Below are positions 1 to 64,000 of a DNA stretch of 64,000 nucleotides, in pieces. The notes under the pieces are model-generated. The model made no database searches. It was given only the letters and a program-made list of their open reading frames with translations, and had not been told where the DNA came from. The number at the start of each line of letters is the position of its first letter. Position 1 is the stretch's first letter. The DNA lies in the NCBI GenBank assembly GCA_030704615.1, contig CM060732.1, positions 31,620,001 through 31,684,000 of the forward strand, given 5' to 3'. The translations under genes and the position numbers were made by a program. This DNA comes from Takakia lepidozioides. Its lineage: Eukaryota; Plantae; Bryophyta.

Positions 1-870
1 CTTATATTCCAAGGTTTACAATCCTCAAAAGATGCAAATAAACTTTGTCACATTTGAGGGCAACTGTTCTGTTTTAAGTTTGAAAGTCCATCTGCTTTCT
101 CACACATTGCTCTTGGTTGCAGTGTATCGTTGGTTTTGAAGCCCACCGACAGGCAAAAGTAGAGGGGCTCTTGCAAAGGGCATATGCAGCATTCTTTATC
201 CACACTCTTTGGGAAGCAACAGCAACCTTGAGGATTCATGGTGCTGGGAATGAAGCCATTTCTTTTGTAATATTAGGGGCAAGTAACATGTAAGGGTAAC
301 TACCAATTGAGGTTGCAATGTGATGTGCTGCCAGGGTGGTGATAGTTCGTCAGCAAACAAAGGGCAGTAAATGAGTCCTGTTACTCTCCTTGGGGACGAG
401 AGGAACATCTACTAGCTGGTTTTGAAGTTTTGCAGAGTGTTGTATGGGACACATGGTGGTGGATATTGACCTGAATACTGCCAAGTAGCCCCAACAGTTA
501 TCTGCTAGTTTCAGGGAAAGTGGCATTGCAGTCTGTTTCAGAATGATATTCTAGATATCGGGGGTTTGCAGAGCTCGAACTATGGCCTTCAGCAGCTCTC
601 GACAACCTCCTGAATGAAGGGCTTATGATAGAGAAACCCACAAATGCGATTAAGAATATAGAGACCCAGCAACTGGGATTGTTTTCTGATTGTTGAAGGA
701 TTTTGCCAGGGGCGCTATTGGATTAGTCCAGAATGTTCTCATGATAGTGTAGCATAGAGTTTTCCTCTGTATTTGTGTTCATAACTTCATGTGCTAATTC
801 CTTTGTCCTAAAACTAGTAGTAGACAATACAAAAGGGAAAAAAGAAGGCAAAACTGAATCATGCTTCCAC
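1..870 (-). mobile_element. Probable degenerate non-LTR retrotransposon (LINE) remnant flanking the BASS2 retrocopy
   Basis: Stop-riddled coding-like sequence with no recognisable host exon; the assignment rests mainly on context with the remnant at 2185-3800. Confidence 0.25.
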
Positions 871-1004
871 CTGCAGCGCACAAGAGCATTTGAGGCGACG
901 AGCATGTCTCGCGTCTGATGGCAACTTTGCCGATATGTAGTGCAGCCAACAAATCATCAAACGTGTAATGTACCCCCTGACGAGAAGCAACGATACTTAC
1001 TCAG

Positions 1005-2181
1005 CTAATGCAACTCCTTAAAGTCATTCTTGTCATCTGCTGGAATCGGTTGATTTCTCCAAAAGACCGCAAGAGCACTTCCTCCCAGCGCCATGAACAC
1101 CACTGACTGCTGTTGCTGAAGTGCTTTTGTGACAACAGGAACCCCAGTGATGCAGAGCTCTGCATCCCACACTCAATGGAAATAATTTGCGATGTGGACT
1201 CCCCGAAGCTAGAAAGTTTAGAAAACAAGTATCCCAGCATGAAACCAGCAAAATGTAGCAGAGCTACGGGTATGACAAGCTGTGCGCCTTGTGCCACCAG
1301 CACCTCTGACACTTACCCAATAGGGCTAGCACAAAGCAATGTAGTCATGATAACTCCAATCAAAGGTGTAACGGTGATAACCTTTTCTGTAAACTTTGGA
1401 ATGTACTCATGTGCAAGTACTCCAACAACGGTGGGCATGAGAACAACTTGGAAAGTGCTAATGGCCAGCCCTATTGCATCAACAGTTTAGTGAGCAGGGG
1501 TGTCATGATGATGGCACCAATCGTTGAGGCTGTGGTCATGAGGACTGATAGGGCTACATTGCCCTTGGAAATGTAGGTTGCCACATTGGAAGCCTGGCTT
1601 CCAGGACAACATGAGACTAGAATGAGACCTGTTGCCAGGGGGGCTGACAGCTTTAGTGTCAGCGCAATCAGAAACCCAAGAACTGGCTTGATGAGATACT
1701 GTGCTAAAAATCGAACGCCCACAGTCCAGGGGTTGTGTAAGCAGCGTCGGAAGTCCTCGAAGGTGAGAGTGAGGCCCATGGAGAGCATGAGAAAACCCAA
1801 GGTAAGTGTGAACAAATCCGTCTGCAACCATGTCACCGCAGACGGCTTGTAACTTCCAATGACGGTGCCCAAAATCACCCACATAAGAAACACAGTCGTG
1901 AGCAAATCGACCACTTTTTCGAAGGCGCTTAGTGATTTGCCGTCACTGGGAGCACCACTTGACACATCTCCCACTGCATTCGCCTCCGCTCAGCACATCA
2001 CCTTCTTAGTGGTAGAATGGACCACCACATCTGATCCCAGTGGTAGAGCCTACCCACTCCACAAAGAAGAGGCCGAAGAGGCCCACCAGCCTCCAGCTTC
2101 GATAAAGGTCTCATCTATAGACCTAAAGGCAAGCTCATGGCCTGCATCCTGGCAAGCAGGTAATAGATGCCCAACAGCAAT
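1005..2181 (-). pseudogene. BASS2: Processed (intronless) pseudogene of plastid bile acid:sodium symporter family pyruvate transporter BASS2
   Basis: ORFs 1471-1974 and 1001-1312 give [50 protein letters not shown] and [14 protein letters not shown]; a shifted frame ends [29 protein letters not shown]. There are no introns, a frameshifting deletion at ~1483 (LAGQLVP lost), an in-frame stop (PIG*VSEV), a further deletion at ~1110, and stops in the transit-peptide region. Confidence 0.9.
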
Positions 2182-2184
2182 GTA

Positions 2185-3800
2185 AGAAACTGCTGGGATC
2201 TTTCCACTCTCCACAGCTGCACCCACAGTTGCATTAATTTGGACTCACTTCCACATCCTCAAGTGCTGTCACACCCAAAGGCGACAATCGCCGAACAAAA
2301 GGAAGCAGAGGATATTATCAACCAGTAGTTAAAGATCTTTCTCGGGTTTCTTCTTATTTCCATCAGCCAGACCCACACGACCAAATGCTCCAAAATGCAG
2401 CCCAATGTGGTGCCCCCAGTAAAGCATCCGCCAACATAAGACATACTCTACTGTGCTTCCCCCTTCATACGCCTAAATCTCCTGAATGCTTGCTTGCTGG
2501 ACCCAACATTGCACCAATCTCCCCACTTCCTCTCTACTTCCTCTCCAGGGTTTTCCCTTTTTCTTGATGAATCCCCAGAATGGTAAAAGCTGCGGCTGCG
2601 CGATGCCTTTCTCTCATATGGCCGATCTCCAAGCAAGTAGTGCAAAAGAATGCAACCTTCACTGGCTTACTCCAGGTCAGGTGGGCACTTTCAAACAGTC
2701 AGCTATGAACTGTCAACAGTCTTGGGGGGGAAACCATCATCTCTTCGAAGCTTTTTCTGGAGGAAACAAGAGGATGACGAAGACAAATGCACGAATGATA
2801 TAGGTTAACTGCAATGAAGAGATGAAGGAGCTCAATATTCTCAGGGCTCCAACCAGTGTATGCCAATGTTGCGCAGTGAATAGGTACTTCATATGGTCCT
2901 GAACACTGGGGACCTGAAATTCACCATATCTAGGCTCAGATCAAACCTGCAATAGACACAGCAGAGAAATAATGCATCCTAGAGGGCGGTATGGCCTCAC
3001 ACCTGATTGATTCCCACAGGCAACAGTGGAGGTTTTGCTCTTAGATTCACGAGTTTGTCAACAGCCAGGTCATCAGGAAATGCTGAAGGACTGGTAGCCT
3101 AGCCATTTGTTGCCCCACTCATAGGGCAGGAAGTGACGCTGTCGGTCTCAACCATTATGCTGCCTGTGGCATACAAGGGCTCCTCATACCAGGTCAGGAG
3201 GGTAACTGGCTGTCAGGCAAAAGAGGAGAGTCTCAACTCACCAGTTTGCTTTGTCACCCCACTACACTGGTCATCAGTCGAGCTTCTTATAAAACCAGTG
3301 AAAGCAGCACCTGCATGGTCAACCTTCCAAAGCACCATCTTGTCTACAGATGCAGGCTGCTGAAGATTGGGTGGCCAAGATACAAGGTGACCGCTAAGCA
3401 CTGCCCATGTGAAGTGGAAAATAGGGGACAGAGCATGCCTTGCACACATGCTCAGAGAACTTACAATGATAAACAACGCTACTGAGTAAGGATCACAAAG
3501 CACCAAATTGTTCTGAATGGAAAATCCACATCTCCAGGAAACACACACTCCTGCCTGACAAACAAGCCAGGAGTATAATGTAAGCCAACAAACCAACCCC
3601 CAAAAGGGGGCAGTACCTGCAACGGAAAGAGGCTCTTCTTTAGCTGACTTTGGTCGGCATCATCTCTCTAAGTCAACACAAAAACACAAATCCATCACTA
3701 AAAAATCTGCTGCCAACCAAACCAAACTCCTCATTTTTTGGATCTCCAACCAGGGTACCAGCCCTGTCACATTGGGATCTGAAAATCCTAGCCCAAAGTG
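2185..3800 (-). mobile_element. Degenerate LINE-like ORF2 remnant
   Basis: Fragmented frames include CWRMLYWGHHIG...GLADGN near 2360-2435, which resembles the zf-RVT C-terminal region of plant L1 ORF2; many stops and frameshifts. Confidence 0.35.
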
Positions 3801-5032
3801 GGACATCTTAAAGAACTGGGCTAAAATCCAGCTCGCTAAATAAGGATTCCTTTAATCAGGGGCGACAGGTGTTTTAGCACGGGCAGCAGCACGTCGTTCT
3901 TGTGCACTTTGTGGGGAGGCATGACGTAGGGATCCAAGGGCTCATTAGCAAATGGATGGTTGTCATCTGCGAATATGCGCAACTTCCTCGCTTGATCCTG
4001 TTAATACATCACACAATAAAAATTATGCCCCACAAATAGAAACTTAGAATGATGGAACCTGAATTTTATGTATCTGGAGAAACATGCACTATCTAAGTAG
4101 ATGCAACCCAACAATAGCAGCCTGACTATGTTGTTGAAACTATTGATTGTAAGTCACAGAAAAATTCACCAACAAGACATGTTAGATGTCCTGCAAACTG
4201 AGGAACCATGTAGGTTCTTGAGATGATCATACCTGCAAAAAAATGTTTGGATAGCCAACACTCATCAGCTTCAACACTACCCTCCGAAGTTTTCACATAT
4301 TTTCTCTACAATGACTAGTTCCTGGGAAGACATGGTCCTAAAGGGAGTAGGTGCTGACATCCCGAAGCTTGTTATCAGGGAGCATGCGTAGAACAGCCTT
4401 GCGAATGACTTCTGTAGGATCCTTTCGCAGTTGTTCCTTCACAGTCTCTCCTTCAGATGGCCTATATAACTGCACATGAGTCATCAAGCCACCATTTCCA
4501 GTTACCCCAACTTTTACCCTGTAAGGCAATCCTGTACAGCCCACTTCCACCACTGAGCCCCCAAGGTAAAGATTCTCGAACAAGGGTCCAACCATAAGTT
4601 TCCAACAAGAACCAATGCCATTAGCAGTGCCTTATCTTTTTTGTCTTGCCCTGATCAAAGACATAGGTGGGAGTCACTCTTTTAGCCTGGTTGAACAAGG
4701 GTGTAAACCTTGGCAATTCAGTAAATGCACTGCAAAACAGACACTGAGTACAACATGCATTTTATAAACATAGGGACTGGGAGAAAAGGTGCTAGCTTAT
4801 GCAGTAAGATCTCATTGATGTACAATTCCATCCCTTTCCCCTTGCAGCTCATGAGCACAATAGGCTCGAAAAGATTGAAAGAGGGCATGACCTTACCCTA
4901 TGTGCCAGTGGTACAGCTTGTTGGTGAGCTTTTCCCAGTAAGACCTATTTCTTTTGCATTCAATACAATGCAGATGTCACCATCATCAGGATAGGGAGCA
5001 TATGTCGGCAAAAGCCACGCAATACGTTGAGG

Positions 5033-8000
5033 CACAGTTCCGCAATGAACTGTGAACTACTTAGCGGAAGGAGGAATAATAGCATGTGACATTTAGGTAC
5101 TTACTCACCCAAAAAGGGAATATCCGCGATTTCAACGTCCTTCTCTGAGCCGGACGAGTCCTCCTCCACAACCATTGTAGGGGCCTGCAGGCTGCTGGAA
5201 GCGTGCATGTCAACATGCAATGCCCTCAACTTGCTCTCCATCAGGTCGTTGTCATTGGAGAAGGCCATCAAATGCCGGCCGCACACAGTGGCTGCGATCA
5301 TGGAATTGCCCATAGAGGCAGTGAGATCTACTACTCGTCCACCCACGTTGGTACAAGCCTCCAACAGGGTTTGGAAGAAGGCAGGCGACTTCTCCATTGC
5401 ACCCCTGTAAGCGACGTTACCGTTCATTGACAAATGCCCTCGGTCAGTGTTGTTGAACAAGACGTCAGCTTGGACTGGGTCGTTCTCCGGGTCAACGAGT
5501 TTGGCCGCCTCCTCGAGCTTGAACTTTGAGTCCCGCTTCACAATGCAGTAGGTGAAAAACACACGAGTCTGAGGTGGGATGCACATACCAAAACAACGCT
5601 GTCAGCATGCAACTGGGCAGTTCCGTGCGGAATTACAGTTCTGGTCTACCGCGCAGCCAAAGGTGGAGATAACAAGGGTGGGCACAGACAGAAGTGGAAG
5701 CACATTAAAAGCAATTCAATCTTGCCGCAGTTCCGGGCGGAACTGCGGTCTCTGCGACTGACAGGGATACCAGTGGTCCACTTGACTTGCACGTAGTTCC
5801 GCACGAAACTTTGAAGCCCTGCCCGCAGTGTACACTGCCAAGGTAACGCAACCATGTGCATCATAAATCACAAGTTAACTGCACACAGTTCGGCACTGAG
5901 GCAATATGTGCTTTGTGACAAACAATGTTGGGAGCACGGGACAGAGTTCGGTGGACAGCGAGTATACCTGACTTGCTGCAGAGGAGACGAGATGCAGAGT
6001 GTTTATGCATGTCCACCTCTTCAGGATGCAGTTGAATGGCTGCCCTCCCTTGGCTAATGTCTGTTTCACCTCGTGATCCGTCTGCCCATCCCCCTTCGTA
6101 ATAAGTATGACGCATCCGTCATCATGCACAACCGTTCCTGCAAATGCCAGGGCATAAATGATGTCCTTTGGGGTCCTCTCGTTCCAGTCTGGGACCACGT
6201 AATCCATACCAGTTTCAAGGACATGAACACCATGCGGGATATCAGCTATGACGACGTCGGCATAGCCTCCCAAGGGGGATTTGCGGCCCCCAAAATCTGC
6301 AAAGACCGGAGATGGTGTTACTGACTTCAGCCAGGCATCAACATTCTGCTTGGAAACGGGCCATGGCACTGGAACTCCATCTATCAACGCCTTGTAATCT
6401 CCATAGACGCAAGTGACAGACGTCTTTCCAGGCATTTTGACTCCCAGCGGCCTTGCAGCAAATGGTTTCCCACACAACTTGCGCTTGCTCCCTGAAAGCT
6501 GCAGCCCCGCCAGATGCGCAGAAGTAAGAGGGCCTGTACCCCACTCTCTCTCCCCTTCCGAAGAGGCGTCTTGCATAGACGGGTCTGCTGTGGGTGTTCG
6601 ACTGCCAGGGCTGCCTTCTATAGTGGCTTTCATAGCCTTCGCCAATTGCTTGCGAGTTCGCTGGGGTTTATTAGCCTCCCTCTGAAGCTGATCAGCTTCA
6701 TCTGCTGCTCTCGCCGCTTGTGCAGCGGGCAGATGTTCCCGTACGAGAGCCAGTCTCTGAGCAGTCTGTGCCCGCGTTTCCTTGTCGTGTGCAATCTTCG
6801 CTGAGTTTGCGCTAGTAAACTCCGCGTGTTCCTTCTTCTCTTCCACTGGTACGATGCCGGGTTTACAATCTAGCCACCACGGGCAGTTTGGATGGCAAAA
6901 CTGGCTGAAGGACTTCAGTTGCTTTGGGTTGTACGCCGTTACCTCTGTTACCTCACTCACCCAAGGCAGCATTATGTTTGGTGTGGAGAGGATCAAATTC
7001 TTCTCCTGCCGTAAGTACCTTTGCACATATCTGCACAGCCCAAATGCAACGCATAAGCAAACTGAAAGACTGTACGCTGCGGAGTACCGTGCGTCTCTGC
7101 CTCTAATTCACATGTATGCTTAAGCAACAAATGCAGGGAAGATCAATTCCGAGCCGAAATATCTGTTTCTGCCTCTGCCAATAGCTTGTGTGGTTACAAA
7201 ATTACTTCAAAGCTTCCACCTGCAGTACCAGGCAAGGCCAGTTCCGTGCCGAATTAAGTCACCAGAAGTGCATGTGATTTCAATGGAAGTTGGAACTGCG
7301 ACAAACAGAGTCGAATCTGCAAGGACATGTGCACATTATACCGGAAGCACATTCTCTTGGAAGGTTGCAACTTGCCAGGCTGCTCGCTTATCTCCACACT
7401 CTTGCGCATTTTCTCTTGCTCCTCGGTGTGGAAGAGAACATGCCAATACTTGAGCTTCCAAAATTCGATGTATTCGGCTATGCTCTGGGCTGCCGTCTCA
7501 AAACCATTCAACTTCAGTTGGTCCAGCTGCCGTTCTGCCTCCCGAATATTCTGCCCACATTTTCCCATAGTGAGAAGCACAGTACAGAAACACCACCACA
7601 CTCAACGACTTAACCAGAAGCCTCCGCCCAGCCTAATCAGTCCTATGTGATAACCATCCAACAGTGCTGGGCTTATACCTGGAACCACCAGGTGGCCTTG
7701 TTGCAATACGCTGCTATTTCCACGTCTGTTGGGCGGATGGGAAAGTGCTCGCTTCTGCGATATGGCTCGTCCGAATTCCAGATATGGAGCCACCTCACCT
7801 TCTCCTCTGCTGGAACACTGCTGGATGCAATAGTCTGGAGCTTGTCAACGCCCATCTCGGGCTTCTGTCCAGGCCGGAGGGAATTGTGATGTGTCATCAC
7901 CTCAAACAGATAGCCATCCGTGAGTGCGGGATCACAAATGACTGAGAATTTCGCAAACCTGCTTGTCAGCAATCGTTTGTGCGCTGCAGTGGCTTCTTCT

Positions 8001-8479
8001 ACTCGGGCTTGCAAGTCTGTGGTGTTCTGCTCCTCGGGAGCCACTTCTTCGCCGTATGCCGCAATGGCCTCATCTCGCGTGCGCCGCAAAGCTTCAGCGC
8101 CGATATATTCCACGGCAGCTTCCCTCGTCAAAGACATCCAGTTTGGCCTCTTGTGTACACACTTTTCGTAAAGTGCAGGAGAAAGGGCACTTTGAAAGTG
8201 CTCCAGCGGTGTCAACTGCGTCCGTTTGTAGAAATACAGTTGCTGGTCCAGATTTGTCCCCACTCTACCTTTCTGTGTCACCCTGCACACCGAGTAAAAC
8301 TGTTTGGATTAGGTGGAGGATTAGCATGATGTCCTGCAGTTCTGCACGGAATTGCGCACTGCCTCAGTAGAACACATCCCAGCACAATGGAAGAAGGGGA
8401 AACTTCTTGGATAGGCATTGAAGCGCCCCCTGACATCCGCATTGGAACACTTACCTTACGCAGTTCCGTCCGGAATTGC
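5033..8479. repeat. Dispersed 20-bp palindrome GCARTTCCG-NN-CGGAAYTGC, at least 8 copies, all in non-coding parts of the ParB-MTase insert
   Basis: 5033-5054 cacagttc-cgcaat-gaactgtg; 5617-5636 gcagttc-cgtgcg-gaattac; 5725-5748 ccgcagttc-cgggcg-gaactgcgg; 5793-5810 gtagttc-cgcacg-aaact; 7144-7161 caattc-cgagcc-gaaata; 7239-7256 cagttc-cgtgcc-gaatta; 8336-8355 gcagttc-tgcacg-gaattgc; 8460-8479 gcagttc-cgtccg-gaattgc. Confidence 0.85.
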
Positions 8480-9154
8480 AAATTCCCGATTCTGAACAGG
8501 GAGATTGCAAAAAAAAACAGGGCTGTTGGTGATCGCAGCATTCTACAGGCTAGAGTTCAGAACTTACTCGTTCATCCTCTGCATGGCTTGCCTAACGAGC
8601 CCCATATCTGTCAGCTTCACGTCCATGAGAAACGACCGAGCACGGACATGCCAGTCGATGTCATTCTTGTGTGATTTGTTGATGACTTCATTCCAAGCAT
8701 AATGTCTGTGGTTGCCATCATAGATGAACAAGAACTTGCCCTTGAGCCAATGCCATTTGGGGTCCCGCTCTAACTCAGCTTCAAATTCCGCATTCACAGT
8801 CTTCCATGCTGAGTCCCACGAAGCTAAGTCTGTCTCAGTTACATCCATCTCATGGCCTTCGTCATTCATAGTCGCAAGGAGAAACCCTGCCAGAGTGGGA
8901 TTGTACCCATCCACCTCAAAGAAAGTGCGAAGGTGAGCTATTCCGCGCTTTTCAGGCATCCTAACGGCAGGCAATGGCTTCATGCGGCACAAAGGAACGA
9001 ATGGAGGCTCTGACTTGTACAGGAGGTGCCTGAAAGGGGAGAAGGGGTGGTTCTGTGCGGACTCCTCTAGTGCCCTCTCCGCCTCATCCTTCATGCTCTC
9101 TGTCAACGGAATATCACTCGGCGATTTCTTCTCTGCCTCCCACCTCCTCATCAT
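5101..9154 (-). CDS. Five-exon gene for a ~976-aa fusion of a ParB/Srx-like domain, a putative HTH and a beta-class N6-adenine/N4-cytosine DNA methyltransferase
   Basis: Exons 9154-8568, 8282-7679, 7550-7342, 7030-5968 and 5568-5101 are joined by four phase-compatible GT-AG introns into 2931 nt with no internal stop. ParB signature FIYDGNHRHYAW (GxxRxxA) follows PLCRMKP..VR..LRTFFEVDGY. MTase motif IV ADVVIADIPHG precedes YRGAMEKSPAFFQTLLEACTNVGGRVVDLTASMGNSMIAATVCGRHLMAF (motif X/I), the beta order. The frame is open upstream to the insertion junction, so the true N-terminus may be truncated. Confidence 0.8.
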
Positions 9155-10224
9155 GGACGGCCGATACAAGGGATTGCCAGTGGAGGAAGCACCAAACTGC
9201 ACCAAGGTAGACGGCCCAACAACTCTAGCCAAAGGAGTCGTCTCCCCCTCCTTGATCCGCTCCTCCTCCTTGATCTGCTGCTTGCCATGCGCGGAAGGAG
9301 ACCCACACTATTGATAGCCGTGATGCCAGCTTCCCCAACACCTGCTCACCCCAACTTCATCAGCGGGCATGAGCACTTTTTACATCAGCTTTCAAAATGT
9401 GCACCAGGGGGCACTGGCAACAACTTGACATCTACCCTGCTGCTTGCTCCTGCCCTCAAAATGACCCAGAACGCATCTGCCACAGCAAGAACCGTTCTCT
9501 CTCTTCCTGTCTGCGTTCTAACCTCATGTTTCCTAATAACGTCAATGTCAATGCACGAAGCTGGATCGTCGGTGGTGTGCACTGGTTGATTCTCAGGAAC
9601 CATGGTGGACTGAAGTTTCCCAGAAGGGTACCGCGCACTCATGGATAGGTCATTATAAACGTATACAGGGAACCTCTCTCTCTCTCCCGGCACTTTGGAA
9701 TTGTAAATAACAGTTATGAGACATCATGAGATCAAAATAGTGAGAATGTATAGCAGTAGGAGAGACTGAATGAATCCAATGATTGCACTAGTCTATCGGA
9801 ACTCAAAAGTATCCAGCTACCCGAAGACTGTCCGGGTTCAAAAAACGATAGTCCAATAGCATACCTGTCCCTTTGCATCAAAGACTCGCCAGCGAGGACC
9901 TTGCATGACTGCGGGACGTAAGCCACCTGAAGCATTCTGCACACAAACAACAAGGCTGCAAGGGCTTCAAGGGTGCAATTCACCTCAAAGTGATTCCAAT
10001 GCAAACAAAACAAAATTTGAAACACTACTTCTCGGAATACACCGATGTCCCGAGTGGAGGGGGCAAATTTTTTTTAATCTTCCGCTTGCATCCCCAACCA
10101 GAACAACGAGAAGCAACATAACTCTCAGCTCCACTAGTGTGACTGTATACTGAACAAACACATATTTAGAAATGTCTCAACTTCATTAGTGTGATTGATT
10201 ACGACGTACCTTAAATCTGGACAT

Positions 10225-10591
10225 GGCAGGTCTGGAGGTCTTCGATCTGTGAAAGGTTTATCAAGGGCTTGGAGAAGGAGAAGACGACGAGAAGGGACCC
10301 AATTAGTGCACGTCGGAACGCTGATCCATGTCGTCGGATGTTGGGGGTTGTTTGAATTACTGTAGAATTCGAGGAGCAACAGATGCAGAAATTGGAGAAA
10401 GAGAAGGAGACCCACACGCAGAATCACGTAGCACGTGCCCGATTCTTTGCAGAGGCGAATAAAGACAAGGCTGAGCTCAGGCCTGGAGCCCTAGAGTTTC
10501 ATCCCCGTGTCATCCACTGTCGTCTCGCAGCTTGAGCCCTAAACCCTCAAGAGATCCAACAGTGTGTGCGTGTGCGTGCAGAGAAGCAGTG
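10225..10591. promoter_or_regulatory. Short bidirectional promoter region shared by uL13m (-) and KLHDC4 (+)
   Basis: Divergent ATGs at 10224 and 10592; telo-box-like AAACCCT at ~10541 and G-box CACGTG at ~10432. Confidence 0.55.
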
Positions 10592-13500
10592 ATGGGGAAG
10601 AAGCAAAAGAAGCCCGGCAAGGGCAAGGAGAAGACAGAGCGCAAGACTGCCAAGTCCGCGGAGAAGCGCGCCAGGCGTGATGATAAGAATGTTTCCGAGG
10701 AGGACGACATTGATGCCATTCTGGTGCTCCTCTTGGACCCCTGCTTGTGGTTTCTGGCTATTGTTTTCTACGCTAGGCTGGAAGAATTTTAGTTAATTCA
10801 GAGGACGAGACTTTGCAGCGACAAGAGGAAAATGAGGACTGTTTGAAAGTCTACTGGTGGGTTTTGAAAGTAAGGATTTGAGCGAAAGTGCAAGCTTTGA
10901 GTGCCTTTACTCGTAGCCTCGTATTTGACCTCCCCGATGACACTGCAAATTACCTTACTTGTGGAGTTCGGATCCAGTACATAAAGAATTTGGCAGAAAA
11001 TATGGGATTGCTTCTATTCTGTAAATCAATGCAGCGTCCCCAAGGTTCAGAAATGAAGTCAGAAATGCAGATGCAGTTGAGCTATTTGGTTGATCTATGT
11101 CAAGCGAATTGTGTAGATAAAATTAACGTCATTCAATGAGTTGCGATTTTCAGGCCAAAATCCAGAAAGAGGAATTGAAAAAAGTGGCTGTTCAAGTTGA
11201 TGATAATGTGCCGACTCCATCACCCCGATGCAATTGCTCTGTAATATTTCTGACTCTTGACTTGGATGCACATCCTCTGTGGTGTCTGTCACTCTCCTTT
11301 GAACCTTGTCTAGTCATGTTACCGAATGCAATGAGTGACTGGGATTCTATTTGCATGCTATGCTGACAATGGACTTGAAGAAGGGAAACAAGCACCCACA
11401 TGTTGGGACTCTATCAGCAATTAAAATCGTACCTCTGTCACTGTGACTTCCTTACAGGTGGCTAGTTAATTGAAGACATTATTCTGAAATGTTACTGTCA
11501 GCGAGTCAATGAAATGTTGTTGAGTAACAGTGGGGATTATGAGGAGTTCTGATTGATCCCTTTTCCCAATTCAGGTGACGATAAATCCTCTCAAGGAAAC
11601 CGAGCTGATCTTTTATGGGGGGGAATTTTACAACGGTGACAAGGTTAGCCATTGCTGCACTTTGAATCCATGAGGAGGTTGTAATGCTTTTGTCTGGGAA
11701 AGAAATTAGTCTTTTTGGCAGGAATAACGAATGACAAGTGGGTGACTGAGCAACAATAGTGGGCTTAATCGGCTACGTCAATGAGGATTGAAGGGCAAGA
11801 AATGGTGGCATACTAAAGGGTATACGGTTCAGACATATGTCTATGGTGATCTGCACAGATACAATGTTGAAAAGAGTGAGTGGAAGCTGGTGTCCAGTCC
11901 CAACAGCCCTCCCCCGCGCAGCGCCCATCAAGCTGTTGCTTGGAAGAATTACCTCTTTGTCTTTGGTAACTATTTTATGACTCTCACCTTGATGGTAGTG
12001 TTAAGGGCAACTATTTCGTTTCTGGCATATTCTGTTGGAGGACCTTTTCTGCACTGGAAATATAACCTGATTTTCTCCTGGGTTGGATGTTGTCCAATGC
12101 ATGCCTTTTTGCACATGCCTTCTTTACCATTGTCAAGCTCTTGGGACGATGCTCTCTCCTGCTACCAATATGTGGAAGCAGGTTATATGCTTACCACCAT
12201 TACATAGCAACTTTTTAGCTATCGCACCTTTCCTGCGATGTTTATGTTTGTTTGGTTTTGTTTTCCCATGTAATTACTATGTAGGTTTGTTGCAAATTCA
12301 GGTGGGGAGTTTACTTCACCAAATCAGGAGAAGTTCCACCACTATAAGGTGTTGAATGTGCTCCTCTTGCCTTTTCTGCATTTTAGCTCCTACTGTCTCC
12401 TTTTGCTACCCGGTTGCTGATTATGACTGATGTTTATAGTTAGCAATGACATAATGCCAATATTTGGTGGCTATCAAAGTGTTGGTATTAGGATAGATGT
12501 GAAGTCGAAAGATGCAAATTTTCTGGTCAAGAGCTGAGATGAGTGGTACCTATTGGTTTTGCTTCTGAGTCAAAGCAAGACTAATGCAACCAAACCACTT
12601 GGCAAAGGATCTGTGCCTGAATATAGTGGAATTTTTTGCTGCACTGGTGCAGGATCTGTGGAGATTTGACCTCAATACAAATGTATGGGAGCAGTTAAAT
12701 CTGAAGGGCGCTCCCAGTCCTCGGTCAGGTCACCGAATGGTAAATTCACAGCCACAGCTTCCTCAGTGCACAAGAGGCAGAGAAGCTGTAGTGTCCACAG
12801 GAGGCCCAGAGGCTTATGAGAGAAAATATCATTGTACTTGTGGACCATCTGTTGTTGAAAATTATGAAATTTAGCAGGCACTTGCAAAAGAACTGATGGG
12901 TTCCTGCTTTGGTACATGCTTACTTTATATCTTGTAGTTTCCAAAGAAAGAATATTGTCTTCGCCTTGTAGGGCTGCTCAAAAATAGGATTGTGGTCCAT
13001 GCAGATCCTGTACAAGCACAAGCTCATTCTATTTGGTGGCTTTTATGATACTCTTCGTGAAGTCAGGTGATCAGCCTTCTTGTACAGCAAACATCCTGTC
13101 GCTCTGGAGACCATATTATTATGGCGGTAGCTCTCTCTTAGCTGTTTGTGTCTCTCCATAAGGCCAACGAACATAAGTAGGGCTATCCTAGGCACCTGCC
13201 AATCTACTGGTAATAGAAGGACCGGTCATGCAGTCTAAATATGTCTGCAGAAACCTGGACTCAAGATTGAGACCTAAGAGGTAGTTCATTTTGGTTGGTT
13301 GGGGAAAAGATAAGTGTGACATTTAGTGGTAGGAGAATAGGCTAACTGCACCTCGCAAACACACTTTTAGCTCAATACAGCATTGCTGATCATACTGGAT
13401 ATTTGCCTGTGCACTTAAGAGAGGAACAAATGGAGAACTTTACACTTCAAGCATCTGTCTCTTTAGGGAGCACAGACGAATCAATGAAATACAGGACAGG

Positions 13501-16500
13501 AACTCTACAAGAGAGAAGAGTGAAGAAGAATATTACTCTGAAGAGAGAGATGTGATACCTTCACTGTTGTTGAACAGAAGAATTACAGGAGTATGGAATA
13601 ACGGGGATAGATTGGGAGAATCTTTTGCAGTACTAGAACTGGGTTTGGGTAGTTGCGAAAGTATGCCTCCCCGTCAAACTTACCGTTATGAGGCCTGGGA
13701 TATGGTTTTTGCAGGTATTTCAATGATCTCTATGTACTGGACCTGGATGACTATAAGGTGGGTGCCTACTGCTGTCATTGATTAATGGAGAAAGCAACAT
13801 GAAACAATATTTGGGTCATCATAGTGAGAAGACAAATCCTCTTCAGTGTTTTTATTTCAGACACGTCTTATGTGAGAGTTAAAATTGATAGCAGGGACTA
13901 ACTCAACGGACAACTTTCCTGTGGCTTCTAATAGTTTGTTATTGAAATGAGTGGGTATTGAGCCTTGTTTTACCATGTCCAGTGGCAAGAGATTAAGCCG
14001 AAGCCTGGGGCTACCTGGCCAAGCCCCAGAAGTGCCTTCCAATTTGCGGGTTTGCTTGATGAGGTGTGCTTTCTTCCATCTTTTGTTGTGATCATCTGGT
14101 TGTTCTCATCTCTTGTCAACTTTTGTAGAAGGGTTTGGTTTCTGTGATGTATAATTGTCTCTTGTTTGGGCAGCAACAGCTTGACTGCGTTGCTTGGGCC
14201 CTGCTAGTATTGTGTGCTGAACTGTATGTGGCATTGTGATATGCTTTTATAGTTTTGATGATATGTGAAGGTGCTGAAGCTAAACAGATGTGTAAGATGG
14301 CTGCAGATATTCTTGTATGGAGGATACTTCAAAGACTCCATGGCTGAGAAGGAGGGGTCAGAAAAGGGCACTGTTCATGCAGACATGTGGACATTAGATC
14401 CCCGCACTTGGGAGTGGAATAAAGTGCGTTCTATGTATTTTGTGTTTCTCATTTAAGCATTTAGTTAGGAATGAATTCAGCTTCCACATGCTAAGACGAT
14501 CTATGTGTATTTAGGTCAAGAAACTGGGGATGCCCCCAGGGGCAAGGGCTGGATTCTCAATGTGTGTGCACAAGAAGCGTGCAGTTCTTTTTGGAGGTGT
14601 GGTGGACACCGAGGATAAAGGTATGGTGCAGTTGTGAGGTGCTTCTCGTCTTTAATGCAGACAACTACATATATAATGCGAATCTCTTTTCATTACTCAT
14701 TCTGTATCTGAATGGCTTTCCTGCCCCGAAATGCCAGGTGTCGGTCATTGAATATCTCTGACATTTTATTCTTTGTTGCATGTGCATCTCATAGGCTTTG
14801 GCAAGCTGTTGTTATGGTCCATGATAATTTTTACTCCAATCTAGAGAATAGTGCTAGAAAATGCTAGAGAATAGTAAACAACTATGAGGGTGACCAAGAA
14901 TGTGCTCTAATTGACTCATAGGAATTCTATCTGAGTCTAGCTTTTAATGTTTTTGGATGTTTTCAGTGTATATGAAGTTGTTGGATATTGGTCTGGAACG
15001 GATTATTTACTAAGACAGGTAGGGGAATCTCTGGAGTGGCAACTAAAATGGGTGCTAAATTAGCCGCTCATAGTGCAGATGTGCTGCGGAGTACTTTCTT
15101 GAATGAGATGTATGCTTTTCAAATGGATAATCGGCGTTGGTTAGTCGTCCCTCCCATCTATGTCCCTGCTGCGCATGTTTTACATCTTCCTTTCATTTGT
15201 TTGTTTTATAAGTGTGTTTCGCACCTGTCATCTTGGTCGTTGTCCTGGTTCTACTGACGCATCTGGGGGATCACTTTTTTCACTCACCCCTCTTCTAGTT
15301 TTTGGTTGGCAGGTATCCTTTGGAGTTGCGTAAACCAAAAATTGCAAAAGGCAAGGTAGGATTCTTAATTTACTTCTTTTTCTTCTGTCTTATATGCACA
15401 TGAAAGGACCGACCAGATTTCTGCATAGCCTTCACATTCGTCAGGATTGAGTACTCATATTGGTTATATGGAGGATAGATGAGTAAAATAATGTGACAGG
15501 AGAGGTAAATCCGCTTGATGATGGCTTCCTCTCTATAACTGTCATAGATAGTATTATCGTCCAAACCTTGGGTACCTTGCCCAAGGTATAGTATTATGGT
15601 TTGACCATACAAGCCTTGCCTTCTATACTCTATTCTTACTTGCGTGAAATGTGCAGGCAAAGGGACAATCTGAACCAAAGAAGGCCGAGGAGACCAGAGG
15701 TAGTGGCAGAGCAAAGCGTAAAGCCAATGGGGAGCTTGGGGCTAAAGCTGACACTGATGGGGACGTTGAAGGGGAAAGAGAACCAGAGGTCATGGACGTC
15801 GATGATAATGTGCGTACTGCTGTTGATGATATGGATGCTGTGGTCGGGGTAGAAAGTGAAGGATTGGCCAAGCGGATTGAGGACACTCTAATTTGGGAAG
15901 AGGCGGAAACGTGTGAGGGAGAAAGGTCGGAGGCAAAAGGTGACACTTCAGTATCTGAGTCTCTGCCAGAGTTGCTGTTCAATGATTCCAAGGTAAAAAT
16001 CTTGGTCCCTTGAAATGAGATATTTCTTCTGAGGCGTTTTCCACAATTGAGAAGTGGCATGGTAAATAGGCAACATGATAGTTTGGGGAATGTGTAGCCT
16101 CAGAACCTTTAGAACGAAGTACACTACCCTACCCTGGTTACAAGGTAGCAATTTCTACTGAGGATGTCTCCGCAAACCTAACGAGTGATGTAAATTCTGT
16201 GGGTTTCTCCTTCATACGTTGTGTTGTTTGCTTACTCAAGTAACGCAAGTACAGTTGGATGATTACAATTGGCCTTTGTCATTGATCTGTCTATCCATCA
16301 GTGCCGCATGCCTTTTGGGTGCAGGTAGTGAGGCCATGTGGGCGCATTAATGCAGCTATGGTGGTTGGCCGAGACACACTTTACCTATATGGAGGCATGA
16401 TGGAAGTAGGAGACCGAGAAGTAACTCTTGATGATCTGTACACTCTGGACTTGAACAAATTGGATGCCTGGAATATGATTATTGAGGCAAGTCCTCAATC

Positions 16501-17878
16501 TCTGCTTTTGAAGAATTTCAGATATCCGATCATTTGGGTGTGCTGAGAGCTAATAGGGTATCATGTGTTGTGATGTCTTCAGCCGTTGACTGAAGTTGTA
16601 AGGTAGGATGTGACTGACAGATGTGCTAGTTTGGTGCAGGCCACAAAGACAGATTGGGTTGAACCAGGCGATGATGATGATGATGACGAGGAGGATGACG
16701 AGGAGAATGAGGATGAGGATGAGAGTGGATCTGAGACGGACGATGATGATGTGGATGAGGAAAGTCATAAAGTGAGCACCTTCTTCCACTTTTTGTTGAG
16801 GGTACTTTTTACCATCCACTAGTTTGACCTTTTTTCTGTTAATGCTTAAATTATTGATGGCTTGGCAGGCAGATAATGGAGGGGTGAGTGACCCTCTCTC
16901 AGCAGCAGAAGCAGCGGCGGCAGTTCTAAGAGGTGAGGGCAAGAAGCTTCAGCGGAAAGACAGGAAGGCAGAGATTGGCAGAATACGAACTGAACTTGGT
17001 CTTGCAGATTCTCAACGCACACCTACGGTGCGTCAAACTCACCACCCACTGGTCACCTGACCTCTTGAGTCGCCTAAGAAAGGTTTCTCTGTTTTAATGG
17101 AAACAGTCTGTTTACTCTGAACCAATAGGACTTGTCTGCAGGTGGTTTTCTTGAATTTGAGTCCGTAAGTTTAATGGAATAGGTTGATGCCAGGTGCCTT
17201 CCGAAACATTTTGGCATTCATTCTTGTCCAGTGGAAAAACAGTGCCTTCCACTCTTTCGTTCTCTTTCACAACTAAACTGCTGGAGTATGGGTAATGCAG
17301 CCAGGAGAGACTTTGAAAGATTTCTTTGCACGAACAAGCATGTACTGGCAAATGGCAGCATATGAGCACACCCAGCATACAGGCAAGGAGCTCCGTAAAG
17401 ATGGCTTTGACCTGGCCGAAGGCCGCTACAAGGAGCTTCGGCCTGTCCTTGATGAGGTGGGTGTCTTGCTCTGTACTTTGTCCCATCAGCCCTCTGTGTG
17501 TGTTTGTACTTGTGTCCCTTGGTCCCTTTGGGGGCCTCAGGCAGACAGAAGAAAACTTTTTCTCGTACTTCTTTCTAGTAAGGTTAAAGACATCTTTTCA
17601 CAACTGCACTCTTCTCTAATTTCCTGGTGGAAAGATCAGGGAGTTCTTTTAGGAAATGGGCCACATGATGTTGTACTAATTGTTGGTCTCAACATGGGGG
17701 TGGGTTAGTGAATATGAAACTTCCAATATAGTGCATGTGTAGTAACCAAATGGTGGATATGGTCATGTGGAAACAGTTGGAGAAGCTGGAAGCAGAGCAA
17801 AAGGCAGTGGAGGCCGAGGAGGCTCGCACACTCGCTGTCCGCAAAGGCAAAGATAAGCGTCCTGGAGCCAATAGGTAG
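10592..17878 (+). CDS. KLHDC4: Kelch-domain-containing protein 4 homolog (Kelch repeats plus C-terminal DUF4110), about 19 exons
   Basis: MGKKQKKPGKGKEKTERKTAK start; PSPRCNCS; TELIFYGGEFYNGDK; SPNSPPPRSAHQAVAW; GAPSPRSGHRM; RPCGRINAAMVVGRDTLYLYGG; acidic tract; PGETLKDFFARTSMYWQMAAYEHTQHTGKELRKDGFDLA; stop TAG at 17876-17878. Confidence 0.93.
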
Positions 17879-20129
17879 CGAGCCTCTGTTACATGTGTCC
17901 TTCGCACTCCTATTTTGGGCACATCAAGGCCTAATCATGAATCTTTGGTAGGGAGTGGGGGAATGCTTCCCTTGTTAGTGACATGCAGTGCGAATCAACC
18001 TCAGCCACAGGTAACCGGGTCAGAATTATCCATAGTTAGTGGTCAGTGGGTGGCCCAAATCATCTTAATCCTGGTGAGTGAATGAGCACGAATGTGACCT
18101 AATTACAGCGCTTACTATCAGCCTAAGCAGGTTAGTTTGGGGTCTGGCATGATTGTGCAGTTTAGGTTTCCTTACATCCACAGAACTGTTTCAGTAACAT
18201 GCACTACTAGACTGTCATCAAGCCTTCTCAATTCCAATGTTTGTTAGTTTCCAGCTCCAGTACAGAAAGTTTTGGCATACATTTTGGGAGGACTCTGAGA
18301 GAGACGGGGTTGGGCAGTTTGTCCATGAATTTTGAGACATGGTCCATTGGAAGTTTGCTCTTGTCCAGTTCGGGCGTGACATGAAATGCTGATATATTGG
18401 AGCTTCATCTCTGCTTGGAAGTTCTGGAATCATGGCCACTTTCATTTGTAAAACTGCAAACATATCCATTGTGTGATTGGCAGTCTGCTCTTTGAATTTC
18501 CTGTAAAGAAAAGTTTTCACCATGGGTCTATCCTGTCTATCCAGCCCATTCAGGCCGCAGCAGGGAAAATGAAGTAAAGCAACAACTATGAAGAGCTACT
18601 TCGGAGAAAAGGAAGTAGGACTACATCACTTCACAGCATCTGGCCCTCAAATTACTTTTCTCCTGCATATTTTGCGAAAAACAGATTCAGGCAAGCTCTT
18701 TAGAGAGTGTGCTACACGGCGCATCCTCTTATAGATATGTGAATTCACGCATGACCGCCCTCACTAACAAGACACAAAAACCCATTCTGACTAGTGCAAA
18801 CCAGAGAGGACCTTGGGCCTCAACAACAAACACACTTTGATAGCTGCTGATTTTGCCACAAGTGTTGGATGAAGTTGCTACTTAGAAGGATTATTTGAAA
18901 CAAAGGGCACTTTTGAGGTATCTCTTTCCCTCCACACATCTTCTCCTAGTTCCTAACCTCATTTTTCCTGCTTCCTCTGTATTGCAGGGCCACACATTCA
19001 TTCATTCATTCATGCACTCGGGAGAGTATTGGAATCCCACACAAACAACGACGACGAAACTTGAAAGACAAGGAAAGGTACTTACGAGTAATAAGTGGGT
19101 ATAATACGCGCAGGTACTCTGGCAGACCACGCGTAGCACGAGAAATGCCTGGTGAAATAATTATCCCATAACGTTTGCACCAACGAGGCGCTGGAAGTTA
19201 CTATAAAGGGGCATGGGCCTGCCTTGCACATCACGGTCTACTACCCGCCCCCTTCGAATCTCGATTCTCGATATTCGCCGGCGCCAGTAGACCCTAATTA
19301 TAACCCAACATGGCAGTCCAAACTCTCGGGGTCCTGTCAGAGGTTCGAACCCTGGTCGGCCGCCGACTGGCGTTGTGGTCGGAGCGTGTCCGCACCGTCA
19401 GACGGGCCCCAGCACCTGACCGGGCCTCGCGGTCACCTGGGGTGACCGGATATAGCAGTTACTCGGCGAACGGGTGGATCACCCCCTGACCTGACACCCT
19501 AATAATCGCATTACCCTACAAGGAATTGTTTAGGGCGAGCGTTAGGGCGCGCAAGTCAACCGCGTGTAATGTGCGCGGCTGCTATCCGTTGGTACGGTGG
19601 CGCGATATTTGGTGGCATCGATGCTTTGCTCGTTGCTGCTCCCAATTATTATTACGACTGTGGCTCGGGGAATCCTGGGCGGGCTGTTGAACGGTCCTGT
19701 CAGTCCAAAAGCCCGGGCCCCCTCCCGTTCCCCCACATCAACTCTCCCGCAATCCATCATAAATTCCACGGGTTTATGGCTCTTATAAATATTGCCGACT
19801 TATCCCATGTGGATGAGCACTCTCTATTTGGCACGTGTGGATAACTCCTTTCTTTAGAGCGGTGTACTACATCTTAACAATTATTTTAATAAGGACTTCA
19901 TTTTAAAATTGAAAACATTTGTTTACCTTTTTACCTTTTTTATTTAAAAGAAGGGGACAATCACTGCTATCGGTGTGTGTGCCTTCTGGTGTATGGGGGT
20001 TTTAATTGTTTTTCCCACAATAATTCTAATAAACGTTCACCGAAAAAATAAAATTTAATAAAGTTAAGCTCAGGGCCACTGTCCCCTGTTTGAAAAAAAA
20101 AAAGGGGGGGATAAAAAACTCGGAATTGC

Positions 20130-20392
20130 ATTGGAACTAACCAGGTGATTCTGGGTTCAAATCCTGCTACCTTGTCGGGTGTGGTATAATCGTATAATCT
20201 TCTCCCCCTTCCCTCGGGCTGTGTTCCTAGAGCCTGGTGCTCGCGCCTCTTGGAGAGGTTACTATGAAAGAGGTTATTTTCTCCTCTCACTATAATTAAG
20301 GGACCTGATTTGTGAGCGGCAGTCGCTCCCCCGGGTGTTTCACCTTAAGAAGAAAAAAGAACTTAAAAAGAAAAAAGAAAAACCTCAAGGGC
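20130..20392 (+). mobile_element. tRNA-derived SINE copy, 5' degenerate, with A-rich tail
   Basis: B-box GGGTTCAAATCC at ~20153; body collinear with 60900-61130 (cttg.cgggtgtggtat, gaaagagg.tatttt, ccggg.tgttt); A-rich 3' end. Confidence 0.6.
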
Positions 20393-20636
20393 CATGAAAG
20401 CAACGACTCGGCAACGAGGCAACATCCAGTAGGTTGATTTCTTTGTTTTTCTGTTTTTGGTAAAAGAAAGGGGATGGAAGCCCGAACTTTATAACAGATG
20501 GACAGAAGCCCAAGGAGTACATTGACGAAAAAATAACCTCCTCTAAATGTGCCATAGAGGCTGATCCAAGAAGACAATGCTTCGAGTTTGTTTGATTTGC
20601 AATGAAAGGGCCAGAACCCACCATTGGCTTTTTCTT

Positions 20637-20700
20637 TCCCCTCCCTCCCTCCCTCCCTCTCTCCCTCCCTCCCTCCCTCCCTCTCTCCCTCCCTCCCTCC
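20637..20700. repeat. (CCCT)n microsatellite
   Basis: Direct inspection. Confidence 0.9.
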
Positions 20701-22909
20701 TTATTTAAAAACAAACAGGGATCTTATTTCAATACTTAATACTGAAAGTATCCCTGTTCGCGTAAAAAAAGAGAAAAAAAGAGAAAAAAAAAGTGTCACA
20801 TGTTTCATTTAGTGTTCTAGAAATATTCCTCTAGAAACTAAGTTCTGTATGAAAGAAAGCTGGATGGTCTATTTGAAGGTTTCGATTGAATTTGTCAGAA
20901 AAGAACTAGATCGAATCTGAACCGATGATGGTTAGATCCTTTTACCAGTCTTTGCGGATCTGATGTTTGGAACCGACGGTGCTGCTTTGAGAGTGGGAAT
21001 TAGGGTTTAGCACACATGTCACGTTGGGTTCTGACACACGAGTGGGGTGATGGACATGATGCCTGCCCACGCAAATATCTGCGGGCGCCATGTGCCAGCG
21101 ACGAGATTGGGCCTGCCACCAAATGATAATCGACTGCGGTCCATTGCATGTCACGCGAGCCCTTGCAATAAACAACGCGGGGCAAATCCGCAGGCCTGAT
21201 TCTGGAGGCGACCATGGATGTTGATGGAGCCGAGTTGTTCGAGATGTTTTGTTGGTGGAGGTATCGACTGCGAGAGGGAGAGAGAGTCGTAGTTTCGTGG
21301 GCAGCGCGCATGCATCATGTTTGAGTGTGTCAAAGGAGGGACCCCACCAAGGGCCTGAGGGGGGTGGGCCGGCCGGGCACGGTAGACTGGATTGGGTGGT
21401 AGGAATGCGCGTGCTGAGTAGATATGAGAGAGAGACCTGTTTTGGACTGATGAGAGATTGGAGGGTGACAGGGAAGTTGCGAGAGAATAGTAAAGAGGGG
21501 GGATGATGAGAGGCGTGAGATGCAGGGCTGCACTGCCAAAGGACACCGAGATTCGAGCAGGCGACACTGACCTAGACCGGGTCATGCTCCTCACTTGTCG
21601 CACGTGTCTGTCGGCCCTGCTTTCGACTCTGCAATTCCCACATATGCCTTGCCGGAGTTCACTGCTTTATCCTTGCTTGCATATAATAAGTAAGAGGTGT
21701 AAGGAAAAGGATCGAAGGAACATTCCTTCCTTTTCCGCGTGAGGGAAGGTTCGCACTCAACGCTCTTTGCTCTTCCTCTGAAGGTGACAAACGTCTTGTC
21801 AACAGCCTCACTTACTCGATCGATAGACACCCCCTTCACGAACCCCTTCGACAAGGGCAACGATTCTGCTGCACTCTTCAAGTTGATCACACAATCACCT
21901 GTACATACAAATATGTATCCTCTGCGAAGAAGTTAAAGATGATTCAAATTGTCCCCAGTTCAAGGAATAACATTTGCCCACCAATCAAATTTGCCAGTGC
22001 ACACAGACACACATCTCCTCTACTAGCATGACCAATGTTGGATACAAGTACTATCAGAAATGGAGACAACAGGAAGCTGCAGAGGGTTGCATCCATCCAA
22101 CTGTGAGCTAAGGTCCTCTGCCTAGTGTGGTAGAGGATGCCGGCAAAGACCCTCCCTCCTTCAACAGCCAGAGACATGTGAAACAAAACCTTTTTATTAC
22201 ATCCAGGCCTCTTGGCTGGGAACTCTTACAAAACTTCCAACATTAGGAAGGAGAATCCCATGCTGCTTCTGGACCCAGTGACCCAACTTCGTGTTGTATG
22301 CAGAGTGCCACCACCCTGTTGGCGGTGCCTTTCCCTTAAAAATCGCAACTGTATAGCGCATGTAATTTTGCAAGATCCAGTTCGGACAGTGTTCATCAAC
22401 CTGCTCCCCTACACTGTAGCCTTCCTCAGCTTCCAGTAACAGAGTCTTAGCTTTGCCAGCCTTGCTTTGGGGATTAGTGAACTTACAACTTGCGATTTCT
22501 GAATATCCTGTAAGCAGGGAATGGGGAACACATAAAAAACTTGTAGACTGATGGAGATCTCTAGACTTCATCAGCCAGGACCTCCTGGTGCGCATCATCT
22601 TTCCCCCTGCCCTGGTCTCCTTTTCTCTCTACACCATTATTCTCCAAAACTGGAAAAATACCTTCCATGTCAGTTTCGTCAATCTGGAGGAATTCACCTG
22701 TACCTGCACACTACCCCTGGATGGAATTGCTGTACACTCAGCTGACGCACAAATCCCCAACAAGAGGCAGAAACCCCCCATTTTCCATGCGTTTTGTTCT
22801 GAGTAACCTCTAGAAGCATCAGCAGCAGAATGCACTGCTGGAAAAACTGCCCCCACTTGAGCAAGGCTTGCCGCCAACTTGAAAACAGGCGGGAAGGCAC
22901 TCTTGGGCA

Positions 22910-25900
22910 CTACCTGACATCACTTGCAACATTTTCCTCTGTTGTTTCACCTTCTGGTACTTCTGTGGCTGCAGCAGTTTCTGGAGTATCCTGATTGGTC
23001 TTTTCCTGACTTATTTCCTCCTGTCCAATATTACTCAATTCCCTGTTCCCAGTTGCCAGCTCGCCGTCCACTGGTTGTCTCAACTGCGATTCTTCCTTCG
23101 AGCTGTGTTGAGGGATGTCACTTTTCCCCAAGGCCAAAGTAGGTGAGCTTGAATTATCATTTAGGGGTTTGGTTCCCGCACTACCTACATTGGCATCAAC
23201 TGTTTTGGCCTCACTCGTTTGCTCCGGCTTAAGAATATTCGAACCTTCCTCGGAATGAGCTGGTTCATGATCATTGCCTACGGCTCGTACACCTCCCTGT
23301 GCAGATGGGATATTGCACACCCTCAAATGAGACATAATATGGTAAAAATTGGTGCTCCAAAGACAAGCTTGCAATGACTAGGCATGACCAGGTACTGACT
23401 TCAAAGGGATCTATACCTCAAACCTCTGTGCTTCAGGAAGGCCAAACATGCACATGATTTTAACTTTCAAGAAGGAAACATACATAAAAGGAGCGTAAAG
23501 ATTCAACCAAACATAGGATTAAGCTCAGAGAGGGAAAAGAGTCGAGGCTGATTGCCGTTCACTCAAATGTCTATGGGACCCATTGGCCCATGTGTGAGTT
23601 ATTAATACCTGTCGGTGCTGCTCGCGTTGCTGCTGCGCCTGCTGTCTGGCTCTTTTCTCCTGTATAGCTCGCTGCCGATTTTCATAGAACTGGAAGTCAT
23701 CTAAAATGGATGTCTTAGCAGCGTACCCTTTGAAAATGTTGAGCATCTCAATCCCCTGTTCAAGTTTCACCTGCCATCAACATCCAGCAGAATTCTTCCC
23801 TTGGTGTTAGGGAAAAAATTCACTTTCACAACCCCCACATGTGTGGCATAACCCACTCATGGCAACTGGTGGGGATTCTGGAAAGTCCTCCTTGTTTGCC
23901 TGCTAGGAGGGCAGAAATCATGTGACATCATCCCTGACATTCCGTGGAAAGTCTACACTCTCTCATCAAGGTGGACCCATAAACAATGTGAAGGGCAAGT
24001 TACCCATTCTGCAGCACATATCAACAATACCATGTGAGGTCAAAGAGCTCACCTCCTGAGTGTCTCTACTGTTAGTTACAGGTTTATTGTCATTATTCTC
24101 AAGAATGATGTGGCGGAATTGGCAGTTCGGGATGTCCTTGATGATGTGCCACTTCACAGTGAACCGGCCATTCCACTTGTCTTGCTGCCAGAAGTCTACA
24201 CTCTTATCAAAATCTACAGAGCCTGCCATCTCAGCAACACCGCAGAACTGTCCACTTGCATTAACCTGACCAGTATAAAGCAAAGTATTAGTACGGAGAG
24301 CAGCGCTGGAAAGGCGATGCAGTTGGAAGTGCAAAGATAGTCAAAACTTGCTCCTTTTTCGAACTAAAGGAGCTCTCAAAATCTATGGTCCAAATGATCC
24401 GGAACTCTCATGAAGCAGGTGAGATTTCCGGTATGAAGTTAAGAGTACAGCTATGAGGAAGCAACAAAAAGCTTTACCGAGAAGAAGAGAAACACAGGAC
24501 AGCTCCATGGCTTGCCGCCAGCTTTGGTTTGAGCTTCCTGAAAGGCTATTTCCAGTCTCTTGTTCCCAGTGAGAGTACTGGCCCACACATTATACTTGAT
24601 GCTCTTATGCACATCATCCTCACTGTAGGACTTGATCACAAAAAACCTAGCATGTTCAAACGTGGTAACAAAATCCGGTCGATTGTATTGCTCTCTGTTG
24701 ACAAGAGAGTTGAGGGCCTCACTGTTCCCAGACGAGCTTGCCCCCTGCCCTCTGGTATGCCGCAGAACCCCTGGAGTTGTTCGCTGGTTCCTAATTCTGG
24801 TGGTTCGGGGTCCTCTGTTTTGCTCATTCAAGATATCAAGAGTCCCATTGCCATTGCTCACAGGTCCACTACCCCTTCCCCTCTGCTTCCCCTTATCCCC
24901 ACCAAGCCAACCCCCTCGCCCATTGGGTCTTGACTCGATCCCGTTGCCTCCTATGCCGCGGCCTGCTCTCCCTGGACCACTGGGGCCAATTCTTGATAGT
25001 GGTGGATAACCCCTTGCTAAAGTCCCAGGTCCAAGATTTGGAGACACTAATGCTGAAGCAAGCCGCTGCTGCTGAGGTGGTTGGATATGGATCTGGAGCA
25101 ACAAAATGGGATTTTAAACCACTTCAAAAACATGGTCCAAAACAGCTTTAAGATTGCAGACCCAGTGTGGGATACTGATGTTTCCAACTTGATGAATGAA
25201 GTTGTCATTGTCAGTGTGCCAAGACAGCGCAGCACCCTACCAAAAATTCAGGATCATGAAAATGCAACTGCTACTATACTTGGGAAGACAAGTAAAAAGC
25301 TGTTCTTATGCAGGAATTGATAAATGTTCCTTGCATGACTAGCTATCAAAGAAAAGGCATACCTGCAACGGAGCGATTGGCCTGAGAGTCTGAGCAGGAA
25401 GCCCAGGAACAGACAATTGTTGAGAAATAATAGGATGCATCCCTGCTGGTATACCAGGCCTCTGCTGTCCTTCTGTAATTTTCGTAACATCAGCCCAAGA
25501 GGGAGAACCTACCATCAAGCCCTCGTACCGAACATCTTGAGGGCCCGGAGTATGCACTGCCATTGGTAAAACGCCCCTAGCATATGATCCATGAGACGAA
25601 ATCAGAGCCACAGCGGGAAAGCCAGGCCTTGGCACTAAGCTGCCATTAGCTAGACCTCCGTTTCCGCCATCAACTCCAGGAGGCCCTGGCTCCCCTGCTC
25701 CTGATGTAGGAACTTCTCCCCCTGCAATTGCAGTAGGGGATGCCAAATATTGGGTGCCCGGAGATAATGGCTGCTGATAAATGTGGCTAGGATACTGGAA
25801 GGCCTGAGGACCATAGAGCTGCCCATCAGCCCCAATTGTTGGGACAGGTGTCCCTGGAGTGTAAGGACTATAGGATGGCTGTGATGCATAGCCATAGGCG

Positions 25901-28671
25901 GCCGGGAGAAATATTGAGCCGTTGTCGCTGTAAACACCCTGCAGGGTGATGAGATAAATAATATCAATATTTGTATCGAAAAATTTCAGTCTTGCAGTGA
26001 TGTTGAAAAGAAAATACAAGGCGCTTCAAGAAAACTCCACAGTTTTCCATGCAGTCATGGCCTGTGAGGCCATTTGTACCATTTGACTGATTGAGGAAAT
26101 TCATCTATCATACTCCTCCGTGTCTAACTCAAGTTACAGCTGTCTACAACACCATCTTTTGGGAATCCTAGCAACTACTTACAGGGGATGGAAGTTCCAC
26201 TCCTTCAACTCCTACGTATCGAGAATAGTCTTCCCATTCTCCTCCCATGCCAGCTTCAAACCCTGCTACATGCGAGATAATTAGTACGGAACTCTATCCC
26301 TTCCTGCACAATTGTATATTTTGGCCACAGATCTTAACCCTCTGAAATCATGATCCACAAGGGGAAAAAACCTCAAAAGCACTAGAACTAACCTCCATGA
26401 GGATACTCGTACACATATCCATGGGTAGGATAGCCGTTTGGTGCATAGTACACCCCTGGGTCCATGGATCCCTCATGAGTGCCATTGGTGCTTCCTGCAT
26501 CGCCAGTGCCACCTGATGCCGATGCGTCACCACTTCCGTCTGATGCATTACCATCTTGACTGGGAGGCGCCTGAATTGACACAGCAAAGTCTGCAGCTCA
26601 GACTACAAGTCCTGACACAGTCTGCACCGCACAGGGCTCTAAGAAGTGGTAACCTTTGCCGTTGTTAGGCACTTCGCAATTTAATGACCTCTTTCCCTAG
26701 AAGGAGGAGGGATGGTCTATTTCCACCTTGCAGTTTCAGCGTTTGTTAATTTCAACCTCTTGCTGATAGTGATAAAATCTTCTGACTCCAGAATAAGATT
26801 CCTCGGATGGGAATGAAAATGCCTAACTTCCATATTCTCTCCATCACCAGGTCTCCAATCATGTTATATGAGTGGCTGTGACGCTTACAAGCCACTATGG
26901 CAGATTTTGGACGCAACAAAATAAAAGCAAATACCAGTGACGTACCTCGCGGGTGTCACCCGACTTGTTTTGTGAGTCCACCTTCAAGTTTTGCAGCAGT
27001 TCGCTCACTTCTGAGAATTTACTTCACGTCAAAGGAAACTTCATCTGACATGTAAGATCAACAGTCCAAGAGCCATATATGATGCCCTACAAGGGTATGT
27101 GGCAGGGAAAATTCATCATATAGGGCAAGGAATCCCCACAGCGTACAAATATTAATCTAGACAGACGCCAGAAGCAGGCATGACGAAATTCGTGATGCGT
27201 CAGAATCGGGATGGTGATCATGGAGAGAGAAGCAGCACAAAACTGTCAGGACTTCAAAGACGCAAAATCCACACATCTCTGCGGAGCAACCGCATGCAAA
27301 CCATCGGGAAAGAATGCACCCTTCAGAGCGCATGAAAACGTTCTGAGCGCAATCGTTTGCTGCTCTACCCTAACTTGCACCACCACACAAGCAGAGCTGC
27401 TTAAACGGCCCCCCGGGAGCATGGGATGTTGCGCGGACAATTGCTTACAACAGCTCCCTCCTCACCTCCTAACCTCAGCCACTTTCTTGGCTCTGGTGCT
27501 CAGGTCGAAACCTACGTTCCTCCCCTCTGAAAAAAAATCTCCTGATAACGAAACCAACTTTGCTACTGTTCCTTAACGATGGCGAAGATGTGCTGTGCGC
27601 TATAGGTATTCAGCATAGCACTTGGAGGATAGACATGCTGTGCGGGAATATAGTGCCTGCACATCAAACTTCAGCATAGCACTTGCTATATCAAGAACCA
27701 GGAAGAATAGTCCGCGGGAAAGATACGCCTTCTGTTTTCTTGTTTAGGCATTTAGCAAGAAATGCATAAGAAGTTGATGATCAAATCCTTGACCGATTCA
27801 AACGATCTCAATCCGTGAAACTAGCGCAGAGAAGTAACCTCGACCGGGTCGTTGGCTGAAAACGAAGGTCTTATTATGCAGTTCTTCCAATCACAGAAGC
27901 TTGCTGCATCATGAAAAGTAGGATGCTAATTGCAAGGGTCGTCGTCCAGATTCACAGAGCCCAGGTGCGCGACCTTCGCTCTCCTGATAACAATGCAGGC
28001 ATGTATATGAACACCGTCAAGAACCACGGATGTAGGAATTTGTGGTCCACCAGAATATTCAAGTCCCAGACTGGCAGCCTGTAGACCTTTCAAGGACAGC
28101 TTTTCTATGCGGCAAGTCCTTCACCTGCTGGTGGGAGGCTGAACACTGTGAAGCCGATCAGCCTATCATGATTCCCAAGATGTTCCAAAGGAACCTGTTC
28201 GAAGTTTAGTTTAATCTGGCAGGCAATCATAAACCTTCAAGAAAGAACACACGCCCAACTGTGCAAACTCCATCCCGACCCAAGGCAGTCCATGCATGCA
28301 AATAACACGCTTCTCAAAAAAATTGTTGACAAGAGACAAAAAAGGGACAGCATGGACCACGCTCTTCCAAATGTAGACATTACTAGAGTACACATGCATT
28401 GCTAAGAAGCACATAGAATAGAAACGGGTGGGAGGGTGCGAAAGAAACAGAAGATGGAAGTCAACGTGGAATGCCAACGCTGTCCGACCAAGAAGACTTT
28501 TCGGAGCGAGTAAGCTCATCAGATATCCAGTTTGCACAAGGCTGTCACCTCCTTCATCCCACACACACTACAGCCATTTCACACACACAAGGAGGCCCTC
28601 CAAGCCAAACAATTTAGCACACGGTAGGCAATGAGTAGGATACGTTCTGCAGGCTGAGCGACTACTGCCAT
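22910..28671 (-). CDS. YTH-domain m6A reader (YTHDF/ECT family)
   Basis: Exon 1 MAVVAQPAE (28671-28644); [12 protein letters not shown]; Y/P/Q-rich disordered region; [10 protein letters not shown]; [38 protein letters not shown]; [31 protein letters not shown]; [17 protein letters not shown]; [14 protein letters not shown]. Confidence 0.95.
27011..28643 (-). other. U12-type (minor spliceosome) GT-AG first coding intron of the YTH gene
   Basis: 5' site GTATCCTAC; branch-like TTTCCTTTGAC at 27038-27028, about 18 nt from the CAG acceptor; no polypyrimidine tract. Confidence 0.75.
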
Positions 28672-31600
28672 TTCTCCTGGGAGGCCAAGCCTCGGAGACC
28701 AACCCGAGCGGCTTCCCGAACGATGATGCAACGAGCTAACAAAGGCTTATCAGCCTCCCAATTCCAGACGCCAACTTTCAAGAGTCGATGTAAGAAGCCA
28801 ACCCCAATCCTGAACAAACGAATTTCAAAGATATCCCCAAGCACGCTCCTCCTGGCAGCAACTCCACAAGCTTCCTACTCCCCCACTCCAACCAGAACTG
28901 TCTTGCCTCCAATTGAGACTCGGTCAGCAAGCAGCCCCCAACGCGGTTAACTCCGGAACTTGTGGTGCGGCAACCAGTCTGTGAAAACCAAAGATATCTG
29001 CATCGGTACACCTTCCGCCCCCCGTCCCTTCCCCTTCCGTATTATCACACTCTCAGCCAAAACTGCAACACAATTGGACTAATAACTGTCTGTAGATCCC
29101 TTCCCCCCCCTCTCCAACGACAGCAGCATCCACCGTAATGCAACCTCAGATCACACGCAAACGCAGTTCCGAAAACCTCTCAATCCGTCCCCGAAGGAAG
29201 AGCAAGTTGCGAGGGCGGCCAATACAACGGAAGTACACGCAGGGCTGGCCTCGCTTTGCTTGCTTGGAACGCAAAGCAGAGCAAGAGACGACGATCGAGG
29301 AAGGAAGGAAGAAGAGAGGGAGGGCAGGCAGGCAGGGAGGGGGCAAGCCCAGGCTGCAGCCTCGGCCCCACCACCGGTCTTTCCTCTCCCCCCAACCAAC
29401 CGTACTCGTAACTCGTAACTTTCCGCTCCTCGATTTACCTACCTATAATCGCTTTCTGCTTTTTAACGTTTCCTAATTATATATATATAGATATTATTAT
29501 TACTTTTCTTACAGAGCAGTCTGGACAACCAGCATGTAGCCCAGTGGTAAAGGGCACATACCACGTTGGATGTGGCATGAAGGTGTCCACCTTTCAGCTG
29601 GAAGGCACTAGGGAGATTGTAGCAGCCCTGATAAATTTTATTAGAAATTATTGTGGGGAAAAAATTAAAACCCCGGTTTAGTTTTTGAAGTTTTATTTTA
29701 TACAGAACAGGGGACAGAGGCCCTGATACCTTTATTTATTTATTTATTTATTTATTTAACAACAGGGACGGTGGCCCTGGAAACTTTATTACTTGATTAT
29801 TGAAAAACAAAAAAAAGGTATTGAAAGGTATTTATTTAAAGTTTTAAATATCGTCTATTCTGATGTATTTAATACGATCTTTTATTATAAGTATCCGCCT
29901 GCTTTTTTTGTTCTTTGTTTTTTTGCCGTCCCGCTGCGGCATGGATGGATGACAATTGCTGACCTGTAGTTTTGGATGGATGAAATAGTGGGTGGTGTTT
30001 GGATAGATTTTTTTCAACCTGGTGAAGAGGACAAATGATAAGGATAGTTATTGACGGACATGGGAAGGTGGGTCGATGTATTATTACCTATTATTATTTA
30101 AAAGTAATAAAAATACTTAAATTTTTGAGGCCATGTTGCCGACAGGACAAGCGTCTATGATGTTCAAGTTCCCACATCATATCGGAGCGTTATGACAATA
30201 CATCGCACGTGTCGGTGCCGCAACACTCATCTGCAAATCATATCATCATATTTCAGGGTCCAAATTTTACTCATCCATTGAGCAAGTCGTTATAGCTTCC
30301 GTTCGAGTTGTCAATAACCGGCCTCCCACCCCTTTTGGGGGGTGGGGTGGAGAGTGACATTGCGAAGGGGTCCACACTAAAACAAGTTGTCGTTGTTGTC
30401 GCTTCACCACCACCACAATTGAAACAAAGTCCCATCCCCTCGTGAATATAATAAATAAACGTAAAGCAAACTATAGTGCTTGCTTTACGCTCCGCACAAT
30501 GGTAATGTACCCGGCATTGTACCACAAAGCACAAAGTTTGGTTAGTTAGAGCACAATAAAAGGATGCAGCCCGAGATGCTACCGTCTTTTTTTTTCTTAA
30601 GCTACCGTCTTGCAAATGACTGGCATAAATAAACAGCTCCGGCTGCGCCCAGAATGGTAGGAAAAGAAAACATCCACAAAAGCCTGATATTATAAAGGGC
30701 TAATAATATACACTAAATGGGTGGGGCTATTTATCCCATAACACTTGTGGAACAAGCAGGCAAAGGGGCAGGCTAAAAGGAGGTCACATCCCCCCCTGCT
30801 GTATTCACTTATTACTAATTACCTGGGCCCCTCTGTTCCTCATATAAAATTTGTGACTCTGGCACGCAAAGCTCGGTCGTCCGCATGAATATTTTCAAGA
30901 CACCGGCGGGCACGGGAGACCCATCTTTTGTGTATTCCGCTCCGATTCCCACATCGTTGTCACTGACGGAGTGAGATATTTGTGCCATCCCCACCCCCTC
31001 CTTCCAGGACCAGGCTTGACCCTAAATTCCGAATCTGCACCGAACCTGAGCCGAACCTGGGAGGATTGGCGGGAGGCGTCCATTGGCGCCGGAGTTGGCG
31101 TAAGTTGGAAGGCGGGCAGCCGGTACGGGCAGCTTCGTGGAAACTTCGCGCACGTACACTCTTACGCTGCCCGCGGAGCGATCTCGTGACCACTGTCGAC
31201 ATCCACATCCGTGTCTAATGGATGAATGAATAACATCCATCCAGCTCGACTCCACATTGAGACCGTTAAGTTCAGATTTTTAAACCAACTCAGTTTTTTT
31301 GCAATAATAATATTTCACTCTCAGAGTCATTGACTGTAGTAAAACTTACCCACCGATCTTTTTCTCCCTCGCTCAAAATATTTGTTTCGCCACATATTTG
31401 TGACGTGGCGATTGGATGGACCCACAGCCCACGTTGAAGGCCTTCCCTTCCATGCATGCAGATCAACAGAACCCGACAAAACAAGCCCAAGTATTTGCAT
31501 CAGTAAATGGATCCAAACCAAACCCTATTCATCCATCATCGGTCATCGTCTGTACATCCATTGACGGCAATGCAGTGTAGCAGATGAACGTTGAGAATGT

Positions 31601-32147
31601 GGGTGGATGAGGATGACGTGGATGAAGGGTGCGGATGAGCAAGGGGGTTGGTGAGACAGGGACAGGGAGAGGTCAAAGCGAGACGCAGAGAGGGGTCATC
31701 CCTAATTATCATCACACTTGAATTCCAAACGTTGCACTGCGGTACTTGTCCAGAGTACCTTTTTATTAATTTGTTTATTTTGGGTGTTTTACAAAAGAAA
31801 AGGACGCAGTCCGGAGTGTAATCATTCCCCTAACTCGAGTTAATTCGAGTACACCTGATTTTAAAATTGCACGGCTTTCGTATTCATCCGTTCACTCGAC
31901 TCTTCATCTCCCGTGCATAGTTATCATCTACCACATCCATCCATCTACCGTGCATAGAAACATCTAGACCGTTAGATCTTTTTGTCCCATCGACGGCTGA
32001 AAACAGAGAAATTTGGATCGGCATGGATCAGATGAACGGAACCCACTTTTCTAATTATGGAAAGTTCATTTAATGTAGTCGCTATTTTAAGCCCAAAAGC
32101 AGATCAGAAGCCCCAAAATGAATCCAACCAGTTTTTTGGAAAATTGG

Positions 32148-34420
32148 AAAATAGCAGGAGTGGCTACTGAGTTTTGCAGGCAATATCTATATATTCTGTT
32201 CATCCATTAAAATTTGGATAAAATCATCATCCTCTCTATTTCATCCATCTATATCCTCCATTTTTGGCAAATTCATCCATACATATATTTTTGGTTTGGA
32301 GAAGTTTGGCGATTTCATCCATTAAAAAACAAGGAATTCTCGAATGAATATTCCATCTTATTTTCTGAGGTCGAAATTTGGCGATTATTCCCCACTAAAT
32401 GAATTTAGTGAGATCATAATTCGGTTTCGTGGTTGATTACTGAGTGCGTAATTAGGGTTAGAAGAGTCAAGGCGACTAAAACGGAGAAAGGATTTGATCG
32501 CGCTCGGTACACCGCTGATTTTATAATATCACATGTCCGCACAGCGACGGTACACAGCAATTATCATTGTGGCAGCGTCCTTCTCACGGGATATCATCTC
32601 GCGGCTTTGAACCCGTGACTCCTCCCACACTTTTGTACTGAACCAGACGGGGACGAATGTCATCCAACGTCACGCACCTCATCCATCGTACACGAACTGC
32701 GCGGCGCGCCGGGCCCGCCACAAAACCCGCGTGTACGCGGCTCTCGCGCTACCGCGCGGTCCCAACCGCGCGGTGTAGGTAGTAAGTTACTAGGCACTAA
32801 CCGGTTTGCGGGGTAAGTAGTAAGTAGTAAGTCGGTGCGGGGTGAGTTAGTGAGGTGATGCGACCATGATGAGGCCCGTTCCGTGGCTGTAACCGGCGTC
32901 CAGGGGCGGCTCCGACATGATGGCGATGGCCCTGGCGTGGGGGCCATGCCATGCCCATCATGACTCCATCGCCCTGCGCCATCCGTCACTTCAATCGCCG
33001 GTGGAATTTGCGAGTAATGAGTCGTGGCGAGACGGAGGGTACGAAGGGTCTGGCAAAATATCGGGGTTGCGATCGGATTTGTGTGTCTGCCAAAAGTGTG
33101 GCGAGGCGAAGGAGGCGAGAGAAAGATTTGGCAATCAAAGAGGGATGCATTGAATGCGGCAGAGGCAGTCAGAAGGCAGGGCAGGGTGAATGAACGAACA
33201 GCGAATGAATGAATGTCGAAGCTCTGACAACGAGGCAACGACGAAAAGCGATCCCACATTCACGCATTTGACTAGGTTCGGACACGCACCCTCCAACATC
33301 AATGCGGATAAAAGGTCGCAGAACGGAAGCTTCTTGTCTCTGCACACTGACTGCATGCACCAGTGATGTTTTTTTAAATTTGAAAAATAGCACTAGTGGC
33401 TACTAAGTCTTACAGGAAATAGCTATACTGTTCATCCATTGAAAATTTGGATAGAATCCTCCTCCTATGTACTTTCATCCATTTATATCATCCACATTTG
33501 GCGAATTCATCCATTATTATTTTTTATTTGTAGAAGTTTGGCGCAGCGTCCGGGAAATAATTTCAGTTGAACCAGCCAATGGCCCCTCATTCTGAGAACC
33601 AACCGGCTAAGTGGGTTGGGGAGTCGGTTGCTTCCCCTTAATGGTAACTGCGATAGTCAATTTCCTATGTGAACATACTCGGTAAATTTCCGAAGGTTTC
33701 AATTTTCACTCGGAAATCCTCAGAATCAGTCGGCTAGCATGTAACTAGCTGCCGGTTCTCCCCGTTGGTTGGTTTGGCGATTTCATCCATGAAAAAATAA
33801 GGTCTCTGCACACTGCACACCAGTGATTTTTTTTTAAATTTGAAAAAAAGCACTAGTGGCTATAGCTATACTGTTCATCCATTGAAAATTTGGATAGACT
33901 CATCCTCCGAAGTACTTTCATGCATTTATATCATCCAAATTTGGCGAATTCGTCCATTATTATTTTTTCTTTGTAGAAGTTTGGCGATTTCATCCATGGA
34001 AAAATTCGGAATTTATGACAGAATATTCCATTTTAATGTTTTGAGGTCGCACGCCCCTGCACACTCCCTTTTCCATCCATCCATCCATCATCCATCTCTC
34101 CTCCATCATCACCCAGGACTGGTTACAGGAGTCAATTATGGAACAGAACAATAGCACTAGTGGCTATTAAGTTTTACAGGAAATAGCTATACTGTTCATC
34201 CATTGGAGAGAATCATCTTCCTATGTACTTTCATCCATTTGTATCGTCCATATTATTCTTTCTTTGTACAAGTTTCATGCATAAAAAAATGGGGAATTTA
34301 CGACAGAATATTCCATTTTAATGTCTTGAGGTCGCACACCCCCTTTTCTATCCATCCATCCATCATCCAATCGCTCCTGCATCATCACCCAGAACTGGTT
34401 ACGGGAGTCAATTATGGAGG
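32148..34420 (+). repeat. Four diverged copies of a ~250-300 bp CATCCA-rich repeat unit
   Basis: Unit atagca..agtggcta..ctgttcatccatt.aaaatttggata..atcctc..ttcatccat..tttggc.aattc.tcca..agaagtttggcgatttcatcca starts at ~32148, ~33386, ~33846 and ~34150. Confidence 0.85.
33544..33771. mobile_element. 228-bp non-autonomous hAT-like element with an 8-bp target-site duplication
   Basis: GTTTGGCG at 33536-33543 and 33772-33779; sibling repeat copies read agaagtttggcgatttcatcc without the insert; starts CAGCG; internal AACCGG/CCGGTT motifs; TIRs degenerate. Confidence 0.7.
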
Positions 34421-36102
34421 GTAATAAGATAAGTTAAGGGGGGTGTCACCCGTGTCACCCCCACTTAATAATAATGTTCATTCATTCATCCCGTATTTAT
34501 ATATATGTGAGGGTTTGCTTAACGGTTGGTTTAAGAGGGCCAGCAGCTCGCTATACGGTTGACCTAATACGCTGCGTACATTGGATGCCACGTCCACCCA
34601 CGTCGCTGGCTATACTTGGCGAAACGAATCGTCTGCCGGGGAACTTTACCGGAGCCGGGTGTAGAGCCGGGCAGTTTGACGGCACGGACCGCGGCCCGAG
34701 AGTGGCGGCGGCGGCGACGGTGGAGTGCCGCTCAGCTTTCAACCATCGCCGCCCAGCTGCGCCGCGTACACTGCGCTACCGTATTGTACTCATGTACATA
34801 CACGAGGTGTAAGCGTAGTTACTGACACCTGTAGCGCACCTGTAGCGATTCCCTGCAACGGAGCGCCGGGACTCGACGCCCGGCGGGAAACCGGCAGGAA
34901 ACCGGTAGGCGACCGGCAGGCGACCGGCAGACGGGAGCGTACCGACAGGAGGCGACCGGGGCAGCCTGGCGCGCTTTTCCGTCTTTACGCCATCTTTTAC
35001 GCAGTACCTACGTGGACGTTTATACATTGAACCCAACATGTTATAGGGAGGGATAAGTAGAATACAAGTTGACCGTGGGTTAAGTGAATGTTAGTTTGAT
35101 TTGGTCGGACGGCGCATTAAACGAAGGCATGGGTTGATTATGTGGTGCCCTAATTACTCACACTTTTGGCGTGGAGGAGTGCAGAGCGAAGTCCACTTGT
35201 CGACCTGACCGCGGTTAGATTGTGACAGAGGTGGGTTACTGGTACCGAGGCTGTGGCTTGGTGATGGGGGTGGGTAGGTAGTGCAGCGAAAGGCAGGCGG
35301 TCCATGAATTAGTGATTCTTGGTTTGCATGCATTGCATAAGAGATTGATTCCTTGTTTCTGATGTCCTCTGATCTCGCTGCGTTTGGACTTAATTATTAC
35401 GAGGAATGGCGGTAGTTACGTAGTGATGACCGAGCTTGATACCAGAAACGGAATGTCATCAAAGAAGTGACGAGTGGCTCGTAAGAGAATGAGGAGGGAG
35501 AGAGCGAGAGAGAGAAAGAGAGAAGTGGGAGTGTCAAGGGTTGCGGAGGTTTCTGTTACTTACATTGGCGTTAAGATTACACACAACAGTTTGCTACAAT
35601 GCTTTCACTCAATTTCGAGAACTGCATCTAAACAAACTAAAGTGTGCAAGATTACAGCACAAAGCTGGAGTGATGCGCGATGACACCAGTTGCAGTTTCT
35701 TTCTGAATCTGCATTGTTCTTGCAGAGGGAGGCCTTGACCTCCATGCATTCGATGGACGTCTCCCGCCGAGGATGTTTATTATGATCCGAAGTGCCTAGC
35801 ATCCTACTACCTGCAGCAGGCACTCGTCCTTGGGCCCACATTTGAGTAGCTCTTTGGTAGTTTGATCTAACGATTGCTTTGCTTCTATTGATGGACTGAA
35901 TCCCCAGCACCTGCTAAGGGACTATGTGGCCAACTATGCCCTAAAATGGTTCACAGCTACCATTTTACAGGGACTGGTCGATTAGTGTAAGTTTTCTTCT
36001 GCGTGGATGTGGGGTCTACAGGCTCAAGGCTACCTGAAACTGCCAGCAATATTCCTCTGGCCCCCTCCCCCTATGGAGAACTGATAACTAAACAAAGGGG
36101 CA

Positions 36103-39100
36103 CTAAAGAGTTCTCATGTATACCACAACTTGAGCATCACTCCCAGCTGCTGCAAGCACAGCTGATGCTGGGTGACCCACAATACATGCAATTGGAGACC
36201 CTGTAATCAGACATGCACACACTGAAGTATGTTAGAATTGCCTGCAGACTGAAACTCAAACCTCGCACCTGTGGAAGGTTGACCAGGACTATTTCAGGAG
36301 GTTTTTGGTAAAATGGCATGCACTGCTCTGTAGGGTCTGCAAAGAGCGCATTCTAGCTGTCTCAAAGCCCTGGGACTAGGCATGAAGAAGTCTCCCTGGA
36401 GGCAATAAGACTCACAGACTAGACTATGAAGCTCATCTGCATCCAGATTCAAAAGAGTAAAGAGCATTGCACTCCATTCACCAGAAAACATGCCCTGAAA
36501 GCCAACCTTGAAGCTCAGGCAGGTCCAGAACCTTCTTCCCGCTGATGATTTCCCAGATGTAGAGTTGGCCATCTGTGGTCCCTATGACGCCATAATGACC
36601 AAGGCTGGTTGCTGCTGATGCTCTGCATCAGTTGCAGCACATGCAGGGGTTAGTGTCGTGCAATTTTGCATCAATCAAGGTTCATGACACACTTTCAATT
36701 ATCTGAGAAATTTCTTGACATGATGCTCATGGTACTTCCAAGTAAACGTTACCTGTTATCTAAAGGTATGCCAATGACCAGCCGATCCTCTCTCAGCACT
36801 GCCATCCGACAGTTCCCTGCTTGCCTCTTGTTTCTCATGCCGACATCTCGACTTCCAGCCACACATGCTTCTTCAAATCCAAGCGTATCACTCTCATCCA
36901 AGTACAGGTTGAAATCCACCTCCCGTGCACTTGCCATGACCAACAGGCAAAGAAGGGGAATCTCAGAGGATGATTCTGACCTCAAATCCCCAAGAACATC
37001 TCTGTTGTGCTTCGATCTTTTTGATCTATGATTGTCAATGACTGTCATAGGCAACTGCTGTGGAGATTCGATGTGGTCTTGACCAGTCATGCCCACCCCT
37101 ACTGCTGTGAGGAGATTCTTTGTTGCAAAAGCCAACGGTGTTGAGGGGCTTTCACAATCATTTTGGTTAGTTGTGGGAGACTCGTGTGCCTCATAGCACC
37201 CTGCTTCCTTGCTCTGCCAATGTGGGTCTGGACTGCTTGGGGAGACTGGGTTGGTGCTGCCATGTTGCACATTGAAGGGAAGAACCGTAAGCAACTGAGC
37301 TCTATGGAGAGAGTAGTTAGGTGTATGGCAGGAGGAGAGCAGTGTGCGCTTTATGCAATCCCTGGAAGAAAAGCCAACAAACCATATTATTAAGGACAGT
37401 TAGAATCAATGATATCACATCTCAAATCAGCTTGTAATAGAAGACACCTGGCCCTCCCAGCCCAGTGGTTTGCACCACACCAGAGGTTCACATGTGTTCT
37501 TCAAGCATGTTTTAAAGAATCATCAATGGCTAGATAGCGCACCAGATTGCAAAGGAGCCACTGTAATGACATCCAACGATGAGATGGGGGAGCCCAGGTA
37601 CAACCAAAAGCTGTGAAACTGATTGAAACTGCTCTCCATTGTAGCTAGCACTTGGCAAAGTAATCTGTTCTTCACAAGTCCTGCAGCATTCACAAAGTTT
37701 GTTAGGCGAAGCTTGCTTTTTATGAGCTTACACCTGTCCCTCTCCTTAGTCTCTGTGTGCCATCTTCTTGTGTAATTAACTCCTCCTGTTTCTCATACAA
37801 TACACCGACATACTGACCACTACAGATTTTGTCATGAACCTATGTTGGTAAATATGCTGGCTTGAATAGTTTGTGGTGGAGTGACATGATTTGTGGTCCT
37901 GTCGTAGTGAACGCTGGCTTGCTTCACTTCCATTCCATCAACTATGGGATGCATTACTTGCCAATATTATGAACCTGCAGCATACCTCCAACTTGGATCC
38001 ATTTTCCAGCCCTGTATGCAGCCATTGTCCCCAGCAGCTATGACAGTGTTGGGCCCAGGCACTAGTAGACATCGCATCCTTTGCTCACAACTGAGCCTTG
38101 CACAAACCATACTGCCCTCCTGGAATGAAACAATGTTCACACTGTGTGCTCCTCCCCCTACATGGGTGTGATTATCGGTGCTATGCAGTTCCCGTCCTGT
38201 ATCCCTGTGAGATTTCAATTCATCTTTGAGAAGAGACAGAAACAAAGAAAGAAACTACAAAAAGTCCACAAACAAGGGAATCTTATGGTCGGTCTCAGAG
38301 GTGACTTGGAGCAATACTCGACATAGGCTGATCTGTGACCTCTGACAGTACAGAAATTTCGTCATATTTGGGGTACGCACCATGATCTCCAGATGTTCAA
38401 TGCAAGGCCAGATCCTAACACAGCCCACTGAATATCTCAAGCACACAAGGTTGGGAGCTGGATGCAGGCAATTTAGGGGATTTGACAAGACATGGATAAA
38501 TTGTCACCTAATCTTCTGGTGATCAAATTGTCCAAAATTGTCTCTTCTGTCTTCTCTCTGCATCTCTTGCTCCATACAGGCATTGGGAAGGTTCAGCGTG
38601 GGCTCACATAGCCTGCGGATAGAGACTGGTAGACGAGACAAGGTGTCTTATTTCACAGTCCTCTTTACTATGCAATTCAGTGTCGATACTACTGTCTATT
38701 CTGGGACACCCAATCCCTTGCTGCAGTCTTTCATATCTGCATGGAACACTCCATCTTAGACAGTCTCTTGATGACAGCCAAGAATATCTGTTCAATATCA
38801 ACAGAATCTCTAAGGTGGAGAGCCTTGTGTGTATATATGCTGCCAAGCATTTCTGGTCCTCATAGTGAAAGACCTTTGGCGAAAGGCTCATCTGTCCTGG
38901 AATGTTACTTGTCTTCTATGCATTGGAAGTGGATGCTGTAGTGCCAAATTAGAGTTACATTAACTTGGCACACCAATTCAACAATCAGAAAGATGTTGCA
39001 CTAGGTATATTTGAATCAAACAGCATGCAACTGAAGAGGAAAGCTGCAACAAACCTGGGTTGAAGGACTTGGAAACAGTCCAGCAATATTAGCTCCTGTC

Positions 39101-42100
39101 CATCTGGCGTGAAGCGAATTGCACTCTCTTCCAGTGCCATCTGAGAACACAGTAACCTGCAGATGTCAGATGCACTGTGCTAAGATCTAGGACAGCTTCC
39201 CGGTCAGTATGCAAAGAACAGTCCTCCATCCCATGTTGATAAACCTGGCAGCAACTACATCTTGATTTCAGATACTTTGCAGCTAGAAGCTTAGGCTATG
39301 GAAAAATTGGTCCGATATGACGAATGATCTCAGTAATGCTGACAGCCTTTACAGTCGATAGCCCTGGTGTCCTTTGGGTGCAACTGGTGTGACAGTCAGA
39401 TTGACCTCAGGAAAACAACCAGCAGCGACAAATACCTCAGCATCAGCAGCACTGCAGCCATCATGATGGAGCTCTGCCTTGACACAACCCAGCAATGAAG
39501 CTTCTGCCTTTGTGACTTCCACCTCCACCTTGTGCACAAAGAGAAGTCTCTCACGTTGCTCAATAAGCCCACAACAGACACATAAGTAGATATTTGTACC
39601 CTGGACGTTGAGTACCATGGCAAGAACAGGGTCAGGATGTTGGATGCATGCCACAGGCTCAAGTGTGTTCAACTCCCCCAAACCTTCGACCATGGATGGC
39701 AATCCTTCATAATCAAGAATATCTGAAAAACAAAGCATTCAGTCATTCTTTTGACTTGTTACGAGGTTGGCAACACCTACAAGCTGTGTACAAATAGCTG
39801 TGTCATTATAGCTGCATTGAAGAGCAGGGTCATGTGGTTACTGAGGTCATTGGAAAGCCTTTGTACAAGTAACTAAAACTCCCTTTGGTACTTTCATTTT
39901 GGCACGTTAACAAGCATACCTTCTTCTCCTGAAGATCTTTCCACGTACATGCCTTTGAGTCTTTCATGGTCCAATACTGTGTGATTAGCTGCAATCATGG
40001 CACTCTCCCCAGCTTCATCACAGACCGCCTGGATTTGCATCAGCTGTTGCACCTCATCTACCACATCTTCCATAACCCTCTCCACCTCTCCATTGCTCCC
40101 AAAGTGTTTTGCTTGCCTAGAAAAGCACCTGCTGGATAGGCCATCCTCGTCTTTCTCGGCTCCCTGAGAATCAGAGTCCAAAATAACTAACTGTCCTCCC
40201 TCCTCTGCGGGAAATTCCCTAACCCCACTGACTTCTGCGGCGAAGTCTCCGGGGAAATCTCTGTCTGTTTCTTCCACCCTCTCTTGCTTTCTTTCATGGG
40301 CGTAAGAGATTCCTTCGTCATCTTCATCTTCCTTTTCTTCGTGCATACAGTAACTTCTTGTCTCCTCACTCCTTTCTCTGTCCCTCCCCAGCCCAGTGTG
40401 TGCTGATTGGGAAATTGGGAGAGCATATCCTTCTTGTGATCCCTCTATGGGAGAACTCCTACTGCTTTGACAGAAGATTATTGGGGAGCCATTTTGATTG
40501 GGCTCGGGCGAGTTGACATCTTGCACAGTGGTGGGCTGCTGCTGTCTGTCGGATTCTTCCAGAAAGGTATCTACGCCTTGAATGCATCCAAACAGATCAC
40601 GTCTCAGTGACTAAAATTCCATTCTTCATACCTAATCTGCTTTCTCACGCCAGTGTTCTCAAGTGTAATGATTTCAGGATTTCCAGGCACTGCACCTTAT
40701 GTCTGGCATGGGAATAGCCCTTCTGAGTTCAGATAGTTGTGCTGAAATTGAATCCCAGCTCCCAGTTTTTGTCGGTAGGATGCTGCTAATAAGTACGAAT
40801 GTTCAATGCTTCAACTTAGAAAGTAAGATGTACTGATTTCTTGTTTCAGCCTTCACTTCCCCCATCATCTTTCGAAGTGTAGAAAGGAAAGGTATCATCA
40901 AATACTATGGCTGCCGCTATAGAGATTAAACCAGTAATTTCTAACAAAATATTTCACAATAAAAATCACTCGAGGCTCACCTGAAATACGAGGGCAGAGA
41001 GTCATTACAGGCTGGTGTGTTGCCTTCTGTGAGGTACTGTACTCTGCCACCCCTTCAAGACAAATCTGGCTTCGACTGGCATCGGCCGTTTGATGTTGCT
41101 CACGGCCATGAACAACACCTTTCGAACCCATTGATGGCAGAGAGCTGGGCAATTCATTTCCAGCATGAGGCGATACTTCTCCACTGTAGCAGATCTGAAC
41201 TGCAGCAGGTTGAGAGGTATCCAACTTATCTTCTGTGTATTCTGCAGTTCTCTCCCTCACTTGAGTGTGCAAATTTTGGTCCACAATCACAGAATCACTT
41301 GGCAGTTTCATCAACTGCAGATGATGTGACTCTACTTGCAGAGGATGATGGTCTTTATCTACTGCATACTCAACAGAAGTCAAATCTCCTTTTGTAGGGG
41401 AGCTGCACTTCACTCCATCATCCAACTGAAAATGCTTTCTCTTAGGTGAAGACGCATAACCGTGACCTTTGTAGTCTGTGGTTGCAAGTGAAGGATCCAT
41501 ATGACAGGCAGGTGTGTTCATAATTCCACAACTTTCCACCTCATTTGGTGCCTCCCTGAGAGGATTGTCGAAATGCAGACTCATCTCCATGTCTCCTGCA
41601 AGCTGGTCATCCTGAATAAGCCGATTATCTACTCTAGTATCGTGGACCAATGTGGGCACGCTCAGATTGCTGGCCAAGTCTCGCTTTCTTTTCTTCATCA
41701 AGTGAGTCTCGATCAGAGGCACTGCTTGGGGAAAAAATAGTTTCATCATTGACTTGGTCAGAACCTGGCCCATGGATTCTTCAGAGCCAAGACTTGCCTG
41801 ATGCATTTCTTCTGGCAATAATGGCTGCTGAGGGGAGAAAACTTCTGGGAAGTAAGGCTGTGGTTTTGCTGCTGGACATTCAGGTGTCAGACAAATGCGA
41901 GTGTCTTGTAGAGTAAATTCATCGTCCTCGACAGTGTCACTGTATAGATCCACCTCAGAGATAGGAGGCAGAACAGTGACTACACCAAATTCGTTCAGCC
42001 TTCCATATGTAAAATCTGTAATGAGGTCCCCATTGCCCTCATGCTCCTCTTTCACTCCTCCTGGAACCAACGTGAGTGGTTTGAGTGGTTTGTCGTCAGC

Positions 42101-45100
42101 AATGTCAGAAACAGAGAGAACTTCACCATCCCCAGGCACAGTGCTTGAAGCAATGTGCACTGAGTCAACCAGGCTTTCAGAGTTCTTCTCATACAACTTA
42201 CTTGGGCCTGCTTCTCCCATTGTACTGAAGGGTGGAAGGTCCACAAAAATGTTGCAATCTCTACCTTCTGCTTCCTCGGCACCCACATCAGCAATGTTTC
42301 CAATTGCTGAAGGATTCTCAGTCTTGTGAGAGCATGAGATGCCAATAGCATCAGCAATTTCAGGTACAGGTACAGGTACAGGTACAGGTCTGTCGGGTGA
42401 TGGATCCCCAAATTGCTCACTTGGCATTGTGTCATTCTTCCCTAGAAAGGATTTTGGTATATTGCCCATGAGAATGGGTTCTGCTGCATGCTCAATAAAA
42501 CTTCCAAAGTGGTTACCTTGGCCTGAATCTGTCTTTATGTCAATGGAACTCAGAACCTTTAATTTCAAAACACTCTGAAAATCATCACCGGCACCTATAA
42601 CTTCCAAATTCTTTGTCCCAGGGGTCACCATGACTGCTGAATCCTCAGGCTCTTTACATTGGGGATCGAATTGTCCACATGCTTCACCCATGTCAGGCAA
42701 AGCCAATGTATCTGAGAGTAGATCTACTTCATGAGTAGGTGACAACACCATGGCTACACCAAACTGGTTGATTGTCCCAAAGGTGAGCTCTGAATCAGAC
42801 CTACAGCCATGAGCCTGTTCGCTCAGTTTCAAAGGTAAGCAACTTCTGTCAGGCTGAATGGGCTCTACATCATCCATGTAATGAACTGTGTCCTCAAGTA
42901 GCCGGCCTCCACCTCCATCTACCACTGGGAGTGACCCTGAAGGTTTGGAATTGACCATTCGAAGAGACTTTTCATTGAGAGCTCCCTCTCCCTCAGGTAA
43001 ATCTGATGGTGCGATCTTCAAATTCCTCCCTCCCTCCTCCACATACTCTCCCTTCCCCACCAACCTATGAGTGACTGGGACCTGAGATATTTCCTCAACG
43101 TGCGCGTATAAACCTGCATCTTCTCCTGGACATGAAGTCAGGTCCAGGGATGACCTATCCTTTTGGTGTGCAAATATAGCATCAAACTTTGATGTGCCAC
43201 TTCCTCTTAACAGCCCGTTGCTTTGAATGGCCTTCAAAGCCTCATGTTCAGCAAGATTATCTGAGGATTTGCAGATGCCCAGAGTATCTGAATCCTCATA
43301 TAAAACATTCTTATCTTTTTCATAATATTTGGTACCTGAATTTTCACATTCCAATATAGGTGGGTTATCTCCAGCAAGTGACACAACTGCAAGTCCATGA
43401 AACAATGTGGTGTCTGTGGGGTCTATGAACGGGTCAGGAGTCCTTGTCTTGCACCTTTGGCTGTGTAAGCAGTCACCTGCTGACCAGCAGGCCTGCAGCA
43501 AGGCATCACCGCCATTTTGACCTGCACTTTGCACTGCAGAACCGGATTCTTCTTTGACCAGGCTGGCTTTGAACTTGTTACCCTCCAAAGTCACCATTTT
43601 AAGCTTGTCATTAGATACTTCTTCTTTCTCATGACCATCACCTGCAGTAGATTTACTATCTTGATCTCGAAGAAATAGGGCAGCCGGATGGTGATCGACT
43701 CTTGGCTTGGAACTTCTGCTTGGTCTGGCAAGCTGCATTTGCTTTATCTTGCCACCTGTCTTCTGTTGTGAGACCTCCTCCATGGCCACGGCCTCCTGCT
43801 TGACACATAAGGACAGAACTCAGATATGCAGTACCTAAGTAGTTCAAGACTCTGCCTGTTGTCACAGGCTGATGTACGATAAAAAGTACAGACATGAATC
43901 TGCATCCTCAAGTTGTCTTTCCTTTGAAGCCTCAAAGCTCAAAGTCACTTACATTCACAATGCTTCTGTCAAGCACAGGCCTCAGAGCAAGACTAGAACT
44001 AAATATTTGTTTTGCAAAGAGATTGTACTCATAAGACGTTGTTTGCCGTAGCCTTGTGGCCATTGACCCCGCGCCCAGTTTGAGCGGGAACAAAAGGGAC
44101 AGAACCTACCTCTGTCAGGGGCTGACGTTGGTAGTAAGACTTACCTCCATATAAAGAATTAATCCGGGTTTTGCAAAGAGAGATTCAACTACAGTAGAAG
44201 CTCCAACCTACTGAATGCTCTAGATAAGTGCTCGAAGTATGCTGCACTCACAAGGACCTCAGAAAGCCCAGGAGTGCCAATGGCTACAGAAGTACTAATT
44301 TGTGGACCATCCTGAGGTTGGTTCGCTCGCATGGGGCACTGAGCTGCACCATCATTTGCTCTCAGTGGACTTCCTCTCATCACCTCAGCTGACCAATTTG
44401 GAATTGCAGCTTCCAGGGGGTTTACAGCTCTTGCGTCCTGCCCAGGCACATCCACTTTCTGTTTCTTCATGACAGGGCAAAGGTCGTTCACAGACCTTCC
44501 TTTGGCACCAACAAAAGCAGGGCCTGAGATGGTTTCATCAGGTCTCCAGTGATTCCTCTCGAGCTTAAGTTTATCTGCTGGAACACATGTAGAGTTGAAG
44601 GTCCTCAATGTCTCTCCAGGTGCAGGATTTGCTGGCACATCAGAGATAGGGTAGGATTTTCTCCAAACTCTTGCTTCTTGTGTGGGTAGGCCACCCTGTA
44701 CCATTTCATCCATATCAAGGCAACCACCTCCTACCAAAGAATTGATGCTCTTGATCGCCAGAAATTCATCCACTTTCTTTTCAACTAAGGGCCGTGGACG
44801 TCTTTTGTAATGCAGAAGTACCTTCCCAGTGTCCTGAATCTCTGGTGAAGAACATTGGCCAACTTCCTTTTTGCTACTCTTTGGCGCATGGATTCTTGCT
44901 TTTGGCAAAAGTGTCACCTCCTTTGTCAATAGCCCTCTATTGCTCACATCTCTTGGTTCCAATGACTTTTCTACCACCCATGGTGCCATCCGAGTTGTTG
45001 ACTGCCCAGTGTCTATCCCTCTTGGATCTGGCAGCAATTTAGCTGCCTCTGTAGATGACAGCTGTCTATCATCCCTGTGGCAAAGTTCTCTAGCAGGACC

Positions 45101-46995
45101 ACCAAGGACAGAAGCTGAATTGTGAGGTTGCTGATTCTCCTTGGAGTCCTTTGTCAAGCTTCTCAACTTTGCACTTGGCTGTGTACATTCCAAAGGTGAG
45201 CCTTGACTTTGTGGTTTGCTGCAGCTGATATTTCGCCTAACGGATTCCTTGCTCTCCCTGTGGGTTATTTCCTCAGTTTCTCCTGGAGCTATCTCACTAC
45301 TCTGTACCTGTCCACAATCAGCAGCCACCAGGTCTCGGAATAGACGCAGTACTAATGGGTTGGTGAATCCAAACATCTGCACATTTAGGCCAGGTGTTTC
45401 CTGGTCATTGCCTTCATCAAAGAAAGCAGATCACAACCAAAAGATATAAGACCAGACCTTGATTTACAAACCCTGTGGCAACCTTTGCTCCATTGCGTCA
45501 ACACTCTACAACAAACAAATCAGCCGTTCTGGTATCACCTACTAGTCCATTCTCAAAGGGACAGTGCTTGTGGGGGGACTGATACCTCAGGGCCATCGAT
45601 GTTAAAGAGGGAAAGTCTTCTCAGCAATTTCTTTGCTCCAACATGCTTTCTCTTCAAGATGTTGTCCCAAGCAGCTGTTGGAGTCTCCCCAGAATATGCA
45701 ATTCCCTCCTCACAAGTGACCTGCCGGATAAGCAATTTAAGTTCATTAGTTTACTACAAGCCATACACTCTATTGTATCGGAACCATGAAACAATACAAA
45801 CTCTGTTACAAAAAGGTCGTCATATGTTGGCTTGGCCAAATCAGAAAAACTTGAAGATATTTATGAGCACAATGTTGAGTACGTTTGCATCATTGGATAG
45901 ACGAGCTTCGATTTCAAGTCGCTTTGGGTTCATAAGAGAGGGCAATGCTATAATGCAGTGGTTGTGAAAGGGCAATCTTCACCCAGGCAACTAACACTTG
46001 CGGTATACCAATGCAAAGGTACACTTAACAATCAACTTGACAAAGAGGGGTACTTATGGCTTAGTTATAGACTCTGTTTGCACCGTCCTTTAACCAAAAA
46101 TGGCTGAGGCAAAGAACAAAGTTGACAAATCTTTTGCAGACACAAAGAACACAAACTTGACCTACTGTACAATGTTGAGGTACCTCCCATCAAGGCTAGA
46201 AGGGAAAAAGGATCATACTGAAAACAGAGGCCCCCTTGCGCCTTCACGTATATCCATGAAGTAGTTGTGTCCACCATGACAGCGTGTCGCTTGGTACCCC
46301 ACAGGATACGGGTACTTCTCCTTTCCCTGAGCATCAGTCCACAGCTATGTGAGCAGCTTGCTTAAACTGGCAGACTTTAACTTCCCTAAGCAGAGCAGCT
46401 TCCTTCTCCCATTCCAACTGGAGCTGATTTAAATCACCTTCGTCTTGCACATATATATCTATATCGGAGACTGTCTGAGAAGTGCAGGCACCTGGGATAA
46501 GATGGATGGTGGAAACAGCTTCTGGACAGAGGAAGACTAAATGGAGAAAAGGAGGGGGCACGGGGGGCTAATGAGCCAAGGATATCAAAAATGAAAGGGT
46601 GCTCTGCTTTTGAAGAAAATGAAGATTGATTGTTAGATTGTTTCAGCAAGCACATCCTGCCCATCTGCTTAATCTAACACTCCATAGATTACTGGAATCT
46701 CTAAATACCTCAGGGAGGTAGGGATTGCTGCCTTGTACCAGAGTTCTTTACCAACCAGAGGTCATGACACTGGAGTTGAGAATCGTCCTAATATCTGAGC
46801 TACATTTTAGGTGTGCGATACTGCAAGAATTCTGACAACAAAGGTGACTTGTCCTTGGCATGGGCCATGAGTGTGTCACGACCATTTACGTACCCGAGAA
46901 CTACTCCAGTACTTCTTCTCCCAATGACCTTTGTACAAAGTACCGATGGCAGCAACCTCCATGCCATCACGTCGCTTCTTCCCACTCCTTTCCAT
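36103..46995 (-). CDS. Large FY-rich (FYRN/FYRC-like) domain protein with a long low-complexity middle and WD40-like C-terminus
   Basis: MERSGKKRRDGMEVAAIGTLYKGHWEKKYWSSSR | GKEKYPYPVGYQATRCHGGHNYFMDIREGARGPLFS | VTCEEGIAYSGETPTAAWDNIL..IDGPE | MFGFTNPLVLRLFRDLV; large exons at ~44230-45376 and ~40980-43795; C-terminal exons GVIGTTDGQLYIWEIISGKK and AVLAAAGSDAQVVVYMRTL*. Confidence 0.8.
38560..38945. mobile_element. Intronic LINE (RTE/RTEX-like) ORF2 C-terminal fragments in opposite orientations
   Basis: Plus strand ALGRFSVGSHSLRIETGRR; minus strand CIEDK*H and VFHYEDQKCLAAYIH. Both match the RFRxGSHxLxIETGR...EDExH...DQxxLAxFI tail of these LINEs. Confidence 0.55.
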
Positions 46996-49900
46996 TCCTC
47001 TGTTTCGTCCACATCAATGCAGCATAGCCCTCAGTGTTTTCACCCTAAATGTCAAATGTGAACCACAAGCTAATGGTGACCCAAGCTGAGACACTTACGG
47101 TTAAGAAGCTAGTTCGACCTGACCAGCTGGAACCGCCACAACCAGTATAGACTTATTATGGGACCATCGTTTGCTTCGAGTATCGCAACATAGACTTTGA
47201 AGCTGAGCATGGCAATTGAATAAGAAACCAAGGAAAAAGACCTTAAAGGCTTTCAATTACATACCTCGAACGCTTGAAGCAGTCCATGTCCAATCCTCAG
47301 ACCTGACTCCTACACCTCATACCAGCTTTCTCTGATCGTAGCCCTAAAAATCAGCAAATTTGACATGGTAAATCCGCTGAGACATTTGGAGCAATCCAAG
47401 CAGAAATGGCGAAAAGTGCACAGTTTCGGAGCTTCTAGCAAAAAGCTGAACCAAAAAAAACCAAAAACTGCATATTGAACCAACGTCAATGTGCTCGGAA
47501 GTTCAATCACAACAGCAGTCACTTCAATTTCACCTGAGATTGCAGCAGAGCAAACATGAGCTAAACATTAAAAAAAAGAGCGCCATTACCTTTGAATCTA
47601 GGCTCGATAGCAAAACCAGCTGCCTCTAAGCAGGCCTGAACTTGCAAGGAATCCATTGCCACTGCACAAAAAAATTCCACTCGCATTTTCCTCCACAGAA
47701 CGAAAGAGACGCAAGCCAAGATTTTAGGGCCGTAGCAGCCAACCAAACAGGGGAGCTCTAAGCAGGGCCTGTCCTCGACGGAATCCAATCCACGACATTC
47801 CACCACAATTCACCATGGACATTTCCCCTGAAGATCGCCTCAAACTAAGCCAGAATCTCTGCCAAATTCCTCACTCGCAAAACTTCGCATCCGCTCTCCT
47901 CGTCCGTTCAAATCGAGAAACGACGAGAGAACCGACGACCAGCGAGAAAACGCGCGGGAATGCTCTGCGCTCCGTGGCTGATTTCCACCCGTCCGATCCT
48001 CCACCAACGTGTACGCAGATGACCATGTCGTACGGGCCCGCAGCCGGAGGACTTTCCCGGCCTCAAATCTCGACGGCATTATAAAAGTTTATCCTTTCTC
48101 AGAAATTCACCAAAAACTTACCTATGTACATTTCACACCTTTACTTCTCCTCACTCAAAGTCAACCTTGCACGTTGCATGCGATACCAAGATTCTCCAGT
48201 ATATTCCACATCAATTCATATACAATATCCGTTGCACTCACCACATTTTCATGTTATTTCCTCACACCCATAGTGCCGGAGCCGGCATCAGAAACATGCG
48301 GTTTGGGGGACTGACGGATTTGAGCCCAGGATCACCGGGGCGGCACTCATCATTCATTGGCTCATTAATCGGTTAATTAGTACAATCGAGGGGATCCAAA
48401 GCGCGTCGTACATGATAGTAGTAGAATGTAATGGGACCCTTACTTACGTACTTAAATTGTATTTATTAGTGATATATTTAATAATAATAACAATAGACGG
48501 CAGCAAGTGGGGAAGGGTAGGTAACTAGTGAGATACTAGTGAGGGGCGGGGGGGGTCGTCTCGCAGCTTCTACGCACGGTAAGCTTCTTACAATTTCGTG
48601 TTGCGCTGCACTGTGCAGAGTTTGTCTGCCGAGATTTTGCAGCGCGGCTGTGATCATCAGGTAATCCTGCATGCTTCCTGCATGCTTCCTGCACTAGTTT
48701 TCCTGGTAGAGTAGGCGGAGCTAAGCTATGGCGGGCACGGAAGAGAATGATACAGGTCCTGGAGGTGGCGACACAGTCTAACCCCTCATGTCATTCGTTG
48801 CAACACATGGATACTGCAAGTATGCCGAATCTTGACAATACGCTTTCACCTCTACGTGTGTGTAGTGTTCGCTTGGAGTTGAGTAGGCTGGTTGTGTGGT
48901 TTGTGAGCGTGACTATGTTGCGGTTCTGGGGTGGTGCATGGGGGAACCTTCAATTTTGCCTTGTTAGGGCTTGTTTTTGTGAATGAGGGGTGCGTTGAAA
49001 GAGAACGTACCTCTCCGCGCGGATATCTCTATAAGAATTGTACTCTCTTGATGTCGGTTATTCGGATACTTTGAACTCTCAAGAAGCCAAGAGAAACTCA
49101 CAGAAGGGAGGGCAAAATAATGGCATGTATGCTGTGAAATGCACATGTCCTTCACTGTCTACGTGTTCTGAACTAGTTTCCTTCTTGTGCGTGTATAGCA
49201 TCGTGCTTGTGTTGTGTAGAAGCTTAGGTTGTGCGTTTGGTCTTTTGTGTTAAAGTCTGGAGTGCCAAATACCGAGTCCTTCTGTATTTCCGACGGCATT
49301 GGCGCTGTTTCTTCTGTCCTATTTGTATCGTGTGTTGAAGACCTACGCGCAGTACTGCTGGTAGAGAGGGAGGGAAGGTGGCCAGGCACAAGAAATTATG
49401 TGAAGTAAGAATTAGAAACCAAGAAATGCAAATGGCCTCAAAGAATGATGAGTAGGGGACCCTCGACCGGACTCCCTGAACTATGCCGAGAGCAAAAGAC
49501 AGCTTTTACTGGTAACAAAGCCAAGTTGCAGCTTTGGTTGCAGGACTGGTGAAATGTTTTGTAATCTTGTCGTGACACGAATTCATTGATGATATCTTGA
49601 CTAACATCTCTTCTCCAGAAGGGTGTCGGTCCCTACCTATCTATCCCAGAATGTCTAAAAGCAACTGTCCCCGATGTTCTAGGGTCAGTACCTTTTGCAG
49701 TCATAAAGGTTGGACTATGCAATGCTAAGTTCAATGGAACGTCTCTTGTCATGCCACCAGATGTCTGGCTTGCCCATCAGTGTCGTCATTTTATGGACAA
49801 GGGAGTGGAAGCATATTGAGCACCTCCTGTTGAAATCACACCTGTATCTCAGACAGACAAGCATGGCATCTGGTGAATGATGGACAGGGAGTTAGCCAGT

Positions 49901-50053
49901 ACTAAAGAGTTGCACGGAACACCTAGTGAACTGGCTCTCCTCATTCTGCTGCATACTGACTGCTGGTTGTGGTTGTAACTGAAAATTACCAACCTGGCTG
50001 CCCACAGGGAAAGGGGACACAAGGGCTCCTCTCGCACCAAGCTCAGAAGAAGC

Positions 50054-50485
50054 ATGGAGATTGACTACAGGAGCTCAAACATTGACATCAATGTGGTGTA
50101 CTTGTCAAGCTATCTTGGGAAAGGGGAAGCTTCAGGCCACCGCTGTGACCGGACCTGCCAAGTTGAGCACGTTTGTGCCAATCTCTACTGCTGCAGGTCC
50201 AACAATGTGACACATGTGTGTGATAAGAACTGTAACCAGCGGATTCTGTATGATAATCACAGCAGTCTGTGCCGGGTGAGCAGGAAGGTCTTTCCCTTGT
50301 CATCAGGGGAGCAAGAGGCCATTCAAGGAGTTCGGAGGAAACGCGAGATTGACGGGTGTGAGAGTTACTCATTTAAGCGGCGCCGTGATGCCCGTTTCAA
50401 CTCTTCTCCCACTTTTCCAACACCGTGCCAGATGGCAATCCAAAGACCAGGCTGGGTTGGCGAGAGTTTTATGGATATCAATTAA
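50054..50485 (+). CDS. Conserved-looking small Cys/His-rich (probably Zn-binding) nuclear protein, 143 aa, single coding exon
   Basis: HRCDRTC..HVCANLYCC..THVCDKNCNQRILYDNHSSLCRVS; basic GVRRK and FKRRR NLS-like motifs. Confidence 0.75.
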   Translation: MEIDYRSSNIDINVVYLSSYLGKGEASGHRCDRTCQVEHVCANLYCCRSNNVTHVCDKNCNQRILYDNHSSLCRVSRKVFPLSSGEQEAIQGVRRKREIDGCESYSFKRRRDARFNSSPTFPTPCQMAIQRPGWVGESFMDIN

Positions 50486-52632
50486 GACAGGTTCGCCCTC
50501 TCCTCAGACGTTTTGGCCATACATGTCTTGCGGTAGTAGGCGCATGTTGCCCAGCAGCCATTGCCTTTATATGTGCAAGTGCTGAACCCTTCTGTCAATT
50601 GTCTATTTCAGACCATGTGCACTTCCAGTGCTCTAACAGATGCATGGCCTACTCCACAATACGTTTGGACATGCAACTAATTCTTATTTTCTCATTTCTC
50701 ACAAGTAACTGCCAATTTTAATCGATGATCGGCTGCCCTTGTTTTTTAGCTTTAGAGACTCTCACTGCATGTGAGTTCAAACCCTTGTGTAGCAACTGGA
50801 GCTTCTATGGAGCTTCTATGTAGCAACTGAACCCCTTATGCTTGAATGCACTCTGAGCATAATCCTTAGGTTGAGTGGCCATGTGCATAGGGGTCCTTCG
50901 AAACCTGCATCATGACTGACCTTGAGAAACCCTGTTGAAATTTGGTGAGGGGGTGAAGATAGAGGCCCAAGCAACTACCACTACTTTTGTCTTCATTTAG
51001 CATTTCTTTACTGGAAGTGTGGTTGTGCTTACAAGTGCTCTTGAATTTTCTATGCAGATCTTTGGAGCTAAGGAGACTGTACCATACTACAAAATAGCTT
51101 CAATAGAACTTGATTTCAACTGAGCTATGGGAGCTTCAAGCAATGCAGCAGTCTCAAAGAGAACTTTTGCTGCTCAACAATGGGGCGTGCCTAGAGAGAC
51201 CTATGAAGCATACAAATTTTGTTGCTTGAAAAGTGCACCGACATGGACAATTGAGAAAGTATTATCAAGTTTCATATGCAGATTGTCAATCTTTCGAAAC
51301 ATTGGTGATGTATGAAGAGTTGAAGGCCAAAATGGCAACTTCAAGTACACACTTTTCTAGCTGAACACTGTCACCGAGTTAAATGGCTTCATTCATTTCA
51401 TTCAGTTTCCACTATTGTACAGCCCTTGGGAAAACACTCCACTGTTGATGGCCCTCACAACTACCAATTTCTTTGCTTTTGCATGTGTTGTAAATGGATG
51501 CATGAGTTTTATATATGTGGCATATCAAACCCCTCTGTTGGCCACAGAGAGTACAGGCATGTTGACAGTTGCCATACAGCCTCTGGATTTCACTGTTGAG
51601 TTACTAACAATTTGGATCAATCCACTTGCTTTTATTGGAGACCTTGTACTTCCCACGGGCTACTACTTGAAAACCAATGTATAATACACTGGAACTGCTA
51701 GTTCTAATTTGCTACTGTGGAGGCAAATTTTGCAGCATTATCCCCACTGTGAAGACTCGAATGTGTCTACACTGAATGCTGAAACTAATAGGTCTAACAT
51801 AAAGAACTGTGGTTCCTGTCTTCACACAATCCGAACAGACTCTCTTAGGCCTTCAGTTGGCAAGTAGAAAGTAATCATCACAGCCGTAAAATGGATTCCT
51901 TTTCCTGCATGTGCTTCAGGGCATATGTCTGTAATGTGCCTTCTCTGTATCGCGCAGAGTTCCTCAACAAACGGGAAGTTGGAAGGGCCTTGTAATGCTC
52001 CCAATCACCCAAATTGGCTTTTCCAATCCACTCTCGCTTTCCTTTATGTTCTCGTACTTGAATGAAGTCTCCTCTACTAGCTCTCAAAATACTCTCACTG
52101 ACATCAACACAATATCACCTTGCGCTTTAACTGATAGTCGTACGAGTGTTTCTTATACAACATTGACCTTACAGTTGGTCGCCTAACAGGTTTTTCAAAA
52201 TCAGAAGTATTGAAAAGAAGCTCGTGATGAGCCTTGGGTGTGGACCAACTAGAAGTGAACATCCTCTGGATACAGGTGACTTGCAGCTTGCAAAGCTCAA
52301 GAAACCAATCCACTGATCTAGAAGCAACACAGAATAATGACATTTGTTTCAGTTGCCCCTTGTGTACAAAGGTTTCTGATGTTTTCCTGGGGCATCCAAC
52401 ACAACAGGGAAACACGGGCATGGTCATCTTCCGTACGGGTTGTCCACCATTCCAGCAACTGATTTAAGAAAGAGTCAGGCTCTCGTAGGTCACTGGAAAC
52501 CCTCGGGTGTGGGCTACTCCATTGGGTAATCCTCCTAATAATTTCACATGATACATACGACCTCTCCTGTTGAAAAATTATGAGCTCTAAATAAGTACAT
52601 GAATCTTACTGCTGATTAGGTCGAACCAATCT

Positions 52633-54876
52633 TCAGCTAATGTACTCTGAAAAGGGCTTCCCCATGAGAGCGCCATTACTGGAGTTCGGAACCCCGGTAT
52701 TGTTGTTTATGGCAGGGTAAATCTCCCTGGGCGGTGGCTGTATCAGCAGCTTCTCCATCCTGACAAGGAGCTCCTGCTGTTGCAAAGAGAACTGCCGCTC
52801 AGAAGAAATGGAGGCCTCGAGGGACGCCAGCTGGGCTTCCATGGCCTGCACAGCTTCTGTAAGCCCAGTCTTCAGTCGCTGGGTTCCTGGTTGTCTATGC
52901 CTGCTAGCCAAAATTTCCTGCACCCGTCTGTCCGTAGAAGATGCCCCAGTATCGACCGCGGCCAATGCTAGCTGATCCATCTGATCTATACCCTTGCTTA
53001 ATCGCAAATCCCCATCTTCATCCAGGCTTGCTGCTGCTTGCTGTTCAAGCCATGGCTTGATGGCGAGAAAAAAAGCTAGAAAGACTGATGCACTGATGCC
53101 CATGGACTCCATCATGGATTGCCCCATTTCGTAAGTGACTTGCGTTGAGTTTCTAAGCCCTGCCAGTATCATCCAGCCAGTTGCCAAAGCCAAGCTACCA
53201 GTTGCAGCAGTCGGCATTGCAGCCCCTAAGGTGCTCCCCATGCGCCCCAAGTCAACCTCTGCTGCAAGCTTTTGCAGATTGCTGGGTTGGCTGAGAGCTG
53301 CACGCACCACACTAGCACCAAACACAGGGACCTGAAACTGAGCTTCGGGTAGTGTTGGGAAGTCAGGCCATAGATCAGGAAGGACAACACCCTGTGGAAA
53401 GGAAGAGCCCTGGAAGAAACGATGTCGCAATGCAGCTGCAGCCGAGGGCCGACTACTGCCCAAGCTTGGCCAGATGAAGAAGTCCTTGTCATATCTGGGC
53501 TGAAGCATAGCCTTGGCAAGCTCCCAACCCGCCCCACCATCTGCATCCAGCAGAGTAAACTCCCCATCGCTAATATGGCACTTCTTCCGCCACACATCCA
53601 AATCATAGCCTACTCGTTTCAGCTCAGAGTTGAAAGATTGCAGTCCAACATCATGCCGCAACTGCTTGACACTGAGCTGCATCAGGATAAGACCAGCAGA
53701 GAAGAGGTCAAAGCGATCTGGAGTGTTCAGAAGCCAGACGAAGGGTGAGACAATGGAGCAGAATGGATCGGGGGGTAATGCAGGGGTACAAGTGGGCATC
53801 ACATAGTGCTCGGGTGCAGCATAAGTGGGATCGATAACTGTCTCATCCGGAACATAATTAAAACCAGAACGGAGGTCGACACAGGCACCGAGGTCGATGA
53901 GCTTGAACGAGCCCGAGTCTTGACTCAACACGAGATTGAGGGGCTTCACGTCTCGATGGACGACTCCAGACCGGTGAATGGCATGAAGGCTGCTTAAAAT
54001 TTGTTCCACCACTTTGCGTATGACTGCTTCATTTCGCTTGTGGTTGGAAGCACCCCGCTCCTTCTTGCCTTTTTTGCCAAGGACTTCTTCAGCGATGTTC
54101 TCTGGAAAATTCTTCTGTTTCATGTAGTAGTCCAGCGTGCGCTCACCTTGAAATTGCCATACCAACCACACCCCCTCACTAAGCTTACTGTGAGATTGCG
54201 AAGAGCTGACATCCACTGTGCCCAAGAACTCAGCACAGGCCCCTGGAGCTGTCCTCTGCAAGCGTTGGTTCATGTGAATCTCAGCATCACGCATCTCCAA
54301 GGCCCCTTTGACACGAGCCTTGACTTTCTTCAGCACCACATGCAGCGCCTCCTTCTTCCATTGCTTTTTCTTGCCTTTCCCGATGTAGCCCTCGTGCACA
54401 ATGCCGAAAGAACCTTCACCCATCTGTCGCCCAATTTCTACCTCATCGGCAGAGAAAGAACGGAACGAACGAGCATGGATGGGAGCATACAAAAGATCCA
54501 CAAGGCCCGCAACTGATCCTGGAGTTGCCAAAGTGTACCACAACACTACAGGGACTGCGGCAGCCCAATACGCCAACGCGTTTCCATCAACTGGAAGAGG
54601 AAGACCCAGCTCCACCGCATTCTTCAACAAACCATGGTGCAATCTAACCACCGACTCCTCCATCCCTGCTCCCATACCGCTGTGCAGGGCCTCCGCAAGC
54701 TTGGGCACCGCGATTTGAGAAACGCACTTGCGTCCAGAGGGACGCCGGCCATTTCCATACGGAGCCGAGTGATTCCGAAGAAACGAGCAAGGGCAGATGA
54801 AGGAAGAGCGAAGTGAGGAGCTGGAGTTGGAGCTGGAGGGTGAGAGAGAAGGTAGGGAGGTAATCGCAGCAGCCAT
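52633..54876 (-). CDS. Intronless STN7/STN8 (Stt7)-family thylakoid Ser/Thr kinase with a C-terminal hydrophobic and coiled-coil extension
   Basis: Ser-rich transit peptide; TM segment ending LATPG; GEGSFG; VVLKK; VWLVWQFQGERTL; VHRDVKPLN; KLIDLGACVDLRSGFNYVPDE..DPTYAAPEHYVMPT; PDRFDLFSAG; DADGGAGWELA. Confidence 0.88.
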   Translation of the reverse strand: MAAAITSLPSLSPSSSNSSSSLRSSFICPCSFLRNHSAPYGNGRRPSGRKCVSQIAVPKLAEALHSGMGAGMEESVVRLHHGLLKNAVELGLPLPVDGNALAYWAAAVPVVLWYTLATPGSVAGLVDLLYAPIHARSFRSFSADEVEIGRQMGEGSFGIVHEGYIGKGKKKQWKKEALHVVLKKVKARVKGALEMRDAEIHMNQRLQRTAPGACAEFLGTVDVSSSQSHSKLSEGVWLVWQFQGERTLDYYMKQKNFPENIAEEVLGKKGKKERGASNHKRNEAVIRKVVEQILSSLHAIHRSGVVHRDVKPLNLVLSQDSGSFKLIDLGACVDLRSGFNYVPDETVIDPTYAAPEHYVMPTCTPALPPDPFCSIVSPFVWLLNTPDRFDLFSAGLILMQLSVKQLRHDVGLQSFNSELKRVGYDLDVWRKKCHISDGEFTLLDADGGAGWELAKAMLQPRYDKDFFIWPSLGSSRPSAAAALRHRFFQGSSFPQGVVLPDLWPDFPTLPEAQFQVPVFGASVVRAALSQPSNLQKLAAEVDLGRMGSTLGAAMPTAATGSLALATGWMILAGLRNSTQVTYEMGQSMMESMGISASVFLAFFLAIKPWLEQQAAASLDEDGDLRLSKGIDQMDQLALAAVDTGASSTDRRVQEILASRHRQPGTQRLKTGLTEAVQAMEAQLASLEASISSERQFSLQQQELLVRMEKLLIQPPPREIYPAINNNTGVPNSSNGALMGKPFSEYIS

Positions 54877-56012
54877 GGGAGACCTCTCACCTCCTCCCCT
54901 CTCTCTCCCCAGCAACACTCCCTCACAACCGCCTGCCTTCCTCTCTACACAGCAGACTCGGTGGAGTGAAATCTCAAAACACGAGTAAAGTTTGAAGCGG
55001 TAGGCGGCAAGTGTTGAATGCTTGGTTGTGAGATCCTGTGGTAACTTACTGCTTTTCTTATTCCCTTTCCTTCTCTCTCACACACAAACACATTTCTGTA
55101 CACAAAAAAGCTCCAGCATGCTGACTGTTATTTTGTCACAGTCTGAGTGGGTGCAAATGGGTCCCATTCATGAGGCTGAATGTGGATAGAAATCACCCAC
55201 TGGGCAGGTTCTGTTTCTGTATGGCTGTGTATGAGGCCAAGCTGCACTTGTGATAAGGTTTCTAAATATATAGGGTCATTGTGATTGTGGCAGGTTTTGT
55301 CAAAATGGTTTGTTCATTAGCCCTTGATAGGGCATTAAGACTTCACACCCCATCCTGCATGGCCTTGCACATTCACTGCTTGGACAGCTCCTATTGATAT
55401 TGATTTGCATTCTCTAGTCATCCATGTGTCACATCAACTATTCAAACATTTCTTCTGCGGCAGTTTTACCGGCTCTTTTCAATGCTCATTTAGAGCTGGC
55501 TCACAAAGTGGTTAGCCACCCCTTCATGGCTCTCTTCATGAATGTGCAGTTTTTAATACAACTTCCACAATATTTGGCCATAGAAACCACGGAGCCATAT
55601 CAGGCAACCAAACTGCGCAGGGCAGGAAACTTCAATAGACCTGAGAATTGTGCACTTTCAGGCTGATTTGACAGGGACATTGAACCCAACATGCTTGGTT
55701 GATGAGTCTTTCCAGTCATTGCACCATGGGGTAGTGTCTGTGGATAAGTAGGTAGTAGTATCTTAGGTGTCCACTGCAGGGAAGCATCCACAGGACTACA
55801 GAGGAAATGAGGAAGTGTGTCTTTTGTTTCCTTTCTTGTGCCCACAGGCATGAAGTGGGTAGCCTCAGGAAGGGAAGAGAGTCATTGACTCATAACCCCA
55901 GATCTGTGCCCCATGATGACGAAGATATTTCCATATCAGGTAGTTAAATATTACAGTTAGAAGACTACAGAGAATCAGCTTATTCTTTTTGACCACCTAC
56001 CTCCCATTATAC

Positions 56013-59000
56013 TCAAGGGGATGAGACGTCAATGTGTATGATGTGTCTATCCGGGCCAGACTGCCTCACAGGCAAAGACTGACTCACTCGCTGCAGCAAC
56101 AAGCTCATGTCAATCGACTCAGAAGTTTCTATCATCTTCAGAATAGTAGGAGTGGTCACTGAAGTATTGTACTCCATATCCACCAGCCCCTGCACCAAGC
56201 CATAGAGAGTGGTATGAGTGACTCTATAATGAACCACAGCAAAAAATTCTAGATCCCTTCTCAAATGAGCATTCCATTCTCTATGTAGCTCAATGCAGAG
56301 TTACCAAAAACCACTCCCACCTCTACTTCATAGTATCACTTTCCAAGAAATGCTTTAAAAAGAAAACAGCATCTATCTGTACACATTGCAAGATGGTTGA
56401 GACAAAGTGAAAAGCTGCTGTAGGGACCTCAAATCTCATTAGAAAAGCCTGGAACCCCTTCATGACATTCCTCATTTCCTGTGACTCTTTCTGGTTGGAG
56501 CTGGCAAGGGAAGCAGTCACCTCTGCAGGAGAGAAGTTCAACATAGCTTCAACTATCTGTCGAGCAGAAACAGCCACAACCACTTTTGCCGATGAGTACA
56601 TGAGTTAATTGCTGAGGAAGTGAAATCAGCACAATGAATGTAGACATTGCATTTCTCAAACAGAGCTTGAGAAAAGGGGCGACTTAAACCTCGTGGTGGA
56701 TAAGGGCCTCAGTGATAAGACTGCCATCATCGACATGTACAATGAGCCTGAACTGATCACATCCCTTGAACTGGAAGTCCTTCACACCTGTTAGAACACA
56801 CTGCAATTTGCAGCAACCTCCTCAGATACTAACCCAGTGACAAAGTCCTTCACCAATGAACACCATGGGGAAGATGATTGCTAGCAAACATTGCACGCTG
56901 ACCAAAAGCAAAAATATTTAGCAGGAGAGCACACTCTATCTACTTGCACCATACAACACCAATGCACTTTCACACATTCAGTTTCCATTCAGTTAGACCC
57001 AGGTCATGAGAGAAAGACCTTTATCCTCCCACAAATGACTGCGCTTGCACCCAGCTGCGCAACAAACTTGTCCTTCAGCAGAGAAACATAGGTGAAAGGC
57101 ATATCATTGATGTCAGAAGGCTGGCAAGTTGAAGAGGAGGCCACCAAATCGCTTTGCATGTATTCAGTCTCCTCATAGCTATCCAGGTCCATGGGAGTGC
57201 GTATGCCATCATCTAACACAAACAAATTCGATGGCATTAGATGCCTGAGACTTAGCATTTATTTGTTCCCCAGGTTCACAAATCAGTACAAATGTGGATG
57301 GCTGCATAAAGACCTCTCTCTTTCTAACTACAAGACCATCTGTAAAGAAAGTACACAAGAGAAGGTGCCTCAGTTTAACACCTCCACAGTAAGTGTCTCG
57401 AGTTGCTAGGCCTCTCATACAGATTCTGCAATGTGAAGATAAGAGGTTTTTCCACATGTAGTTCAATGACACACAAGCTTACCAAAAGCTGGAGGGGGTT
57501 GGACAGAGGGTTTAGTACACCCAACATTGGAAGTCCCCCCTGGCCGCTGTTGTTTTAGCTTAGAGGACCCAAGGGATAGCTTGCCAAGTGTGTGTGTTGG
57601 GGTGTGTGGCACGCACTCCTCCACCATGGAAGTGGTCTGCTCCCATTTCTGCATACTCGAATTCCTTGTCTCTTCGTGACGTACGGTTGTTTGGGAAAAC
57701 CTTGTTTGGAGGTGATTAACTGTTTGTCGTTCAGAGGCATTCACAGTTGCCTGCTGATCAGACCCAGCCTGCATCTGTTCACAATAATTTCAAACCCAGA
57801 CAAAGATGATGTCAGTCCATCTTCTGAAGCAGTTTCCGTCATATTCCACATGAACACCATCCCCATTTTAAGAGCAGATAATACCGGCACCCTTTCAGCA
57901 CAACCACGCCACCAATTTGGCAAGTTGACAATCATCCAGAAGCTAGCCTGGTACTAACTGCTGTAGCATTCAAAAGAAAATGCACCTGAGGCAGGTTCCC
58001 ACGTAACACATTCGGCTGTAGGATACTGGCCCCCTGTTCAGCTGCTGCTTCCGCTACTTCTCCAGGTGGGGGTGGCCAGGCTGCAGCTGTTGCCCTTTCA
58101 ACCAGTGGGTGTTCCTCCGTCCGCCCCCTAGGAGTTCTGCTTGGGATACCGGCATTGATGTGGTAACATGACAACAGTTTAATCCATGACTATTGGGCAT
58201 TCCTTCGGGGCCTCAGGTGCTTGCTCCCTGTGCCTGAAAGCAGCTCAGCTATACCTTTCATCAAGCCAGTTTGACCTTTCATGATAATGGTTCCAAATAA
58301 GTATCTGCAGTAAATTTGCTTGCCCTTGTAAGTTGTAATCCGGGACACCCCTACAGAAGTTGGTCCATATAGGTTCCTCCACTTGTGACCAACCTCAGCC
58401 TTCTGTAGCTTGTGTGGAATGCTTTAGAGTTCGTATGATTGACATTCGACATGCACTCTTATATGCGTTTCGTCTCATACAGACATTGGGCATGTGGAAG
58501 AATTGCTCCAATTGTTACAGTTAAGATGATACACTGGCCAGGCATTAGAGTCAAACTCTTGGGGACAGATTGCAGTAACTGCCACCTCCAAGTCACACCA
58601 GAAGAGTGCAATGTTGGAGCTGCCCTAGTGAGGGAGCATTGCCCAATCTGACCCCAGATCGGATACATATTTACAAACATACAGAGATAATAGAAATAAA
58701 GTGTCTTACGTAGCATGCCCTTCTTGGAGATGTGGACCCATGATCTAGGCATTATTTGGAGCAGACTGCAATAGTAACGAAGCCATACTCTGAGCATGAG
58801 ATGGGAGGGAAGGATACCGGTTTCCACGAGGGGGTTTGTTGATAAGATTCACAGCGCGCTGCCGGGCTGATTCTAGAGGCTGCACCAGCCCCCCTAATAC
58901 TTCCACGATGTCAGGCACCAGCAATAAAATTCCACGCCGCAAGTGTACATTTGTCACACAAATCTATGCCACCAACTCCACAACCACGCACAGATTTAGA

Positions 59001-60042
59001 GGTGGCCCTTTCTGGGACAGAGTGGATTCTTGCACGAATTGGAGATAACTATACTGACGACAGAACTTGAACGTACACTACCTTGATCCCAGCAGGAGAC
59101 AAGGTGTGAAGAGCAGCAATTGTCCGATATTCAATCCCGAATACACGCTGCCCACCGTCAGTCATTGATAGCTTCAAGCATCTGGTAGGCCCCCCGTTGC
59201 GTTCCTGATACCTGTCTCGCAAAGACGAGCCTATGTCGATGATCTCATCCACCTGGAACAACACAGTTCAGTTCCACTGAGCTACAGTTTGCACATTCAC
59301 TTTTGCTTCAATCCCTCTGAGACTTTATATAGCCCTATCCAAATCCAACAATCGAGTATACATAATCAGTGGAAGATGAAAGACCTAAACGATGTTAATC
59401 TGTTGTGTTAAAGATTAGTTTCACAGCCTGCGAACATTACTAGACATAGCAGGTCAGAGGGTTGGAGATAGAAGCCTCAACCTTTGAGAGAAGACGGAGT
59501 ACAGAGGAGGGACTGTGAGACAGTACCTGGAGAACAAAGGGTCCAGTGAGCTCAGTTGCATGAAGGGCATCAATTGACGGTGGCAAGCTTGCGGCACCCA
59601 CCAAATTGAAATCCGCCATCAACAACTGACCAAATACAATCTCTGCCTGCTTTTCCACTGGCATGCTTCTATAATCGGGATACGAGACCAGCAGCTCTTG
59701 CACACACGAGGCCAGCCACCCCGCCTGAGCGCAAACCCCCCTCCGACACAAGATCTCCTCAATGTCCTTACTTCGGTCAGAGCCCAAGTAAGATTGCGGT
59801 CTACGAAAGGGAATCCGTGAGGGAGCGGAGGGGATGGAGGCGGAATCCTGAAAACCCATGGATCCCTGCGCTCTGACAGGGTTTACACTCTGCATTACAA
59901 AATCTTCCACTGAGATATCGTCTTCCCCATCCGAGAGCTGTACCGGCTCAGAAGCAGAAGCGGAAGGACCTTCCACCATGCACACATCGTCGTCTTCGTC
60001 CTCGGAATCCGACAGATGCATCACCCTGCGCCGTGGCGCCAT
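56013..60042 (-). CDS. RMI1: RecQ-mediated genome instability protein 1
   Basis: MAPRRR..SDSEDEDD; WLASC; FGQLLMADFN..GAASLP; ELTGPFVLQ|VDEIIDIG..LRDRY..RCLKLSMTDG.QRVFGIEY; NVHLRRGILLLVP..VEVLGG.V..LE; C-terminal PFTYVSLL..GRIK and SAEVTA OB-fold exons. Confidence 0.93.
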
Positions 60043-60894
60043 CGCCCTCGTCTTCTACACTCCCTCGCTGTCTTGCGCTGGGCCCATGAGCACCATATTC
60101 ACTTGCAATACCATTGTACTAGCCACGTATACATGCAACAATAGTGATTTTTTTTTTTTAATCGTGAAACTGCCCGAACTGCAGAAATTAAAAATAATGG
60201 CTGCCGGACCCTTCTGTAAGAAAAATTAATTAATCCGGCAGGGTCCTGACGAATAGCATAGGCAAGTACCATAATCGTATGGCTGTTTTTTTCCCTGAAT
60301 CAGGTATGGTATTATTAGTGATAATTGTCTCCATATGCAGGTGTCTCCATATACGTTGGATGAAAACTCGTTTTGGATGAAACATTGGATGACAAACAGC
60401 CATACGGACATATTAAGTAAGATAATGTCCATCCATCGAATCAATCTCAAGTAATCCTCGCAGCCTGAGACTGGCTGCTCCCGCAGCTCGGATTATTCTC
60501 GATAATGCTCCTCCAAATTGACATTATCTAATACATTATAATGAAGAAGGTTACTATCAGCGTTTTTTTTATTGGCGATTTTTTGCCATTTGGCCGCCTG
60601 AAAATCCCCTTGGTGAATGAAACAAAGGGAAAAAAAGTCCAAATAAGGCAGTTTTGGCCAAAAATTGGGGGCCCTGGAAAAGGTCCTCGCCCGTGGACCA
60701 CGGTGCAACACAATGTGGCCATGGCAAACCCCAGATGTGGAGTGGGGCCAGATGTGGGGTCTGCCATGTGGGGTGGGTTTAGGGTTGTGGGGCCTGCTCC
60801 GATTCCCATGGAGATCTGGTCGCCTGCCTTGCCTAAGTGCTCTTTGAGCTTTGAGCTTTGAGTCTGCAAGTGTGGCTTTCACATAGAAAGAGTT

Positions 60895-61132
60895 ACTTAC
60901 CAACAGTCAGTAGCGCAGTTGGTTAGTGCACTGAGTGACACCAAGATAATTACGGGTCAAATCTTGCTACTTGACGGGTGTGGTATTCTCTTCTCCCCTT
61001 TCCCGGGGCGGTGTCCAACTTATTCGCCTCCATGGCGCGGTTGAAAGAGGCTATTTTTAAGAGGCCTGATGTCTGAGCTGTGGTTCCGGGGTGTTTCCCT
61101 TTTTTATTTTTTATTTTTTAAAATAAAATAAT
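60895..61132 (+). mobile_element. Full-length tRNA-derived SINE with a candidate TSD
   Basis: A-box GTAGCGCAGTTGGTTAG at ~60910; degenerate B-box GGGTCAAATC at ~60954; T/A-rich tail; AAAGAGTT direct repeats at 60887-60894 and 61133-61140; homologous to 20130-20392. Confidence 0.65.
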
Positions 61133-61991
61133 AAAGAGTTCCATTTGCCTATTATGGCTTTCAACTATTTCGCCTTCTATTGCTCATCAACATCCATTTG
61201 ATTAGCATAATACCACAAGAGTGGAAATACATGTAGCCTACCAATTCGAGGAAAATTACCTAGAGTGGGCCACTTGCACTACCCTACACCCAATAATATA
61301 GCCACTCGTACCCCTTTTCAAAATCCTTAAAAAAAACCCTGGTTATTATTCCTTAGGATAGCTTCCATATAGAGTCTGTTGCCTTATGGCCTGAATCTGA
61401 AAGCTAGCACTTCCTAAGTTCTTTTACCTAGACTTCCACTATTCTATGGCTACCTTTGTTTAACATCTTTGGGAGCAAGACTTTCAACCGCCTTGAACTC
61501 CACAATTTTCTTCAAACCTCATGTTCCTGGCATATGTTCACAAGTCTGCAATTTCTTGTTTCATGGCTTTGTGCTGTTGTTAGAATCATACTTGAATTAT
61601 CACCATCTTGGGCAGCTCACAGATAGTTCAGTAGTGTTGGCACAGTCTATTACACAGAGAAAACTCCAGCTGAAGCTAGCATAAATAAGAGCCACATCCC
61701 CTTGATATTGTCCCTTATGTCTATGAGACTCTGTGTTTAGATGAGCTTCAATTCTCCCTTAACTAGAGACAAACAAACCGTTTGACACTTGCATTTAAAG
61801 GGAGGCACTTTCTTTCAATCATGTTCATTTCTCCAGTATTCACCACAAGAACAAACCCCACATGGAGGTGGTCAACCACTTGGGAAGTCGTTGCAGGGGG
61901 TTTACTTGGGAGCCAAAAATCGATGGCCAGCAAAATGATAAAAATCTGTGCTGCTAACTTACTCCCCGCCTCCTCAATTTGCCCATACAAA

Positions 61992-62354
61992 TAGAGTTAT
62001 CCGTAAATTCCATCAACTCACGACGACTCGACCCACTTCAAGGCAAAACTCGTGTCCACCTAGGATGCGCGTTTTCTTGGCAATTTTTTGTCGTATTCAA
62101 TTCGGGTCCAAACTCAAAACACCTGCCCAGATGCACGTCCAGGGAGTTTCATCGTGAGTTTAGGTTGAGAAGGCTCGTGACAACATAGGGTCCCGCTGTG
62201 AGAGCACTCGCCTGCAACTCACGGCCAATCAATCTGTGTTTAACGATTCCTAACAAATTTACAAAAATTTGCGGAGGGAAAGCAAACTTACGTCGAAATT
62301 GCGTTTTTTAACAACTCACGATGAAACTCAAGTCTGAATTTACGGATAACTCTA
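61992..62354. mobile_element. 363-bp MITE with perfect 19-bp terminal inverted repeats
   Basis: TAGAGTTATCCGTAAATTC at 61992-62010 and its reverse complement at 62336-62354; internal AACTCACG repeats; the outer TA may be the TSD. Confidence 0.85.
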
Positions 62355-62464
62355 ATGTGTCAGCTTAACATGGATTTTCTCATTTTTGGATCAGATGTGT
62401 CGTCCAGATCTATGCATGCAGTTGGCCACCTCACCCTGGCTTCTTTACTACACGTCTTGTGTTA

Positions 62465-62601
62465 TTCTTAGTCTTATCATGGAATATCATGATCGTATAA
62501 TATGCACAGCATGGGTGTGGCAGGAAAGCCTTGGATACCTATGAGCAAATGATATGGGAAGGGGTAACACCCGACCAGGTCACATTTGTGTGTGTTCTTA
62601 A
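62465..62601 (+). pseudogene. PLS-class pentatricopeptide-repeat gene fragment
   Basis: SWNIMIV*YAQHGCGRKALDTYEQMIWEGVTPDQVTFVCVL, a P-to-L motif junction with an in-frame stop; ends at TTAA. Confidence 0.8.
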
Positions 62602-64000
62602 CCCCTCAAGGACGAGGCGACCCGTATCGGGTCGGGTCGAAATTTCGATTGGATGATAAATGCGCAGATCATGTCGGATGAAAACGATTCCTGAACGAAA
62701 AGTGTAGCCTATAAATATTTACGGCCCCCTGTGTTGATTGCACCCTAAAAAATCTAATCCCCCGCCGTCAGGATTTTTTGGAATCTAGAGGGGTACCCAA
62801 AATCATGTGGTTTTGGGCCCGCCAGCAGGTTGATTGGCAGACGTGGCAGGCAGGATTGGGGGGTGGGTGGGCGTTTGCCGGCAGTGGGTGACAACAGGGG
62901 GCTGCATGTCCGCCCGTGCGGACAACGGCGAACTCCTGGCACGCATGAAACGCCAGGCACGTGGCCCAATCAGGTGGCGGGTCGCGGGGGCGGGAGATCC
63001 TCACCCGCGCAGGGTTTAGGTGCGTGGCCCAATCAGGTGGGAGATGGCGGGGACGGGAGCTCCTCTCTCGCTCTCTGCATTTTGCATATCGTGTCCTAAG
63101 TGCTACGATTGTCTCCTTGTAATCGAGCTTTTGCTTCGTTCTTTCTTGGCTTTTGCTTCGCTTTGGCTTTGCTGCGTCGATCTTAATATTTTGCCTATGA
63201 TTGCTCCGTTTCATTTTTTTGGGAGCTCATGTGCCGCTGTTGAGGAGCAGGGGGTGGCTGCACGTCTGTTCCGTTCGCTGGGATCATCCTCGACTTTGCC
63301 TTTACAGCGGCTCCTTCTCTTTACACCTGCTCATTACCTTCGTGTTGGGGCGCATGCGCAGTGATGGCGCTTCACAAGTATTGCGTAGCCATCTAACCAC
63401 TTATGTCGCGCACCTCACTTCGGTAAACTCCCCTTCAAGTCATAGTTACTCGCTTTGATGCGCGCGCCTGACTCCCAACCTGGCCGCCGGGCCAACTTGG
63501 AGCTTTGGCTGCTCACCGGGACATAACGGTCCCCTTCGCTCCCCCACTAAACCCTCCACCTATTTGGGCCTAGTGGAATTCCCTTTGGTAGATGGCAGTC
63601 CGGAACAGCTCCCCACTCTTTGGTCGCTTTCCGGCTCGCTCGCTCGCTCACTCACTAGTTTTTGGTCACCAACGGGCTTGCACCGTTCTCGGGGTTACTA
63701 CTCCCTATATATACTTCTGTAGCTGTCCGCGGGGGTTTCACAACCAGCCATGCCATTTTATGGCGAACCACCACGAAACCCCTCGACTCCCAGTGATGAG
63801 TCGCGGTGAGTTTTGGCCCACTCATCACGGCCCCTATGGACCGTGCTGAGTCCCAAGACTCCCCACGACTCCCACCACGAGGTCTCCGCCCCCATGGTGA
63901 GTCCTATGCCACCCCCACTAAGTCCCGCTAAGCTACCACCCCTTGTGGAGCCACCCCCACCGCAACCCGGTGTGCGGGGCTCCACCTAGTGAGCGCCTCC
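62602..64000. mobile_element. Left end of a putative piggyBac-like DNA transposon; runs off the window
   Basis: PPR homology stops exactly at TTAA (62598-62601), followed by CCCCTCAAGGAC, a subterminal palindrome CGACCCG-TAT-CGGGTCG and GC-rich internal repeats (cgtggcccaatcaggtgg x2). Confidence 0.55.

Follow-up and report, generated by a model that had tools for sequence, protein, structure and literature searches.

The 64,000-nucleotide stretch of the moss Takakia lepidozioides analyzed here (the window) carries, on its minus strand, a spliced gene whose translation gives a 976-aa product with no break and which lies within an interrupted gene for the ribosomal protein uL13. On balance, we favor the view that it served a family of DNA transposons in land plants as their accessory gene, was stranded in uL13 by break repair, and has a product predicted to be a palindrome-binding pseudo-methyltransferase. 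The lines of evidence that bear on this view are the structure of the gene and of its insertion site, the degenerate methyltransferase-like C-terminus and a palindrome repeated eight times in the introns.

Gene structure and splicing

The coding features, in the direction of transcription, are as follows.

9154 (ATG)-8568, minus strand: exon 1, beginning at the first in-frame ATG, with a putative ParB/Srx-like domain
8719-8705, minus strand: DGNHR motif in exon 1
8282-7679, minus strand: exon 2, the conserved middle with a possible DNA-binding role, from splice joints and tblastn to loci L006, L007 and L009
7550-7342, minus strand: exon 3, from splice joints and translation
7030-5968, minus strand: exon 4, a charged linker plus the methyltransferase fold's first half, where motif IV (DIPH) lies at 6243-6232
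5568-5109, minus strand: exon 5, the second half of the methyltransferase fold, with RGAMEK at 5406-5389 and DLTASMG at 5328-5308
4469-4462, minus strand: the final 8 coding bases and stop, supplied via intron 5 by a uL13 exon that is read here in a frame other than its own (joint 4469/5109 in X5 and X6)

The initial annotation joined five pieces through four phase-matched GT-AG introns into one gene of about 976 residues, and proposed that the junctions be checked against RNA. The four introns inside the insert (lengths 285, 128, 311 and 399 nt, each with GT..AG ends, in phases 2/0/2/0) are indeed removed exactly in contigs from two studies, X5 and X6, each of which contains all four joints. 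These contigs are probably RNA, a nature that is the tool's guess, no listed run being on record as RNA; by contig comparison none of the four joints occurs in the DNA runs X1 and X7. A division into two separate genes is ruled out by the X5 and X6 contigs, which join exons 1-4 and exons 4-5, and locus L009 has the same architecture. For intron 4, an acceptor at 5598 was dropped in favor of 5568 on the splice-joint evidence. While the single spliced gene thus stands, the limits first assigned to it (5101..9304) do not hold at its end: in X5 and X6 a fifth intron (5108-4470) leaves the insert and links it to the next uL13 exon, so that the TAA at 5103-5101 is intronic and the stop is a TAG at 4464-4462 in the host exon, with the protein length unchanged. 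All peptides quoted in the initial annotation are found in the translation, and one RNA run carries a missense change, E840K. Exon 1 has 27 homologs, with the match of one paralog ending at 9190. Contigs cannot reveal where transcription begins, and a transcript reading through from uL13 would contain further ATGs ahead of the start codon.

The insert and the interrupted uL13 gene

5009..9304, minus strand: the whole insert, 4296 bp, replacing 17 bp of a uL13 coding exon
9294..9308, minus strand: left junction, 4 host and 11 insert bases identical to 10403-10417, a probable templated filler
9305..10226, minus strand: uL13 5' exons, from translation, with joints 9339/9863 and 9937/10212; the likely promoter side
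4358..5008, minus strand: uL13 3' exons (Pfam PF00572, E 9e-6)

X1, X4 and X6 contain the empty-site joint 5008/9305, in which 17 different letters take the place of the insert. An assembly chimera is refuted by DNA contigs of X1, possibly the source sample, which bridge both junctions, and contigs of two other studies also join the insert to uL13. Repeat scans and junction inspection recovered no terminal inverted repeat, terminal repeats or target-site duplication, and Pfam no transposase among 11 neighboring ORFs (a non-exhaustive set of 8 of the 23 long ORFs and 3 others). Given these absences and the 11-nt filler matching nearby DNA, with 10403-10417 the sole 15-mer match of the left junction within the window, the insert looks like a fragment captured in break repair, quite likely by templated end joining. 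A complete transposon or Helitron at the site was rejected, there being no terminal repeats and no duplication, and the ends not reading TC..CTRR, as Helitron ends do. CpG observed/expected is 0.66 in the insert and 0.27-0.54 in five host stretches, which is suggestive only. The earlier proposal that the gene travels as cargo of a mobile element is supported in that its family is many-copy and mobile; an intact mobile element is not supported at this site, where termini, target duplication and transposase were not found and the native last exon, present in loci L001 and L002, is missing. What lies inside the broken uL13 would probably be a captured accessory gene whose parent transposon was left behind.

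Possible maintenance of the insert copy

Compared with the intact copy (indel table), the uL13 3' exons are each one base short (near 4929 and 4445). Two frameshifts fall within the 333 nt of uL13 remnant, versus 0 indels in 2923 nt of the insert frame (P ~0.01 with equal decay assumed, an argument for selection that vanishes if the uL13 copy decayed before insertion), and some paralog contigs have 1-2 nt indels in exon 5. It is conceivable, at somewhat short of an even chance, that the uL13 promoter drives transcription of the insert copy and that selection has preserved its frame. Alternatively, and this is somewhat unlikely, it might be a neutral passenger, recently captured into a dead uL13 duplicate, passively transcribed and not yet decayed. 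This would fit the loss of the native last exon, the upstream ATGs of the read-through transcript and a uL13 decay that is undatable; it is countered by all five splice joints working in two studies and by the lack of any near-identical donor among the copies seen, contig depth being ~20-24 in the insert against 28-30 in the flanks (a weak measure) and the paralogs in the Takakia genome matching at about 82-87%.

The N-terminus and the intronic palindromes

The N-terminus is probably ParB-like, judging from the DGNHR motif and a language-model match. The top named neighbor of exon 1 in the language-model atlas is DUF3723 (0.95; 31% of cluster members), which ranks above ParB_N (0.92; 11%). Pfam recovered no ParB for the Takakia exon 1 or 22 homologs and no PF12520 (DUF3723) for exon 1; there was no ParB match among PDB sequences, and a single-sequence model (pLDDT 39, poor) matched nothing relevant in fold searches. 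Profile-profile comparison with ParB aligned the DGNHR stretch only (17-31 columns; P ~0.05, within block-shuffle range), and removal of an insertion from the exon-1 alignment made the match no better. The DGNHR motif aligns with the GxRR/DGxxR columns, and several broken homologs read DENH. The HTH-like segment proposed in the initial annotation gained no support: comparison of exon 2 with Pfam, PHROGs and PADLOC brought up none of the HTH families.

A 16-bp palindrome, AGTTCCG-NN-CGGAACT, occurs eight times, always in introns of the insert and never in exons.

8462..8477, no strand: intron 1, 1 mismatch; a paralog probably retains it (joint 8485/8617, with 27 nt on its short side)
8338..8353, no strand: intron 1, 2 mismatches
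7240..7255, no strand: intron 3, 2 mismatches
7145..7160, no strand: intron 3, 3 mismatches
5795..5810, no strand: intron 4, 1 mismatch
5729..5744, no strand: intron 4, exact, with arms reaching 11 bp with one mismatch
5619..5634, no strand: intron 4, 1 mismatch
5036..5051, no strand: intron 5 (truncated), 2 mismatches

All 8 of the 8 window matches at <=3 mismatches lie inside the insert, versus 0.14 expected (300 shuffles), and the best palindrome family of any sequence reached at most 5 copies in 60 shuffles; palindrome families of 9-11 occur in 3 of 12 control tiles, all of them A/T-rich. Every site contains CCG/CGG bases, which are potential targets of host 5mC enzymes. Of 9 homologous loci, 3 have a related core, TC[CG]G-NN-C[CG]GA, a pattern chosen after the fact, in their non-coding DNA (P 0.004; 500 shuffles), and the other 6, which are short contigs, lack it. 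The palindrome repeated in locus L003 is another one, and the palindromes of L005 are part of a fold-back repeat. A role as RNA hairpins was set aside, as by eye the mismatches do not favor G-U pairs on the transcribed strand; Rfam gave no match in 3000-11000.

We predict that the protein binds these palindromes rather than methylating DNA. Transposases and their partners bind subterminal repeats, and the palindromes could instead be where the absent transposase, or some other protein of the element, lands, with the gene doing something else (e.g. RNA or protein binding) and its N-terminus perhaps nearer to DUF3723. The absence of a clear match in the Pfam, PDB and profile-profile tests for ParB, and the rank of DUF3723 above ParB_N among the atlas neighbors, speak for this alternative. 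It is nonetheless unlikely, in that the palindromes lie deep in the gene's own introns with a parS-like length and symmetry, and ParB-like accessory genes beside inverted repeats have already been published.

A methyltransferase fold with degenerate motifs

The C-terminus of the family has the fold of the beta-class amino-methyltransferases. Motif IV (DIPH, residue 730) precedes motif I (DLTASMG, residue 902), both being degenerate, and the fold and motif order first proposed are upheld by the atlas, Foldseek and profile-profile comparison. The homolog P0001 matches PF01555 at 0.94 in the language-model atlas, and its structural model (mean pLDDT 42) recovered CcrM (E 3e-7) as well as M.BceJIV, M.RsrI and N4CMT in Foldseek searches. 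The family profile including the Takakia protein matches the beta-class with a profile-profile P of 1.5e-4 (score 37 versus <=22 in 30 shuffles), and exon 5 matches PADLOC MTase_II (E 0.016). The Pfam matches to ParBc and PF01555 that had been expected did not materialize, with 0 of 5 exon-sized pieces matching ParB or N6_N4_Mtase.

The initial annotation suggested that the protein might write 6mA or 4mC on its own DNA. Such writing is unlikely because 0 of 19 family members, rows that are not independent, keep the aromatic Y/F/W of the catalytic (D/N/S)PP(Y/F/W) motif; in a study on N4CMT, changing the S and Y of SPPY abolished activity (PMC8885841). The Phe of the motif I FxGxG is absent in 9 of 9 members. 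On these sequence grounds, the DNA-methylase-shaped end is probably catalytically inactive. An active non-canonical writer, in which the His of DIPH replaces the aromatic residue, would be compatible with the fold, the near-invariance of the motif IV Asp and Pro across the family, the first Gly of motif I retained in 4 of 9 members, the purifying selection on the methyltransferase domain in relatives (L001/L002 dN/dS 0.14 over 192 codons) and the ability of plants to use such enzymes (MpDN4MT1). It is rendered improbable by position 4 of motif IV, which is mostly Asp/Glu in the family and His in the Takakia copy only, and by the loss from this copy of both the Phe and the first Gly of motif I, with a Ser after the next strand past motif I where L001 has an acidic residue. 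Quite probably, the fold would serve as a DNA-binding or dimerizing module without catalysis.

Relatives and origin

The family is many-copy, with many broken, closely related members. Locus L009 has the whole architecture, and intron positions are conserved in a ~30%-identical relative. No homolog was found in the prokaryote contigs searched and no relative in the viral contigs searched, the best phage match having E 2; 401 genomes of one bacterial phylum gave 2 weak matches (E 0.01-0.03), and searches for longer homologs returned nothing, which is weak evidence. Any transfer from prokaryotes would be ancient, because intron positions are common to a ~30%-identical relative and the searched sets hold no prokaryotic or viral homolog. 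That the family descends from a large endogenous DNA virus, or is simply one of the host's own gene families, is very unlikely. In favor of this, no transposase was reached in the homologous loci (all on contigs <3.8 kb), and phage-like loci commonly hold ParB-methyltransferase fusions (a methyltransferase motif is present in several ParB_N ORFs); against it, the sets searched hold no viral or phage relatives, the spliceosomal introns are conserved and broken close copies abound.

Under the favored reading of a captured transposon accessory gene, the chances appear evenly balanced that the protein, as a putative dimer, recognizes the two-fold site and covers the parent element in the manner of ParB/parS, similar to VANC anti-silencing. 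A far more elaborate version, which we regard as improbable, is a domesticated ParB/parS-type system: a nucleotide-gated clamp loading at its own palindromes and spreading on chromatin, driven by the uL13 promoter after loss of the transposon, with the dead methyltransferase fold shielding CG/CCG from host methylation.

Comparison with known systems

A close counterpart by description, the level at which the two were compared, is an accessory protein of the Ectocarpus giant transposon Sola1-1_Ec32 (21.5 kb), which combines a ParB-like and an N4C/N6A methyltransferase domain and lies opposite the transposase (PMC12477816). Both are eukaryotic and transcribed and share the two-domain description (1104 versus 976 aa), but Sola1-1_Ec32 is a complete element whereas the Takakia gene is a fragment on its own, lodged in a gene of its land-plant host. 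The accessible part of that source proposes binding of the protein to its own element, predicts methylation and mentions neither motif loss nor palindromes. PAG3 and PAG2 of the red-algal Plavaka (EnSpm) elements have a ParB-like N-terminus (E 0.29) and inverted-repeat arrays adjoining the gene (bioRxiv 10.1101/2025.02.11.637652). Like the Takakia gene with its putative ParB-like domain, the PAG cassette combines such an N-terminus with weak profile support, a PF01555 domain and nearby palindromic or inverted repeats; however, PAG3 carries a fused 2OG oxygenase, and a gene of its own, which has a SET domain, encodes the methylase, while in Takakia the ParB-like and methylase-like domains form one chain, and the Takakia sites are dispersed in introns rather than arrayed next to the gene.

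The beta-class PF01555 enzymes (CcrM, M.BceJIV, M.RsrI, bdelloid N4CMT and Marchantia DN4MT1) share the fold and motif order, but the Takakia protein lacks (D/N/S)PP(Y/F/W) and FxGxG and falls under all profile cut-offs; the plant (MpDN4MT1) and rotifer (N4CMT) enzymes have SPPY where Takakia has DIPH. In bacterial ParB-parS systems, the parS sites are 16-bp palindromes with the arm GTTCCAC in Pseudomonas (PMC5961200). Takakia resembles these in its multiple 16-bp palindromes, its arm GTTCCG and its putative Box II-like motif, and differs in having no ParA, GNHR in place of GxRR and ~40 extra residues in the putative domain; its relatives have palindrome arms unlike parS. DUF3723, the top named neighbor of exon 1, is found in auxiliary genes of fungal Starships and is a lead only; no recombinase lies near the Takakia locus.

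The best functional analogy is VANC of the Arabidopsis VANDAL elements, which is element-encoded, has demonstrated anti-silencing activity and recognizes family-specific motifs in the element's introns and tandem repeats (PMC5735166). The VANC protein is unrelated and MAIN-like (PMC13547354), and its motifs are non-palindromic; the corresponding Takakia role is predicted. Accessory genes joining ParB and methyltransferase domains are already published for algal transposons, and the Takakia gene is a land-plant, catalytically eroded variant that its host possibly retains; it extends the kind from algae to an apparent land plant and suggests a role without catalysis for the methylase half. The eight-copy 16-bp palindrome in the gene's own introns is new. 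If selection keeps the orphan copy, it would exemplify how a transposon gene becomes domesticated by being captured within a housekeeping gene; and with an unbroken spliced gene and a precise candidate site at hand, self-recognition and a possible CTP-gated clamp in a eukaryote become directly testable.

The uL13 insert and its origin

The flanks of the insert encode uL13 (translation; Pfam E 9e-6). Judged by its genes and the size of its introns, the host appears to be a non-seed land plant. In contigs of X1, X4 and X6, three sequencing runs with matches to the window, position 5008 is joined to 9305 via 17 different bases that restore the absent uL13 codons, and the insert is therefore delimited to 5009-9304 on the minus strand, substituting for 17 bp. 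These empty-site contigs are probably uL13 paralogs, since their exon sequence departs from that of this locus in several places, an allele being the alternative. Repeat scanning and junction inspection revealed neither a target duplication nor a terminal repeat at the insert. A 15-mer combining its 11 first bases with 4 host bases recurs at 10403-10417, upstream within the same uL13 gene, which is the sole 15-mer match to that junction in the window. In plants the footprint of polymerase-theta end joining is a deletion with filler copied from nearby DNA (PMC10923293), and by analogy we infer that the insert was captured by end joining of this type. At 9304/9305, one low-depth contig of the DNA run X7 (depth 2.8) has ~91 extra bases, which may be an older form of the junction or an artefact.

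Five exons of the inserted gene were delineated by translation and splice joints.

Exons of the spliced gene (positions in the window)
9154-8568, minus strand, exon 1
8282-7679, minus strand, exon 2
7550-7342, minus strand, exon 3
7030-5968, minus strand, exon 4
5568-5109, minus strand, exon 5

The four introns (285, 128, 311 and 399 nt) are of the GT..AG type with matching phases, and all four splice joints are present in contigs of both X5 and X6, runs from two studies, and absent from contigs of the DNA runs compared alongside them. X5 and X6 are labelled RNA by a tool's guess only; their contigs fit transcripts because canonical introns are removed exactly. The joints in these two runs bear out, with corrections, the four phase-matched GT-AG introns and ~976-aa frame of the initial annotation. 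A fifth joint in both runs, 4469/5109, exits the insert and continues, out of frame, into the uL13 exon that follows; with or without it, the predicted product has 976 aa. As the homologous metagenome loci L001 and L002 carry one more exon beyond the methyltransferase, this copy was likely cut inside its fifth intron, with the stranded donor now pairing with a host acceptor. An upstream frame of 45 codons at 9288-9151 starts from an ATG that is out of frame and in good context, and its stop overlaps the main ATG.

Several other features were observed in the window. A 40-bp stretch at 3603-3642, where many X1, X6 and X7 contigs have loose ends, is probably a small dispersed repeat. A short repeat occurs as two inverted copies ~9.6 kb apart (19996-20103 and 29637-29779) flanking a YTH-domain gene, and an A/T-rich ~200-bp repeat has at least 4 diverged copies, 75-85% alike, at 32133-34418. 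Bile-acid symporter (SBF) sequence at 1000-2000 (minus strand), made up of long continuous segments and apparently broken in places, is possibly a processed copy, and a 973-codon open frame at 40898-43819 (minus strand) has no Pfam match.

Protein family and domain architecture

A search with exon 4 recovered 9 proteins without assigned names, at E-values between 3e-10 and 3e-4, and an alignment of four of them retrieved 9 metagenome loci. One of these, L009, matches residues 52 to 827 of the spliced protein in five blocks, and its donors coincide with the positions of introns 1 and 2. With exon 1 and L009 pieces as query, 27 of 58 candidates were homologs, many truncated or degenerate. Additional copies in the same genome are ~82-87% identical, and some matching contigs show small exon indels. 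Searches of viral and prokaryote contigs and of phages gave no relatives, and 401 bacterial genomes yielded just 2 weak matches. Judged from these sequences, the family is divergent, many-copy and eukaryotic, and the horizontal acquisition suggested earlier does not hold in the form of a recent bacterial transfer.

A DGNHR stretch is common to family members, and in the atlas, a language-model protein cluster resource, the neighbors of the N-terminal domain are unnamed clusters, DUF3723 (0.95), described as an auxiliary gene of Starship elements with no assigned function, and ParB_N (0.92). ParB was recovered neither by Pfam for exon 1 and 22 homologs, nor by a PDB profile search with the N-terminal domain, nor by fold searches with its model (pLDDT 39), and a profile-profile comparison with 51 bacterial ParB_N domains gave P ~0.05, within the shuffle range. 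The published ParB assignment of PAG3 is comparably weak (E 0.29; bioRxiv 10.1101/2025.02.11.637652). The N-terminus is probably ParB-like. The ParB domain originally proposed was not confirmed by the Pfam, PDB-profile, fold and profile-profile comparisons, and the accompanying HTH received support from none of the analyses.

For P0001, an unnamed homologous protein, the atlas assigns PF01555 at 0.94, and the top Foldseek ranks of its low-confidence model are CcrM, M.BceJIV, M.RsrI and N4CMT. A 12-row family profile including the present protein matches five prokaryotic beta-class enzymes with P 1.5e-4, a match spanning the motif I region only. In rows that take in close relatives, the catalytic motif IV is mostly D-[ILV]-P-[D/E], with an aromatic residue in 0 of 19 rows and His in this copy, and the Phe of the SAM-binding motif I is missing in 9 of 9. 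Replacement of the Ser and Tyr of SPPY in N4CMT abolished its activity (PMC8885841). The active site of the family is eroded. Between relatives, dN/dS is 0.14-0.19 in the methyltransferase domain versus 0.35 in the linker; this domain was under purifying selection. A conserved pseudo-enzyme, comparable to METTL14, which has been described as such (PMC4738411, section 8), fits the C-terminal domain best. The initial interpretation is supported in part: the single spliced gene stands, and the active amino-methyltransferase fails by motif.

Palindromes in the introns

Beyond the content of the initial annotation, the palindrome AGTTCCG-NN-CGGAACT has 8 copies in the 64 kb at <=3 mismatches, all inside introns of the insert (1, 3, 4 and 5; zero in intron 2 or exons). 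Shuffles of the insert give an expectation of 0.14, and with any 7-bp arm the largest palindrome family in 60 shuffles was <=5; families of 9-11 occur in 3 of 12 other window tiles, every one with A/T-rich arms. The intron-1 palindrome appears to be retained in a paralog in which the remainder of the intron has diverged, as indicated by a joint at 8485/8617 with a short side of 27 nt. In intron 4, a 42-nt piece between two palindromes (5675-5716) is retained in a diverged paralog.

Among the homologous loci, three long palindromes lie within 139-bp repeats behind the gene in L001 and another three within 85-bp repeats upstream of an exon in L006, and L002 has a single one. These palindromes have TCGG-NN-CCGA in common, the half-site of which is present in two window sites; this core is absent from 6 of the 9 loci. 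L003 has a repeated palindrome of different sequence, and the palindromes of L005 belong to a fold-back repeat (1361-1866) that follows the methyltransferase region of this homolog and contains a nearly perfect palindrome of 61 bp. Tandem repeats lie upstream of exons in L003 (1-341, ~65 bp), L006 (1-265, ~85 bp) and L007 (1-294, ~31 bp); VANDAL elements likewise have non-coding regions with tandem repeats. The window palindromes match parS in length and symmetry, the Pseudomonas parS arm being GTTCCAC (PMC5961200), but the arms of the relatives' palindromes do not resemble it, and the likeness is hence one of analogy and not of descent.

Fate of this copy and relation to known transposon systems

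This copy has probably been separated from its element. The X5 and X6 contigs of the spliced gene extend to the left junction, consistent with read-through transcription from a putative start in uL13. The gene frame has 0 breaks in 2923 nt versus two frameshifts in 333 nt of the uL13 remnant (P ~0.01 assuming equal decay), and a near-identical donor copy was not seen among matching contigs. Taken together, the unbroken frame beside a decayed uL13 and the unseen donor hint at retention by selection; a recent capture into a uL13 duplicate that was already dead is a possible alternative.

Transposon accessory proteins combining ParB and methyltransferase domains are already known from algae, and Iyer et al. 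2011 is reportedly cited for green algae. Sola1-1_Ec32 of Ectocarpus encodes a 1104-aa protein with ParB-like and N4C/N6A methyltransferase domains, for which binding and modification of the element that carries it have been proposed (PMC12477816), and in red-algal Plavaka elements the ParB-like PAG3 adjoins inverted-repeat arrays and PAG2 bears PF01555 (bioRxiv 10.1101/2025.02.11.637652). A literature search returned no publication describing a land-plant family, loss of catalysis or intronic sites; supplements of bioRxiv 10.1101/2025.02.11.637652 and PMC4738411 may list plant homologs.

In the parent element, the protein might dimerise on the predicted palindrome sites and coat the element, which could either sustain the element's activity in the face of 5mC silencing by the host or organise it for transposition. 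By inference, it would work like a self-recognising transposon accessory protein. Such binding of its own element would parallel that of VANC, which in its own element binds family-specific motifs located in introns and in tandem repeats (PMC5735166).
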